The notes: generated by a model from the sequence alone, not told the origin. A DNA stretch of 64,000 bases from Methylomarinum vadi (GCF_000733935.1 NZ_JPON01000001.1:3482623-3546622), one strand, 5' to 3'; positions 1 through 64,000 are shown, counted from the first letter of the stretch. Numbers and translations are program-made.

Positions 1-518
1 CCGAGTTTTGGAATGGGCAAATTCCTTGGGTTAGTCCTAAAGATATGAAAGTTGATGTAATTGAGGACGCTCAGGACCATATCTCGGAAGTAGCAATCGA
101 AAACTCTGCTACTCGACTTATCCCCATCAGCTCACTTCTGATAGTGGTGCGTGGAATGATCCTCGCTCATTCATTTCCGACAGCGATCAGTAGCGTTCCT
201 CTAGCTATTAATCAAGACATGAAAGCTGTTACGCCATTTCGGTCGGATTTGATCAATATGTTACTGCTGTTAACAAAAGGAATGAAATCAGAGATTCTTC
301 GACTTGTACAGCGTTCAACACATGGCACATGTAAGTTATTGACTGAAGAGCTTCTTGCATTACCTATTCCAATTCCTCCACTTGACGAACAACACCGCAT
401 CGTCGCCAAAGTCGATGAACTGATGGCGCTGTGCGATCAGTTACAAACCCAAATCAACAAAGGTCAAACCACTCAAATCCATTTGGCCGACGCCATTGTC
501 GAACAAGCGATAGCCTAG
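1..518 (+). CDS. hsdS: Type I restriction-modification specificity subunit HsdS, C-terminal part (gene starts upstream of the window)
   Basis: The frame is open from nt 3. The motif FWNGQIPWVSPKDM is typical of HsdS target-recognition domain borders. The C-terminal conserved helix LPIPIPPLDEQHRIVAKVDELMALCDQLQ is the HsdS distal conserved region. Confidence 0.75.
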   Translation, partial: EFWNGQIPWVSPKDMKVDVIEDAQDHISEVAIENSATRLIPISSLLIVVRGMILAHSFPTAISSVPLAINQDMKAVTPFRSDLINMLLLLTKGMKSEILRLVQRSTHGTCKLLTEELLALPIPIPPLDEQHRIVAKVDELMALCDQLQTQINKGQTTQIHLADAIVEQAIA

Positions 519-543
519 TTGGTTTCATACGTCATACTCGCAT

Positions 544-690
544 CACTGCCATTAAGTTAAGTCGTCATGTCGGCAGGGATTGCCGACATCCAGACTACAA
601 GGATGTATTCAGTGCCAGCCATCCCTGGTTTCTGGATTCCGGCAATCCATGCCGGAATGACGGTCAGGTTAGTGTGGACGGTTTTTTTCA
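544..690. repeat. Degenerate second copy of the MITE-like element (same 17-bp left end cactgccattaagttaa, related internal sequence, right end not recognisable)
   Basis: Shares its left terminus and internal cggcagggattgccg / cggcaatcc-tgccg palindromic blocks with the element at 1456..1599. Confidence 0.4.
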
Positions 691-707
691 TAGAATAGAA
701 TAATGAT

Positions 708-1472
708 ATGTTCGGTTTATCTGACATAAATGCTGTCTTATCCATTTGGGATCGAATCAAAAAAGGGACGGCTGATGATCAAGCGATACAGGCTTCAGAC
801 ACGGTCGCCAGCCGCTTTGTCCGTCTGTTTGAAAAACACGACATCCACCGCAACCAGATTCCGCGCTTTTTCGGTCACGGCTTGACCCTGGATTCCGTTT
901 CCAGCAATGAAAAACTAATCGCGCAATTAAGCCCTGAAATTTTGCACGCGGCGGCGGAACTATTCGCCATTCGCCTGGAATGGTTGGAAGGGGCCGACGA
1001 TCAGCTTTATGACACGCAAAATTTTTACAAGTATCCTGAAGGTTATGGCGAGTTCTTAAAAGAATTGAAATCCAAGGGCGATCACCGGCTAATGATCAAG
1101 CTGGTATTAACCGATTACGGTTATCGTGATGAAAATGCGCTGTTAGTGATCGAGGAAGAAATCGCTAACCTGGGTGATGAGACCATCGTTCGCTATTACC
1201 TCTGCAGTGGTTGGTCGCATAAATACTATAAATGCCGTGCAGACCTCGCCGCTTGCATTGCTATGACCTTAAATCAACAGGGTGGTATTCGAAGTACCTG
1301 GAAACAAGGCCCGATTAACACCTTTTGCGAAGGCAAGGGCTTTATCAGCGATCTTTATTCTTTGCCCTATGCCTGCCGGCGGGACTGGTTACTGCGTAAA
1401 CGCTATGCCAAAGCCGGCTGGCATCCGGAGCACTGGATCTATGATCCCGAAGCCTCACTGCCATTAAGTTAA
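708..1472 (+). CDS. Hypothetical protein, C-terminally truncated by MITE insertion; the stop codon lies inside the MITE TIR and the displaced original 3' end continues at 1600..1744
   Basis: ORF ends YDPEA-SLPLS*. Removing the MITE restores YDPEA-YLDGVDEGDWGKKCALQRWLHYFDKGFLETGCHYRKNAYDDFRQ* in frame. Confidence 0.5.
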   Translation: MFGLSDINAVLSIWDRIKKGTADDQAIQASDTVASRFVRLFEKHDIHRNQIPRFFGHGLTLDSVSSNEKLIAQLSPEILHAAAELFAIRLEWLEGADDQLYDTQNFYKYPEGYGEFLKELKSKGDHRLMIKLVLTDYGYRDENALLVIEEEIANLGDETIVRYYLCSGWSHKYYKCRADLAACIAMTLNQQGGIRSTWKQGPINTFCEGKGFISDLYSLPYACRRDWLLRKRYAKAGWHPEHWIYDPEASLPLS

Positions 1473-1599
1473 CGAAAAGTTTGTCATTCCGGCAGGGAAT
1501 GCCGGAATCCAGTTGCCAAGGATGGCAAGCCGAATCACGTCCCTGTATCCTGGATATCGGCAATCCCTGCCGATATGACGGCTTAACTTAATGGCAGTG
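1456..1599. mobile_element. MITE-like non-autonomous element, 144 bp, with perfect 17-bp terminal inverted repeats (cactgccattaagttaa / ttaacttaatggcagtg) and flanking 11-bp direct duplication tcccgaagcct
   Basis: TIRs and TSD read directly; internal long inverted repeat (ccggcagggaatgccgg ... cggcaatccctgccg) predicts a hairpin. Confidence 0.6.
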
Positions 1600-1814
1600 T
1601 CCCGAAGCCTACCTGGATGGCGTCGATGAAGGCGACTGGGGCAAAAAATGCGCACTGCAAAGATGGTTGCACTATTTCGACAAAGGCTTCCTGGAAACCG
1701 GTTGTCACTATCGTAAAAATGCTTATGACGACTTTAGGCAATGACTACTAAAGTACAAATAATGGGATTAACGCAAGAACATTTTATATTTATGAAAATT
1801 TCACGAGGATATAT

Positions 1815-4022
1815 ATGAATGCTTTAACAGAAGGAACTGGCTCAAAAGTCTGTTGGTTCGTTGGCGCCAGTTATGGCGGTACTAAAGATCAAACCGATCG
1901 CTTTGTTGATAAGGGTGTTTGGGAAAATGGTTATGGCAACAAGTACCTCGATCTGGTGCAAAGCATCAAGCCGGGTGAACGAATCGCTATAAAGTCAACT
2001 TATACCCGTAAGCATAATTTGCCGTTTGATAACCGTGGCCATGTGGCGTCTGTGATGGCCATTAAGGCGATAGGTATTGTCACCAAGAATCATGGTGATG
2101 GCAGAGTTGTTGAGGTTGACTGGACAAAATTCGAGGAACCACGGGAATGGTATTTTTATACCTATAGAAGCACGGTTTGGCGAGTATTGCCTGATGATTG
2201 GTGCGCCGCTGGTTTGATCAGCTTTACCTTTGATGGGCAGCCGCAAGATATCGACCGGTTTAGGAATGATCCGTATTGGTACGAGCGCTTTGGCGATGCG
2301 CCTGATGAGAAAAAGCGCTTTCTGTGGACCAAGTTTTATATGGAAGTGGCCGATAAGTTATTGGATTATCGTGACCGAAGATCAGAATTGGTAGCGGCGT
2401 TAAGGAAAATTGCCGGGCGGGTAGAAGGATTAACAAATTTGCATGATCGTTATAAAAATGGAAATGTCGCTTCTTTACAAGATATTTGTCCATTCACTAC
2501 GATGGGGATTTTCAATAGAGGGATCACCGAAGCCAACCGTAAGGTCATTGCCAGCGAGTTGGCGAAATTTCTAAAAGTGGAAGAGCCTGTGCCAGAGAGT
2601 TTTGAAGGTATTCCTGTCCTCAATAATCTGAAATCCTGGTTCTTTGGTTTTGAAAAGAACCGGGAGCCGGATGACATTGATTCGCTATGGAGAATTTTTG
2701 CAGAGGCTTTAAGGTTTAGCGATTCAGAACACAGCGGTGATGGGTCAGCATTTATCGACGCTTACGATAATGTGACTGATAGATATGGCATTGGCTCAAA
2801 TATTACCATGGGGCTTTATTGGATTCGGCCATGGAGCTTCCCAACCCTCGATAGTCGCTCAAAAAACTATATTGAAAAAAACCTGGGCATAAAAATCGAT
2901 TTGAATGGACCAAAGGGAAATTGTAATGCCTTGGACTATTTATCGTTATTAAATAAATTGGAAGTCCATTTTCAAGAGCCCACTTATCCCGTCCATTCGT
3001 TCCCTGAATTGTCTTTGGCTGCTTGGTCATATCAGGACGCTGAAAAACTCGATGAAAAGCAGGAGGATCTCCCGGATCAAATCAATGAGTCTGACAATAT
3101 AGCCGATTATGAGCCTGTTCCCGTTGTCGTTGAGCCTTACGGTATTGATGACATTTTATCCGATGGTTGTTTCCTTGAAAGGTTACAACTTGAAACAATT
3201 CTGGAGCGGTTAAGAACGAAAAAGAACTTGGTTCTCCAAGGACCGCCTGGTACCGGGAAAACCTGGCTGGCAAAGCGCTTGGCCTATGCTTTGATGACTC
3301 AGAAAAATGTTGGAAACAGACTTCGTGTCGTGCAGTTTCATCCCAATTTATGCTATGAGGATTTTGTTCGGGGTTGGCGCCCCTCGGGCGAAGGTCGTTT
3401 GTCTTTGATCGACGGACCGTTTATGGAAATGGTTCAAGCTGCAGCAAAAGCCCCCAAAGTTAAACACGTTATCGTGATCGAGGAAATCAACCGCGGCAAT
3501 CCTGCGCAAATATTCGGTGAGATGCTTACTTTGTTGGAAGCGGATAAACGTACACCAACCGAAGGCCTGGAATTGTGCTATCGCAGGGAGGATGATGAGC
3601 GCGTTTTTGTACCCGATAATTTATATGTTATCGGCACGATGAATATTGCCGACCGCTCGCTTGCCTTGGTCGATTTAGCGTTAAGACGACGTTTTGCATT
3701 CGTGGATTTGCAGCCAACCCTCGGTCAGCCTTGGCGCGAATGGGTGCATCAGAAATTTGCGATAGCCCTTGAAGTCTTGGACGAAATTGAAAGCCGTATG
3801 GCGGCTTTGAACGAAGACATCGCCAGCGATGCCAGTTTGGGTAAGCAATTTCAAGTGGGGCACAGTTATGTAACGCCGCCAACCGGGGCGAGAATCAATG
3901 ATGCGCGGGAATGGTTTAAACAGATTGTACAGACTGAAATCGGACCTTTACTGGAGGAATATTGGTTCGATGCGAACGATAAGGCGGATAACGCCAAGCA
4001 GCGTTTGTTGGACGGTTTTTAG
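1815..4022 (+). CDS. mcrB: McrB-family AAA+ GTPase subunit of a McrBC modification-dependent restriction system. The N-terminal ~150 aa is a PUA-like (EVE/ASCH-type) putative modified-base reader, followed by ~300 aa of unassigned sequence.
   Basis: GTPase motifs LVLQGPPGTGKTW, VVQFHPNLCYEDFVRGWRP, VIEEINRGNPAQIFGEMLTLLE, LYVIGTMNIADRSLALVDLALRRRFAF; N-terminus resembles the EVE beta-barrel (WFVGASYGG...IKPGERIAIKS...VASVMAIKAIGIVTK). Confidence 0.85.
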   Translation: MNALTEGTGSKVCWFVGASYGGTKDQTDRFVDKGVWENGYGNKYLDLVQSIKPGERIAIKSTYTRKHNLPFDNRGHVASVMAIKAIGIVTKNHGDGRVVEVDWTKFEEPREWYFYTYRSTVWRVLPDDWCAAGLISFTFDGQPQDIDRFRNDPYWYERFGDAPDEKKRFLWTKFYMEVADKLLDYRDRRSELVAALRKIAGRVEGLTNLHDRYKNGNVASLQDICPFTTMGIFNRGITEANRKVIASELAKFLKVEEPVPESFEGIPVLNNLKSWFFGFEKNREPDDIDSLWRIFAEALRFSDSEHSGDGSAFIDAYDNVTDRYGIGSNITMGLYWIRPWSFPTLDSRSKNYIEKNLGIKIDLNGPKGNCNALDYLSLLNKLEVHFQEPTYPVHSFPELSLAAWSYQDAEKLDEKQEDLPDQINESDNIADYEPVPVVVEPYGIDDILSDGCFLERLQLETILERLRTKKNLVLQGPPGTGKTWLAKRLAYALMTQKNVGNRLRVVQFHPNLCYEDFVRGWRPSGEGRLSLIDGPFMEMVQAAAKAPKVKHVIVIEEINRGNPAQIFGEMLTLLEADKRTPTEGLELCYRREDDERVFVPDNLYVIGTMNIADRSLALVDLALRRRFAFVDLQPTLGQPWREWVHQKFAIALEVLDEIESRMAALNEDIASDASLGKQFQVGHSYVTPPTGARINDAREWFKQIVQTEIGPLLEEYWFDANDKADNAKQRLLDGF

Positions 4023-4024
4023 CA

Positions 4025-5143
4025 GTGGTTGCCGTGCCTTCACAAGCTATTCAGGGTGATGAATATTCTGGCGGCTATATCGGAAGAATTCCGGTCAGAA
4101 ATCTGTGGTTGCTGATGTTTTATGCCTCTGACTTGTTTAAGCATCAAGGCGCCGGAAAAATTGAGTTGAAGGATGCGCCCGATGATATTCCTGATTTAGT
4201 CGCGGAGTTATTGATTCGGATCGTTGAAAGACGATTGATGCGCAACTTGAGCTTTGGCTATCGAAATAGGCAAGAAGATCTAAGTCGAGTAAGGGGGCGT
4301 ATTGACCATTTCAGGACAGAACGGCAACAGTTGCTTTTACGGGGAAGGGTGGCCTGTCAATTTGAAGAGTTAACCGTTAATACCCCACGAAACCGATATG
4401 TCCGTGCTGCATTAAACGTTCTGTCGGGGTTGGTGACGCGTCAAGTTCTTGCGCATAAGTGTAGGGCTTTAGCAGGCAATTTATTCCAGATGGGCGTAAC
4501 TGGTGAGAAGCCGAGTCGTGTGCAGGTTTCCACCGATCGATTTGGACGGCATGACAGCGATGACCAGCAAATGGTCGCTGCGGCTCATTTGGCGTTTGAA
4601 TTGGCTTTGCCGACTGAACAGAGTGGAACAAGCCATTTGACGTTACCCGATAAAGAAATTGCTTGGGTAAGGCGTTTGTTTGAAAAGGCTGTCGCCGGGT
4701 TTTATGACGTGGTGTTATCCGAAGCAGGCTGGCGAGTGGATGCGGGTAAGAAGATCAACTGGCAGATCGAGGCAAAGACCGACGGCATAGACCGAATCTT
4801 GCCGTCGATGGTGACCGATATCCAGCTTGAACACAAAGGCACGTCTCAACGGATTGTTATCGATACCAAGTTCAATGCGATAGTTACTTCCGGTTGGTAC
4901 AGGGCGGAAATATTGCGTAGCGGCTATCTTTACCAGGTCTATACCTATCTGAGATCCCAAGAGCGGAGCTGCGATCCAATGTCATTAAATGCATCAGGAA
5001 TTTTGTTACACCCTGCAATTGATAAAATGGCTGATGAATCAGTCGTCATTCAAGGGCATAAGATCCGTTTCGCGACGGTTGATTTAAGTCAGTCGACTCA
5101 CGAGATTCGGGAGCGTTTGTTACAAATTATCGATAGTAAATGA
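4025..5143 (+). CDS. mcrC: McrC nuclease subunit (PD-(D/E)xK) of McrBC, GTG start, translationally coupled to mcrB
   Basis: Lies immediately downstream of mcrB and matches McrC in size; IVIDTKFN matches the McrC D-x-K catalytic block. Confidence 0.8.
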   Translation: MVAVPSQAIQGDEYSGGYIGRIPVRNLWLLMFYASDLFKHQGAGKIELKDAPDDIPDLVAELLIRIVERRLMRNLSFGYRNRQEDLSRVRGRIDHFRTERQQLLLRGRVACQFEELTVNTPRNRYVRAALNVLSGLVTRQVLAHKCRALAGNLFQMGVTGEKPSRVQVSTDRFGRHDSDDQQMVAAAHLAFELALPTEQSGTSHLTLPDKEIAWVRRLFEKAVAGFYDVVLSEAGWRVDAGKKINWQIEAKTDGIDRILPSMVTDIQLEHKGTSQRIVIDTKFNAIVTSGWYRAEILRSGYLYQVYTYLRSQERSCDPMSLNASGILLHPAIDKMADESVVIQGHKIRFATVDLSQSTHEIRERLLQIIDSK

Positions 5144-5316
5144 ATCCATTTCGAGGAAATTAGATGGCATTTAAGGTTACTGAAGATGCGCATAAGCACC
5201 AGCCAAAAGAGCGACTGAAAATCGAACAAAGTACCGGAGCGTTAGCTGATTTCATCGCAAGGAATAAAAGGAAATTTGATTGATCGATCAGTTGTCTTTT
5301 TTCACGGTTTGAAGTC

Positions 5317-6040
5317 ATGTTGGAAATAGTTGAAATCATAAAACCAGCCGATCAAGGACGAACAACTCCTTTTTTATGTAAGGCTTCAGATGATCAACTT
5401 TACTTCGTTAAAGGCTATGCTGCGGCGGTTTCCGGGTTGATTAAGGAATGGATGGGAGCGCATTTGGCACAGGGGTTGGTTTGCCGGTGCCTGGTTTTCA
5501 AATAGCTTATCTTGATCACAGTTTGGTCAACGCTTTTGGGGGAAAGGCGATCACTGAGCTCAAAGGGGGCTATGTTTTTGCCTCAAAGAAGGTCGCTTCG
5601 GTCACCGAGCTGAAATTCGAAACCATTAAAATGCTTTCTGATGATTTGAAAAAGATGTGTTGTTGTTCGATCTATGGACGGAAAATGAAGACCGGACGCT
5701 TTCCGAAAAAGGTGGAAATCCGAATTTGCTATGGAAAAGCGACACATCGGAGTTGTACGTTATCGATCATAATTTGATTTTTGACAGTCATTTCAATCAA
5801 TCCAATTTTTGGGACACGCATGTTTTTCTTCATGCTTTCGAGCAACAAGACGATATTGTAGAAAAATTGGCATTTGAAAATCGGATGAAAAAAGCACTTG
5901 CCTGTTGGCGAGCAGCGTGGGATAAAATGCCCGAAGAATGGGTCGAACTCAATGACGATTTGCAAGCGTTCGATCCTGATTTTCACCTGCAACGTCTAAA
6001 AAATGAAGCTCACGGAGATATTTGGTTAAAGCTGCCATGA
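5317..6040 (+). pseudogene. HipA-like (HipA_C fold) Ser/Thr kinase gene split over three reading frames (5317..5505, 5448..5777, 5657..6040), so two frameshifts
   Basis: LFDLWTENEDRTLSE...LYVIDHNLIFD aligns with the HipA_C catalytic block lfnlliGNtDaHlkN...LaPaYDl. Three consecutive overlapping ORFs run in three frames. Confidence 0.5.
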
Positions 6041-6846
6041 AAAAACAAGTGTGTAAGTACAGCATTATTCGCTTTCAGCCTTATGCTGAAACAGAAGAGT
6101 TCGCCAATATTGGCATCGTGCTGTATGCCACGGCTTCTAAGCGTCTTGAATTTAGACTGCTGGATAGCAAGCAACACGCAAGGATTACGCATTTTTTCGA
6201 TCCTTTGTGTAAAGATGTTTTTGTCCAAACTAATAAAGTCATACGTTGTGAAATTGAGCGGATTAAAAAATTTATGGACAACGCAACAGGCGAAGATATT
6301 GATTTGTATGCCGAGTTAGTTCGTTGTCGTGAAGATATTATTCGTTTTAGCGATAACCGAGTTTTATTCTGCAGTGACCCGGTAAAAACTGTTGATGAAT
6401 TATTTGAGCATTACGTGCATCGTAGCTTTCTTCATGAACCCAGTTATGAGGAAAAAATGAAAAAACAGATGCGCGATTTGCTTGATCGATATGATTTGGG
6501 AGCTAAATACAAAGAAGGCGCTGTCGGAGAACGTGATAAATATGAAGTTCGATTTCCTTTTGTCCGTCAAAATAAAAAGTTAAAGATCATTAAACCTATT
6601 CATTTCACACATGACAAACCCAGCCAGTTAATTGATCATGGTCTTACCTGGCTTGCAAAAGTTCAGCAGCTTGAAAGGCTTCGTTTTGTCAGGCCGGACG
6701 AAATTTTATTTGCTTATGATGGGCCAGAAAAAAGTGAGGGCAATTTGAGTGATGCTTTTTATGAAATCAAAGAGCAAATCGAGCGTGAAGGCATAACCAT
6801 GGCCGATATGGACAGTCAAAATGAGATTATAAGTTTTGCCAGATAA
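6022..6846 (+). CDS. DUF3037-family protein (true start probably Met at ~6037)
   Basis: N-terminal CKYSIIRFQPYAETEEFANIGIVLY matches the DUF3037 signature (YsvvRfvP..EfvNvGvvl). Confidence 0.55.
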   Translation: MVKAAMKKQVCKYSIIRFQPYAETEEFANIGIVLYATASKRLEFRLLDSKQHARITHFFDPLCKDVFVQTNKVIRCEIERIKKFMDNATGEDIDLYAELVRCREDIIRFSDNRVLFCSDPVKTVDELFEHYVHRSFLHEPSYEEKMKKQMRDLLDRYDLGAKYKEGAVGERDKYEVRFPFVRQNKKLKIIKPIHFTHDKPSQLIDHGLTWLAKVQQLERLRFVRPDEILFAYDGPEKSEGNLSDAFYEIKEQIEREGITMADMDSQNEIISFAR

Positions 6847-6910
6847 GCTGTAGAAATGATCATAGCTCCCGGTCAACTCGCTTTGTGTTTTACGATATTT
6901 GATCGATCCA

Positions 6911-7140
6911 TTAGTTATCAGCAAGTGCGTAGCCCAGTCCCTTATAACCAGTCAGGCGTTTGTCTCTCATCCGGTTTAGCATGGGCACATCATCCGCATA
7001 GTCATAAATGAGGACTTCGGTTTTGGCATGATGTAGCCGGTGTAGCCTTCCGACGTACTGGGCTAATGTGCCTTTCCAGGATACCGGTAAGACTAATAAC
7101 AAAGTATCCAGGCGAGCGTCATCAAATCCTTCGCCCAAGT
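6911..7140 (-). pseudogene. 3' fragment (C-terminal ~75 aa, helicase motif VI region) of the IS-disrupted AEP-primase/SF2-helicase gene
   Basis: GEGFDDARLDTLLLVLPVSWKGTLAQYVGRLHRLHH continues the helicase ORF, which ends ...ATGRYL at the other IS junction. Joining across the IS restores GRYLGEGFD. Confidence 0.7.
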
Positions 7141-8885
7141 GAGGCTGTCGTAAAAGCCCCCCAACCAGCTACATACGGTAAAATAACCCTATCCAAACCT
7201 ATTAGAAATAGATCAATGGCAGCCGAAGTAAACATTAGACCCGTCAGGACATTGTATAGCGCCAAGCAATATTCGCTATTCGATGAATGCGAGGTTGAAC
7301 CGTTACCTGAGTTGATCGCTCAATCGATCTCGAGCGAACCGATGGCCCATTTTGAAGCGCCCGACCCGCGCGGCTTATCGATCAACGGTAAACCGCTCGG
7401 CGAACATCTGGAGCACGCCGGCTTAACCATCCCGTTGAAATTGCGCCCCTTCCTGCAATCGCTATCCTTCGCCGAGTTCGAAGCCCGTTATCGGCCCGGC
7501 GGGCGTCCGCCGTATGCGCCACGTGCGATGGTGGGGATTATTCTCTACGGCCTGTTACAAGGCATCAGCAGCCTGCGCGACTTGGAGCGTTTAGCTCGAG
7601 CCGATGTGGGGTGTTGGTGGCTAAGTGGCGGTATCATGCCGGATCACTCAGTCATTGGCCGTTTCGTCCATCAGCATGCCGAATCATTGACGACCGAATT
7701 TTTCGATCAACTGGCGCGTCGTACTTTGAAAGTCACAGGCTCAGGCACGACGACGTTGGCGGGCGACGGTACCGTGATCGAAGCCATGTCCTCCCGGTTT
7801 CAATTGATGAAGGAAGAAGCGCTCAAGCAAGCCTTGGCGCAAGCGCAGGAAGCCGCGCAAGCCAAACCCGACGATGCAGCGGCAAGCAAGCGGTTGAACC
7901 TATTGGAACAAGCCCAAGCCGAGCTAAAGTCTCGCCAGCAAAAACAAGCCGCCAAAGGCAAAGATCCGGCCAAGACCCAAGTACAAAGCAACGAGCCGGA
8001 GGCGGTATTACAGCCGCAAAAGAACTCCAAAGACTTTCGCGGCAGTTATAAACCGTCGGTATTGGCGAACGACAATCGAGTGATCGTGGCTTGCGACGTT
8101 CATCCTTCCAGCGAAACCGAGGTGGTGCCGGGCTTACTGGATCGCGCCCAAGCCATGGGAGGCGTCGAAACAGCTCTGTTCGATGCTGGCTATTTCAGCA
8201 ATGGCGTCTTGGATACTGCTGAGCAACACAACATCGAATTGCTTTGTCCGGAAGGCCAAAGTGAAGGAGACGATTGGAACAAACAATCCAACAAACAAAT
8301 CCCCAAAAGCCGCTTTATTTATCAGGCCGACGACGACACCTATCGCTGTCCGGGGCAACAACGCTTGACTCGCCGTCACACCTGCAAAGGCGGTAAAAGT
8401 GGCCGCGCTTATACCGTCTACGCCTGCGATGCCTGTTCAGACTGCCCGCTGAAATCCCAATGCACGCGTAGCGAGAGTGGTCGCACCCTCAAACGCTATG
8501 ACAGCGATACACAAAAAGAAGCCCTGCGCCTGAAAATGGACCAGCCCGAACCTCGGCAACGCTATCGACAGCGGCAGGCCATGGTGGAGCCCGTCTTCAG
8601 TCAGCTACGCGGTCGCCAAGGTTTGAATCGCTTTCGCCGTAAAGGTTTGGCGGGTGTCAAAGTAGAGTTCGCCTTGCACGCCATGGCTTACAATCTGAGC
8701 CGCGCCTTAGTGGCAGCTCTTTTTCGTGCTTTATATCATTGGCTTAGCCGGTTTATGAGCTCGTTTGACCGAATGGTCGACATTTGGCTGAGTTACACTA
8801 CTGACTTGCCAACTTCGCCGACCGTGGAAAATACGGCCGGTTTCCAGTGGTAAATCAAAGAAATTGGGGTTTTACGACGCCCTCC
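7141..8885 (+). mobile_element. IS1182-family (IS5 superfamily) insertion sequence, copy 1, 1745 bp, imperfect ~20-bp TIRs (gaggctgtcgtaaaagcccc / ggggttttacgacgccctcc), 4-bp TSD AAGT
   Basis: Ends were defined by comparison with copy 2 at 40166..41910. The TSD aagt is read on both flanks. Confidence 0.8.
7216..8853 (+). CDS. IS1182-family DDE transposase (545 aa); the ORF-track start 7066 is an artefactual extension into the flank
   Basis: Has an InsH-like N-terminal domain (APRAMVGIILYGLLQGISSLRDLERLARADVGCWWLSGG) and a C-terminal zinc-ribbon (CPGQQ...CKGG...CDACSDCPLKSQC) before the last catalytic block. Copy 2 starts at the equivalent MAAE. Confidence 0.85.
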   Translation: MAAEVNIRPVRTLYSAKQYSLFDECEVEPLPELIAQSISSEPMAHFEAPDPRGLSINGKPLGEHLEHAGLTIPLKLRPFLQSLSFAEFEARYRPGGRPPYAPRAMVGIILYGLLQGISSLRDLERLARADVGCWWLSGGIMPDHSVIGRFVHQHAESLTTEFFDQLARRTLKVTGSGTTTLAGDGTVIEAMSSRFQLMKEEALKQALAQAQEAAQAKPDDAAASKRLNLLEQAQAELKSRQQKQAAKGKDPAKTQVQSNEPEAVLQPQKNSKDFRGSYKPSVLANDNRVIVACDVHPSSETEVVPGLLDRAQAMGGVETALFDAGYFSNGVLDTAEQHNIELLCPEGQSEGDDWNKQSNKQIPKSRFIYQADDDTYRCPGQQRLTRRHTCKGGKSGRAYTVYACDACSDCPLKSQCTRSESGRTLKRYDSDTQKEALRLKMDQPEPRQRYRQRQAMVEPVFSQLRGRQGLNRFRRKGLAGVKVEFALHAMAYNLSRALVAALFRALYHWLSRFMSSFDRMVDIWLSYTTDLPTSPTVENTAGFQW

Positions 8886-11080
8886 AAGTAGCGACCGGTT
8901 GCAATTAAAACCCGTTCTTCTTGTTCGGGGATATTATCGAGTGTTGACTGGATGCTTTTTCGTTGTTTGGTTGTTTCGCCACCTTGCAGCACGACAACAT
9001 GTTTGACAAATGTTCGGATTCTTTCGGCCAATACAGAAACATGCTGTTTACGCTCGGTCAGTACTAGCGGTGATCGTCCTTCCTGCAACAATTTTTCTAC
9101 ATCATCAATGATCAGCTGATTGCGTTTTTCATCCTGGATCAACGCTTGGTATATTTGATGAATCGCTAAATGTGAATCAACATCTTCTGTTGAAGGTAAT
9201 ATAAACTCGGTATCCCTGAATACCAACCTGTGCTCAAATGGCCTGGCTATCGCTTGTTTTTTCGCATCGACTTTATAGCGTACTGGGCCGCATTGCATGG
9301 TAACGATCGGATGATGCCCATCTTTACGAACCAATGTTGCCGACAAGCCGAGAACGTATTTCGCTTTACAGGCTTTAGCTACATTTTCAAAATTCACTGC
9401 GGACAAATGATGACACTCATCAAAAATGACCTGACCATAATTTGCGACGACGTCATCGATTTGTTGTTGCCGGAACAAGCTTTGCATAACCGCTACATCG
9501 ATAATACCCGTCGGTTTGCGCTTGCCCCCGCCAATCCGTCCTACCTTTTTTTGGTCTATCGTTAAAAACTGTGCAATTCGTTCAAGCCATTGATCAAGTA
9601 ATTGTCGCCGGTGAACAATGATTAAGGTATTCACCTGTCTTCGTGCTAAAAGATATAAAGCGATGACCGTTTTGCCGAACGCCGTTGTTGCCGATAATGT
9701 ACCGGTATCGTGCTGCAATAAACAATCCACTACGGTTTGTTGTTCAGGCAACAACTCTCCCTGAAAATGTAGATCTTCGATTTTGTTACCGGCAAAACGT
9801 TCATCCTGTAGATCCACCTGCACGTTCAATTCCTTACATAACGACAGCAGCTCTTCAAGGCAACCTCTTGGTATGGCAATATGCTGCGAATAGTTTTCTG
9901 CACAGGCAATGATTCTGGGTTTATCAAACGTCGGCAATCTCATCGCCTGGGCTTTATAAAACTCCGGGTTCTGAAATGCCGCCAAACGAATAATTTTATT
10001 TTGCAGGCTTGGCGGTAAGTTTTGTTTTTCGATGAATAATTGGCTAGCCTGAGTGACATGCAATGATGCCGGTAACTTATCTGACTGAATTGTAATCTGG
10101 GTTTTACGTGAAGGGGGTAACGTCCAAGGTTCGCCATCATCTTCTGCAACCGGCATACGAACGCCAAGCAAGTCACCATTGCTCTCCGCTTGTTCAATCA
10201 GTTGTCTCGTCTCAATGGGAGATAAACGTTTCAGTGTGGATAAAAACGCCCATTGATCTTCATAAGGCTTGAAATGTTCATCGACAAATACGCTATTCTT
10301 TTGATCACGCGCTTTTTTCTGTAATGGCAAAGCAATCAGGTTCCCAAACCCTCCTTTTGGCAGAGTATCCTGATTTGGAAAAAAGCGATCATACGAATCG
10401 AACCCGATTTCCGGGTATTCCGCCATCGCTTGTGTTAATAACAACGCGGCTAATTTCCGAGCTTCAACCGCAAAAATCGCTTGGGTAAAAAACACCCAAA
10501 TATGTGCGCCCTGTCCGGAGCGGGAAATTTCAATGGCATGCGGAACTTGTTTTTGTTGGCAGATGCGTGAGAAGGCCTGAACATCGGATTGCCATTGTGC
10601 TTTGTCAAAATCCACCGCGACAAACCAACAACGCTCATCCGGCAACATGGGATATACTCCCATCACAAAATCAGTATTTGAGTGATAGTCAGTTCCTGAA
10701 AGATGGCTCTGAATGACCAGGTCCGTTACCGGCAGAAATGCCTTGTGTTGACACGCGCTGCATTTGACTCTGGGTTTGTCACAGATGCCTTTTTTCCATT
10801 CATTACCACAAACAGGCGAATAACCTGACTTTCCGGTTTTGCTGTTTTCCCAGCGTCGTGGATAGACATCTTCCCGGCCTTTAAACAGCTCGCGAAATAA
10901 ACGAATTTTCTCGGCGTTAGAAGATAATTGGGTGACTGGGGCTGAAGAAGTAGGTGATTTTAATGATTTGAGATCGTTGAGTTGTCGCTGTAACGATGCT
11001 CTTTTGGTATCTAAAGCATGAATCTCTTTTTCTAAAGCGGCAATTTTTTGGTTAAGGTCATTATTCATACTTTCTTTCAT
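8886..11080 (-). pseudogene. 5' part of a gene for an N-terminal coiled-coil + archaeo-eukaryotic primase (AEP) domain + SF2 (DEAD/DEAH-like) helicase fusion. It is interrupted by the IS1182 copy and resembles proteins annotated as TOTE conflict-system primase/helicase or as island primase-helicases.
   Basis: AEP motifs WFVAVDFD (DxD) and SRSGQGAHIWVFF (SGxGxH); helicase motifs TTAFGKT (Walker A), DECHHLSA (motif II), LGLSATL (III); and motif VI QYVGRLHR on the other side of the IS. Confidence 0.7.
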
Positions 11081-11164
11081 CCGAAAGAATATTATTCGAC
11101 AATAACCTACCAGGTCGGATTACGGCTAATCTATCCAATGAGCTGTGAACAAAATTGATTGCAT

Positions 11165-11584
11165 TCATTCTGAAAGCGGGTTTATCAATTGTACTCCGGT
11201 ATTTTCAAAGTCTTTGGTATTTCGCGTAACAACGGTTAAATCATAGATTATCCCGGTAGCAGCAATCAATTTATCTAAAGAGTGCTCGTGGTTAGGGACG
11301 CGTAATTTTCCCCAAAGTAAAGCAATTTCGCTATCAATGGACAGGATGTTGTCTTGATATTGATCGAGAATAGTATTGAGCCAGTTTTCCAACCGTTTAC
11401 CTTGAGCTATGTCGCCACGGTGGAAAATCAGATCGACGCCTCTGCGCAATTCCCCTATCGTAATGGACGAGATATAAACAGGTATATTCTCCTGAATGAC
11501 TTGATCGAAAAATTCTCGCACACCGGAATCGGCTTTATCACCTTTCCTAAGTTCGCTGATGATGTTGGTGTCAATCAAATACAT
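11165..11584 (-). CDS. vapC: VapC/FitB-like PIN-domain toxin (start at MYLIDTNII; ORF-track start 11635 is an upstream extension)
   Basis: PIN N-terminal signature YLIDTNIISE; 14-nt overlap with the upstream antitoxin gene. Confidence 0.8.
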   Translation of the reverse strand: MYLIDTNIISELRKGDKADSGVREFFDQVIQENIPVYISSITIGELRRGVDLIFHRGDIAQGKRLENWLNTILDQYQDNILSIDSEIALLWGKLRVPNHEHSLDKLIAATGIIYDLTVVTRNTKDFENTGVQLINPLSE

Positions 11585-11807
11585 TGGATTCGCTGGTGTC
11601 GTCATCGACACGCTGAAAATCCGTATCCATGCCAACGGCAGGAATGCTGGCTAACGCTTCAGCAAAGCTTTTACGTTGCGGTTTCATCAGAACTTCAGCC
11701 AAAATGGCTCGGTGTTCGGCTTCGGTCGAGCGGTGGTGTTTAACGGCTCGTTCCTTTAGCGCAGTAACGATCGATTCATCCAGGTTTCTAACAACTAGGC
11801 TTGGCAT
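11571..11807 (-). CDS. vapB: VapB/FitA-like antitoxin (Arc/MetJ or StbC-type)
   Basis: MPSLVVRNLDESIVTALKERAVKHHRSTEAEHRAIL is the classic plasmid-stability antitoxin N-terminus. Lies upstream of the PIN gene and overlaps it. Confidence 0.7.
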   Translation of the reverse strand: MPSLVVRNLDESIVTALKERAVKHHRSTEAEHRAILAEVLMKPQRKSFAEALASIPAVGMDTDFQRVDDDTSESNVFD

Positions 11808-12391
11808 GACGGGCTCCTAGAACTTGATTGCTATCAATGCTATCATTTTTTTATGTGTATTCAAACTCGGTCGAATGAGATAGTCCAAAGAATAAGATAT
11901 TGCTGAGCTATTCATATGCTGATTTCATGTAATTCAAGTGCTTAACTCGAATCTGGCGTGTGTAATTTTTGTGTAATTGTGCAAAGAAAAGTAGCAATTT
12001 TGAAGGAACTTCAAGGATAGCAGAGGTATAAAAAATTTATAGTATATTTTTTAAAATCAATGAATTAAGAATATTAAAGAACATCCGTGAATTCGAGTGA
12101 AATGCAGGGCACCCGTGTTCAATAAATGTAAGTCCGTTTCGATAATTGCTTGTGGAAATTATAAGTCATCATAGCAAAGGAAGCTCTAGATGGAGCATGT
12201 TGTAATTCTTTATGTCTCAATTCATCGCATGCGTATTTCAGATATTCTGGATCTAACTCCGACGCTGTTGCTTGCGTGAATTTGCATTAACATAAATTAG
12301 GCGTGAATATCCGAAATTCACCACTGGCGAAAAATTGGAATCCGCCTTTATTCAACACGTTGCTAGCGAAAAGTGCGGATAAGTTCAACGG

Positions 12392-12913
12392 CTAATCCGG
12401 TTCAGCTAAAATCGACCGAATGGTTTCGAGAGTCATCATCAGCGTCATCGGCTGGATCGTAGATTCGACAAACCCGCGCGAGAGATAAAATTGTTTGGCG
12501 GGTTCTGAAAGCGCGTGAACTAAAATCGCAAACACCCCAGTATCTTTCGAGACGTTTACAGCACGCAGCAGGGCATCACGCAGCAGTTCCTGGCCGATGC
12601 CTTGATTGTGATAGCGTTGATCGACAGCAAGTCTGCCCAACAAGATAACGGGTAGCGGGTCAGGCATATTTCGCCGCATCGACTTGGGTGATGCTTCGTG
12701 ACTGATTGCGCCTGCCGACAGACAATAATAACCGATCACCTTGTTGTCATTGCAAACGACAAAACAGCGAGAAGCGCCTGCCGCTTGGTTTTTCAACGCG
12801 CGTTTTTGCAGCCAGTTGTTTAACGATATCTCACCGCTATCAAAATCCGTTATGTCATGATCTTCGGTGATAGGCGCTGGTGCGGAAAGAAGGAGATCTG
12901 CCATCAATCCCAA
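12392..12913 (-). CDS. GNAT-family acetyltransferase toxin (TacT/KacT-like)
   Basis: GNAT motif (RLAVDQRYHNQGIGQELLRDAL); overlaps the upstream DUF1778 gene by 10 nt. Confidence 0.75.
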   Translation of the reverse strand: MGLMADLLLSAPAPITEDHDITDFDSGEISLNNWLQKRALKNQAAGASRCFVVCNDNKVIGYYCLSAGAISHEASPKSMRRNMPDPLPVILLGRLAVDQRYHNQGIGQELLRDALLRAVNVSKDTGVFAILVHALSEPAKQFYLSRGFVESTIQPMTLMMTLETIRSILAEPD

Positions 12914-13182
12914 GGTGCTTTTTTCTTCAGTAAACGACGTAATTTATCCGTGGGCGGCAGTGGTTTATCCAACAATGCTTGAAATTGCGCGAACGTGCCC
13001 GCATCGACAGCAAAAAAAGCTTGGTCGAGCAAAACATCTTCAGCTTCTCGGCACGCGGCTTCAAGCATGAATTCTGAGCGACTACGGCCTAAACGGCTGG
13101 CGGCTTGATCAATCAAGTCGCGTTGTTTAGCTTTAGCCCGGATATTGATCGAGACAGCTTCATTGGAATGACTATGTTGCAT
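12904..13182 (-). CDS. DUF1778 (RHH) antitoxin partner of the GNAT toxin (TacA/KacA-like)
   Basis: SINIRAKAKQRDLIDQAASRLGRSRSEFMLEAA is the DUF1778 ribbon-helix-helix signature. Confidence 0.75.
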   Translation of the reverse strand: MQHSHSNEAVSINIRAKAKQRDLIDQAASRLGRSRSEFMLEAACREAEDVLLDQAFFAVDAGTFAQFQALLDKPLPPTDKLRRLLKKKAPWD

Positions 13183-13797
13183 TGTTATACCTCAATATGT
13201 ATAGATATATGCTATACAATATAACAATGAAAATACAACACAGTCAATATGTAGATCATACGGTAACGTCTTAAATCTAATCAGGCGGCCTGTTGCATAT
13301 CCACATACCACCCACCAGGAACACCGGCATCAAATTTCAAACCAATACTCTTGAAATTGATGTACTCGAGGGGTGAGATCACAAAAAAGCCTTGTCATTA
13401 TCGTTTGTCACCTACCTGAAAATGATGTACCGCGCACTAACATCTAAAATTAGCTTCATGCCGATTTATCTTGGTAACTTTCGCTTTGAAATTGGCCGAA
13501 CTGAGATCGTCATTGTGAAATTCAAGAAGGCCAATTTTTTAAGCTGAGAGAGTAAGTTCGGAGTTTATCACCGTTCAAAAACTACAGTAGTTTATTCAGT
13601 TTCATACTGCTTTTAACGACTTTACACATTTTTAAAACTACATATCCTTTTGATGATAGAGAGCTATAAGTAGTATGTAGTCTTATGGCGCATTATTAGT
13701 TCGGGCTTACAATGTATTAGGTGGTTGTTAGAATCATTCCCGACCCACCATGAATACTGAAAAAGCCAGTTATCCAGCCAATAATGATTCATGTGGG

Positions 13798-14238
13798 TCA
13801 TTTCTTTCGGTAGTGCAAAGTCTGGGTAAATGTACCGTCGCCATTGTTGCTCGATTCCATATGGCCGGTGATGCCGATGTAGCGGCCCGTACCTCCGACA
13901 ATCGTCAGTTCCGATCTTCCTTGGTCAAATTCCCGCCCACTGACCTGTATAGTGCCGCTCTTCAGGGTTAAAGTCCATTGGCATTGAAAGCTGTGGTTCA
14001 CCCTGGTACGTATGCAGATACCGCTGTTATTGCCGATAGGTCGACGTTGCTGATCGAGCAACGGCTGATCGAACGTCAGGACGTCGCCCAGCGAGTCGCC
14101 GGGTTCACCGAGATCCGTTACGGTCGCCGGGTGATTTCTGGCGTCGGCAACGGTTTCGAGTGTTTGAAAGGTAGGTTGTATGCAGGAAGTCAGCCCCAGG
14201 AGGCTTGCGCAGAACAAGCGGTATAATCGGTTACACAT
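13798..14238 (-). CDS. Hypothetical lipoprotein (lipobox LLGLTSC)
   Basis: Signal peptide plus Cys lipobox; no recognisable catalytic motifs. Confidence 0.4.
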   Translation of the reverse strand: MCNRLYRLFCASLLGLTSCIQPTFQTLETVADARNHPATVTDLGEPGDSLGDVLTFDQPLLDQQRRPIGNNSGICIRTRVNHSFQCQWTLTLKSGTIQVSGREFDQGRSELTIVGGTGRYIGITGHMESSNNGDGTFTQTLHYRKK

Positions 14239-14434
14239 TCAATTAACCTCATTAACGGTTTTTAAAGCGGCGCATTGTTTTTGCCGGCATATATATTCAT
14301 AGTTGGAAATAAGATTCATCGTAATCAGTGCGCCAGTTCGATTCAACTTAGACAAAGGCAAACTTTTCGACATCGTCGTCGGCGAACAGCGATAGGGCTA
14401 GTTTTACGGCCCCCAGTCGAGTAAGGGGCATGGC

Positions 14435-14956
14435 TTACTCATTGTCGAGGTAATCTTTTTTACCGAGTTCGACTCCTTGATGGCGGAGTATGGCGTAGGC
14501 CGTCGTGACATGAAAATAGAAATGGGGAATGATGTTAGCCAACAAATAATCTCGCCCCGTATAAACGACTTCTTTGTCCGCTAACTTGAATGTAATCAGT
14601 CGATCATGGCTATGGTCGATCAATTCGCTATCGATTCCTCGCAAAAAATCAGTGGTCTTGCGTATTTTCTTCTTGAAGGCGTCGAATGTGATTTCATCGA
14701 ATTCGTATTGGGGTGAGTTAATCCCAGCCAAGCGCGCAGCGCACGTTTTCGCCATGTCGGCGGCGATTTGAATTTGTTGGCTGAGCGGATACATATCCGG
14801 CGCCAAACGGGCGTCGAGAAGAACGGATTCATCGATACCTTCGGCTTCGGCATAAGATCTGGCCTTGTCGATGATCGACGATAAATTACCAAGCATACGA
14901 ATAAAATGGGGAATAGAGGCTTGGTACATGGAAATAGACATAGTTCGTTCGACCAT
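14435..14956 (-). CDS. DUF1993-like (DinB/YfiT-fold) protein
   Basis: The N-terminus MSISMYQASIPHFIRMLGNLSSIIDKA resembles DUF1993 family starts, recalled from memory and not searched. Confidence 0.4.
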   Translation of the reverse strand: MVERTMSISMYQASIPHFIRMLGNLSSIIDKARSYAEAEGIDESVLLDARLAPDMYPLSQQIQIAADMAKTCAARLAGINSPQYEFDEITFDAFKKKIRKTTDFLRGIDSELIDHSHDRLITFKLADKEVVYTGRDYLLANIIPHFYFHVTTAYAILRHQGVELGKKDYLDNE

Positions 14957-15363
14957 TAACGGTTAGCGTTGTAGCGACAATATGGATTGAACGTCCATTT
15001 GAAGGATTTCGGCTCGACTAAATAAAGCCGAAAGTCGCTATAGACAAACTTCGATTTTGAGGCTGTTCGAACAGCAAATCCTGCGATTGTTTTGATTAGC
15101 CATGAACTCATGTCCGGTCGAATTTTTAGTCGACATTCATTCGGCCTCATCGAAAAAGAAAAGCCTCGAGGACCATCGTCGCCGGCCCAGTCTTTTCGTA
15201 TCCCAAGCAGTTTATGCAGATCAATCTGCACCAGATTGCCCAGGACCGGCATGTCCTTGGGCCCGGTAGCTGAGATAAGCTTCGAGGCGGTTGGACTTCG
15301 GACGTAAGGCAGCGTTATCGTTTTTGGGAGACCGTTAAGCCATACCGATATCGGCACAAACAC
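14956..15363 (-). CDS. Hypothetical protein (start uncertain)
   Basis: ORF only; abuts the downstream gene. Confidence 0.25.
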   Translation of the reverse strand: MFVPISVWLNGLPKTITLPYVRSPTASKLISATGPKDMPVLGNLVQIDLHKLLGIRKDWAGDDGPRGFSFSMRPNECRLKIRPDMSSWLIKTIAGFAVRTASKSKFVYSDFRLYLVEPKSFKWTFNPYCRYNANR

Positions 15364-15421
15364 AACGCAGTCGGTAGTTCTTATCGGCCGGATAAGAATT
15401 CTATATCATAAAATGGTATGA

Positions 15422-16885
15422 ATGACAGCTTCGACATTAATATCACTTATGAATCTTAAAAAAACCATCGTTTTCTTCCTGCCTATAGTTTTGTTGTTAA
15501 TGACAGCCGTTATCGGAATGCCCCAAGGTGATCGCAATGCCTATCTTTGTTTGTTGCTAATGGGCTGGATGGTTGTGTGGTGGGTCTTCGAAGTGTTACC
15601 GCTTGGCATTACGGCCCTGATTCCGCTTTGTTTTTTGCCATTATTGCAGGTCATGCCCATCAAACAGGTCAGTCCTTTTTACGCGAATCCTGTCATTTAT
15701 TTGTTTTTGGGTGGTTTTATGATTGCGCGCGCGTTGGAGAAAACGAAACTCGACGAGCGTATTGCCTTGAAGATCTTACTGGTTACAGGGCGATCGGATG
15801 TGGGCATCATCACCGGGTTTATTATCGCGACGGCTTTTTTAAGCATGTGGATCAGCAACACGGCGACGACCGTCATGATGGTGCCGATTGCCCTGTCGGT
15901 GGTCCAGTTTTTAAAGCAGAATTTGCCTGAAAATTCCCGTCGAACCCTGCAATCGATGACGGTCGTGTTGTTTTTGTCGATTGCCTACTCCGCCAATATC
16001 GGCGGCATCATGACGCCTATCGGGACGCCGCCGAATGTCGTGTTCATGGGGTATTTGGATGAGCTTTACGCACGCAAAGTTGATTTTTGGCAATGGTTCG
16101 TCGTTACAACGCCGGTGGCTATCGGGTTATTGGTTATTATGCTTTATACGTTAAAACGCATGTATCGTTTTGCCGTGCCGATTCCTCCGGGGTTTAAAGA
16201 CTTTATACTGGAAAGAATCGCGGCGCTTGGACGTATCGATAATCCACAAAAAGTCACGATCGGCGTTTTTATATTGGCAGCCTTTTTATGGATAGCGAAG
16301 GGCATGATCCATTATTTGCTAGGCTTCGAATTCCTCAATGATACCTCGATAGCCATCTTTGCCGGCATCTTATTGTTTTTAGTGCCGACTAATTTTGAGG
16401 AAATGGCCCCGGTTTTAGACCGTAAGGATATCGCCCATTTGCCGTGGGATATCGTGTTGCTTTTCGGGGGAGGAATGGCTTTGGCGGGTTCTTTAAAAGA
16501 AGTCGGTCTTATTCAGCTGACCACGGAGTATTTCGCCTCGATCGATTTTGCTAGTCCTTACTGGTTAATCGTGACGCTGGCGGCTATTTCCTTGTTTCTT
16601 ACCGAAGTCATGAGCAATGTCGCTCTATGCGTGGTGGCGTTGCCAATGATTATGAAGCTGGGAGAGGCGCAAGGCCTCGATCCCGTCCTCGTAGCGCTAC
16701 CGGCGGCGCTTTGCGCCAGTTTTGCCTTTAGCATGCCGATTTCGACGCCCCCCAATGCGATCGTATTTGGGACTCAAACCATTACTGTCAAGCAAATGTT
16801 GAAAGCGGGAATGTTGCTGAACCTGATTGCCTTAGCTATCACCATGACGCTGGGATTCGCATTGTTGAAAGCGATGATTGAATAA
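15422..16885 (+). CDS. DASS/SLC13-family anion (di/tricarboxylate or sulfate):Na+ symporter
   Basis: Polytopic membrane protein of ~487 aa with duplicated SNTAT/TPPN hairpin-like motifs (WISNTATTVMM ... ISTPPNAIVF). Confidence 0.7.
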   Translation: MTASTLISLMNLKKTIVFFLPIVLLLMTAVIGMPQGDRNAYLCLLLMGWMVVWWVFEVLPLGITALIPLCFLPLLQVMPIKQVSPFYANPVIYLFLGGFMIARALEKTKLDERIALKILLVTGRSDVGIITGFIIATAFLSMWISNTATTVMMVPIALSVVQFLKQNLPENSRRTLQSMTVVLFLSIAYSANIGGIMTPIGTPPNVVFMGYLDELYARKVDFWQWFVVTTPVAIGLLVIMLYTLKRMYRFAVPIPPGFKDFILERIAALGRIDNPQKVTIGVFILAAFLWIAKGMIHYLLGFEFLNDTSIAIFAGILLFLVPTNFEEMAPVLDRKDIAHLPWDIVLLFGGGMALAGSLKEVGLIQLTTEYFASIDFASPYWLIVTLAAISLFLTEVMSNVALCVVALPMIMKLGEAQGLDPVLVALPAALCASFAFSMPISTPPNAIVFGTQTITVKQMLKAGMLLNLIALAITMTLGFALLKAMIE

Positions 16886-17193
16886 CATGCCGAATTATGT
16901 TTAATGCCGGGTATTAGCAAGATGTGAGAAGCCGGAAAGAATTGGAGGCAATTATAGAGTTTTTCGCATCGACTTTTGTTTTAACGGTTTCGGGTATTTC
17001 CTTTTTTAGCGGTCTCGAGGCCTGTTGAATAATTTAACAGCTAAGGCTTCGGCTAGATAAGGTTCATCCTCAAGGCAGAGCTCCATGAGGCGACGCGAAT
17101 ATTAACGTGTTGTCGTGCGAAAATGCCAGTTCCGAAGCTTTGCAGAGCAAGCCTGCATCTGATAGAGCGCAGATGCAGGCGGTAACAGATGCG

Positions 17194-18237
17194 TTAATTG
17201 TCTTTATAGACCACTTTATTCCGCCCCGACTTTTTGGCGGTATACAGGGCATTGTCGGCCCGGGCGATAAAGCTTTCCGGGCTATCGTCGATTTTCAACG
17301 ATGTCGCGCCTATCGATACGGTAACTTTACCGATGGAACGGCCATTGTCCTTTTGCTTAAGTTGGTTGCTGGCCAAGGCTATTCTGATTTGTTCCGCTAT
17401 TGCCAATGCCTCTTCAAGGTGCGTGTTAGGCATGACGACGGCCATTTCTTCGCCGCCGTAACGGGCGGCTAAATGATGTTCGGCGACATGGTTTTTTATC
17501 AGGCCCGCGGTAAAGCGTAATACTTTGTCGCCAATCAAGTGGCCGAAAGTGTCGTTGACTTTTTTGAAGTGGTCCAGGTCGAGGATCAATAAACAATGGG
17601 CCGAATCAATCGAGTTGGCCACCAGTTCATGCAAAACGTTATCGAAAGCTCGCCGATTTATTAGGCCGGTCAAGGCATCTGTCGTTGCCATTTCCCGGAC
17701 CTTGGTCAGCTCGTCACGTAACGAAGCCAGTTCCTGGTTGGCTTCGTAGAGTCTTGATTTCAAGGTATTACTAATTTCGAGTAACTGTTGTGTTTCGGCG
17801 ACGATGCCGGAAAGTACTGTTTTAACTTGGGAGAGATCGTCTATTTCCTCTAATTTCAAGGAGTCGACTTGGACATTTTCGCTAAAACTAGCAACTTGGT
17901 TGCCGGAATTCTGGACGGTTGATGTAGTTTTGTCGATCAGCGCTTGTAAATCGAAATTGATTTTTTCGAATGACTCTACCGATGCGTTGCAAATATAGGT
18001 TTTATAAAGATTCAGACTGATTTTGTCGTCTAAAGGAATATGTTGGTTTATCAGGTCGTCGATGGCCGCATTCAGTTTCCTATTATTTCCGGCTACATAT
18101 TCATACCAGATCGCATAATTAATGGGATGGGCGGAAACCCTGTGTTTCATCATTAACGGCACGCTTTGCCTGAGCAATTGTGCGTTATATTCGGGACAGG
18201 GATCGTAACTGGGCAGAAAGGTAGTGATTTCGGTCAT
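17194..18237 (-). CDS. GGDEF-domain diguanylate cyclase with N-terminal sensory region
   Basis: RYGGEEMAVVMP (GGEEF active site), DHFKKVND. Confidence 0.85.
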   Translation of the reverse strand: MTEITTFLPSYDPCPEYNAQLLRQSVPLMMKHRVSAHPINYAIWYEYVAGNNRKLNAAIDDLINQHIPLDDKISLNLYKTYICNASVESFEKINFDLQALIDKTTSTVQNSGNQVASFSENVQVDSLKLEEIDDLSQVKTVLSGIVAETQQLLEISNTLKSRLYEANQELASLRDELTKVREMATTDALTGLINRRAFDNVLHELVANSIDSAHCLLILDLDHFKKVNDTFGHLIGDKVLRFTAGLIKNHVAEHHLAARYGGEEMAVVMPNTHLEEALAIAEQIRIALASNQLKQKDNGRSIGKVTVSIGATSLKIDDSPESFIARADNALYTAKKSGRNKVVYKDN

Positions 18238-18411
18238 CTTTGTCAGTTAAAAAATAAGTCCGAATGTAAGAATAGACCGACGAAGGTAATTTGCAATCTT
18301 TGATGAAAAAAATTATGCAACCGCTTAGTTTGCGAATTTTGAAGTGTTTCTCTTTCTATTTGATCAAGGCGCTTGATGGCGCCCACATCGGCAAGGCGAT
18401 GGGGACCATGG

Positions 18412-19536
18412 CTAATAATTTTTTGAATTTCTGCTGTTACGAAATATCAATGGTTTTTCATCGCTTGACAAGGCCGTCGCTCTGGCCGAATCGATCGCCT
18501 CCTGAATCACATGGTGCTGCGGCGATTTGCTGCAGACGGGGTCGGTCGCGTACATATCGCCGGTCATCAGGTAAGCTTGGCAGCGGCAACCGCCGAAATC
18601 TTTTTCCTTCTCGTCGCAACTGCGGCAAGGTTCTTTCATCCAGTCATAGCCACGGAAGAAATTGAACGCCTTCGAGTCGTTCCAGATTTCCTCGATGCTG
18701 TAGTCTTTGACGTTGGGGCAGTCCAGTCCCGGCAGTTCGCGCGCCGAGTGGCAGGGCAGGGCGACGCCGTCTGGGGCAATGGTCAAAAATGTCGTGCCCC
18801 AGCCGTTCATGCAGGCTTTCGGCCGGTCTTCGTAATAGTCCGGGATGACGTAATAGATTTTCATCTTGCCGGCGACTTTTTCCTTGTATGCCTGGGCGAT
18901 CCGTTCCGCCTCCTCGAACTGTTCCTTGGTGGGCAGCAGCAGATCGCGGTTGGCGTGGGCCCAGCCGTAATACTGGGTATTGGCCAATTCCAGATAATCG
19001 GCGCCCAGGTTTTCGGCCATTTCCAGAATCTGCGGCATTTGATGGATGTTTTCGCGGTGGATCACGACGCATAGCACCATCGGGTAGCCGTGTTTCTTGA
19101 CCAGGCGGGCGACTTCCTGTTTATGCTGGTAGGATTCGGTGCCGGCGATATGATCGTTCAGTTCCTGGGTGCTGGCTTGGATGCTGACCTGGATATGATC
19201 CAGTCCCGCTTGTTTCAACTCGATGATCTTGTCTTCGTTCAGGCCGTAACCCGAAGTGATCAGGTTGGAATAATAGCCGAGTTCGCGGGCATGCTTGACC
19301 AATTCGGGCAGATCCCGGCGCGTTAACGGTTCGCCGCCGGAAAATCCCAATTGCACCGCGCCCATTTTGCGCGCCTGCGTCAGCACCCGTTTCCAATCGT
19401 CGGTGCTTAGTTCATCCGGATAGTTGGCATAGTCCAGCGGATTGGAGCAATAAGGGCATTGCAGCGGGCATTTATAGCTTAGCTCCGCCAGCAGCCAGCG
19501 CGGCGGCGTGATATTAGGGTTGTTGGATCCAGCCAT
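18412..19536 (-). CDS. pqqE: PqqE, radical-SAM PQQ biosynthesis enzyme
   Basis: [10 protein letters not shown] radical SAM cluster motif; SPASM Cys-rich C-terminus; operon context. Confidence 0.9.
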
Positions 19537-19786
19537 TTTTTATAGCGACGTTAAGAAAGTTACTGATATCGTTGGTCAGACCGCTGGTGGAAAATTTTTG
19601 TTCCAGTTCGGTCACGATTTCGTCTAGTTTACGGGTGCCGTCGCACAGCTTGAGGATTTCGGCGGAGCTTTGATTCAGTTCCACCATGCCTTCCGGATAG
19701 AGGATGACGTCTTTTTGCTGCGCTTCCTCCCATTGCAGGCGGTGCAGGGGGGAGAAGCTGATGGTTTGGTTCGGATCGATGCTCAT
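19514..19786 (-). CDS. pqqD: PqqD peptide chaperone
   Basis: 90 aa; lies between pqqC and pqqE and overlaps pqqE. Confidence 0.85.
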
Positions 19787-20027
19787 TTTTCAATTTGCCT
19801 CGGGCAAAGGCGCGTTAGCCGTTAAATTTCATCGCACTAGTAGGTTGGGCAAAGGCGAAGCCGTGCCCAACGGAACAAAATCCTGTCGTACATGTTAGTG
19901 CTTAGTACGACCGAAAAACTGTCAGAACGATGTATGTTGGGCTTCATGAGATGAAGTCCAACGAGTTAGGTGTTCAGGAACTAATGGGCTGCGCTATCGC
20001 TGGACCCAACCTGCCAAATGCTTAATG

Positions 20028-20759
20028 TTAATTCTCGATATTAAAATACGGCGGCATGCCGTTGACATAGGCCAGGTACATGGCATCGGCCATGGTCCAT
20101 AGCACGTCCAGCTTGAACTTCAGGATGTCCAGCATGCGTTCCTGCTGCTCGCGGGTCTTGTACCAGTCCAGCGTCAGTTGCAGGCCGTGTTCGACATCGC
20201 GGCGCGCTTCCGACAAGCGCTTGCGGAAATAGATATAGCCTTCCTGCTCCACCCACGGGTACATTTCCGGCCAGTTGTCCAGGCGTTGTTGGTGGATTTT
20301 CGGCGCGAACAGTTCGGTCAGCGAAGAGCTGGCCGCTTCGTGCCATTCGGAGCGGCGGGCGAAATTGACATAAGCGTCGACGGCGAAGCGCACGCCCGGC
20401 AACACATGTTTCAGCGAGGTGATTTCCTCGCGGGTCATGCCGACCGCCATGCCCAGTTGTATCCAGGCCTCGATGCCGCCGGGATCGCCGGGGTGGCCGT
20501 CGTGGTCCAAAATGCGTTGCACCCAGATCGCACGGGTTTCCCGGTCGGGACAGTTGGCCATGATGTTGGCGTCCTTGATCGGGATCATGATCTGGTAATA
20601 AAAACGGTTGGCGACCCAGCCTTGCAGCTGGGCTTTGTTCAGTTTGCCTTCATTCATCAGCGTATGCATCGGGTGATGAATGTGATAATACTTTTCCATG
20701 CCGCGCAGCTTGGCTTCGAATTCCTCGCGGCTCCAGGGTTTGTTATCGCAACAGCTCAT
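20028..20759 (-). CDS. pqqC: PqqC, pyrroloquinoline-quinone synthase
   Basis: 243 aa TenA-like fold; operon position. Confidence 0.9.
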
Positions 20760-20768
20760 GTGACTCCC

Positions 20769-21680
20769 TTATAAATCGATTTCTAAACCATCGTAAGACA
20801 CTTCGATGCCGGCGGCGTCGAGTATTTTACGCTCCGCCGAATCTTCGTCCAGAATCGGGTTGGTGTTATTGATATGAATCAATATTTTTCGGGTATTTTC
20901 AACCTGGTTCAGCACTTCGATCATACCGCCCGGGCCTGATTGCGGCAGATGGCCGATTTCGCGCGCTCGTTTATGACTGATGTGTTGGGTGACCATTTCG
21001 TCGTCGGTCCAGAAGGTGCCGTCGACCATTAGGCAGTCCACTTCCTGCATCGCCGCCATGACATGCGGTTCGATCTCGCCCAGGCCCGGAGAATAATACA
21101 GTTTCTTGCCGGTGGATATTTGCTCGATGATGACGCCGACATTGTCGCCTTCGTGCGGGTCGTGGCGATGCGGCGAGTAGGGCGGCGCCTTGCTTTTCAG
21201 CGCATGAGTATAGAAACGCAGGTCGTCGATGGCGGGGATCGTGAAACTGCTGCCGTCGCAGGGAATCGGGTGATGGTTGACGGTGCAATAGTCCTTTAGC
21301 ATCGTGAATAGCGGAAAGCCGGTCGTCAGGTCTTGTTTGACCATCTCGGTGCAATAAACATCCAACGGTTTGCCTTCGCGCAACATCAACATGCCGGTAG
21401 TATGGTCGATTTGGCTGTCGATCAACATAATGGCCTTGATGCAGGTATCGCGCACGCCTTCCTGCGGCTGGATGGCGGGAAACGCTTCCAGTTGCGCGCG
21501 GATATCGGGCGAGGTATTGAACAGCAGCCAATTTCTGTTGTCCGTGCTGACCGCGATCGAGGATTGGGTACGCGCCTTGCCGTTCATTTCGTTATGGCGC
21601 AAACGATGACAATTATGGCAATTGCAGTTCCACTGGGGAAATCCGCCCCCCGCACCAGAACCGAGAACTCTTATCTTCAT
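20769..21680 (-). CDS. pqqB: PqqB (metallo-beta-lactamase fold)
   Basis: 303 aa, MBL-like HxHxDH-type region; operon position. Confidence 0.9.
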
Positions 21681-21791
21681 GATGGATGTGTTGCTTTGAT
21701 TGTAAACAAGGGCAGAATGATACGGGAATCAAAAGCGACAGGCAAAAAAAAGGGGCCTATCCGGCCCCTTTTTTCCTTTCAACCGTTTAAA

Positions 21792-21866
21792 TTAACGGTT
21801 GTAGATGTACATAGTGACTTCAAAACCGAAACGCAGGTCAGTGTAAGCTGGTGTTTCCCATTTCAT
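21792..21866 (-). CDS. pqqA: PqqA precursor peptide (24 aa: MKWETPAYTDLRFGFEVTMYIYNR)
   Basis: Hand-translated; carries the conserved Glu-x-x-x-Tyr (EVTMY). A GGAGG Shine-Dalgarno sits 7 nt upstream. Below the ORF-track length cutoff. Confidence 0.85.
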   Translation of the reverse strand: MKWETPAYTDLRFGFEVTMYIYNR

Positions 21867-22112
21867 TGTAAATACCTCCAGAAGTTTTTTAGTTGTATGC
21901 TAGCTTGATCAAGTAAGCTGACTCAGAGTATACGATGAAGTTTTTTGTTTGGCAACATCGAGCGAAGTTTATAAACGCCATAGGCGGAAAAAAGGTTCAT
22001 TTTATACTTGTCCCTTACCGAATACAGGGTTATATTTAACGGGCACACCATTTTTACCGGTCGCTAGCTGATAAGCGATTTTTATAACTAAAATAATTAC
22101 TTGGAGGGAAAT

Positions 22113-22319
22113 ATGGGGAGTGTCGTCGAGATTGTATTCTTTATGCTGCTGATTGGCTTTATCGCATTCGCGCCGTTGGGATACTTTATTTATATGTATA
22201 CCATGAGAAACGGCGAGCCGTTCGGCGATATCGAGCCGCACGGCGATAGCGAATCGCCCTTACTGAATATGGTGGCTAAAGTCATCAATTCGGTGAAAGG
22301 TGCCGCCGTCAAAAAATAA
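22113..22319 (+). CDS. Small hydrophobic (single TM) protein
   Basis: ORF followed by an intrinsic terminator. Confidence 0.3.
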   Translation: MGSVVEIVFFMLLIGFIAFAPLGYFIYMYTMRNGEPFGDIEPHGDSESPLLNMVAKVINSVKGAAVKK

Positions 22320-22341
22320 CTAATCATTGCATCACCAGCAA

Positions 22342-22367
22342 AGCCGGAGTTGATCCGGCTTTTTTAT
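22342..22367 (+). terminator. Rho-independent terminator (agccgga-gttga-tccggct + T6)
   Basis: GC stem-loop followed by ttttttat. Confidence 0.5.
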
Positions 22368-22413
22368 GTGCGATAAAACGGTGTTACGACGAAATTAAGT
22401 TATCATCGTTGGG

Positions 22414-22941
22414 TCAATGTTTGCCCGGTTCCAGTTTGACGCCACGCCGCTCATGAGTGATATAGGCCTGTAACGCGATCATTTTGGGGTCGTCGGCCGC
22501 CAAGGGTTGTCCTTCCAGCGGATTTTTCAAGCACCAATTGACCATCTCCCACAATGGTACGACCTTGCCGATTTGTTTTTGGAACTTGGGATAGGTTTCC
22601 GGATGGGTATTGGCGGCGTTCGGATGGCATTGGGCGCAGGCGACGCCGTTGCTGCCCAAGTCGCCGCTGGTCCATAGCTCACGGCCTTGTTTGACCGTGT
22701 CCATGAACTGCTGCTGCCAGCGTTCCAGGTCGGCTTCGGTAAATTCGTCGGCCTGCGCCAAGGAAGACGAAAGCAGGGCGAAAACACCCAGTATAAGCAA
22801 CATTTTTTTGCCAGATGAGCCTATTGTAGGACGCGCTGAGGCACGAAGCGCATCGTTTATCAACGCCCCGCCTTCCCTATCCGTTTCATTTCGATCGTTT
22901 ATTACCAGGCTTTCATGAGCTTTAGGATTAGAAATTGCCAT
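22414..22941 (-). CDS. Monohaem c-type cytochrome, secreted
   Basis: Single CAQCH haem-binding motif and an N-terminal signal peptide. Confidence 0.7.
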   Translation of the reverse strand: MAISNPKAHESLVINDRNETDREGGALINDALRASARPTIGSSGKKMLLILGVFALLSSSLAQADEFTEADLERWQQQFMDTVKQGRELWTSGDLGSNGVACAQCHPNAANTHPETYPKFQKQIGKVVPLWEMVNWCLKNPLEGQPLAADDPKMIALQAYITHERRGVKLEPGKH

Positions 22942-22961
22942 GTCAAAGTTCCTCGCTATGA

Positions 22962-24038
22962 TTAATAATGGTGTTGCGGCGGAATGCGCGCGTCTTCTTC
23001 CTGATACTGGGTATCAAGCGGTTTTTTCTCGTCAGGGTTGAAGTGGACGCTGCGGTCTTTGTTGCTATAGAGGGTAAAGTTCAAGTCGACATGGCCGTTG
23101 TCCATGTTAATGAACTGCCAGCCGGTGGCGTCCCGCTCGAAGAAGGGGTCGGCGCGGTTCATCGGCACGGTTAGCTTGGGCAGATATTGTTCGGCCTGAG
23201 CGTAGGCCTGCGGATAAGGCCACGGCCAGGCAGTCGCCATGACCGAATGGAAGCTGATGTTGCCGATTTGGTTGTATTGAATTTGGTGGACATGGCCGTA
23301 GATTACCGACACCTTGGCGAACGGTTGCAGCAAGGCCTGGATTTGTTCGGCATCCTCGGTCCAGAAATTCCAGCCCTTGTAGATTTTCTGCAGCGGTGAA
23401 TGGGAGAAAACCACGATCGGGGTGGTTTTGGCGACTTTGGCAAGATCCTGTTGCAACCATTTTCGTTGTTCGTCGCCGACCATGAACGGCGAACCGTTCG
23501 GGTTGTCGAGCCCGGCCATCTCCATCATGCGTTGTTCGTCGCTGGGCCAGCGGTTAAAGGTCCAGTCGTCGTAGGTACGGATGCTGTTGAGGACGATGAA
23601 ATGCACCCCCTTATGGTCGAAACTGTAATACTGCGGGCCGAACAGTTTTTCCCAATACGCCCCCAGATCCAGATAATAATCGTGCTCGCCCATGACATAT
23701 TTGACGTCGTGTTTCAGGGCCGACATTATCTCGGCGCCATGATCGAGTTCGGCCGGCTTGCCCAGTTGCGCCAGATCGCCGCCGAACATGACGAAATCCG
23801 GTTTCGGCGCCAGCAGGTTGGTTTCGGCCACGGCGCGAATCAGGCCGCGGTCCCAGTTTCTGACGAAGCGGCTGCCCTTGATCTGCTGGATATGCGCGTC
23901 GGAAATATAAGCGAAGGTGAAGTTCTGCCCGTCATCGGCGAAAGCCAGTTCCACTAGGCTGATCGGCAGGGTACCGGCCACGGCCAGGGCGCCGCTGTTT
24001 TTCAAGAAATTGCGTCGGCTTTTGTTGAATGTCTTCAT
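22962..24038 (-). CDS. Tat-secreted calcineurin-like metallophosphoesterase
   Basis: Twin-arginine signal SRRNFLKNSGALAVAG; MPE motifs DAH...GGDL...GEHDY. Confidence 0.75.
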   Translation of the reverse strand: MKTFNKSRRNFLKNSGALAVAGTLPISLVELAFADDGQNFTFAYISDAHIQQIKGSRFVRNWDRGLIRAVAETNLLAPKPDFVMFGGDLAQLGKPAELDHGAEIMSALKHDVKYVMGEHDYYLDLGAYWEKLFGPQYYSFDHKGVHFIVLNSIRTYDDWTFNRWPSDEQRMMEMAGLDNPNGSPFMVGDEQRKWLQQDLAKVAKTTPIVVFSHSPLQKIYKGWNFWTEDAEQIQALLQPFAKVSVIYGHVHQIQYNQIGNISFHSVMATAWPWPYPQAYAQAEQYLPKLTVPMNRADPFFERDATGWQFINMDNGHVDLNFTLYSNKDRSVHFNPDEKKPLDTQYQEEDARIPPQHHY

Positions 24039-24052
24039 GAGTCCGGTCTCCG

Positions 24053-25300
24053 TTAGTTGGATGGCGTGGCGGCTGTTTGTTGAGCGATCTGGGGACTGGT
24101 CAATGCCTCAAGAAACGAGACCAAATCGTCGATTTGCGCCTCGGTCAGGTTCAAGGGGCGAATGCCGCCGCTGAGAAAATCGTTTACCTTAGCCGAGGCC
24201 GGCGTCACGCCGCCGTTGTTATAATGAATAATGACATCTCTCAGCGTCTTTAGACTGCCGTCGTGCATGTAAGGAGCGGTCAACGCGATATTGCGCAGTG
24301 TCGGCGTCTTGAAGGCGCCGATTTCGGTAATATTGTCGGTGACGGCGAAGCGTCCCAGTTCGGAGGATTTTTTGTCGGTCAAGACCAGGGTGTCGACTTC
24401 GCCGCCCTGATTCTTGGCTTGCAGAAAGGCTGTCGCCAGCTGCGGCACATCCTCTTGTATGGCATTGATGCCGATACCGATATTGTGGAAACGGTTATCG
24501 GTGAACAGGGCGTGATCTTGTTCGATCGTATGGCAGGAGATACAACGCCCTTGGCCCAGAAATAGCTTGAAACCGCGCACTTGCGCTTCGGTTAGCGCGC
24601 TGGTGTCGTGGTTGAAATAATATCGGTCGAACGGCGAATCGCCCGAGATTAGCGTGCGCTCGAAACTGGCGATGGCCTTGGCGACATGGTCCATCGTCAA
24701 TTGCTCGGCCGAGACGCCGAAGACATCGGTGAAAGCCGCTCGATAGTCGGGATCGCTACGAACGATTTCGAGAATCGGCTCGTGATTGGGCAGACCGCCC
24801 TCGACCGGATTGATGAACGGTTGTTTGGATTGTCCTTCCAGTTCGGGTTCCCGGCCGTCCCAGAACTGAGACGTGTAAAAAGCGGCGTTCAGTACGGTGG
24901 GGGCATTACGGGTGCCGGTCAAGCCGTTATTGCCGACGGACACGGCCAGATGGTCGGTGAAGGCCTTTTGTTCGTTATGGCAAGTGGCGCAACTCACTTT
25001 GCCGTCGATGGAAAAGCGGCTGTCGTGATAAAGTCTGTCGCCCAGGGCGATTTTGGCCGCTGTTTGCGGGTTGTCGGTCGGTACCGGTAGCGGAGGCAGG
25101 CCAAGCAAAGGGGTGTCGCTCGGTTCGATGGCCGTCGCCGTGGCGGTCGGCGCAGGACTGGTCGTCTTCGATTCCGCCGGGGCTGTCGATTCGGGCTGCT
25201 GATTGCAGGCCAGCAGGCCGACGCTCAGCATCAAGGTCAAGATAAAGCGCATGGAAACCTCCTTCGGTTTCTTGCCGAGAATAAGTTGGAGTCGTTGCAA
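24053..25300 (-). CDS. ccp: Di-haem cytochrome c peroxidase (CCP/MauG family) lipoprotein. Probable true start is at the internal Met (MRFILTLMLSVGLLAC...).
   Basis: Two CxxCH motifs (CATCH, CISCH) with CCP spacing; lipobox LLAC. Confidence 0.85.
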   Translation of the reverse strand: MQRLQLILGKKPKEVSMRFILTLMLSVGLLACNQQPESTAPAESKTTSPAPTATATAIEPSDTPLLGLPPLPVPTDNPQTAAKIALGDRLYHDSRFSIDGKVSCATCHNEQKAFTDHLAVSVGNNGLTGTRNAPTVLNAAFYTSQFWDGREPELEGQSKQPFINPVEGGLPNHEPILEIVRSDPDYRAAFTDVFGVSAEQLTMDHVAKAIASFERTLISGDSPFDRYYFNHDTSALTEAQVRGFKLFLGQGRCISCHTIEQDHALFTDNRFHNIGIGINAIQEDVPQLATAFLQAKNQGGEVDTLVLTDKKSSELGRFAVTDNITEIGAFKTPTLRNIALTAPYMHDGSLKTLRDVIIHYNNGGVTPASAKVNDFLSGGIRPLNLTEAQIDDLVSFLEALTSPQIAQQTAATPSN

Positions 25301-25327
25301 TGTAGTTCCTTTTGCTTGTTTGAGACT

Positions 25328-25346
25328 ATAGCGGTGCTTCGGCTAT
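25328..25346. promoter_or_regulatory. Putative LysR/OxyR operator: dyad ATAGC-N9-GCTAT (T-N11-A box) in the ccp–oxyR divergent intergenic region
   Basis: Palindrome read directly. An ATTGAT-rich repeat block lies next to it at ~25350-25385. Confidence 0.35.
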
Positions 25347-25428
25347 AAGTAAAATTGATTGAATCAATTGATTCGATTGATTTTTTTGTCGAACCCGTAT
25401 CACAACTATTTTAAATGGATGTCTAACG

Positions 25429-26334
25429 ATGAAATTACCTACCGTCAAGCAGTTGCGCTACCTGATCGCATTGGACGAACATCGGCATTTCGGTAAAGCG
25501 GCCAGGGCCTGTCATATTTCCCAGTCGGGTTTCAGTATCGCCATCAAGGATCTGGAGGCTTTGTTAGGAATCCGCTTGGTCGATCGCACCAATAAATCGG
25601 TGACCATTACAGCTTTGGGCAAGCAGGTGGTCGCCAAGGCCAGAGTATGCTTGCTGGAACTGGAAAATCTGGTTGAGATTCAGGTTGATGGTCAGACCCC
25701 TTTGGCCGGCAAATTTACCTTGGGAGTGATTCCCACCGTCGCGCCTTATCTATTACCTCTGATGTTGCAAGGGTTGCGAGAGAAATTCCCCGAACTGAAG
25801 TTGTTTTTGAAAGAAAAGATCACGCCGTTGCTTTATGATGAATTGCTGGCCGGACAAGTCGATCTGATGCTGGTGGCATTGCCTTACGAATTCAAGCATG
25901 TCGAAATCATGCCCTTGTTCAAAGACCGTTTTTTTCTGGCGCACCATAAACAGACGCGTTGGCTAAAGAAAGGCAACGAGTTGCTCGACCAGTTACGGGA
26001 GGACAGCGTTTTGCTGTTGGAAGATGGGCATTGCCTGCGCGATCATGCCTTGTCGGCCTGTCATTTGCTCCACACCGACAAAATCAATCGCTTTTCCGGC
26101 ACCAGCATTCATACCTTATTGCAGATGGTCGGCAATGATCTGGGCGTCACCTTCATCCCGGAAATGGCGCGACGTTCGCTGGCGTTGCTGAATGCCGAAG
26201 TTGAACTGCAAGCTATGGATGAAGACAGTTACCGGGAAATCGGCCTGGTTTGGCGTAAGAACAGCAGCCACGACGCCGAGTTTCGTTTGTTGGGCGAATA
26301 CATCGCAAGCTGCGCCGCCAACGCGCCTCAATAA
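25429..26334 (+). CDS. oxyR: OxyR (LysR-family peroxide-sensing regulator)
   Basis: LTTR HTH N-terminus; redox cysteine pair in GHCLRDHALSAC with the 9-residue spacing of OxyR C199/C208; divergent from ccp. Confidence 0.8.
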   Translation: MKLPTVKQLRYLIALDEHRHFGKAARACHISQSGFSIAIKDLEALLGIRLVDRTNKSVTITALGKQVVAKARVCLLELENLVEIQVDGQTPLAGKFTLGVIPTVAPYLLPLMLQGLREKFPELKLFLKEKITPLLYDELLAGQVDLMLVALPYEFKHVEIMPLFKDRFFLAHHKQTRWLKKGNELLDQLREDSVLLLEDGHCLRDHALSACHLLHTDKINRFSGTSIHTLLQMVGNDLGVTFIPEMARRSLALLNAEVELQAMDEDSYREIGLVWRKNSSHDAEFRLLGEYIASCAANAPQ

Positions 26335-26361
26335 AAAAAGGTTCGAGTTACCGCATTCGGT

Positions 26362-26676
26362 TCAATACATGAAGGGAGGAACCGGCCGGACATCATGAAG
26401 CTTAATCTCGGCGTCTTCTAGCAATTCCTTGAAATGTTGAAGGGCTTGACGGGCGGAACGCAAATAGTAGGCTTTTTCCTCATGCTCGGCCTGTTTTAAT
26501 TCATGCAGATAATGCGAGACGCTGTCTTTACTCTCCCGCAATGAGACTTGGCATTGTTCGAAGACCGCCAGGGCGCTGCTATTGTCGTGCGAAACGGTGC
26601 TTGCCAATTGTTCCAGCCGTCGACAGTTGGCTTGATATTCTTCGTTCAAGCTGGAATAGGTGTCGTTCTCATACAT
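26362..26676 (-). CDS. Hypothetical ~104-aa protein (start at MYEND; the longer ORF-track version overlaps trkH)
   Basis: ORF only. Confidence 0.3.
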   Translation of the reverse strand: MYENDTYSSLNEEYQANCRRLEQLASTVSHDNSSALAVFEQCQVSLRESKDSVSHYLHELKQAEHEEKAYYLRSARQALQHFKELLEDAEIKLHDVRPVPPFMY

Positions 26677-26701
26677 ACGGTTTCCCTTTTCGGTTAATGT
26701 G

Positions 26702-28156
26702 TTAATAACGCCAGTAACTGGGCGACAATAGCACCAGAATCGTGAAAATTTCCAGGCGTCCCAGCAGCATCGCGAAACACCCGAGCCATTTGACCGAATC
26801 ATCGACCGTTCTGAAGCTCGAAGCCACTTCGCCCAGCCCCGGGCCGACATTATTGATGCAGGCGGCGACCGCCGAAAAGGCGGACATATAATCGAGACCG
26901 GCTTCCATCATCAATAGCATGATGAGAATGAAGGCCACGACATACAGCGCGAAAAACCCCCAAACGGCATCGAGGATGTTTTCCGGCTGGACGATCTTGC
27001 CGACCTTGACCGGAATGCTGGCGTTGGGGTGGATCAGGCGTTGTATTTCGCGTTCCCCCTGTTTATACAGCAACATGACCCTGATGACTTTCAGCCCTCC
27101 CGCCGTCGAACCGGCGCAACCGCCGATGAACCCGGCGAAAACCAACAATATCGGTACCACGCCGGGCCACAGGAAAAAATCGGTGGTGACGAAGCCCGAG
27201 GTCGACATGAAGGAAACGGTTTGAAACATGCCGTGGCGCATCGCGTCCAGCAGCGTGTAGCCCGACGTGCCCTTATAAAACAGGTGCGAGCCGACCAACA
27301 GGCCGCAGGTCAGCATGACTAGCATATAACAACGCGCCTCGCTGTCGATGAAGTAAGTCTTGATGGAATTTTTTTGCAAGGCGGCAAAATGAAGGGCGAA
27401 ATTCAGCCCCGACACCGCCATGAAAAAAATCGCCACCATTTCGATTCGGGGGTTGTTGAAGTAGCTGAAACTGGCGTCATGGGTCGAATAGCCGCCGTTG
27501 GCGACGGTCGAGAACGAGTGGCCGATGGCGTCGAACCAGCTCATGCCGGCCAGCCGATAACAGAGAGCGCAGATCAGGGTGATTCCCAAGTAAATGATCC
27601 ACAGCGCTTTCGCCGTCTCGGCGATGCGCGGGGTCAGTTTGCTGTCTTTCACAGGCCCCGGCACTTCGGCGCGGAACAGCTGCATGCCGCCGATACCGAG
27701 GATAGGGAGTACCGCCAAGGCCAGGACGACGATACCCATGCCGCCCAGCCATTGCAATTGTTGCCGGTAAAACAGGATCGACGGGGGCAGGCGGTCGAGC
27801 CCCTGTAAAACCGTCGCCCCGGTGGTCGTGAAGCCGGAGACCGATTCGAACACGGCATCGGTAAACGACATGGCCGGGTTGTCGGCCAACAGAAAAGGAA
27901 CCGCGCCGATAGTGCCCAAAATCATCCAGAAGAAGGCGACGATCAAGAAACCGTCTCGATGGCACAATGGACGTTTTTCGCCGCGTAACGGAAACCATAA
28001 CAGGAAGCCAAGCATCTGAATGATTAGGAAGCTTTGCCAAAACAGATGGTCGTTACCGTCCTGGTAGATAAAGGAAACCAGCAGCGGTAGGAACATCGTC
28101 ATGCTGAATAGCATCGTTAACAGGCCGATACTTCTGAGGACTACTTTGGTTTGCAT
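26702..28156 (-). CDS. trkH: TrkH potassium uptake membrane subunit
   Basis: 484-aa polytopic protein with repeated M1PM2 selectivity-type GxG motifs; adjacent trkA. Confidence 0.9.
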   Translation of the reverse strand: MQTKVVLRSIGLLTMLFSMTMFLPLLVSFIYQDGNDHLFWQSFLIIQMLGFLLWFPLRGEKRPLCHRDGFLIVAFFWMILGTIGAVPFLLADNPAMSFTDAVFESVSGFTTTGATVLQGLDRLPPSILFYRQQLQWLGGMGIVVLALAVLPILGIGGMQLFRAEVPGPVKDSKLTPRIAETAKALWIIYLGITLICALCYRLAGMSWFDAIGHSFSTVANGGYSTHDASFSYFNNPRIEMVAIFFMAVSGLNFALHFAALQKNSIKTYFIDSEARCYMLVMLTCGLLVGSHLFYKGTSGYTLLDAMRHGMFQTVSFMSTSGFVTTDFFLWPGVVPILLVFAGFIGGCAGSTAGGLKVIRVMLLYKQGEREIQRLIHPNASIPVKVGKIVQPENILDAVWGFFALYVVAFILIMLLMMEAGLDYMSAFSAVAACINNVGPGLGEVASSFRTVDDSVKWLGCFAMLLGRLEIFTILVLLSPSYWRY

Positions 28157-28173
28157 GGTGGTCGAGTAATCCG

Positions 28174-29535
28174 TTAAATGCGTTGAAAGTAGCTTTCGAT
28201 ATTTTTGATATATTTCTTATCGAGAGCGAACATGACGATATGATCGTCTTCCTCGAAAATAGTATGGTGATGAATGGGCATGATTTCGCGGTTGCGGATC
28301 AGAGCGCCCAACACCACTCCCTCGGGCAATTCGATTTGGTCGACCCTAAGCCCGACCACCGACAAGGATTGTTCGTCCTTATGGGCGACCGCTTCGATGG
28401 CTTCCGCGCTGCCGCCGCATAACGAGCTGACCCTGGCCACGTCGCCTTTTCTGACGTGTTTGAGAATACTGCCCAGGGTATCCTGGTTGGGCAGCACGAC
28501 CAAATCGATATCGGTTTGTTTCAACAGCTTAATATAGGTACTGTTGTTGAGCAGGCAAATCGATTTTTTGGCGCCCAGTTGTTTGGCCAGCGCCGCGGCG
28601 ATGATATTGGCGCTGTCGTTATCGGTGATCGCGCAAAAAAAGTCGGTCTTGTCGATGACTTCGTCGATCAATAGCGACTCGTCGGTACAATCTCCGTGCA
28701 GGACCACGGTTTTTTCCAGTTCATTGGCGATTTTTCTGACCCGTTCGATATTTTTCTCGATGATCTTGATATGGTGGGTATTTTCCAGCGCCATGGCCAA
28801 TCGCTTGCCGACATGGCCGCCCCCGGCGATCATGACGCGCTTGATCGGCGCCTCCAGAATGCAAAGTTCGGTCAATATCTTGCGAATTTTGTCTCTGGGG
28901 GAGACGAAAAACACTTCGTCCCCTTCTTTGATGATCGCTTCGCCATTGACCGCAACCGCATGGCCTTTTCTGAAAATAGCGACCACTCGGGTTTTCTCGC
29001 TCAACAGGTGTTGCTTTAGGGTTTTTATTTTTCTTCCGGTCAAAAATCCCTTGGCCGCGGCTTTGACCGAGAACAAACGCACCAGGTCATCCGCGAATGA
29101 AGAAATATGCAATACGCCAGGGTATTTGATCAGATTGCGGATGCCTTCCATCACGATCTGTTCCGGACTGATCACGATGTCGATGGCAATGCCGTTGGGC
29201 TGAAACAATTGCGGATGGGTCAGATAATCCATCGCTCGGATTCTGGCGATGGTTTTAGGCTTTTTATACAGCGTCTTGATGATATGGCAAGCCAGCATAT
29301 TGGTGCTATCGCGATCCGTCGCGGCAATGACAATATCGGTGTTTTCTATGCCGGCTTGTTCCAGGATGTTAGGATGAGCGGCATTACCCACAACCGTGCC
29401 GATGTCCAGGCGTTCCTTTAGCGCGGCCAGTAAATGGGCTTTGATATCGATTACAACGATATCGTTTTCTTCGCTCGCTAGGGCGGAGGCAACCGATGAG
29501 CCGGTAACTCCCGCGCCGAGAATGAGTATTTTCAT
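28174..29535 (-). CDS. trkA: TrkA, NAD-binding regulatory subunit (two RCK modules)
   Basis: MKILILGAGVTGSSVA and MIAGGGHVGKRLA Rossmann motifs; 453 aa. Confidence 0.9.
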   Translation of the reverse strand: MKILILGAGVTGSSVASALASEENDIVVIDIKAHLLAALKERLDIGTVVGNAAHPNILEQAGIENTDIVIAATDRDSTNMLACHIIKTLYKKPKTIARIRAMDYLTHPQLFQPNGIAIDIVISPEQIVMEGIRNLIKYPGVLHISSFADDLVRLFSVKAAAKGFLTGRKIKTLKQHLLSEKTRVVAIFRKGHAVAVNGEAIIKEGDEVFFVSPRDKIRKILTELCILEAPIKRVMIAGGGHVGKRLAMALENTHHIKIIEKNIERVRKIANELEKTVVLHGDCTDESLLIDEVIDKTDFFCAITDNDSANIIAAALAKQLGAKKSICLLNNSTYIKLLKQTDIDLVVLPNQDTLGSILKHVRKGDVARVSSLCGGSAEAIEAVAHKDEQSLSVVGLRVDQIELPEGVVLGALIRNREIMPIHHHTIFEEDDHIVMFALDKKYIKNIESYFQRI

Positions 29536-29780
29536 TGCGAATGAATGTAGTGGAAAAAATTTTCTATTAACGGCCGTGGAAGCAACGAGACTTATCGTTA
29601 TTTTATAGAATTTTAATCGCGGCTACGAGAACTGGCTCGGTTTTCCACTATGCTTGTTATAGTCGGTTTGTCGGAATAGGGGCGCAAGGATTGCATGTTG
29701 CCGGATTATAGATTCCTGTCAGACTGTCCGTTGAATGCTCGGTCAGTGAAACATTTGTAGCAAATAAAGGAAATTCAACC

Positions 29781-30170
29781 ATGGCGATATTAGAAAACAA
29801 CCAGGCAGTAAAGACCGGATATGAACCGATCGATACGGATCACGAGGAATTTATCCAATTGCTAAGCCTGTTGGCCAGCGCCGACGATGACGCTTTTCCC
29901 GACTTGTTTCGACAGTTACAGCAGCATGTCGAGGCGCATTTCGAACGGGAAAATCAGTTAATGGAGCAATTTGCCTTTCCGGCAATCGCCGAACATCGAG
30001 CCGAGCATGCCAGGGTGTTGAATGAAATAAAACAATTCAGTCAACGCGTCGAGAAAGGTTTGGTCGCTTTTGGCCGGGCCTTCGTCGAGGAAAGCTTGCC
30101 GCAATGGTTCGAATTGCATGCGGCAACGATGGATAGGGTGCTGGCCTTGCATATCAAGGCTAACAGTTAG
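29781..30170 (+). CDS. Bacteriohemerythrin-like protein
   Basis: His/Glu iron-ligand pattern across four helices (DTDHEEF, HVEAHFERE, AEHRAEH). Confidence 0.7.
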   Translation: MAILENNQAVKTGYEPIDTDHEEFIQLLSLLASADDDAFPDLFRQLQQHVEAHFERENQLMEQFAFPAIAEHRAEHARVLNEIKQFSQRVEKGLVAFGRAFVEESLPQWFELHAATMDRVLALHIKANS

Positions 30171-30301
30171 ATACGAGGTCATTGTCGGCAACGGGGCAAG
30201 TAAGGGTAAGGGTGACAAGCAAATTAGCGCAACGGTTAAAGCGCTACGCGCAGCGCCTGGGACTGGTAGCGAAGGATTGCCGCAGTAGACGTATCGTCGT
30301 G

Positions 30302-30799
30302 ATGATCGAATGTTTGCTCAATCAGAATGCGCGCGACGATGGCGCCGCGGTCTCGCCGGCCATGACCGAGGCAGTGCTTGAACTGTGTCGACGCTATGCG
30401 GCGGGCATCGTGCAAATTCCCTGTCCCGAAATGCGGGCCCTTGGCTTTGAGCGTTCCCGTCCGCCGGGCGTTTCCATCAGGCAAGCTCTGGATACCGAGC
30501 CGGGCCGGGCATGCTGCCGCCAAATCGGCCGGGAAATCGCCGAACGACTGCAGGATTACCGGCGCCAGGGATATGACATCGTCGCGGTGCTGGGAGGCAA
30601 CCCGGAAAGTCCGGGCTGCGCCGTTCATATTAAGGAGAACGGCTTAACGGAGCAATCGGGGGTGATGATGCAGGAGTTATTCAGCGAATTACACAATAAG
30701 GGCATAGTCGTTTCTTTCAGGGGAATGCGCGATGCCGATCCGGCTTGGTTGGCGGAGGACCTGGCCTGGCTGGAAGCGTTATTGAGAAAGGCAGGTTGA
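30302..30799 (+). CDS. DUF523-like (TudS-like Fe-S) protein; start at MIECLL inferred
   Basis: ECLLNQNARDDG and IPCPEM resemble the DUF523 CLLGxxVRYDG / CPE motifs. Confidence 0.35.
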   Translation: MIECLLNQNARDDGAAVSPAMTEAVLELCRRYAAGIVQIPCPEMRALGFERSRPPGVSIRQALDTEPGRACCRQIGREIAERLQDYRRQGYDIVAVLGGNPESPGCAVHIKENGLTEQSGVMMQELFSELHNKGIVVSFRGMRDADPAWLAEDLAWLEALLRKAG

Positions 30800-30831
30800 T
30801 TGCGCAGCAAACCCCCGGGGGCCAGGCCTTA

Positions 30832-31491
30832 TTACTTGAATAGCTTGAACACCAAGTCGGAGACCGCCTGGATCAAATCGGGCTCGGATTCAACGCTGCT
30901 GTTTAAAACATGCACGGGGTCGCGCTCCCGGCCTGTATCTACCGCTTTCCGGCGTACTTGCGCCTTTTTCTCGCTATTGCGGCTGTGTAAAATTTGCCCG
31001 CCGGCCTTTTTCCATTCCATTAAATGGGTGATTTCGCCGCTTTCCAGCCAGACGCCGTGCTTTTTGCACTGGTCGATCACGACGCCGCTGCGGTGGCCGA
31101 AATTGACCCGGTTCATCAACACGCCGCAAACCGGGCATTTGATATATTTGATCTGTTTGCGTTGGTAACGGTCTTTGTTGATATTGCGCAGCAATTGTTG
31201 ATTGATCGCGAAGACATTGGAAACCGAACTCTCCAACAGCATTTCGATTTCGCCGGGATCGAAGAACAGGCCGAAGCATTGCTCGCAGCGCTCGATCAGA
31301 AACGGCCCGTTCAGATTCAAGTCTATGGTTTGCAAGGGTTCATGGCATTCCGGGCACATGCGGTCCGATTGCTGGCTATGGATGCTGAATTGGTGCTTGC
31401 CGTGCAAATCGACATCGTTGCGCACGCCGCAATAGCGGCACAGGTTGGTGTTGGCCAGTAACGGCGCCGAACAGCTTTTACAACGGGCCAT
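30832..31491 (-). CDS. Tandem TFIIB-type zinc-ribbon protein
   Basis: Two repeats of CxxC...CPxC...CxxC...F(D/G)xGE (CKSCSA..CRYCG..CPEC; CPVCG..CKKHG). Confidence 0.6.
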   Translation of the reverse strand: MARCKSCSAPLLANTNLCRYCGVRNDVDLHGKHQFSIHSQQSDRMCPECHEPLQTIDLNLNGPFLIERCEQCFGLFFDPGEIEMLLESSVSNVFAINQQLLRNINKDRYQRKQIKYIKCPVCGVLMNRVNFGHRSGVVIDQCKKHGVWLESGEITHLMEWKKAGGQILHSRNSEKKAQVRRKAVDTGRERDPVHVLNSSVESEPDLIQAVSDLVFKLFK

Positions 31492-31493
31492 GA

Positions 31494-32507
31494 TTAAAAA
31501 CGTTCCAGTATGTCCTGTTTTTTCGCGGCGTATTCCGATTCCGAAATCAGTTCCGCCTCGAACATTTTTTTCAATTGCGCCAGTTTCGCCATCGGGTCAT
31601 CGTTGCCAGCCGGCTGCGCGCTGGTCGCGTTTTCCGCCATCGAGTGCGCCATGCTCTGGCCCAAGCCGATGCCGGCCCCCAGGCCCATGCCTACGCCGGC
31701 GCCGCCGCTTTCGTTGCGGGCCGCTTCCCGCATCGCCTCCAAATGCTGGACCTTGGCGTAATCCAGGCCTACGGCTTGGGCGGCCTGCGCTTCCGCAGTC
31801 AGATCGGCGATGCGGTTGATGCGCTTGATCGTGTCTTCATCGAAGTCGGTGCCCTCGATGCGGAAATCGGTGATATCGAAGCCTAGCTTGCGGAAGGCGA
31901 TCGACAGTTTGATGGAAATGCCGCGGCCGATTTCTTCGCGATTGGCGTCGATTTCCGCGTAACTGTATTTGCTTTCGGCCAGGTAATCCGAAATCGGGTC
32001 GATGATACGCGCCGACATCACCCTGCGGAAATCGTCGGCGTAAAACGCGTTATGGCTGCCGACGACATGGACGAAGAATGCCTTTGGGTCTTCGATGCGG
32101 TAGCTATAATTGCCGTAGGCTTTCAGGCCGACCGGAAATTTGTATTTGGGGTCGTCGTATTTGATCGGCGAGGTGGTTCCCCATTTCTGGTCGAGAATTT
32201 TGCTTTTGCGGTAAAAATAAATTCCGACCTTGTGCTCGCTCTCGAAAAACTGCATGAATTTCTTGATCGTGGTCCAGAACGGAATGTTGGCGGTTTTCAG
32301 GTCGATCAAGCATTCCTCTTCGATGACCGATTTAACCTGTCCTTCATAGACGAAAATGCAGCCTTGGCCGGGGCCGACGATCAGCTTGGAAGCGTTCTTG
32401 ATTTCGTCGCCGTTTTCCGTCCATTGCACCAGCAGTGCATCGGGTTGCGGGTTTTTCCACTCGATGACCGAGCGGAGTTGTCGTTTGATGCCGTCGATTA
32501 TAGCCAT
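31494..32507 (-). CDS. SPFH/Band-7 domain protein with C-terminal SHOCT domain
   Basis: SPFH region; C-terminal DDPMAKLAQLKKMFEAELISESEYAAKKQDILERF is a SHOCT motif. Confidence 0.7.
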   Translation of the reverse strand: MAIIDGIKRQLRSVIEWKNPQPDALLVQWTENGDEIKNASKLIVGPGQGCIFVYEGQVKSVIEEECLIDLKTANIPFWTTIKKFMQFFESEHKVGIYFYRKSKILDQKWGTTSPIKYDDPKYKFPVGLKAYGNYSYRIEDPKAFFVHVVGSHNAFYADDFRRVMSARIIDPISDYLAESKYSYAEIDANREEIGRGISIKLSIAFRKLGFDITDFRIEGTDFDEDTIKRINRIADLTAEAQAAQAVGLDYAKVQHLEAMREAARNESGGAGVGMGLGAGIGLGQSMAHSMAENATSAQPAGNDDPMAKLAQLKKMFEAELISESEYAAKKQDILERF

Positions 32508-32881
32508 GTTAACCTCGGTTACGTACTGGGAAAAATTTACGTCGATTCCCTCGGACTTTTTTCGCAGGCTGTCAGCGGAACTACGTCTTTGCCACGAAAA
32601 GACATGTAACGCTTAAGGATTGCGAAGCGCTTTTGCCGGTTTAATGTAAAATTTACAACCTAGGCAACGCCGTGTTTCCGTTTTTATCAGAATGCCGTTT
32701 CATTTAAGCTTGCAACGAGAAACCGGTTCAGTCGGGCGAATCCACTGCGCTATTATGTTGCAAAGTGACCGGGCTATTTATGGATTACGGTCACAGTTAT
32801 GAAAACACGCCGAAAACGGCAGTAACACTGCGTTGCTAAATCCTTTAATTTAACCAAGTATAGTGAAAATTCGGAGAGATT

Positions 32882-33427
32882 GTGGCGATCAGAAAATTCA
32901 AAGGCAGATATCCCTTATTGGGCAACAATGTTTACATCGACGACAGCGCCGTCGTGATCGGCGACGTCACGCTGGGCGACGATGTTTCGATCTGGCCGAT
33001 GGCCGTGGTAAGGGGCGATGTCGAAAGCATCAGCATCGGCGACCAAACCAATGTGCAGGACGGCTCGGTGTTGCATGTTTCGCACGCCGGCGACTATTCC
33101 CCGCAAGGCTATCCGTTGAAAATAGGCAAGGGCGTCACCATCGGCCACAAAGCCGTGGTGCATGCCTGTACCGTTGGCGATTACTGCCTGGTCGGCATCG
33201 GCGCGATCATCATGGACGGCGCGGTGCTGGAAGATTACATCATGCTGGGCGCCGGAGCCCTGGTTCCCCCTGGCAAGAAACTGGAAAGCGGTTATCTCTA
33301 CGTCGGCGTCCCGGCCAAACAAGCCCGTCCGTTATCGGAGGAAGAAAAAGGCTTTTTGGAATATTCGGCGCGCCATTACGCTCAATTGAAAGACGAACAT
33401 AGGGAAGAGTTAGGAGATAAAGGTTAA
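32882..33427 (+). CDS. Gamma-class carbonic anhydrase family protein (left-handed beta-helix, YrdA/PaaY-like)
   Basis: Hexapeptide repeats; His ligands in the pattern typical of gamma-CA. Confidence 0.85.
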   Translation: MAIRKFKGRYPLLGNNVYIDDSAVVIGDVTLGDDVSIWPMAVVRGDVESISIGDQTNVQDGSVLHVSHAGDYSPQGYPLKIGKGVTIGHKAVVHACTVGDYCLVGIGAIIMDGAVLEDYIMLGAGALVPPGKKLESGYLYVGVPAKQARPLSEEEKGFLEYSARHYAQLKDEHREELGDKG

Positions 33428-33606
33428 GGGCTCGGGCAAGCCTGGACGCTTATTGCCGAGTGGGCTGAATAAGATACGAGATTTTCTGTCTCGTGTGGTT
33501 TCGCCTTGGTCTGTAGTTAGCTGGAAACGGGATAGCATCGAGTTTTGCATGTTATCCCGTTTAGAGAAACTGACGTTGGGGGGTAAAGGTTGTCAACTGA
33601 GGTTGA

Positions 33607-34368
33607 ATGAAGTTAAGATCGCTGGGTCGGGATAATAACTTGTTAGAGCCAATTAAGAGAAAAATGAAGCGAATATTCGTACCAACAATTTCAGGTTCCG
33701 ACTGGCAGCGCCTTTTAGGGAAGCCAAAGCTTCACTGGAAAAAGGGATATTCCGCAATGTCTGCTGCGGCATGCTGGGAAGATAATCACCCAAATTTGCC
33801 ATCTGAAATAGTTGAGACTCTCCATTCAACTGATGAGCTAAGCTTAAAAAGCTTAGAGTTATTGGCTGCCATTCCTGAATGGGAAGTTGATCTACCAGGC
33901 GGTGATAGACCATCACAAACCGATATTCTAGCAATTACCCGAAATGAAAATGACTTAGTAATTTTAGCTGTAGAGGCAAAAGTTGAAGAACCTTTTGGAC
34001 CAACTCTTGAAGAAAAGAAAAATGGTGCATCGGAGGGTCAATTAAGTCGAATCAGCTACCTTGAAGATATGCTTGGCCGTACAACTCCATTTCCCAGTCA
34101 TATTCGGTATCAACTCTTGCACCGCTCGGTGTCAGCATTGTTAACTGCCAAATCGTTCCACTCTTCAATTGCTGTCATGCTAGTTCATTCGTTTAGCCAA
34201 TCTTCAAAATGGCGCAATGAGTTTGAAGCGTTTTGCTCCGAATTAAAATGTACATCTTTATCGAATGATGTTTGGGAAGTGCCAAACATCAAAGACGGAA
34301 GGCTTTTGCTGGGTTGGTGTAAAGGAAATCCTGCATATTTGGCGATGGAGTTACCAAGTGGGCTCTAA
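33607..34368 (+). CDS. Hypothetical protein with a candidate PD-(D/E)xK nuclease-fold motif (TDILAI ... LVILAVEAKVEE); AT-rich
   Basis: GAGG SD 4 nt before the ATG; D...E-A-K spacing of ~17 residues in a predicted beta-strand context; no other recognisable domain. Confidence 0.4.
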   Translation: MKLRSLGRDNNLLEPIKRKMKRIFVPTISGSDWQRLLGKPKLHWKKGYSAMSAAACWEDNHPNLPSEIVETLHSTDELSLKSLELLAAIPEWEVDLPGGDRPSQTDILAITRNENDLVILAVEAKVEEPFGPTLEEKKNGASEGQLSRISYLEDMLGRTTPFPSHIRYQLLHRSVSALLTAKSFHSSIAVMLVHSFSQSSKWRNEFEAFCSELKCTSLSNDVWEVPNIKDGRLLLGWCKGNPAYLAMELPSGL

Positions 34369-34455
34369 CAAGGCAATTCACACGGATGCCAAAACCGCCG
34401 CTTCGCTCTGGTTTTGGCCCCGGTGATTGCGGCGTTATGTGCATGAGGGTACGAG

Positions 34456-35106
34456 ATGAACGATAGTCTTGTGACAATATTGGGAAGTTCGTATTTTGAA
34501 CCAATTAGTGCATTGCTTGAAAAGCTGGAGAAACACGAGAGCAATATCTCTAACCAAGTTCAATCTGGCTATTACGAAAAAGGGTTTGCTGCATCGATCT
34601 GTATTCTGAGTGTGGTCTGCCTGGAGTCATACGTAATGAGAGTTAGGTATATTAATTCTGCCAACCAAGATCATATTGATAGAACGCCTGTTGTTAGTTA
34701 CTTAAAGTCACTATATCCAGATTTTCCGTTTGAAAACGAATTACTGGAATTACATATATTGAGAGACCTCCTGGCCCACAATCACCTATGGGAAATATCA
34801 TATTCATTTAACGAAGATGATGAAATGGAAATTAGTGAGGTAGAAAAAAGAAGTTCTGGTGATAAAAAATATCGGCAACGTGTAGATACGGAAAATCACG
34901 TAACAAAAACTCTAGGCCTGAACGTGAACCCAATTAAGGTAGGGGCTTCAGACGTTAAGTTGGTCCTTCAGACGATGTGGAAAATTCTACTTTTTCTTGA
35001 GAGCAAGAATAGAAATCAATGCTACGTATCTCATCTGCGCGCGGTATATAAGGGCACACTAAGGCAGTTTGGTGAAATCATTGGTATGCCAGAAACATGC
35101 ACATAA
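34456..35106 (+). CDS. Hypothetical protein (216 aa), AT-rich, partner of the preceding gene; its TAA stop coincides with the first bases of the IS91-family element
   Basis: ORF with an SD; no recognisable motif. Confidence 0.4.
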   Translation: MNDSLVTILGSSYFEPISALLEKLEKHESNISNQVQSGYYEKGFAASICILSVVCLESYVMRVRYINSANQDHIDRTPVVSYLKSLYPDFPFENELLELHILRDLLAHNHLWEISYSFNEDDEMEISEVEKRSSGDKKYRQRVDTENHVTKTLGLNVNPIKVGASDVKLVLQTMWKILLFLESKNRNQCYVSHLRAVYKGTLRQFGEIIGMPETCT

Positions 35107-35415
35107 CGAATAAGGTTAGATTGTAATCGCGGAGCGAGCCACAATCTGAACCGTTTGTTGGACAAGCCCGGTATTCGGAGGGAGCGTTATATAAGAAAAT
35201 AGCTTTTCGAAGGATTGGGGGATGTGTTGGCCCATTTCAAGCGTTGACGTCGATAAACGGGCTGAAATGGGCGTGATGCTGATCATCACACCCGGAATTT
35301 CGGATTTTAGCGGCATTTTGCCCTGAATTCAGACCGAACGAAAGCCTCGGTGCTAAAATGCCCGATGATCGGTTTGGGTCAGTGAGAAATGCCGCTTACA
35401 TAACCGGTTTTGCCT

Positions 35416-36513
35416 CTACGCTTTGGTCGAATTCAATGCCATGACAGCCGAAGAACCGAGAATGCGCGTTTTGATAATCTGCAGGGTTCCACCACAACAT
35501 GGGCATTGGAGTTTCGGGCGGGGCCTGAGCCAAGCGATAGCACGATTGGGATTGACGCCGAGCAAGACTTGCAGCAGACGAATCAGCCGTTTGCTGTTGG
35601 GGTGCAAAAAGCCGAAGTTGCGAGTCCGCCTAAAGCCTTTGGGCAGAACATGGCGGAGCATCAGCCACAGAAACTTCACGCCGGGTAGTGTTCGAGTCTG
35701 CCACTTTTTGGTTTTGCTGTCCTGGTAACGGAAGGTTACTTGGCCATCTCGGCAGGCAATAATGTCCTTTTCCTGGATAACGCCCTTATAGAGATAACGT
35801 CCCAGATAAACCAAGGCTTTATCGCCGCGTCCGACCGACTTGACGTCAACGACCCATTGTTGCGGATAGTAGTCAGGCAATGTCAAACCGGCCTGCGAGA
35901 TCGCTTCAAGCAATTTGGCCCGAAACACTTTGGCCACTGCCTTGTGATTGAACAAATAGCCTTTCCGGCCCTTTTTACCCTGTTTGGTGCGCCACAGTCG
36001 TTTATCAGGATCGATGGCGGCCGCCGGCATCACCAAGTGTACATGCGGATGGTAATCCAATCGGCGGGAATGGGTATGCAACACAGCAATAGCACCGGCA
36101 TTGCCCTGAAGCTGTTGATCGTTGCGGGTGAAGGTGTTGACGGTATCCCAACTACAGCGGATCAGCAGATCATACAACGTACGTTGCTGTTGCCAGGCCA
36201 ACGGCCTGAGTTCTTTGGGCAAAGTAAACGTCAGCAAAAAATATTCGGCCGGCACCTGCTTCTGCAACTGCCTTTCCAGCCATTGTTGCGATTCGTGCGA
36301 CTGGCAATGCGGGCAGCTGCGATGGCCGCAGGAATGCGGCACCAAGCGTTGCCGATCGCAATCATCGCATTGCGCCAACATCACAGGGCCTTGCGACGTG
36401 CGGCAGTGTTTCATCGCGGCCAGCGCCTGACGCTGACTGGGTGACAAGCGACCCTGGTAAGCGACCAGAAACTCGGCTTCGAAGGTTTGGATGATGGCGG
36501 AAAGCAAGATCAT
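35416..36513 (-). CDS. IS91-family HUH/Y2 transposase
   Basis: HUH motif [18 protein letters not shown]; Y2 motif YLGRYLYKG; N-terminal Cys/His zinc-binding cluster. Confidence 0.85.
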
Positions 36514-37417
36514 TTGACCGCCCCCCAGTCGATGTCGAAGCCATTCATTAAGGCATTAATCAACTGGCCGGTATTTTGATTCGTGCCGTCGGTCAGGTGA
36601 GTATAGCGGGCAGTGGTGAGGATACTGTGGTGACCGAGGATTTTCTGCACTTCCAGTAGATCGACGCCCGCTTCAATCAAATGTGTGGCATAGCTATGCC
36701 GCAGACAGTGCGGGGTAATCTTTTTTTTAAACCGCAGTCTTGCGCGACTTGGCGCAGAGCCTTTTGCACGCCACCGCGATCCAAAGGGCTCTGCGCGCGC
36801 TGCGCGCCCTTCAAACCGCCATGGCGATTGGGAAACAACATGACCGGATGCCGGTGAACTTGCCAGAAGCGGCGTAGCAAATCCAGGGTGGCAGCCGGCA
36901 ACGGCACCAGTCTATCCTTATTGCCCTTGGCATCTCGGATATGCACGCGTTGGCGACCGGCATCGATATCCCCAACCTCAAGACGCAATCCCTCGCCGAG
37001 GCGCAAACCTAGACTGTAGAGCGTGAAAAAGAACACCCGGTAACTGAGAATACGCGTGGACTGGAAGATACACCGCGCCTCGTCGACAGTGACGATATCC
37101 GGCAAACGTTGCGCCTTCGGCGGCTTGACCAACTGCGGCGCGACCCAAGGCTTGCGCAGTACATGGGTGTAATAAAACTTGAGACCGTACAGGTCCAACT
37201 TGACCGCACTCCAAGAATGCGACTCCAGCAAATCGGTGAAATAATCGGTCAGTTGCTGTTCGGTCAACGCATTGATGTCTTCGTTGAAATACTGGCCGAT
37301 ACGTCGAATCGCACGGGCATAGGCCTCGATCGTCTTGGGCTGCAACCCTTTAAGTTTGAGGTGTTTCAGATGGCTTTGATAGTTTTGCTTGAAATGGGGT
37401 TCGAATGATGTTGTCAT
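36510..37417 (-). CDS. Tyrosine recombinase (phage-integrase family) of the IS91-family element. Full length requires a -1 frameshift in an A8 run at ~36721-36728. The zero-frame product (36677..37417) stops 14 codons after the run.
   Basis: The -1 frame after the A-run reads [46 protein letters not shown], which are integrase box II and the catalytic Tyr. Its TGA overlaps the transposase ATG (ATGA). Confidence 0.65.
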
Positions 37418-37621
37418 TGTCGCGTAACCTCATGATTCGTCATGGAATAATCCCTCTTAAAAGAGGGCGTGAGATTACATTTTATAAATTACCGGCTACT
37501 GCCGCTTTTCTCCGCGTTAGCGGCTTCGTCCAACACGGCATTCCACCCGACCAAAAACCGCTACGCGGTTTTCCTCGGGTGAGCTTGGCGTTAGCTTTGA
37601 AATTACGAATTTGAGGCGTCA

Positions 37622-37963
37622 ATGAGCAGAAAAAAACACCGAAGCACACGCGCTGCCCGTAAAGGCCCAATTATGTCCGCGGAAATGAGTGCAAAAATCT
37701 TCGAGGCATTAAATGATCGTCGCTATGTCGCACGAACCATAAAAGGCATAGCAACATCAACACATTTGAGAGAGCCGCAGGTGGTGGAAGTGTTGCGTAA
37801 CGATCAGAATTTGCGCGGTGCGGTGAAGATTTACCCGCGTAAGTCGAAAAATGGCAAATTACTAATTACCACCAAAGAAAAATTTGAAAAAACCGCCACA
37901 ACACTCGATAGGTTTATCGATTATTTCGCTACGAAAAAGGAGAGTTTTGATGACTTCTCCTGA
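37622..37963 (+). CDS. Hypothetical small basic protein (possible winged-helix)
   Basis: ORF with a GAGG SD; AT-rich. Confidence 0.3.
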   Translation: MSRKKHRSTRAARKGPIMSAEMSAKIFEALNDRRYVARTIKGIATSTHLREPQVVEVLRNDQNLRGAVKIYPRKSKNGKLLITTKEKFEKTATTLDRFIDYFATKKESFDDFS

Positions 37964-38309
37964 TGGGGTTTCAATTACGCAACTAATTAGCTCGAATCAA
38001 CTTCTGATTTTTATCGCCTTTTTTGGTGGAGTAGTTCTTTTTGGAATGAAAATGGCCGAGCATTTTTCTCGGAAGCCAGAAAATAAATTCTCGAACGGTC
38101 GATATTTCTTGTACTTTGTCTTTTTGCTTGTCTCACTTCCAATACTTGGCTCGGCAGTTGTAATAATATACTTAGCAAACGGCGACAAAATAAGTCCTGT
38201 ATTGGCATTTCAAATAGGATTGACGTCACCTGCGATAGTCCAAAGCTTAATAATTGCCGCAGCAAACAAATTCAAAGAAGGTGGTCTAGAAACCACAAGT
38301 GGACAGTGA
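37950..38309 (+). CDS. Hypothetical small 3-TM membrane protein (start at MTSPDGV with an AAGGAG SD; overlaps the upstream gene by 14 nt)
   Basis: Hydrophobic helices; translational coupling. Confidence 0.3.
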   Translation: MTSPDGVSITQLISSNQLLIFIAFFGGVVLFGMKMAEHFSRKPENKFSNGRYFLYFVFLLVSLPILGSAVVIIYLANGDKISPVLAFQIGLTSPAIVQSLIIAAANKFKEGGLETTSGQ

Positions 38310-38385
38310 AAGCTAACAATGCCGTAAACTCGGGCGCATTTTTCGTTCGCTGCGCTCACTACAAACGCACTGGTTACGGCTGGCG

Positions 38386-38688
38386 TTATGGCTCATTTAG
38401 GTGAGGTATCGCATCCATTCTTTTATGGAGAGCTCGAACAATTTCAATTTTGTTTTCTGAGAGAGTTCGGTAAAAAACGATGTGGCCAGTAACAGGAAGT
38501 TTTCGGTAGCCTATTTTTATGTAGTCACAAGCAATGCCAATATCTGGGGTATCAGCAAGCAAATGGAAAGCATCGTCAAATTGTTTCAAGTAAATTCGTC
38601 GTTGTTCTTTGCCCCATTTCCTTTGGGTGTATGCAGCAATGGACTTTAGGTCAGATTTGGCTTGGTTGGTAAGTTGAAATGTACCCAT
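38386..38688 (-). CDS. parE: ParE/RelE-family toxin
   Basis: ~100 aa; C-terminal RelE/ParE fold motifs; overlaps the upstream parD by 1 nt. Confidence 0.8.
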   Translation of the reverse strand: MGTFQLTNQAKSDLKSIAAYTQRKWGKEQRRIYLKQFDDAFHLLADTPDIGIACDYIKIGYRKLPVTGHIVFYRTLSENKIEIVRALHKRMDAIPHLNEP

Positions 38689-38927
38689 TAACCAAACTCA
38701 TCATCCAGATCGTTCATGAGGCCTTCATAGCTGTACTCAGCTGTGCCACTGTTTTCGCCCTCTTCAAGCAAGCGTCGGAGAGTGGCAATCTTGTGTTCGT
38801 AGTCTTCAAGCATTCTAAGGCCTGCACGTACAACTTCGCTGGCAGAGGCATAGCGTCCCTCTGCTATTTGTTGGGCTATAAAACCATCAAAGTGGTCACC
38901 AAGGGTCATACTGGTGTTTTTGGGCAT
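38688..38927 (-). CDS. parD: ParD-family (RHH) antitoxin
   Basis: MSMTLGDHFDGFIAQQIAEGRYASASEVVRAGLRMLE is a ParD signature. Confidence 0.75.
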   Translation of the reverse strand: MPKNTSMTLGDHFDGFIAQQIAEGRYASASEVVRAGLRMLEDYEHKIATLRRLLEEGENSGTAEYSYEGLMNDLDDEFG

Positions 38928-39251
38928 GTCAGGGTGCCTCCAATATCAAATATGGGTATTTGATGGTACAAAACCATAACCAACGGGTCAACTTGACCGT
39001 CAAACGCCACGCTCCTATCGTCGTGCTACACATTCGGATATAGGGGGCGTGTCGTCGGTTCGGACGAAATTGTTGGTGTCTGATACGCGAAAATAAATGT
39101 ATTACGCCAAGATTCATAATTTATTGTAGCGACATGATTCGTTGTGCAATAACATCAATATGCTAAGCCCGGTTCAACTTGGCCAGTCACAAGAGGCGGG
39201 TAATCCGTAAGGTTTTCAAGAACCATAGTCGTTGTTGCGGGTATCGATAGC

Positions 39252-39743
39252 GTGAAAACCAACAAACCTAATCAAAATAACAAAGTTAAATCGAAGGGGT
39301 CTCGTCTTGACGCGTCCAACAAGAAAGTGTTGGTGGATTGCCAAATATCAACGCGACTCGAAGAAATCGAGACGCTGGCCGATACCGTCGACAACGTACT
39401 GACCGACAGCGATCTGGCGTTCTCCGTCAACTTGTGCCTGGAAGAATTGATTACCAACACAATCAATTACGGTCTAGGCGGTGCCTCGGACCGGTTAATT
39501 CACGTGCAAATAAACAGTACGGCGGAATGGTTGGAGATCGTTCTCGAAGACGACGCGCCTCAATTTGACCCGTTCGTACAAGTCCCGGAACCCAAGTTGG
39601 ACCAGGATATTAACGATCGCCCGATCGGCGGCCTCGGCGTGCACTTGGTTAAGAAAATTATGGACGATGTCCATGCCTATTATGACGGTACTGGAAATAT
39701 GATCGTGCTGCGTAAGCGCTTATCTCATCAAAATAAGGAATAA
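39252..39743 (+). CDS. RsbW-like anti-sigma factor / Ser-protein kinase (HATPase_c_2)
   Basis: LCLEELITNTINYG (N-box) ... GLGVHLVKKIMDDV (G2 box). Confidence 0.7.
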   Translation: MKTNKPNQNNKVKSKGSRLDASNKKVLVDCQISTRLEEIETLADTVDNVLTDSDLAFSVNLCLEELITNTINYGLGGASDRLIHVQINSTAEWLEIVLEDDAPQFDPFVQVPEPKLDQDINDRPIGGLGVHLVKKIMDDVHAYYDGTGNMIVLRKRLSHQNKE

Positions 39744-39762
39744 AGCGCAAAAAGACCGTGAA

Positions 39763-40098
39763 TTAGGTGAGTGTCGCCAGCGCTTCGGCGACGGAGTTTT
39801 CCATCTTGAACAGGGACGCGAAGCCTGACATCTCGAAGACCGAGCGGACGTTGCCGTTGACGTTGGCAAAGCAGACATTGCCGTTTTTCTCCTTCAGCAG
39901 CTTGGCCATCAACAGCAGAGCCCGAAGTCCAGCGCTGCTGATGTAATCGAGTTGTGCAAAGTCCACGACAAAGTCGTTAGTGCCGCCGGCAATCATTTCC
40001 CGGATTCTTTTTTCATACTCCGGGGCGGTTACCGCATCTAGCCTGCCACTGATCGTTACGATGGTGGCGTTATTTTCTATGGTGGTCTGCAAATCCAT
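39763..40098 (-). CDS. STAS-domain anti-sigma-factor antagonist (SpoIIAA/RsbV-like)
   Basis: 110 aa with a phosphorylatable Ser in DYISSAGLRALL. Confidence 0.8.
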   Translation of the reverse strand: MDLQTTIENNATIVTISGRLDAVTAPEYEKRIREMIAGGTNDFVVDFAQLDYISSAGLRALLLMAKLLKEKNGNVCFANVNGNVRSVFEMSGFASLFKMENSVAEALATLT

Positions 40099-40165
40099 GG
40101 ACGTTGTTCTTTATGCGTATTTACTATGAAAGTCGCGACGCGGGCCTTAATCCCCCTCGTCCTCT

Positions 40166-41910
40166 GGAGGGCGTCGTAAAACCCCAATTTCTTTGATTTA
40201 CCACTGGAAACCGGCCGTATTTTCCACGGTCGGCGAAGTTGGCAAGTCAGTAGTGTAACTCAGCCAAATGTCGACCATTCGGTCAAACGAGCTCATAAAC
40301 CGGCTAAGCCAATGATATAAAGCACGAAAAAGAGCTGCCACTAAGGCGCGGCTCAGATTGTAAGCCATGGCGTGCAAGGCGAACTCTACTTTGACACCCG
40401 CCAAACCTTTACGGCGAAAGCGATTCAAGCCTTGGCGACCGCGTAGCTGACTGAAGACTGGCTCCACCATGGCCTGCCGCTGCCGATAGCGTTGCCGAGG
40501 TTCGGGCTGGGCCATTTTCAGGCGCAGGGCTTCTTTTTGGGTATCGCTGTCATAGCGTTTGAGGGTGCGACCGCTTTCGCTACGCGTGCATTGGGATTTC
40601 AGCGGACAGTCTGAACAGGCATCGCAGGCGTAGACGGTATAAGCATGGCCACTTTTACCGCCTTTGCAGGTGTGACGGCGAGTCAAGCGTTGTTGCCCCG
40701 GACAGCGATAAGTGTCGTCGTCGGCCTGATAAATAAAGCGGCTTTTGGGGATTTGTTTGTTGGATTGTTTGTTCCAATCGTCTCCTTCACTTTGGCCTTC
40801 CGGACAAAGCAATTCGATGTTGTGTTGCTCAGCAGTATCCAAGACGCCATTGCTGAAATAGCCAGCATCGAACAGAGCTGTTTCGACGCCTCCCAGGGCT
40901 TGGGCGCGATCCAGTAAGCCCGGCACCACCTCGGTTTCACTGGAAGGATGAACGTCGCAAGCCACGATCACTCGATTGTCGTTCGCCAATACCGACGGTT
41001 TATAACTGCTGCGAAAGTCTTTGGAGTTCTTTTGCGGCTGTAATACCGCCTCCGGCTCGTTGCTTTGTACTTGGGTCTTGGCCGGATCTTTGCCTTTGGC
41101 GGCTTGTTTTTGCTGGCGAGACTTTAGCTCGGCTTGGGCTTGTTCCAGACCGTTCATACGCTTAGTCGCAGCCGCATCGTTTGGGTTGGCTTGCGCGGCT
41201 TCCTTCGCTTGCGCCAAGGCTTGGTTGAGCGCTTCTTCCTTCATCAATCGAAACCGGGAGGACATGGCTTCGATCACGGTACCGTCACCCGCCAACGCCG
41301 TCGTGCCGGAGCCGGTGACTTTCAAAGTACGACGCGTTAGTTGATCGAAAAATTCGGTCGTCAATGAGTCGGCATGCTGATGGACGAAACGGCCAATGAC
41401 GGAGTGATCCGGCATGATACCGCCACTTAGCCACCAACACCCCACATCGGCTCGAGCTAAACGCTCCAAGTCGCGCAGGCTGCTGATGCCTTGTAACAGG
41501 CCGTAGAGAATGATCCCCACCATCGCACATGGCGCATACGGCGGACGCCCGCCGGGCCGATAACGGGCTTCGAACTCGGCGAAGGATAGCGATTGCAAGA
41601 AGGGGCGCAATTTCAACGGGATGGTTAAGCCGGCGTGCTCCAGATGTTCGCCGAGCGGTTTACCGTTGATCGATAAGCCGCGCGGGTCGGGCGCTTCAAA
41701 ACGGGCCATCGGTTCGCTTGAGATCGATTGAGCGATCAACTCAGGTAACGGTTCAACCTCGCATTCATCGAATAGCGAATATTGCTTGGCGCTATACAAT
41801 GTCTTGACGGGTCTAATGTTCGCTTCGGCTGCCATTGATCTATTTCTAATAGGTTTGGACAGGGTTATTTTACCGTATGTAGCTGGTTGGGGGGCTTTTA
41901 CGACAGCCTC
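40166..41910 (-). mobile_element. IS1182-family insertion sequence, copy 2, 1745 bp, 4-bp TSD CTCT, inverted relative to copy 1
   Basis: Same TIRs as copy 1; ctct on both flanks; inserted between the STAS gene and the ABC ATPase gene. Confidence 0.8.
40198..41835 (-). CDS. IS1182-family DDE transposase (copy 2). It has scattered substitutions relative to copy 1, so the copies are not identical.
   Basis: 545-aa protein collinear with 7216..8853; differences include MARFEAPD vs MAHFEAPD and PCAMVG vs PRAMVG. Confidence 0.85.
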   Translation of the reverse strand: MAAEANIRPVKTLYSAKQYSLFDECEVEPLPELIAQSISSEPMARFEAPDPRGLSINGKPLGEHLEHAGLTIPLKLRPFLQSLSFAEFEARYRPGGRPPYAPCAMVGIILYGLLQGISSLRDLERLARADVGCWWLSGGIMPDHSVIGRFVHQHADSLTTEFFDQLTRRTLKVTGSGTTALAGDGTVIEAMSSRFRLMKEEALNQALAQAKEAAQANPNDAAATKRMNGLEQAQAELKSRQQKQAAKGKDPAKTQVQSNEPEAVLQPQKNSKDFRSSYKPSVLANDNRVIVACDVHPSSETEVVPGLLDRAQALGGVETALFDAGYFSNGVLDTAEQHNIELLCPEGQSEGDDWNKQSNKQIPKSRFIYQADDDTYRCPGQQRLTRRHTCKGGKSGHAYTVYACDACSDCPLKSQCTRSESGRTLKRYDSDTQKEALRLKMAQPEPRQRYRQRQAMVEPVFSQLRGRQGLNRFRRKGLAGVKVEFALHAMAYNLSRALVAALFRALYHWLSRFMSSFDRMVDIWLSYTTDLPTSPTVENTAGFQW

Positions 41911-41956
41911 CTCTGGGAGAGGGCCGGGGAGAGGGAACGATCAAGCGCCATGATCG

Positions 41957-43045
41957 TTAGGCCTTAAGCAGCAATTGTAATCGGTTTTTGCCGTCGATCC
42001 ACCGATATTCGATGCTTTCGGTCAAATTCTTAATAATCATCAAGCCCAGGTCATCGCTTATACTCGGACTTTCGAGCGGATTGCCTTCCTCTCCGTTACT
42101 TTCGCAGATGATTTCGAGGCGTTCGTTCTTTTCCGAATAGGCGATGGTCATATCCAGAACGATCGTGCGCAGATAAGGGTTATAGATTTGCAGTAATTCC
42201 TCGACCAATAGCAGCAAATTGTATCGGGTTTTCTTGGGCAGGATCTGCTTTTCACAAAAGGCCTCGATTTCCGCATTCATCGCATACAAATCGTAATCTG
42301 GAGAATTGATGCGGCAGGTGTAGCTGCGCACCCGGTTGATGAAAGCCCGGGTCTTTTCCTTGAGCGGATTCTCGAAAAGCTGTTCCGGGGGCCCCTCTTC
42401 GTAGATGATCCCCTCGTCCATATACAATATTCGGTTCGATACATCGCGGGCGAAATCCATTTCATGGGTGACGATCGCCATCGTCATGCCTTCCTTGGCG
42501 AGGCGGCGGATGACCGAGAGCACCTCCCTGACCATGGTCGGGTCCAGCGCCGACGTCGGCTCGTCGAACAGAATGATTTCCGGGTCCATGGCGAGACAAC
42601 GAGCAATGGCCACGCGTTGTTGCTGGCCGCCGGAAAGTTCATCCGGATAACTGCCGGCCTTTTCCGCCAGCCCCACCAAACGCAACAATTCAAGCGCCTT
42701 GATCTTGGCGTTTTGCTCGCCGATGCCTTTAAGCCTGATCGGTGCGATGGTGAGGTTTTCCAGCACCGACAGGTGGGAAAACAGATTGAATGATTGAAAT
42801 ACCATGTTCATCTTTTGGCGTATTTCGGCGACATTGGTCTTCTTATCCAGAATATCCACGCCGTTTATTCGGATAGAGCCGCCGCTCGGAAGTTCGAGCA
42901 GGTTCAGGCAGCGCAGCAGGGTGCTCTTGCCGGTGCCGGAAGGTCCGATGATCGAGACGACTTCCCCGGTTTTTATTTCGGTGGTAATGTCCTTCAGCAC
43001 GACCAGGTCGCCGAATTTCTTGGACAGATGGTCGATTTTGATCAT
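41957..43045 (-). CDS. Polar amino-acid ABC transporter ATP-binding protein (GlnQ-like) with a ~110-aa C-terminal RsbW-like (degenerate HATPase_c_2) extension
   Basis: Walker A GPSGTGKST, signature LSGGQQQR, Walker B ILFDEPTSALD. The C-terminal segment (LLLLVEELLQIY...RLEIICESNGEEGNP...DLGLMIIKNLTESIEYR) aligns with the RsbW N- and G-boxes. Confidence 0.75.
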   Translation of the reverse strand: MIKIDHLSKKFGDLVVLKDITTEIKTGEVVSIIGPSGTGKSTLLRCLNLLELPSGGSIRINGVDILDKKTNVAEIRQKMNMVFQSFNLFSHLSVLENLTIAPIRLKGIGEQNAKIKALELLRLVGLAEKAGSYPDELSGGQQQRVAIARCLAMDPEIILFDEPTSALDPTMVREVLSVIRRLAKEGMTMAIVTHEMDFARDVSNRILYMDEGIIYEEGPPEQLFENPLKEKTRAFINRVRSYTCRINSPDYDLYAMNAEIEAFCEKQILPKKTRYNLLLLVEELLQIYNPYLRTIVLDMTIAYSEKNERLEIICESNGEEGNPLESPSISDDLGLMIIKNLTESIEYRWIDGKNRLQLLLKA

Positions 43046-46026
43046 GACTGGGCTCCTTTACGCCGTTTGTATTTCGGATCGGTAATTCGTTCCAGGTATT
43101 CCAATGACAGCATCAGCACCCAGGCGATCACGAAGTACAGAATCGCCACCATGATCAACGGAAAAAAGGCGTCGAAGGTGCGGGCGCGGATGATATCGCT
43201 GGCCTTGGTCAAATCCTGCACCGCGATGTAGCCGACGATAGACGTCATCTTGACCAAGGAAATGAATTCGCCCTTGTACACCGGCAAGATGCGCTGCACG
43301 GCCTGCGGCAGCACGATGAAGATAAAGGTTTGTAGCTTCGTGAAGCCCATCGCGATACCGGCTTCGGTCTGGCCCTTGTCGATGCTTTCGATGCCGGTGC
43401 GGAACATTTCCGAAACATAGGCGCCGAAATTCAGGCCGAAGGCGATGATGGCGACCAGCACCGGACTGATATTGACCGACGCGAACACGACATAGAAGAT
43501 CAGCATCAACAGCACCAGTACCGGCATGCCGCGCAGGAGGTTGATATAGATTTTGGCGGGCAAGTTCAAAACCGGGCGTTTCGACATCCTCATGAAACAG
43601 ACCAAGGCGCCGGTCAGCGTCCCGAACAGCGTCGCAAAGATCGAAATGACGACGGTGGTCTTCAGTCCGTCCCAGATCAATAAGTAGCGTTGCTCATGGA
43701 TGATGTTGCTGTAAAAACTGTTGGCGATGCGGGTAAGGAAGGATGAGGATGCCGTCGTGCTATCGGATGGGCTGTCGTAGGCCGCCAGATTTTTTTTCAA
43801 CGCGAAGACGCTGGCCTTCAATTCGAAGTAAGGCTCGGAAAAATCGATCCGGGTCTTGCGTTCGTCGGTGATCATCAGCGTGCTGTCGATCATGTCGATC
43901 TTGCCGGCTGAGACGGCGGCGATCAGGTTGCCGAATTCCATGTCGGCGTATTTGACTTTTTTACCGATATAGGCTCCGAAGCGCTCGGCCAATTCGATAT
44001 CGAAACCGATCAGTTCGTTGTTTTGAATGACGGCGAAAGGCAGTCCCTTATCGCTGACGATGCCGACTATCAGCACGCCATTGCTACCCGCATTGGCGAT
44101 CTCGGGCATTATGCTGTTACCTTGTTCGATCCAGCGATCCACGACATCATTCAACACGCCGTTCGCTTGAATTTGTTTCAGGAAGGCGTTGAATTGTTCG
44201 CGCAAGACGTCGTTGTTTTGGTTGAAACCCATGCCGACCGGAATGGACAGCACCGGCTCGCCCAATAAGGCTAATTCCTGGTCTTCGCGCAAGATCTGAA
44301 TCAAGTTCGCCCGGTTGTAAATGCCGGCATCGATCTTACCGGATCGGACCGCCAATACCAGGTCGGACGGCGATTTGTACTGCAGAATCTGGGCGTTCGG
44401 ATAATGTTCGGTCGCATAGGTATCATAGACCGACCCCAGCAGCACACCGATACGCTTGTCGCTTAAATCGGCGACCGTCATGAGTTTGTCGGTGACGACG
44501 TTTTTCTTCAGCGCGAAAACCCGCGTGCCCATCTTGAAGTAGGGATTGGAGAAGTCGATCTGTTTCTTTCTTTCCTCGGTGACATAGATAGAGCTGATAA
44601 TGATGTCGGCCTTGCTGGTGGACACCGCGGCGATCAAGCTGCCGAAATCCATATTATCGAATTTGATTTTTTTGCCGAGATAGGCCGCGAATCGCTCCGA
44701 CAATTCGATATCGAAGCCCACCCATTGGTTGTCTCGAAGCGCGACAAAAGGCATCCCCGCGTCACTGACGCCGACGACCAGAACGCCGTTGTTTTGGCTG
44801 TTTGCGATGACGGGCAATTGGATATCGCGTCTTTCCATCCAACGCCGCAGCATGTCGGCGTAGATGCCGTTTTGCTTGATTTGCGCCAGAAATTCATTGA
44901 AACGATTCCTGAGCTGTTGATTATCTTTCTTGAAACCGGCGGCTACATCGAAGTCGAATAGAGAGCCGCCCAACAGCGCGAAACTATCGTCATCACGCAT
45001 GATTTCGCGTAGCGGTTCGGCATCGTACAAAGCGACGTCTACCTTGCCGGTCTTGACCGCCAACGCGACATCCGCCGGCGACTTGTATTGCAGAATCGTC
45101 GCATCGGGGTAGTGTTTCGTCGCATAGGTGTCGTGCGCCGAACCCAGCAGCACGCCGATGCGCTTGTTTTCCAGGTCCGCGACCGAGGAAAGTTTTAGCG
45201 TTTGCATGATCAGTTTTTCCGGGTCGCCGGCGGAGCCGGTCGAGGGCGCTCGTTTAACCAGCATCACCTGCGCATTGGCGTAATACGGCTGGGTAAAATC
45301 GACGAATTGACTGCGTTCCTTGGTCGCCGTCATGCCGGTGACGATGATATCGACCTTGCCGGATTGCAGGGCGGGGATCAGCGCCATGAATTTCATGTTG
45401 TAAAATTCGACCGGCCGGTGAAGTTTGGCGCCGATAATTCGGGCGAACTCGCCGTCATGACCGCTGACCCTGCCGTTTTTGTCGACAAAACTGAACGGTT
45501 CCCGTGTCGCGCTGACCCCTATTTTGAGCGGCGTCCCCTCACTCGGGAGGGTGATGTTCAATTCTTCATAAGGGCTTAAATCCGGTTTGAACCAACGCTT
45601 TTTCATCGAGGCCAGGGTGCCGTCATTTTTCAGTTCGGTGATGATCCGGTTCAATGTCGCGAGCAACTCGTCATTGCCTTTTCTGACAGCGATCGCGGTA
45701 TTTTCGTGGTCGAGTGGTTCGGACAGCACGGTGAATTCCGGGTTCTTTTTCGACACCTGAAGCGCGGCGGGAAATGCCGTGACGATGGCATCCAATTGGC
45801 CGGATTTCAGCGCGGCGACGGCGTCCATGATATCGTCGAAACTTTTGACCTGAGCCTGTGGAAACCTGGCGAGCGTGATGGCTTCACCGGTCGACCCGGT
45901 CATGACCCCGATGCTTGCCTGTTTGGCATCATCGAGACGGGTGATGACGATGTCGTTTTTTCTGCAGCCGCTGACAAACGCAACGGTTGCCAGCAAGAAC
46001 AGCAAGATGGGTATTGCCTTTTTCAT
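43042..46026 (-). CDS. Fusion of three tandem periplasmic amino-acid-binding domains (SBP_bac_3) with a C-terminal ABC permease (GlnP-like SBD-SBD-SBD-TMD), lipoprotein signal
   Basis: 994 aa with three repeated ~230-aa SBD units and a C-terminal EAA-loop permease. The N-terminus LLATVAFVSGC is a lipobox. Overlaps the ATPase gene by 4 nt. Confidence 0.8.
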   Translation of the reverse strand: MKKAIPILLFLLATVAFVSGCRKNDIVITRLDDAKQASIGVMTGSTGEAITLARFPQAQVKSFDDIMDAVAALKSGQLDAIVTAFPAALQVSKKNPEFTVLSEPLDHENTAIAVRKGNDELLATLNRIITELKNDGTLASMKKRWFKPDLSPYEELNITLPSEGTPLKIGVSATREPFSFVDKNGRVSGHDGEFARIIGAKLHRPVEFYNMKFMALIPALQSGKVDIIVTGMTATKERSQFVDFTQPYYANAQVMLVKRAPSTGSAGDPEKLIMQTLKLSSVADLENKRIGVLLGSAHDTYATKHYPDATILQYKSPADVALAVKTGKVDVALYDAEPLREIMRDDDSFALLGGSLFDFDVAAGFKKDNQQLRNRFNEFLAQIKQNGIYADMLRRWMERRDIQLPVIANSQNNGVLVVGVSDAGMPFVALRDNQWVGFDIELSERFAAYLGKKIKFDNMDFGSLIAAVSTSKADIIISSIYVTEERKKQIDFSNPYFKMGTRVFALKKNVVTDKLMTVADLSDKRIGVLLGSVYDTYATEHYPNAQILQYKSPSDLVLAVRSGKIDAGIYNRANLIQILREDQELALLGEPVLSIPVGMGFNQNNDVLREQFNAFLKQIQANGVLNDVVDRWIEQGNSIMPEIANAGSNGVLIVGIVSDKGLPFAVIQNNELIGFDIELAERFGAYIGKKVKYADMEFGNLIAAVSAGKIDMIDSTLMITDERKTRIDFSEPYFELKASVFALKKNLAAYDSPSDSTTASSSFLTRIANSFYSNIIHEQRYLLIWDGLKTTVVISIFATLFGTLTGALVCFMRMSKRPVLNLPAKIYINLLRGMPVLVLLMLIFYVVFASVNISPVLVAIIAFGLNFGAYVSEMFRTGIESIDKGQTEAGIAMGFTKLQTFIFIVLPQAVQRILPVYKGEFISLVKMTSIVGYIAVQDLTKASDIIRARTFDAFFPLIMVAILYFVIAWVLMLSLEYLERITDPKYKRRKGAQS

Positions 46027-47744
46027 CTTTTCTCCTTGCCCATAGTGGCCGGCCGTTTCTTAGACATTTTTAGCGCCAACATCGTGATGTCGTCCGACTG
46101 GGAAGCCCCGTCGGCATGACGCGCCACTTCCAAACCGATGTTATGGACCATGTTCGTCACGTTTGTATCAGGGGCGGATTGCAACGCAGTCAGCAAGCGC
46201 TGTTCGCCAAAAAGTTCTTCCGATGGATTTTTTGCCTCGGTCACGCCATCGGTATAGAGAAACAGGATGCCTTCCTGTTCCAATTGGAGGTGCTCGGTCA
46301 CGAAGACGGTATCGTCCATCGCCCCCAGCATCAAGCCCGGCTTCGGCTTCAGGTATCGCGCGCGCCGCGAATCGATAATCAGCGGCGGGTTATGGCCGGC
46401 ATTTGAGAAGCGAACGTGTCCGCTGGTTATGTCGAGGATAGCGCAGAATACCGTCGTGAACATGCAGCTTTCGTTGTCCGCCGCGAGTATGGTGTTGACG
46501 GAAGAGAGGATCTTGGCCGGCTCCTTCAGCCGCTGGCCTTCGGTCTTCAGCAGGGTTTTTGCCACCATCATATACAAGGCCGCGGGAACGCCCTTGTCGG
46601 AAACGTCGGCAATCAGGAAGCAGAGATTGTTCTCGTCGATGAAAAAGAAGTCGTAGAAATCGCCGCCGACTTCTTTGGCGGGAACCATCGATGCGTAGAT
46701 TTCAAATTCGGGATGTTCGGGGAAGGGCGGAAAGATGCGAGGCAGCAGGCTTGCCTGAATATCGGTCGCGACCTTGAGCTCGCTCTGAATGCGTTCCTTC
46801 GCCGCGGTAGTTTCGGTCAGATTTTTGATGTACTCCTTCAAAGACTGTTCCATGACCTGGAAATCGTGGGTCAAAACGCTCACTTCGTCGTTCGTTTGCG
46901 GCATTGGCAAGGCCACGTCGAAGTTTCCTGTCGCGATTTCATCGGTCGCCGCAGTCAATCTTTGCAATGGTTTGATGATCGCCTTGGCAATGGAAATGAC
47001 CGCCAGAATTAGCAGTAAGATGCCGACGCCCCCCATCGTCGCCATGGTCATGCTCATTTTGCGGACATTTTCCAGTAGTTCTGTTTCGGGAAAGACGACG
47101 GCCAACGACCAGCCGGTAGAAGGGATCGGCGTGTAATACATCCAGCCGTTGATGCCGACCAAGCTGGTGTAATGGACGAAACCGGATTCGCCCCTGACCA
47201 TTTTCTTGCCGAGTTCCCGCAGCGAAGGGTCGTGGCGTTCCTCCGCAATGCTGAAAAAAGTTTCGTTCATGATGGCCTCCTGCAACGGGTGGGCCAGCAC
47301 CATGCCGTTGCGGGAAAACAGGGCCGCATAACCGGTCCTAAGGATTTTGACCGAGCTGATGTATTCGGTCAGAGCTTCGAGAGAAATGTCCGCGGTCACA
47401 ATACCCTGAAGTCGCTTTTCGCCATCGCCGTGCTTATAAAACGGCACCGAACAGGTCGACATCAGAATGTTGCCGGCGCCTTCGTCGAAATAGGGTTCGC
47501 TCCATTCGAGTTCGCCCAGCTCACGCGGAATTTGATACCAGTCCCAATACAGGTAAGGCAAGTGCTGGTAGGAAACTTCCAACCGTTCAAAGGCAATTAT
47601 CCCGTTCTTCCGGTAATAATAGGGCGCATAGAGACGCTCATCGGAGCTGAAGGCATAGGGCTCGAAGGCGACGGCCGAGCCGTATATCTCGGGATTGTCT
47701 GCGACGGTGGTTTCGATCAGAGACAGAAGCTGTCGTTCCTTCAA
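46023..47744 (-). CDS. Sensor Ser/Thr phosphatase: double-Cache-like periplasmic domain + TM + HAMP + PP2C/SpoIIE (RsbU-like)
   Basis: PP2C motifs GGDFYDFF, LIADVSDKGVPAALYM, TDGVTEA; a HAMP coil after the TM helix. Confidence 0.8.
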   Translation of the reverse strand: MKERQLLSLIETTVADNPEIYGSAVAFEPYAFSSDERLYAPYYYRKNGIIAFERLEVSYQHLPYLYWDWYQIPRELGELEWSEPYFDEGAGNILMSTCSVPFYKHGDGEKRLQGIVTADISLEALTEYISSVKILRTGYAALFSRNGMVLAHPLQEAIMNETFFSIAEERHDPSLRELGKKMVRGESGFVHYTSLVGINGWMYYTPIPSTGWSLAVVFPETELLENVRKMSMTMATMGGVGILLLILAVISIAKAIIKPLQRLTAATDEIATGNFDVALPMPQTNDEVSVLTHDFQVMEQSLKEYIKNLTETTAAKERIQSELKVATDIQASLLPRIFPPFPEHPEFEIYASMVPAKEVGGDFYDFFFIDENNLCFLIADVSDKGVPAALYMMVAKTLLKTEGQRLKEPAKILSSVNTILAADNESCMFTTVFCAILDITSGHVRFSNAGHNPPLIIDSRRARYLKPKPGLMLGAMDDTVFVTEHLQLEQEGILFLYTDGVTEAKNPSEELFGEQRLLTALQSAPDTNVTNMVHNIGLEVARHADGASQSDDITMLALKMSKKRPATMGKEKR

Positions 47745-47995
47745 GTTGACGATTTCAAGGGAACGCGCGACGTTTGAGGCACCTTGGCAACCGCCGTCAG
47801 CAGAGTCTCTATCCGATAGACTATCGACATGGCGAGGTTGCGCGCATTGCTTTCCAGTTCGTTTTGCAAAAGGGAACGCGACTGGTAATAGTTATAGCCG
47901 AGCGTCACAGAAAAAATCACGCTGCTGAACAGCGTGATGACCAGAACGAGCCGGACGACAATGCTACTTTTCCTCGCCATCGGCTCTCCAGGCAA
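47741..47995 (-). other. 84-aa ORF encoding a TM helix plus the start of a periplasmic domain. It overlaps the phosphatase gene start by ATGA and is probably the N-terminal segment of the same sensor, either frameshifted or genuinely split.
   Basis: A hydrophobic helix VVRLVLVITLFSSVIFSV is followed by Cache-like sequence. The phosphatase ORF lacks an N-terminal TM of its own. Confidence 0.35.
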
Positions 47996-48992
47996 AGTCG
48001 TTGTAATCCGGATAGTCGTCGATTAGACCCTGTTCTTGCATGGTCCGGCCTACGGCCACGTAATCCTGCTCCCGCAATTCGCCGAGTTTAGTCTGTGTGT
48101 CGGCGGGCATCATCAGGTCCCGCATCCGTTCCAGCATCCATCGCTGGTGAACACGGTTGGCGGGTAAATGAGCCTCATGCATGTAGTTGATGACGATATC
48201 CAGCGCTTCGTCGGGGTGAGCGAAGGCGTAGCGCCAGCCTTGCAACGAGGCTTCGACGAATGCCGCCGCCAGCTCCGGGTCGTGGGAAACGGTGTTTTGC
48301 AGCGCGTAGATGCCGTCTTCCAGAAGATTCATGCCCCGGTCTCTGAGGAAAAAGACGTTTAATTCCTCGGGATCGATGCCGGAATTGATAATCGTATGGT
48401 ACTCGTTGAACCACATCGCGGATGTCACGTCGATGCCTCCGCGCAGAAACAGATTGACGGTATGCGACTGACGCACCGCGTGAATCTTGATGTGGTGTCT
48501 GGCGAACAAGGCGCGAGGCGGAATGGAGACGTCTCCTTCCCATAAGCCTACCTTTTTGCCGTCCATGTCGGCAATGGTGTCGATTCCGGATGTCTTTTTC
48601 GCAATCAGCAGCATCGACGAGCGCTGATTGGTTTGAGCCAGGTTGACAAGCGGAATCCCGGCGGCACGATGCCGCAGGGCGGAAGTCAACCACAAAATGG
48701 CAAAGTCGGCGGCGCCTTTCTTCAGCGCGTCGACGGGAGAATGGCCGGGACCGGCCCGGAGAATCGTTAAATCGATGCCGTGCTTGGCATAGAGGCCTTT
48801 GTCGAACGCCACGTAATAGCCGGCGAACTGCGCCTGCGGCTCCCACAGCGGCATCAGGGTGGCTTTTTTGAGTGGACGCTCGGTCGAATAAATCGGTAGC
48901 GCAATAACCCACCATAGCAACAAACACATCACGGCGGTGAGTGAATATTTTCTTAATGGAGGGTGGCACTTAGGTGACATCGTATTCATCAC
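47964..48992 (-). CDS. Periplasmic NMT1/SsuA-like (nitrate/sulfonate/bicarbonate-type) substrate-binding-fold protein
   Basis: Signal/TM helix followed by the SsuA/THI5-like fold motif GYYVAFDKGLYAKHGIDL. Confidence 0.6.
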   Translation of the reverse strand: MMNTMSPKCHPPLRKYSLTAVMCLLLWWVIALPIYSTERPLKKATLMPLWEPQAQFAGYYVAFDKGLYAKHGIDLTILRAGPGHSPVDALKKGAADFAILWLTSALRHRAAGIPLVNLAQTNQRSSMLLIAKKTSGIDTIADMDGKKVGLWEGDVSIPPRALFARHHIKIHAVRQSHTVNLFLRGGIDVTSAMWFNEYHTIINSGIDPEELNVFFLRDRGMNLLEDGIYALQNTVSHDPELAAAFVEASLQGWRYAFAHPDEALDIVINYMHEAHLPANRVHQRWMLERMRDLMMPADTQTKLGELREQDYVAVGRTMQEQGLIDDYPDYNDFAWRADGEEK

Positions 48993-49289
48993 CGCTTAGG
49001 GTTGTCTTTTCGGGTAAGGGCGTCTCATTCACGATCCTCTTTACGATCAGCCACGCTAGTGGATTATAGTAATTTCTGTTGTATCAGGTTGGCAATCAAG
49101 ACGAGGAAGAAATAGCTGGCCCAATCTGAATGTTAATTGTCAGCTAGCTTTTTAAATTACATCGGTTTCGACTCTAACAGTAAATTGTTTTAATGAGCCA
49201 TAATGAACTGAGGAATGAAGATTACCGATTTAACAGAGGATAGATCTCTTCAGCTTTTTTGTTATGCTTAACCCCAAAAAATTACGATC

Positions 49290-50480
49290 ATGAACACATT
49301 CCATCGATTGGACAACCTGGTTTCTGAAAACACCGCAGGAATTAAGATCTCCGCCATCAAAGAAATGGCGATGTTAAGCGCCAAGGTCGAAGACGCGGCC
49401 TCCCTGGCTTGGGGGCTGCCCTCATTTAGAACGCCGGAATACATCAGGCAGGGTGTTATCGAAGGCCTACAACACGATATCGATATCGGCAAATACGCCT
49501 TGCCGGACGGTTTACCGGAACTGCGTCGGCTGGTCGCCGAAAAGCACGAATTGGAAAACGCGGTCTCGGTCGACCCGGACCGGAATGTCATGATCACGGC
49601 TGGAAACATGCAGGGACTCAGTACGATTTTTCATGTCCTAACCGATCCCGGCGACGAAATCATTTTGACCGATCCTTGTTTCGCCTCGCATATTCAGCAA
49701 ATTAAACAATGCGGCGGCAAGCCCGTGTATTGGCCGCTGAATGAAGAAGACGGCTGGCGTTTGAATTTGGCAACATTGCCAAGCTTGATCACCGATAAAA
49801 CTAAGGCGATCGTGATTGTGTCGCCGTCCAATCCGACCGGAAAAATTTTCAGTAAAAGCGAACTGCTCGGGATCGGCCGCATTGCAAAACAAAAAGGCCT
49901 AATGATTCTGATCGACGATCCGTATTGTCATTTCACCTATGATCAGCGCGCTAAATATTTCAACCTGGCTGCCGAAAAAGAATTGACCGACCACATCGTC
50001 TATTGCTTTACCTTCTCTAAAGCCTATGCGATGAGCGGTTGGCGTCTCGGTTATATGATTTTGCCGGAACCTTTAAAAAAAGAGGCCGTTAAGGTTCACG
50101 ACCTGAACATGATCTGTACACCGAGGATATCCCAGGTTGCCGGCATCGTGGCCTTGCGCGGCAAACCGTTACATCTGCTCGAATTCGAAGCGATATTAGC
50201 TAAGCGCCGGGAATTGATCTGTGAACGCCTCGATGTAATGCCTCAGGTTTTTACATACAACAAGCCGGAAGGGGCGTATTACGTGTTCCCCAAAATTGTG
50301 GCCCAACATCGAGATTCCTATGAGTTCTCGCTACGTTTGTTAAACGAGGCCAAGGTTACCGTTACGCCGGGCAGTGCTTTCGGTCCTTCCGGAGAACATC
50401 ACGTCAGGATGGCTTATTGTGTTTCGGACGACATGATCAATCGTGCTTTCGACAGAATCGAAGTCTTATTCGGAATTTAA
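49290..50480 (+). CDS. PLP-dependent aminotransferase, class I/II
   Basis: FSKAYAMSGWRLGY (Schiff-base Lys); SPSNPTG; 396 aa. Confidence 0.85.
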   Translation: MNTFHRLDNLVSENTAGIKISAIKEMAMLSAKVEDAASLAWGLPSFRTPEYIRQGVIEGLQHDIDIGKYALPDGLPELRRLVAEKHELENAVSVDPDRNVMITAGNMQGLSTIFHVLTDPGDEIILTDPCFASHIQQIKQCGGKPVYWPLNEEDGWRLNLATLPSLITDKTKAIVIVSPSNPTGKIFSKSELLGIGRIAKQKGLMILIDDPYCHFTYDQRAKYFNLAAEKELTDHIVYCFTFSKAYAMSGWRLGYMILPEPLKKEAVKVHDLNMICTPRISQVAGIVALRGKPLHLLEFEAILAKRRELICERLDVMPQVFTYNKPEGAYYVFPKIVAQHRDSYEFSLRLLNEAKVTVTPGSAFGPSGEHHVRMAYCVSDDMINRAFDRIEVLFGI

Positions 50481-50581
50481 GAAAGCGTTCCAGTGCCAGA
50501 TCGAATACCTAATTTTGTCGCCTTTCGTGTTTCCACCAGATAAATCTCCTGTATGGCCGATTTAACCCTTTAATCGCCAGT

Positions 50582-50959
50582 TCAGCCTCTCGTTTGCAAA
50601 TATTTGTCGACAACGCCTTTTACCTTCGCAATGGTATAGGGCTTAGCGATAAAGCCTTTGCCGCCTAGTGCGACCGTGGTTTTGACATTGTCTATAGTGG
50701 CATTCGCACTGACGATGACGACGAATTGGTCCGGAATTTCCACTAAAATTTCCTTCATGACCTCGAAGCCGTTCATATCGGGCATTTCGACGTCCAGAAA
50801 AATAATGTCATAAAGCCCCAAATTGATTTGACGAATGGCATCATGGCCGCCGCCTGCTTCAAAGGTAATAATTCGCCGGCCCAGCCCCATTAACACGGAT
50901 CTGAGCAGTTTCCGCGCGGCCATATTGTCATCCACGATCAATGCCGAAATTGAATTCAT
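50582..50959 (-). CDS. Single-domain response regulator (CheY-like receiver)
   Basis: Acidic pocket plus phospho-acceptor Asp (IIFLDVEMPDMNG). Confidence 0.8.
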   Translation of the reverse strand: MNSISALIVDDNMAARKLLRSVLMGLGRRIITFEAGGGHDAIRQINLGLYDIIFLDVEMPDMNGFEVMKEILVEIPDQFVVIVSANATIDNVKTTVALGGKGFIAKPYTIAKVKGVVDKYLQTRG

Positions 50960-53003
50960 TTGTTATCTTTGTTGAATATTCTTGTAAGTCGGTTAATTTC
51001 GAGGCTATTTGTTGGAAATTTTCTTGTTCGAGATCGGATTCGATCGAGGCGGCGATTTTCCCCAAATCGGGGTGGCCATATCCGCCGGCGATTCCTTTCA
51101 ATTGATGGGACTGGGATTTTAGCTCTTGCCAGTTTTGGCCTCGATATTCGCGTTCCATGGTTGCGATTGTAGCGGGGAGGGCGCGTAAAAATTCCTGCAA
51201 AATTGCCTGAAAATCCGGGTCATTAAGATTGATCTCATTATTTATCGATGGCGGCGTTTTCAAGAAACGGTTGAGCGTGGTGAAAAATGCATCCAGTTCA
51301 ATCGGTTTGCTCAAAAAATCGTCGAAGCCAGCGTCGTGGCATTGCTGTTTGATGGTTACGGTCGCATTTGCGGTGAGAGCGATAATAGCGCCACCATAGC
51401 CCACGTTGCGCAGTAATTGGGTTGCTTCCAGCCCTCCCATGCCGGGCATCTGCATATCCATCAGAATCAGGTCGTAATTATTTTGCAGGGCTTTTTCCAC
51501 GGCATTATTGCCATTATCGACAATTTCGACGGAAATCCCGGCCTTAGTCAGGAACAGGGAAATCAATTGTTGATTGTTGAGGTTATCTTCTACCAGCAAG
51601 ACACTTCCCATCAGTCTTTCCGAACTGGTCCAGGGGTTGGTCTCCTTTTCCTGTTTGGGTAATTGCTCGAGATTGTATATCAAGGCATCATCCAACGCAT
51701 GAGACTTCAGGGTCAGCGTAAACTGACTGCCTTTTCCCGGAACGCTGTGCATGCTAATCGTTCCGCCCAACATTTCCGCCAGTTGTTTGGAGATGGCGAG
51801 TCCCAAGCCCGAACCGCCGTAATGACGGGTTGTCGAAGTATCCGCTTGCACGAATTTTTGAAAAAGTTTGGCCTGTTCTTGCAAGGGTATGCCAATACCA
51901 TTGTCGGTCACGATAAATTGGGTTTGGAGATCATCAATGGAATGGCGGATGGTGATCGTGATTTCGCCACGCTCGCTGAATTTGACGGCGTTGTAGCATA
52001 AATTCAATAATATTTGTTTTAGCCGCGTCGGGTCTGTTGTCAGTGTTTGCGGTAATGGAAAGCGGTAATAAATTTTAAAGTCCAATCCCTTTTCCTTGGC
52101 TTTTCCATGAATAATGGCGCCGATTTCATTCAATAAATGAAACGGGTCGGTGGCAAGCATTTCCAGTTCGAGCTTTCCGGCTTCGATTTTGGAGATGTCC
52201 AGGATATCTTTGATTATTCCAGAAAGGTGGTTCGAAGACTCCAGAATATCCTTAACGGCTTTATCTTGTTCTGTGTCGGACAGCTGGCCGTAACGAATAA
52301 GGTCGGCATAACCCAGAATAGCGGTCAGTGGTGTCCTGATTTCATGGCTGATATTGGCCAGAAATTGGCTCTTGGCCTGGTTGGCTTGCTCCGCGTCATT
52401 TCGGGCCTTTTCCAGTTCGGCCGTTCGTTGTTCGATAATTTCTTCCAGCTGTTTGTTATGCGCGCGTATGCAGCGATACAGCTCGAAATTTTCCAACATA
52501 TTAGTGGTGCTGAGGAGAATGACGTTAAGCAGGTTCAATGCATCGCCTTGTTCGATAGCGTGAAAAGGGTCGACGACTGCGACGAACATGCCCCTAATAC
52601 GAGAACGTGTCGATAACGGGTGCAGCAGGAGCGTTTTGTGATTTTGGCTGGATTCGAAGACAGCCTTTGTCTGGCTCAGGGCCCAGGCAAAAATGCCTTG
52701 TTCGATAAGATGATCGACTTCGTCCTGGATAAGAGCGGCAAGGCTGGATGGTTCGCAATAGCTTAAATTAAAACTGTGGTCTTGCTCGTCGATCAAGAAA
52801 AATGCCATGGCTTCGAACGTAAACAGTTCATTGAGTTGTTCACTGCATTCCCGCAAAATATGGTCGATGCCCATTTTCTGCTTGTCTGTTGGCTCGGCAG
52901 GGGGGGCATTGTAAGCCGATGGTGTCTTCATTCGATCTCTTAGTGTTTCAATGATCGGTTTTAGCGGTGATAATGCCGACGGCGTCTTGAAATTGTTGCT
53001 CAA
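50928..53003 (-). CDS. Hybrid sensor histidine kinase/response regulator with C-terminal Hpt domain
   Basis: H-box HEIRTPL, HATPase G-boxes, receiver [13 protein letters not shown], Hpt [11 protein letters not shown]. Confidence 0.85.
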
Positions 53004-53805
53004 AATCGCTTAACAACGCATCGAGAATCGAAACGGAAAGTCCCAGTTCTTTCCAGGCCGCATTATTCAGTGGTGGTACTAAATGTTCTCCGCTACTGTT
53101 GCAATCGAGGGCCGTAATGATTAAATCGGCAACATGGATAAGGGCAACATCGACCTTGAATCTGTCGGCCGTGTTAGGAGTATGATGGTAGTTGACCGCA
53201 TAAATGATTTGCTCGGGCAGTTTCCACCGTTTAAGCAGTTGGCTGCCAACATGGGCATGGGTGAAACCCAAGATTTGTTTTTCCGTGCGATAAACTAATT
53301 GCTGTTGTGACCGGGCTGTTGCAAAAACGGTATTGATCTCCTCGGGCATCAGCATGAACATGATCAGGCTTCCGATATCGTGTAGTAGTCCCGAAACGAA
53401 AGCCCGTTCGATATTGAAGTCGCGGCGATAATTAGCCAGGATTCGAGCCACCACGCCGCAAGCGATACTGTGTTTCCAAAAAGACTCCATTGAGACGTAG
53501 GCATTGGGAATATTTTGGAACATTTCGAAAATAGATGTCGCTAGTGCGAGATCCTGCAACTGCTTTATTCCGACGACCGTCACCGCCCGGTTGAGCGAAT
53601 CGATCTTGGAAGGGTAACCGAAAAAAGCGCTATTGACCAATTTCAGTAGTCTGACAGAAAGACCGACATCCTCGCTGATAATGGTGACAAAATCTTGATT
53701 GGAACTGGCCGGGTTATTGGCTGTTTCAACCAGTTTTAAATAAATAGTAGGCAATGAAGTGATCGTCAGAACCTTGTCGGCCAGTTTTTCGGGAGTCCAA
53801 TTCAT
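52948..53805 (-). CDS. HDOD-domain signalling protein
   Basis: Degenerate HD-like fold typical of HDOD (AFVSGLLHDIG). Confidence 0.65.
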   Translation of the reverse strand: MNWTPEKLADKVLTITSLPTIYLKLVETANNPASSNQDFVTIISEDVGLSVRLLKLVNSAFFGYPSKIDSLNRAVTVVGIKQLQDLALATSIFEMFQNIPNAYVSMESFWKHSIACGVVARILANYRRDFNIERAFVSGLLHDIGSLIMFMLMPEEINTVFATARSQQQLVYRTEKQILGFTHAHVGSQLLKRWKLPEQIIYAVNYHHTPNTADRFKVDVALIHVADLIITALDCNSSGEHLVPPLNNAAWKELGLSVSILDALLSDFEQQFQDAVGIITAKTDH

Positions 53806-54140
53806 CGATTGTTTGTCCCCCGGTTTTTCAGGTTGTTTTTGGCGCTGATACGAAACAATTCATTGATCAATGGCTGTTTCATATCGCAGTGTTGAAATTT
53901 TACCCGGGATTTATCGAGGGCCCGTTTGATCTCATCGGCTGAATAATCCTGCTTGGGTTGGACGGAGTTATCCTCGCCGGTTGTAATTTCGACGTTATTG
54001 ATTCCCCAGGTCTTAAAAACTTTAATGTGGTTCTCGTTGAGTTGGGCTCCGGCCTTCAAGAGAACACGACCGTTGGCATGTTCGGCATCTTTCGCCAAGA
54101 CCATGCCTGGAACCAGGTCTTTGGTATTGATTTTAGCCAT
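53802..54140 (-). CDS. Stand-alone DUF3391-like domain protein (the N-terminal domain type of HD-GYP proteins)
   Basis: DLVPGMVLAKD... resembles the N-terminus of the adjacent HD-GYP protein (LRIGMFVCELD). Confidence 0.4.
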   Translation of the reverse strand: MAKINTKDLVPGMVLAKDAEHANGRVLLKAGAQLNENHIKVFKTWGINNVEITTGEDNSVQPKQDYSADEIKRALDKSRVKFQHCDMKQPLINELFRISAKNNLKNRGTNNR

Positions 54141-54301
54141 TGTGATTTAACCGTCGTTTTGGTTTTGCATCTTGATATGGTTCCACCCTGAAGGAGCGTT
54201 GCAAAGGTTGGGCGTTCAATGTCACCATAACGGACAAACTGGCTGGCCAAGGCCGTATATGGATTGAATGACCCGGCAATTACTTATTTTCGGATCTCGA
54301 T

Positions 54302-55519
54302 TCAGGCCGAAAGATGTTGAACCAGTATGCCTTCCTCATGGTACTCGAGTAAATTCAGGTCGTAGGCGTCATGTTTAATCACTTTGAACAATTTATATGG
54401 CTTGCCGTGCTGGTCCAGTGCCCCAGGGGAAGCCAGATCGATCAGTTTTGGCATCACGGGTTGTTTCTGTTCATCCAGCAATAACAGGACTTTAGGTTTG
54501 GTTTTTTGGTGCGGATTGCTTTCGATGACCAAGGCGATCTCGCCGTTCGTCATTTCGACCGGGCAGCCGACCGGATAAATGCCGATACATTCGATAAATT
54601 GCATGACCAGTTTGCTATCGAAATGTGTTCCGCGTCCTTTGATCAAGATTTCGATGGCGTCCAAATGAAGCTTGCCTTTTTGATAAACCCTGTCGCTGGT
54701 GACGGCGTCATAAGTATCGACAATCGAAACGATTCGGGTAAAAGCGGTAAGCTCGGTGCTGACCAAGCCTCTGGGATAACCGCTGCCGTTGAGGCGTTCA
54801 TGATGGGAATAAGCCACTTCAATTGCATCCTGCTCGACTCCTGGTGTGTTAAGCAGGATATCCCGGCCTAATTGTGCATGGCTTTTCATGACTTCCATTT
54901 CCCCAGCGTTTAGTGCGCTTTCCTTATTGAGGATTGCCAAGGGGATTTTGGATTTTCCCATGTCATGCAGCAGGCCGCACATTCCCAGTTTATTTAACTT
55001 GTCCTCGGATAGTTTAAGCTGCTTGCCTAACAGAATCGATAAGATACACACATTCAGACTGTGCTGAGTCGTGTATTCGTCCATGCATTTCAACTGGGTT
55101 AACAATTGCATCGTGTCGGAATTGTCCAACACTTTATTGACGCAATCGGAAACCGCTTCCTTGGCTACCCGTGTGTTAAGTTGATTGCCGAACCGCAAGT
55201 CGTCCATGACATTTTTGACCAAGTTATTGGTCGAACGGTAGGTGTCGGAAGCTTGTGAAAACGCCTTGTAAAAAGCAACGCGGTCGGATTCCTTCGTTAT
55301 GCGGGTAGGAATGGCGCCGTATTGCTGTTTCTGCTTTTGCACATCGATCGAAACATAGGTACAACAATTACGCAGCTGTGCGATTTGTTCGCGCGAATGA
55401 ATGATAAAGCCTTGCTTATATGCGCTAAAAGGAGACTGTTCCCAAGGAATATCCAATTCGCAGACGAACATGCCGATGCGCAGTTCTTGTACGTTGATTC
55501 TGGTCGCGTTGTCTTTCAT
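54302..55519 (-). CDS. HD-GYP c-di-GMP phosphodiesterase
   Basis: HD motif LLHDMGK and HHERLNGSGYP (GYP). Confidence 0.85.
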   Translation of the reverse strand: MKDNATRINVQELRIGMFVCELDIPWEQSPFSAYKQGFIIHSREQIAQLRNCCTYVSIDVQKQKQQYGAIPTRITKESDRVAFYKAFSQASDTYRSTNNLVKNVMDDLRFGNQLNTRVAKEAVSDCVNKVLDNSDTMQLLTQLKCMDEYTTQHSLNVCILSILLGKQLKLSEDKLNKLGMCGLLHDMGKSKIPLAILNKESALNAGEMEVMKSHAQLGRDILLNTPGVEQDAIEVAYSHHERLNGSGYPRGLVSTELTAFTRIVSIVDTYDAVTSDRVYQKGKLHLDAIEILIKGRGTHFDSKLVMQFIECIGIYPVGCPVEMTNGEIALVIESNPHQKTKPKVLLLLDEQKQPVMPKLIDLASPGALDQHGKPYKLFKVIKHDAYDLNLLEYHEEGILVQHLSA

Positions 55520-55948
55520 TTCGGTTTGCAGGCGGTAATTGTTCGGTCTGAGAAGCCGTTATGGTTCAAAATTTAGTCTGGCGCCTTGATGACATCTCTT
55601 TCATTGCCGAACAGGAGTCTCTCGACACAATAAATATAGACCAAAAACGATCGCGACAGTGGTATCAGCTAGAGACTTTTAACCCCAAGAATAAACGATG
55701 GTTAGCCAGGCAACGTGATTATCCCTAATCGTAGCTCAAAATTTGGCGCCGAGATGCCTGTCAAAGGACGCCGTGAATAAGTCCATTTAGGCTCTATGCC
55801 AGCATTCATGCTGGCAAAGCCTTTGCCGAACACCCCGGCGCCTCTTTAGATATTGCCGAAAATTGAAGTGCGATAAGTATAACCAGGATTCTCGCGGCTA
55901 TGATGATCGGCGCGAGAATCTGTTGGGATGAGCCGCGGTCTGCGTGAC

Positions 55949-56593
55949 TTAAAGTTTTGCCTTCACCAGTTGATATATTTCTTCGCTGGCAATGTCGGCA
56001 CCGTTGAGGATTTTTTCCAGCTCCGTAATTTTGGCATCGGCGAATTCCCGATCTTTCATGCTGCCGGCATTGATATAGACATTCAGGGCGGCGCTTTTCA
56101 GGGCTGCATAGCCGGCCATGACCGCTACGCCGGCGTCGCTGATGACTCCGAGATTGCCCTTGTCGGCGGCAATGCGGCTCAGTTCGATGGCTTCTGCGCA
56201 CGCTTTGGCGCATTCCAACGGCACGTCCGTCGCTTCCTTCAGAACGGCTTGAATCCGCGCGCTTCTGGTGGTTTTTTCCTCTTCGCTGTCTTTTGGCAGG
56301 CCGTAGCAGGCCATCAATTTATTGAAGACATCGACGTCTGCCTTGATCATGTCGGTAAGTTTGGCGCGTAGCGCTTCCGATTTTGCCAATAGCGAGCGCA
56401 TTTCGTTTTCCACTTCGGCATATTTCGGCTTGCCAATGGTCAGGTTACAGACCATGCCGGTCAAGGCGGCCGATTGCGCGCCCATCACGGCCGCGGCGCT
56501 GCCGCCGCCAGGCGTTGCCGCCTTGCTGGCCAAGGCATCGAGAAAAAGGGCTATCGATTGATCTTTGATTTCGCTCATGGTCGAATTATCCAA
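55949..56593 (-). CDS. fchA: Cyclodeaminase/cyclohydrolase-family protein, likely methenyl-H4F cyclohydrolase FchA
   Basis: ~210-aa all-helical protein; the N-terminus LASKAATPGGGSAAAVMGAQSAAL matches FTCD_C/FchA. Confidence 0.6.
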   Translation of the reverse strand: MDNSTMSEIKDQSIALFLDALASKAATPGGGSAAAVMGAQSAALTGMVCNLTIGKPKYAEVENEMRSLLAKSEALRAKLTDMIKADVDVFNKLMACYGLPKDSEEEKTTRSARIQAVLKEATDVPLECAKACAEAIELSRIAADKGNLGVISDAGVAVMAGYAALKSAALNVYINAGSMKDREFADAKITELEKILNGADIASEEIYQLVKAKL

Positions 56594-56602
56594 TAGTTGA
56601 AA

Positions 56603-57988
56603 TTAACTTTCCCGGCGCCAAGTGGTTTTACCTCCAGGCGCATCCTCAAGCACGATGCCTTGAGCTTTTAGCTGGTCGCGGATTTGGTCTGCCTGGCTCC
56701 AGTCCTTGTTTTGCTTGGCTGTGGCGCGTTCCTCGATCAGGGACTTGATTTCGTCTTCCGTCAAGCCGGCTTCATGGCTGCCGCCTTGCAGGAATGTATC
56801 GGGGGCCTCCTGCAAAATCCCCAGGATGGAACCTAGCGACTTTAAGGTGAAAGCCAGGTTTCGGACTCTTTCCGGATCGTCTTTCGATTTGTTCAGTTCG
56901 CGGGCGAGGTCGAACAACACGGCTATCGCTTCCGGCGTGTTGAAGTCGTCGTTCATGGCTTGCTCGAAATCGGCCTTATAGGCCTTGTCGATTTTGCCGT
57001 CGGCGCTTTCTATGCCGCGCAATGCCGTATACAGGCGGGTCAATGCCGCATTGGCCTCGTCCAGGTGTTCATCGGAATAGTTCAGCGGGCTGCGATAATG
57101 GCTGGTGAGAATAAAGAAACGGATGATTTCCGGACGGTACTGTTTCAATACCTCGCGAACAGTAAAAAAATTGCCCAACGATTTGGACATTTTTTCCTCG
57201 TTGACCCGCACGAAACCGTTATGCATCCACAAGTTGACGAATTTCTCGCCGGTCGCTCCCTCGGATTGGGCGATTTCGTTTTCATGGTGCGGAAACTGCA
57301 GATCCATGCCGCCGCCGTGAATGTCGAAATGGTTGCCCAGGCAGCAGGTCGACATCGCGGAACATTCGATATGCCAACCGGGCCGGCCGTTGCCCCACGG
57401 CGACTCCCAATATGGTTCGCCGGGCTTGGCCATTTTCCACAAAGCGAAGTCCAATGGGTCGCGTTTGGCCGAATCCACCTCGACGCGTTCGCCGGCCTGC
57501 AATTCCGCGATATTCTTGCCGGACAGACGGCCGTAGTTGTCGAATTTGGCGACCGAATAAAACACGTCGCCGTTGCTGCCGACATAGGCGAGGTCGTTAG
57601 CGATCAGTTTTTCGATCATGGCGATGATGCTGTCCATCGATTGCGTGGCTTTCGGCTCGATGTCCGGCGGCAATACCGACAGTGCGCGTTCGTCCTCATG
57701 CATCGCATCGATGAAACGTTCGGTTAATCGGCTGAAATCCTCGCCATTCTCGTTGGCCCGTTGGATGATTTTATCGTCGATGTCGGTGACATTGCGAACA
57801 TAGGTCAGGTCGTAACCTAAATATCTGAAATAGCGCGCCACCGTGTCGAAAACGACCATGACGCGGGCGTGGCCGATATGGCAATAATCGTAAACCGTCA
57901 TGCCGCAAACATACATACCCACTTTGCCGGGCACTCTGGGAGTAAAGGTTTCTTTGCTTCGAGTTAAGGTGTTATAAATTTTCAGCAT
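56603..57988 (-). CDS. cysS: Cysteine--tRNA ligase
   Basis: HIGH (HIGHARV) and KMSKS (KMSKSLGN) motifs; zinc-binding Cys residues; 461 aa. Confidence 0.95.
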
Positions 57989-58116
57989 GGTCGCGACAAA
58001 ATTTTGATGGATTTAGCCAAAACGGTAAAAAACCGAGCAATTTACCAAGTTTTTGACTTCTCTTTCAAGGAAAAAACCAATAGAATCGTTCTTTTGCATC
58101 GTAACTAGGAAAAACT

Positions 58117-58698
58117 ATGACCAGGATCCTTTTTTCCCTGATGCTACTTATCTTACCAACTCTTTCATTCGCTACGGAAAATAAAATGTCGGATAGTCAA
58201 ACAAAAGTAAAACTAACCACCACGATGGGTGACATTGTCATCGAGTTGAATGCCGAAAAAGCGCCGATTTCCTCGGAAAACTTTTTGGCCTATGTTCGCG
58301 ACGGATTTTACGACGGCACCATATTCCATCGCGTCATTCCCGGTTTCATGGCGCAAGGCGGCGGCTTCGATACCGATTTCCAACAGAAGGAAACCCGTGC
58401 CGCCATTAAAAATGAAGCGGACAACGGCTTGAAAAACGAGCGCGGGACCATTGCCATGGCGCGTACGCCCGACCCGGATTCGGCCACCGCCCAGTTCTTC
58501 ATCAATTACAAAGACAACAGCTTTTTGAACTACACCAGCCCAACGCCAAACGGCTGGGGCTACGCGGTATTCGGTGAAGTGGTCGAAGGTATGGATGTGG
58601 TCGATGAAATGGCCGGCGTGCCGACCGGAAACAATGGCATGCACCAAGATGTGCCGAAAACCAATATCGTGATCGAAAAGGCCGTCGTGCTGGAATAA
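58117..58698 (+). CDS. ppiA: Periplasmic cyclophilin-type peptidyl-prolyl isomerase
   Basis: Signal peptide plus cyclophilin motifs [13 protein letters not shown] and SQFFI-type. Confidence 0.9.
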
Positions 58699-58851
58699 GG
58701 TCTCCACCCATAGGCAGCGTTCTTCAAAATTCGGCCCCTCAATATCTTCGTCTTCCGGGAGAAGGCCGGATGAGAGGAGCTCAAGAAAAACTTTGAAGCA
58801 CGAACAGTTTAACCCGCGGAAGGGCGGCTGCGATGCTGCTCTTTCGCCTCG

Positions 58852-59595
58852 ATGATAGCGACGCCCTTGCAACAGGAAATCATCTTCATCTCCGATTTAC
58901 ATATCTCGCTGGAAAAAAAGGAAATCACCCGCCGCTTCCTCTCGTTTCTCGAGCACCGAGCCGGTCGGGCCAAGGCGCTTTACATTCTCGGCGATCTGTT
59001 CGACGCCTGGATTGGCGACGATGACAACACACCGCCGAACAAAGCGATTAAACGGCGGCTGCAACACTTGAGCGCCAACGGAACGCGGGTTTTTTTACAG
59101 CTGGGAAACCGGGATTTTCTCTTGGGCCAGCGCTTTGCCGAGGAAACCGGGGTCGTTCTGTTGGAGGATTATCATGTCATCGATTTATTCGGCAGCAAGA
59201 CCTTGCTAACTCATGGCGACTTGTTATGCACGGATGATATCGCCTATCAGGCATTTCGGGCCAAGTCGCGCACCCCCGAATGGATCGGCAATGTATTGTC
59301 CAAGCCGTTGTTGCTGAGATTGCTGGCGGCGCGCTGGTATCGCTTCCGCAGCCATTTTCACAAGCGCAAGAAATCGCAGGAGATCATGGACGTCAATCAA
59401 CAGACGGTCGTCGAAGCGATGCGGCATCACGGCTGCAATCGCTTGATTCACGGCCATACCCACCGGCCAGCGGTGCATGAATTTCTGATCGATGGCCAGC
59501 GGGCGCAACGCTTCGTCCTGGCCGATTGGAGGAAAAAGTCGGCCGAAATCCTCTGCTGGACCCCCGACGGGTTCACTCGCGAAAAGCTGGTTTAA
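58852..59595 (+). CDS. lpxH: UDP-2,3-diacylglucosamine diphosphatase LpxH
   Basis: Metallophosphoesterase motifs FISDLHIS, GDLFDAW, GNRD, THGD; synteny cysS–ppi–lpxH. Confidence 0.85.
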   Translation: MIATPLQQEIIFISDLHISLEKKEITRRFLSFLEHRAGRAKALYILGDLFDAWIGDDDNTPPNKAIKRRLQHLSANGTRVFLQLGNRDFLLGQRFAEETGVVLLEDYHVIDLFGSKTLLTHGDLLCTDDIAYQAFRAKSRTPEWIGNVLSKPLLLRLLAARWYRFRSHFHKRKKSQEIMDVNQQTVVEAMRHHGCNRLIHGHTHRPAVHEFLIDGQRAQRFVLADWRKKSAEILCWTPDGFTREKLV

Positions 59596-59951
59596 CGTTA
59601 TCCGGCGGATGAACGTGTATCATCGGGATAATTGAGTCCTAACGAATAAGGTTAGATTGTAATCGCGGAGCGAGCCACAATCTGAACCGTTTGTTGGACA
59701 AGCCCGGTATTCGGAGGGAGCGTTATATAAGAAAATAGCTTTTCGAAGGATTGGGGGATGTGTTGGCCCATTTCAAGCGTTGACGTCGATAAACGGGCTG
59801 AAATGGGCGTGATGCTGATCATCACACCCGGAATTTCGGATTTTAGCGGCATTTTGCCCTGAATTCAGACCGAACGAAAGCCTCGGTGCTAAAATGCCCG
59901 ATGATCGGTTTGGGTCAGTGAGAAATGCCGCTTACATAACCGGTTTTGCCT

Positions 59952-61049
59952 CTACGCTTTGGTCGAATTCAATGCCATGACAGCCGAAGAACCGAGAATG
60001 CGCGTTTTGATAATCTGCAGGGTTCCACCACAACATGGGCATTGGAGTTTCGGGCGGGGCCTGAGCCAAGCGATAGCACGATTGGGATTGACGCCGAGCA
60101 AGACTTGCAGCAGACGAATCAGCCGTTTGCTGTTGGGGTGCAAAAAGCCGAAGTTGCGAGTCCGCCTAAAGCCTTTGGGCAGAACATGGCGGAGCATCAG
60201 CCACAGAAACTTCACGCCGGGTAGTGTTCGAGTCTGCCACTTTTTGGTTTTGCTGTCCTGGTAACGGAAGGTTACTTGGCCATCTCGGCAGGCAATAATG
60301 TCCTTTTCCTGGATAACGCCCTTATAGAGATAACGTCCCAGATAAACCAAGGCTTTATCGCCGCGTCCGACCGACTTGACGTCAACGACCCATTGTTGCG
60401 GATAGTAGTCAGGCAATGTCAAACCGGCCTGCGAGATCGCTTCAAGCAATTTGGCCCGAAACACTTTGGCCACTGCCTTGTGATTGAACAAATAGCCTTT
60501 CCGGCCCTTTTTACCCTGTTTGGTGCGCCACAGTCGTTTATCAGGATCGATGGCGGCCGCCGGCATCACCAAGTGTACATGCGGATGGTAATCCAATCGG
60601 CGGGAATGGGTATGCAACACAGCAATAGCACCGGCATTGCCCTGAAGCTGTTGATCGTTGCGGGTGAAGGTGTTGACGGTATCCCAACTACAGCGGATCA
60701 GCAGATCATACAACGTACGTTGCTGTTGCCAGGCCAACGGCCTGAGTTCTTTGGGCAAAGTAAACGTCAGCAAAAAATATTCGGCCGGCACCTGCTTCTG
60801 CAACTGCCTTTCCAGCCATTGTTGCGATTCGTGCGACTGGCAATGCGGGCAGCTGCGATGGCCGCAGGAATGCGGCACCAAGCGTTGCCGATCGCAATCA
60901 TCGCATTGCGCCAACATCACAGGGCCTTGCGACGTGCGGCAGTGTTTCATCGCGGCCAGCGCCTGACGCTGACTGGGTGACAAGCGACCCTGGTAAGCGA
61001 CCAGAAACTCGGCTTCGAAGGTTTGGATGATGGCGGAAAGCAAGATCAT
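59952..61049 (-). CDS. IS91-family HUH/Y2 transposase (copy 2)
   Basis: Identical to 35416..36513. Confidence 0.85.
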
Positions 61050-61953
61050 TTGACCGCCCCCCAGTCGATGTCGAAGCCATTCATTAAGGCATTAATCAAC
61101 TGGCCGGTATTTTGATTCGTGCCGTCGGTCAGGTGAGTATAGCGGGCAGTGGTGAGGATACTGTGGTGACCGAGGATTTTCTGCACTTCCAGTAGATCGA
61201 CGCCCGCTTCAATCAAATGTGTGGCATAGCTATGCCGCAGACAGTGCGGGGTAATCTTTTTTTTAAACCGCAGTCTTGCGCGACTTGGCGCAGAGCCTTT
61301 TGCACGCCACCGCGATCCAAAGGGCTCTGCGCGCGCTGCGCGCCCTTCAAACCGCCATGGCGATTGGGAAACAACATGACCGGATGCCGGTGAACTTGCC
61401 AGAAGCGGCGTAGCAAATCCAGGGTGGCAGCCGGCAACGGCACCAGTCTATCCTTATTGCCCTTGGCATCTCGGATATGCACGCGTTGGCGACCGGCATC
61501 GATATCCCCAACCTCAAGACGCAATCCCTCGCCGAGGCGCAAACCTAGACTGTAGAGCGTGAAAAAGAACACCCGGTAACTGAGAATACGCGTGGACTGG
61601 AAGATACACCGCGCCTCGTCGACAGTGACGATATCCGGCAAACGTTGCGCCTTCGGCGGCTTGACCAACTGCGGCGCGACCCAAGGCTTGCGCAGTACAT
61701 GGGTGTAATAAAACTTGAGACCGTACAGGTCCAACTTGACCGCACTCCAAGAATGCGACTCCAGCAAATCGGTGAAATAATCGGTCAGTTGCTGTTCGGT
61801 CAACGCATTGATGTCTTCGTTGAAATACTGGCCGATACGTCGAATCGCACGGGCATAGGCCTCGATCGTCTTGGGCTGCAACCCTTTAAGTTTGAGGTGT
61901 TTCAGATGGCTTTGATAGTTTTGCTTGAAATGGGGTTCGAATGATGTTGTCAT
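61046..61953 (-). CDS. Tyrosine recombinase of IS91-family element copy 2 (same A8 frameshift site at ~61257-61264)
   Basis: Identical to copy 1. Confidence 0.65.
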
Positions 61954-62069
61954 TGTCGCGTAACCTCATGATTCGTCATGGAATAATCCCTCTTAAAAGA
62001 GGGCGTGAGATTACATTTTATAAATTACCGGCTACTGCCGCTTTTCTCCGCGTTAGCGGCTTCGTCCAA

Positions 62070-63038
62070 CTATTCGTTCTCGTCCTCGTCGGATACCTTG
62101 ATCACGATATTGACGCGGCGGTTTTTTTGCCGGCCTTGTTCGCTGGCGTTGTCGGCCACCGGTTTGGTATCGGCATAGGTGACCGCTCGCATGCGCGCGG
62201 CGTCGATTTGCTGCGAGGCCAGAAAATGCAGCACGCTGGTGGCCCTGGCCGCCCCCAGTTCCCAATTGGAGGGAAATTGGGCCGTCTTTATCGGACGGTT
62301 ATCGGTATGCCCCTCTATATAAATCAATCCCTTAGCTTGTTTCAGCAGCGGAGTCAATTTGCTCAAGACGGCGCGGCCCGATTCGGTCAGGGCTGCTTCC
62401 GATGATTGGTAGAGAATATTGTCTTGTATTTCCAGTTGGGCGTAACCCTGAGTGACGGTCATGTTGATGCTGTTGTTCAGCCCTAACTGTTCCAGCTGTT
62501 GTTGCAATTGCTGTTGGCTTGCTTGTTCAGGCGGGGGCTCTGTCGGTTGCATTTGTTCGACGGATTCCGTTACTTCCTGACTCGGTAGCGCCCGTTCCTC
62601 GGTGACTGCGGGTTCTTCTACCGGTTCGACAACGGATGGCGCTACCTCTATGGCTGCGTTTTCTGCCGGCTCGACGGGAATCGGTGCAACGGGTTCGATT
62701 TCGGCGGTGGAATCTTCGGTTTCCGGCGCAGCCGTTTCGGACTCGGGCGCGGCTGGTTCGACTGGCGCTTGCTCGGGCGTTGTTTCCCTTTCGGCCTTTG
62801 CGGAGGCGGCCGCCTCGGGAGGGGCGGGGGCAGTCACGGTCGCAAGGGCGTCGCGTGCCTGACTCGGGACCGGCTCGAAACTGCTCAGGGCAACCAGCGT
62901 GACCACCAGCATCACGACCAAGACGAAGACATCGATATAGGTCAGCAACCAATTCGGTGGATGGCGTCTGTCGCTCAGGCTAAGCAATTCGTCGATGCTC
63001 TGCGATGATTCGAGGCGGGAAAAGGATGGCCGGGGCAT
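62070..63038 (-). CDS. MotB/OmpA-family peptidoglycan-anchoring protein with a long acidic Pro/Ala/Glu-rich linker
   Basis: N-terminal TM; C-terminal OmpA-like IEGHTDNRPI...NWELGAARA; its stop codon abuts the IS91 boundary. Confidence 0.75.
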   Translation of the reverse strand: MPRPSFSRLESSQSIDELLSLSDRRHPPNWLLTYIDVFVLVVMLVVTLVALSSFEPVPSQARDALATVTAPAPPEAAASAKAERETTPEQAPVEPAAPESETAAPETEDSTAEIEPVAPIPVEPAENAAIEVAPSVVEPVEEPAVTEERALPSQEVTESVEQMQPTEPPPEQASQQQLQQQLEQLGLNNSINMTVTQGYAQLEIQDNILYQSSEAALTESGRAVLSKLTPLLKQAKGLIYIEGHTDNRPIKTAQFPSNWELGAARATSVLHFLASQQIDAARMRAVTYADTKPVADNASEQGRQKNRRVNIVIKVSDEDENE

Positions 63039-63045
63039 GGTTTGG

Positions 63046-63903
63046 TTATCTTTTGGTATTTTCCTTCAATTCATCGTCATAATGGGCGATGAAGGAACTG
63101 AGGGTTTCACGAACGAAAGACGGGGCGCGGCGTTCGGCGATCAAGGTAATGCCTTCCATGATCATACTCATGATCATGATGCGCTGTTCCGTTCGGCGTT
63201 CCAGTTTGATGGCGATGGGGTTGAATACCAGGTTGGCTAGCATCAAACCGTAAAAGGTCGTGGTCAGGGCAATCGCCATGTTGGCGGTGAGTGAACTGAT
63301 GTCCTTGATTTCGATGATTTGCAACATGTTGATCAGGCCGACCAAGGTTCCCAGCATGCCGAAGGCGGGGGCAAAGGCGGCCATGCTGTGGAAAATGCTG
63401 GATTCTGCTCTTTCCTTGGCGCGCAGGCGCGAAATGCGCCATTTCAACAAGGCCAGGATATCGTCGAGCGGAGTGTTGTCGACGATTAATTGGAAACTGG
63501 TTTTTAAGTAAGGATTGTTGATGGAATCGATGACATTCTCTATCGCGATGGTGTCGCGGTTGAACCACATCCTGGCGACGGCGGCGATTTCATCGGCTTC
63601 CCGTTGCGGATTCAGGCTTTCGTATAAAAATACCAGCTTGATCGATTTGATGGCGCGTTTGACATCGTGTAGCGGATAGCTGAGCAAGGCGGCGGCGATG
63701 GTTCCAACAAGGACAATCGTTAGACCTGGCCAGTTGATGAAGGTGTCGGGGTCATTGGCGGCAAAGTAAATAATGAAAAAGAGTAGGGCCAGGCTTAACA
63801 ATAAGCCCAGTACCGTCGAATAATTTAGCGCCGGTTGTTGGTTCAAGGAGGCAAACAGCCAGTTACGATTTTTCATGAAAAAATCATAGCATAACTTTTG
63901 CAC
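63046..63903 (-). CDS. MotA/TolQ/ExbB-family proton-channel protein
   Basis: Polytopic; conserved C-terminal TM3/TM4 motif (AFAPAFGMLGTLVGLINM). Confidence 0.8.
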   Translation of the reverse strand: MQKLCYDFFMKNRNWLFASLNQQPALNYSTVLGLLLSLALLFFIIYFAANDPDTFINWPGLTIVLVGTIAAALLSYPLHDVKRAIKSIKLVFLYESLNPQREADEIAAVARMWFNRDTIAIENVIDSINNPYLKTSFQLIVDNTPLDDILALLKWRISRLRAKERAESSIFHSMAAFAPAFGMLGTLVGLINMLQIIEIKDISSLTANMAIALTTTFYGLMLANLVFNPIAIKLERRTEQRIMIMSMIMEGITLIAERRAPSFVRETLSSFIAHYDDELKENTKR

Positions 63904-64000
63904 GAAAATAGGCTATGATTAGGTTTCAAGAGTAATATGGATAAATCCGTAAAGAAATCGGTAAATACTTGATTTGCCATGCAGGGGATCCATGGGATGG

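Follow-up and report, generated by a model that had tools for sequence, protein, structure and literature searches.

A gene cluster of Methylomarinum vadi is best explained as an amino-acid ABC importer on which a serine-phosphorylation switch acts directly, and not by way of a sigma factor, an interpretation that is advanced here with even confidence and no more. It rests on a dead RsbW-like kinase domain fused to the importer ATPase and on a complete set of switch genes beside it. That the STAS protein binds the dead domain is inferred, as are the direction in which transport is affected and the nature of the ligand. As a part of the same explanation, the cluster would represent one copy of a conserved, self-contained module of six genes.

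Organization of the locus in Methylomarinum vadi

The locus was analyzed within a stretch of 64,000 nucleotides, hereafter the window, to which all positions refer. The following features were assigned:

47964..48992, minus strand: NMT1/SsuA-type periplasmic binding protein (Pfam NMT1, 134.6 bits; SsuA_fam, E 2e-15)
46023..47995, minus strand: Cache-HAMP-PP2C phosphatase (Pfam MCP-like_PDC_1, dCache_1, HAMP, and SpoIIE with 168.7 bits)
43042..46026, minus strand: lipoprotein substrate-binding-domain array and permease (lipobox VSGC; SBP_bac_3, 338 bits, four stretches; BPD_transp_1, 75.8 bits)
41957..43045, minus strand: ATPase, whole gene (ABC_tran at residues 17-165 and a weak HATPase_c_2 match at residues 253-358)
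42335..43045, minus strand: ATPase nucleotide-binding domain, residues 1-237 (ABC_tran, 122.9 bits; GlnQ model, 302.6 bits)
41957..42334, minus strand: ATPase C-terminal RsbW-like GHKL domain, residues 238-362 (hhalign, phmmer, AlphaFold2, Foldseek)
40165..41923, minus strand: IS1182-like element with transposase at 40198-41835 (DDE_Tnp_1_6, DDE_Tnp_1, DUF772)
39763..40098, minus strand: single-domain STAS protein of the anti-sigma-antagonist type (STAS, 78.6 bits; TIGR00377, 80.7 bits)
39252..39743, plus strand: free RsbW-type serine kinase (HATPase_c_2, 79.8 bits)

All genes were recovered by Pfam and NCBIfam matches where the original prediction had placed them, and the genes from NMT1 to the ATPase as well as the STAS gene lie together on the minus strand as it had described; the free kinase gene, however, does not share this strand and is convergent with the STAS gene. 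The true start codon of the kinase is probably located downstream of the GTG at 39252; the homologue in M. roseum is called at 143 aa. The predicted lack of a sigma factor gene was borne out among the ORFs scanned nearby, from 35.4 to 55.5 kb of the window.

The importer belongs to the polar-amino-acid type and its set is complete, comprising a nucleotide-binding domain of the GlnQ/ArtP/HisP type, a permease matching HEQRo_perm_3TM, and SBP_bac_3 binding domains. ArtP was the best PDB match of the full-length ATPase model (58% identity, TM 0.96 over 238 residues). Because the GlnQ equivalog score lies below the 379-bit cut-off, the substrate cannot be assigned. Three tandem binding domains fused to a permease had been taken for a GlnP architecture; three equivalents and the fusion were indeed found, but the units are, as far as can be read from the sequence, circularly permuted and not of the canonical GlnP type, with lobes in the order lobe2 / lobe1-lobe2 / lobe1-lobe2 / lobe1. 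The gene contains an internal 711-nt repeat, and there are relatives with a single domain. The NMT1-type protein bears an N-terminal signal anchor and, as its gene and the beginning of that for the sensor phosphatase overlap, is likely a co-sensor.

Two lesions were found in the M. vadi copy. The domains of the phosphatase had been predicted correctly, but its gene is split by a frameshift that had been missed: a 1-nt deletion at about 47777-47782 leaves two ORFs at 47741-47995 (84 aa) and 46023-47744 (573 aa). Restoring one base yields an ORF of 657 aa, which is 89% identical to the intact 652-aa protein of M. roseum, and the proteins of the relatives are likewise intact (652-654 aa). The second lesion is the IS1182-like element, an inverted copy of 7128-8886 (97% complementary) inserted into a palindromic spacer that separates the ATPase gene from the STAS gene; its transposase carries the domain pair DUF772 and DDE_Tnp_1_6, which we take to indicate IS1182. 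Its terminal inverted repeats begin with GGAGG, and AGA(G) is the flank that is duplicated. A length of 3 to 5 bp is possible for the target-site duplication, and the proposed CTCT (AGAG on the minus strand) is consistent with it. In M. roseum the same spacer is an empty site without the element, which fits the earlier idea that the insertion uncoupled the STAS gene. With the STAS gene cut off from the operon by the element and a frameshift in the phosphatase gene, the module is probably impaired in M. vadi.

The proteins of the switch

Of the components of a partner-switching system of the RsbU/V/W type, the locus encodes the PP2C phosphatase, a STAS protein whose phospho-acceptor is conserved, and an RsbW-type kinase with intact motifs. 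The phosphatase is arranged as a transmembrane segment, a double Cache domain, a second transmembrane segment, HAMP and PP2C (SpoIIE), and its best NCBIfam match, SiaA, is weak (84.5 bits against a cut-off of 700 bits). The STAS protein surpasses the TIGR00377 cut-off of 53.45 bits, and each position of its phospho-acceptor motif DYISSAGL is conserved in at least 95% of 52 co-located homologues. Within the family of the free kinase the N-box E and N were present in 38 of 38 members, the G1 Asp in 36 of 38 and GGxG in 37 of 38, and on these motifs the protein is predicted to be a catalytically intact RsbW-type kinase.

The C-terminal domain of the ATPase

Residues 238-362 of the ATPase are a true homologue of RsbW and SpoIIAB with the Bergerat (GHKL) fold of the anti-sigma kinase type. 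The original prediction had expected an RsbW-like C-terminus and a match to HATPase_c_2; the former was confirmed, the latter was obtained only below threshold, the Pfam profile matching residues 253-358 at 18.7 bits (E 0.0018; profile positions 8-125 of 127), below the gathering cut-off of 27.4 bits. Some homologues carry a precomputed PF13581 match. Homology is nevertheless upheld, because three profile and sequence comparisons agree: hhalign aligned the domain with the co-located kinase family at 98% probability (E 2e-13, 111 columns; 0.15% for STAS as a control), phmmer with the domain as lone query retrieved canonical RsbW-like proteins at E 2e-5 to 2.5e-4, and an HMM of the co-located kinases matched the ATPases at E 1e-6 to 1e-3. 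An AlphaFold2 model of the domain (pLDDT 94.2) matched GHKL proteins only when compared with the PDB by Foldseek; the best 22 matches were all partner-switch kinases (RsbW, SpoIIAB, UsfX, SiaB and Rv1364c; TM 0.55-0.74, E 5e-6 to 6e-3), and the SiaB-SiaC structure 6KKO was among the matches. A TOBE, CBS or ACT identity of the extension was thereby ruled out.

The motifs of catalysis are lost in this domain. The predicted absence of the N-box Asn holds throughout 30 diverse members of the C-terminal domain family, all of which display I, L, V, M or Q at this position (0/30 against 38/38 in the free kinases). The conserved G1 Asp was not found in the family, and D-D/E-L-G/S/A stands in place of the GGxG of the ATP lid, which is shortened by about 10 residues. 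Since N-box Asn, G1 Asp and the Gly-rich lid are all missing, the domain is, on sequence grounds, a catalytically dead RsbW-like pseudokinase. D252, E282 and E283 are invariant, and the EE of the N-box helix, YSEK, NP and DxLG are best conserved; by alignment to the kinase boxes the conserved residues map to the N-box, G1 and G2 regions lining the former ATP pocket.

Gene linkage in other genomes and competing explanations

Linkage of these genes was observed across phyla, in Methylococcaceae, Nitrosomonas, Nitrotoga, Chlorobiaceae, Geobacteraceae, Desulfobacteraceae, Burkholderiales, Bacteroidota, Rhodothermales, Acidobacteriota and others. Synteny in relatives had been proposed as a check of the original prediction, and the STAS and RsbW-type genes are indeed kept there: in Methylobacter marinus the STAS start lies 12 nt past the ATPase stop codon, and of 76 loci in other phyla whose downstream sequence was long enough, 42 have STAS directly behind the ATPase, the two genes being -28 to +116 nt apart. 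Where both flanks were available, STAS, kinase and PP2C were all present in 27 of 56 loci, and 26 of these 56 had the NMT1 gene upstream of that for PP2C, as did the loci L085-L087. One member with a C-terminal domain only 28% identical retains all six functions, with its genes arranged differently. Of the two conditions set for refuting the original prediction, one on the nature of the extension and one on the absence of STAS and RsbW in related genomes, neither was fulfilled, and its interpretation is supported.

These data also bear on the place of the kinase. It might be supposed that the ATPase merely takes the sigma factor's place in a classical partner switch, where the free kinase would bind the dead domain, via the GHKL dimer interface or the sigma-binding surface of anti-sigma factors, until unphosphorylated STAS pulls it off. 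Such a scheme would work as RsbW/RsbV and SpoIIAB/SpoIIAA canonically do, the homology of dead domain and kinase over their full length would permit a heterodimer built like the homodimer of SpoIIAB or RsbW, and the kinase does adjoin STAS in 30 of 43 ATPase-STAS pairs. However, the remaining 13 pairs have no kinase nearby, and STAS is therefore linked more tightly to the ATPase than to the kinase; it is STAS and not the kinase that is translationally close to the ATPase, and the kinase gene is not oriented uniformly (16 convergent, 14 co-directional). We consider this arrangement unlikely, though still possible.

Quite improbable, too, is the idea that the transporter is the sensor and not the target, the dead domain capturing or releasing STAS according to transport cycle or substrate load and the output being a distal partner of kinase or STAS, for instance an enzyme or sigma factor whose gene lies elsewhere. 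ABC transporters are well known as co-sensors, for example MalK-MalT and BceAB, the locus contains two periplasmic sensing parts besides the transporter's own binding domains, and the motif-intact kinase would have a surface free for another partner. Yet neither a sigma factor nor any other gene family, and hence no candidate output gene, was conserved across 80 neighbourhoods, the Cache-PP2C protein is already a dedicated sensor of the module, and transporters with the C-terminal domain exist without any switch genes nearby.

The last observation concerns 15 of the 56 loci with this ATPase type, which contain no STAS, kinase or PP2C gene within 8 kb, and the distant members P0131 and P0119, where no switch genes were found nearby. 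As the C-terminal domain is equally conserved with and without switch genes, it may function without a STAS protein encoded nearby. That it serves only for dimerisation or small-ligand trans-inhibition on a GHKL scaffold, comparable to MetN C2 or MalK/ModC, with the switch genes as mere co-expressed neighbours acting elsewhere, would suit this unchanged conservation, the lining of a pocket able to hold a small molecule by conserved residues and the commonness of C-terminal regulatory domains on importer ATPases (PMC10710835), but is given very little weight, for it leaves unexplained the STAS gene directly after the ATPase across phyla, the homology of the fused domain to the natural binding partner of STAS and the same gene set in rearranged order.

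Discussion

Under the preferred explanation, a phosphorylation switch acting on the importer itself, the periplasmic NMT1-type binding protein and the Cache-HAMP-PP2C membrane phosphatase would form the input, the STAS protein with its invariant phospho-acceptor serine and the putatively active RsbW-type kinase the switch, and the dead domain at the C-terminus of the ATPase the receiver. Unphosphorylated STAS is proposed to dock over the vestigial active-site pocket, like SpoIIAA on SpoIIAB, and would thereby alter the closing of, or ATP hydrolysis by, the two nucleotide-binding domains, so that uptake is gated; phosphorylation of the STAS serine by the free kinase would release it, and PP2C would reset STAS when the periplasmic sensor is occupied. 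Docking on the C-terminal domain and gating of transport are most likely, inferred in the absence of binding data. Docking cannot be identical to that of SpoIIAA on SpoIIAB, because the shortened lid removes part of the surface contacting SpoIIAA.

With RsbU-RsbV-RsbW and SpoIIE-SpoIIAA-SpoIIAB the locus shares the PP2C, the STAS protein with a phospho-serine loop and the HATPase_c_2 GHKL serine kinase, and the domain fused to the ATPase has the fold of RsbW and SpoIIAB. Unlike these systems, it has no linked sigma factor, its ABC ATPase carries, by fusion, the kinase fold a second time in catalytically dead form, and its phosphatase sits in the membrane, senses the periplasm and is accompanied by a binding protein.

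The closest precedents are SiaABCD and MlaF-MlaB, since in SiaC-SiaD and MlaF-MlaB a STAS protein acts directly on an effector. SiaABCD of Pseudomonas aeruginosa resembles the present locus in combining a phosphatase of the HAMP-PP2C type with an RsbW-like kinase and with SiaC, a small phosphoprotein similar to STAS, and unphosphorylated SiaC binds the enzyme SiaD directly and not a sigma factor; its output, however, is a diguanylate cyclase and not a transporter, and a pseudokinase receiver domain is lacking. MlaB, a STAS protein, binds the nucleotide-binding domain of MlaF and is needed for the activity of this ATPase, and a phosphomimetic at the equivalent Thr weakens this binding (PMC7367683). 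Here, too, a small STAS gene lies beside an ABC ATPase gene, but MlaB makes its contact with the nucleotide-binding domain itself, the C-terminus of MlaF is merely a short tail without a GHKL domain, MlaB has no known kinase or phosphatase, and Mla is a lipid transporter with MCE components. Neither an MlaE permease nor an MlaD (MCE) protein was found at the locus, where the permease is BPD_transp_1 with fused SBP_bac_3.

Among importers, GlnPQ, ArtPQ and HisQMP resemble the locus in the HEQRo-type permease and, as in GlnP, in SBP_bac_3 domains fused in tandem, whereas the additional 125-residue GHKL-like domain of the ATPase and the three permuted binding-domain equivalents set the locus apart. 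C-terminal domains of importer ATPases can act as dimeric regulatory modules that keep the two nucleotide-binding domains apart or together (PMC10710835). Those of MetN (C2), MalK, ModC, CysA (TOBE) and OpuA (CBS) likewise directly follow the nucleotide-binding domain but differ in fold, and the full-length ATPase model aligned to these proteins over the nucleotide-binding domain only (rmsd 9-10 Å with the tails).

The original prediction had not recognised the fusion as a described architecture, and no description of this combination of switch and importer, with a dead kinase domain on the ATPase, was found in the literature. The combination is not confined to M. vadi and its relatives; it recurs in many bacterial phyla.

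Locus structure in Methylomarinum vadi

Genes were called from an ORF listing in combination with Pfam and NCBIfam scans of the window, and the following features were obtained in this way:

47964–48992, minus strand: NMT1/SsuA-type periplasmic protein
46023–47995, minus strand: double-Cache-HAMP-PP2C protein
43042–46026, minus strand: lipoprotein with SBP_bac_3 domains fused to a BPD_transp_1 permease
41957–43045, minus strand: GlnQ/ArtP-type ATPase
40165–41923, minus strand: IS1182-like element
39763–40098, minus strand: STAS protein
39252–39743, plus strand: RsbW-like HATPase_c_2 gene (free kinase), convergent with the STAS gene

A Methylomarinum vadi protein matches the ATPase with 100% identity. 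As stated in the original prediction, no sigma factor was detected among the neighbouring ORFs scanned (35.4–55.5 kb); the kinase gene, however, does not simply follow the STAS gene as had been described, but is located on the opposite strand and converges with it. Just past the kinase gene lies a gene for a ParE-family toxin (38386–38688), and two small ORFs at 37622–38309 had no Pfam match. Identical direct copies of a 2431-bp element, encoding an IS91-type Y2 transposase and a tyrosine integrase, were found at 35104–37534 and 59640–62070. They flank a 22-kb segment holding the whole locus, an arrangement that could allow its mobilisation or deletion.

The binding domains fused to the permease (43042–46026) appear to be circularly permuted, as far as can be read from sequence alone. 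Single-domain relatives from other genomes (loci L026 and L040, both 5788–7293, and L054, 5761–7293) display a lipobox, lobe 2 with the C-terminal helix, a linker, lobe 1 and the membrane domain, and in the window protein the order is lobe 2, lobe 1-lobe 2, lobe 1-lobe 2, lobe 1. Relatives measure about 500 to 1270 aa and contain about one to four units.

A 1-nt deletion in the PP2C gene at about 47777–47782, defined relative to the genes of M. roseum and Methylobacter marinus, had been overlooked. It breaks the gene into ORFs of 84 aa (47741–47995) and 573 aa (46023–47744); with one base added, a PP2C ORF of 657 aa is restored, which shares 89% identity with the M. roseum protein across all 652 aa of the latter. 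The frameshift may have arisen in assembly or may mark a genuine pseudogene. The IS1182-like element, a second copy of which is present at 7128–8886, interrupts a palindromic spacer that separates the ATPase gene from the STAS gene. Its position was correctly recognised before, and M. roseum shows the empty site, in a spacer of 129 bp (L001 11089–11219); in Methylobacter the spacer is absent (12 bp). A scan for promoters and terminators around the element gave sites no more numerous than in shuffled sequence. Taken together, the insertion between ATPase and STAS and the PP2C frameshift suggest an impaired partner-switch system in this strain, provided that the frameshift does not stem from an assembly error. 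In M. roseum a different element, of the IS66 family, interrupts the binding-domain/permease gene (L001 6820–8475).

The C-terminal tail of the ATPase

Behind the nucleotide-binding domain the ATPase carries a tail of 125 residues, for which similarity to RsbW had been predicted. The Pfam scan supported this only in part: the match to HATPase_c_2 spans nearly the complete profile (positions 8–125 of 127), but its score of 18.7 bits remains below the threshold of 27.4. Despite this sub-threshold value, four tests agree that the tail is homologous to RsbW. First, a phmmer search against 1.8 billion representatives retrieved 165 proteins (E ≤ 0.001), the majority being tails of GlnQ-like ATPases of 360–373 aa, with canonical free RsbW-like proteins matched as well (E 2e-5 to 2.5e-4). 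Second, when the kinases encoded beside these transporters were made into an HMM, it matched the ATPases themselves. Third, hhalign aligned a 30-member tail alignment with the co-located kinase family at 98% probability (E 2e-13, 111 columns), compared to 0.15% for STAS. Fourth, the AlphaFold2 model of the tail is confident (pLDDT 94.2), and its best 22 fold matches in the PDB are RsbW, SpoIIAB, UsfX, SiaB and the RsbW domain of Rv1364c, followed by catalytic domains of histidine kinases.

A PDB sequence-profile search with the tail profile returned nothing meaningful (best E-value 1.3), and the relationship was exposed only by fold comparison; few new sequences were gained by a further protein search with this profile. 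The full-length ATPase model matches solved ABC ATPases over the nucleotide-binding domain only (ArtP, 58% identity), and therefore no solved transporter has this tail. Identity with TOBE, CBS, ACT or NIL domains was rejected on the basis of the fold matches and because the tail aligns poorly with MetN and MalK, so that a TOBE or CBS assignment, which would have refuted the original prediction, was not obtained.

All 38 sequences of the free kinase family have the N-box Glu and Asn, 36/38 the G1 Asp and 37/38 GGxG. Among the 30 tail members both N-box glutamates are invariant (30/30), the position of the N-box Asn, already suspected to be lost, is always occupied by a hydrophobic residue or Gln, the G1 Asp is not conserved, D-D/E-L-G/S/A stands in place of GGxG, and the lid lacks about 10 residues compared with the kinases. 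Judged by these motifs, the tail is a pseudokinase; the reading as an active second kinase was rejected, as the Asn, Asp and Gly motifs are absent from all members.

Related loci in other genomes

A tail scan over one genome per GTDB species, with a narrow alignment of 8 sequences as query, yielded 239 relatives, and 80 loci were kept. These originate from Methylococcaceae, Nitrosomonas, Nitrotoga, Burkholderiales, Rhodocyclus, Sphingomonadales, Geobacteraceae and Desulfuromonadales, Desulfobacteraceae, Chlorobiaceae, Acidobacteriota, Bacteroidota, Rhodothermales, Victivallales, Planctomycetota and Gemmatimonadota. Gene order is unchanged in M. roseum and Methylobacter marinus, which lack the IS1182-like insertion, so the proposed linkage of STAS and kinase genes holds there; only 12 nt separate the ATPase stop from the STAS start in M. 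marinus.

Downstream counts were based on 76 loci with at least 1.5 kb of downstream sequence, two-sided counts on 56 loci with both flanks. A STAS gene follows the ATPase gene immediately in 42/76 loci, with gaps of -28 to +116 nt, and is found anywhere in the locus in 49/76; a free kinase occurs in 36/76. Where both flanks were available, PP2C was encountered in 36/56 and the NMT1 protein in 26/56 loci, STAS, kinase and PP2C together in 27/56, and none of these three in 15/56. The kinase gene comes after STAS in 30 of the 43 ATPase-STAS pairs (14 co-directional, 16 convergent). It is absent nearby in the other 13 (L010, L015, L022, L025, L064, L065, L071, L072, L083 and others), most of which keep PP2C upstream, and must there be encoded elsewhere or be dispensable. 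Each position of the STAS loop DYISSAGL, the phospho-acceptor motif, is at least 95% conserved in 52 sequences.

A Bacteroidota-like member with a tail of only 28% identity possesses NMT1, Cache-HAMP-PP2C, kinase, STAS, permease, ATPase and binding protein, hence the same set in rearranged order. More distant members vary: switch genes are missing from the vicinity in two, and in one STAS lies 1.7 kb upstream. In the loci of the Bacteroidota-like variant (P0095; L085–L087), kinase and STAS genes are located upstream of unfused permease, ATPase and binding protein genes, and a gene for a CarboxypepD_reg/OMP beta-barrel outer-membrane protein comes after the transporter genes, a set that hints at a complete envelope-spanning uptake route. 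At 13708–14742 of L090, the locus of a distant member, a second STAS gene precedes a 5TM-5TMR_LYT-SpoIIE-HATPase_c_2 fusion protein, a further switch architecture in the vicinity of this kind of ATPase.

Discussion

The module looks self-contained, comprising sensor, switch and transporter, and besides the kinase the dead kinase-like domain of the ATPase is the sole conserved candidate partner of STAS. In the best-supported reading, in which binding is inferred and not backed by binding data, unphosphorylated STAS would dock on this domain and alter the ATPase cycle, the free kinase would phosphorylate STAS and thereby release it, and the periplasm-sensing PP2C would reset it. In SpoIIAB/RsbW the phospho-acceptor loop of the STAS partner occupies the ATP pocket (structures such as 1TH8 and 6M36). 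The residues still conserved in the tail (EE, YSEK, NP, DxLG) fall, by alignment to the kinase boxes, in the N-box, G1 and G2 regions lining the former ATP pocket. Following classical switching logic, it remains possible that the dead domain is bound by the kinase instead of STAS. It also remains possible that the transporter is the sensor for an unidentified distal output; clustering of all remaining neighbourhood ORFs in the related loci produced no further conserved family and no sigma factor, the latter as predicted for the window.

Tail conservation is equal in loci with and without switch genes, and a comparison of the tail between both groups for STAS-contact residues revealed nothing discriminating. 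Several transporters may be served by a single switch: in Rhodocyclus purpureus (L074 1463–14009) two tail-bearing transporters share a locus with only one switch (NMT1, PP2C, kinase, STAS), and one Desulfobacteraceae MAG (L021, L026) has one locus with switch genes and another without. Alternatively, the function of the tail may be independent of STAS. A generic dimerisation or ligand-binding domain remains as a third alternative to the docking of STAS.

With docking of STAS on the dead domain as the preferred reading, we tentatively propose, as a serious possibility that falls a little short of probable, an undescribed and phylogenetically widespread class of partner switching. Its output would be direct post-translational gating of an ABC importer and its receiver a pseudokinase that is fused to the ATPase and represents a dead copy of the kinase used by the system itself; periplasmic binding protein and Cache-PP2C sensor would set importer activity via STAS phosphorylation, and several paralogous transporters may share one switch. 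That the fusion was not a described architecture could be upheld in so far as no account was found in the full-text literature searched, which leaves out most subscription journals, or in a review devoted to STAS-only proteins; control by STAS, anti-sigma or partner-switch proteins goes without mention in a review on the regulation of transporters from 2023. To our knowledge, partner switching is understood mainly as sigma-factor control with few non-sigma outputs, and we know of only a handful of regulatory domains for which post-translational control of ABC importers is understood. The nearest precedents are MlaF-MlaB and SiaABCD of Pseudomonas aeruginosa. In the former an ABC ATPase is bound by a STAS protein and binding is weakened by a phosphomimetic (PMC7367683); unlike in the present module, a kinase or phosphatase is not known for Mla.

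If true, the proposal would join partner switching and ABC-importer control in a phospho-switch with a pseudokinase receiver built into the transporter. Conservation of the module extends over methanotrophs, nitrifiers, green sulfur bacteria, Geobacter relatives and Bacteroidota, which makes it testable in culturable organisms. The proposal would also give a function to the unannotated 125-residue tail of hundreds of entries named 'amino acid ABC transporter ATP-binding protein', and the tail would then clearly exemplify how a kinase fold can be put to new use as a docking module.
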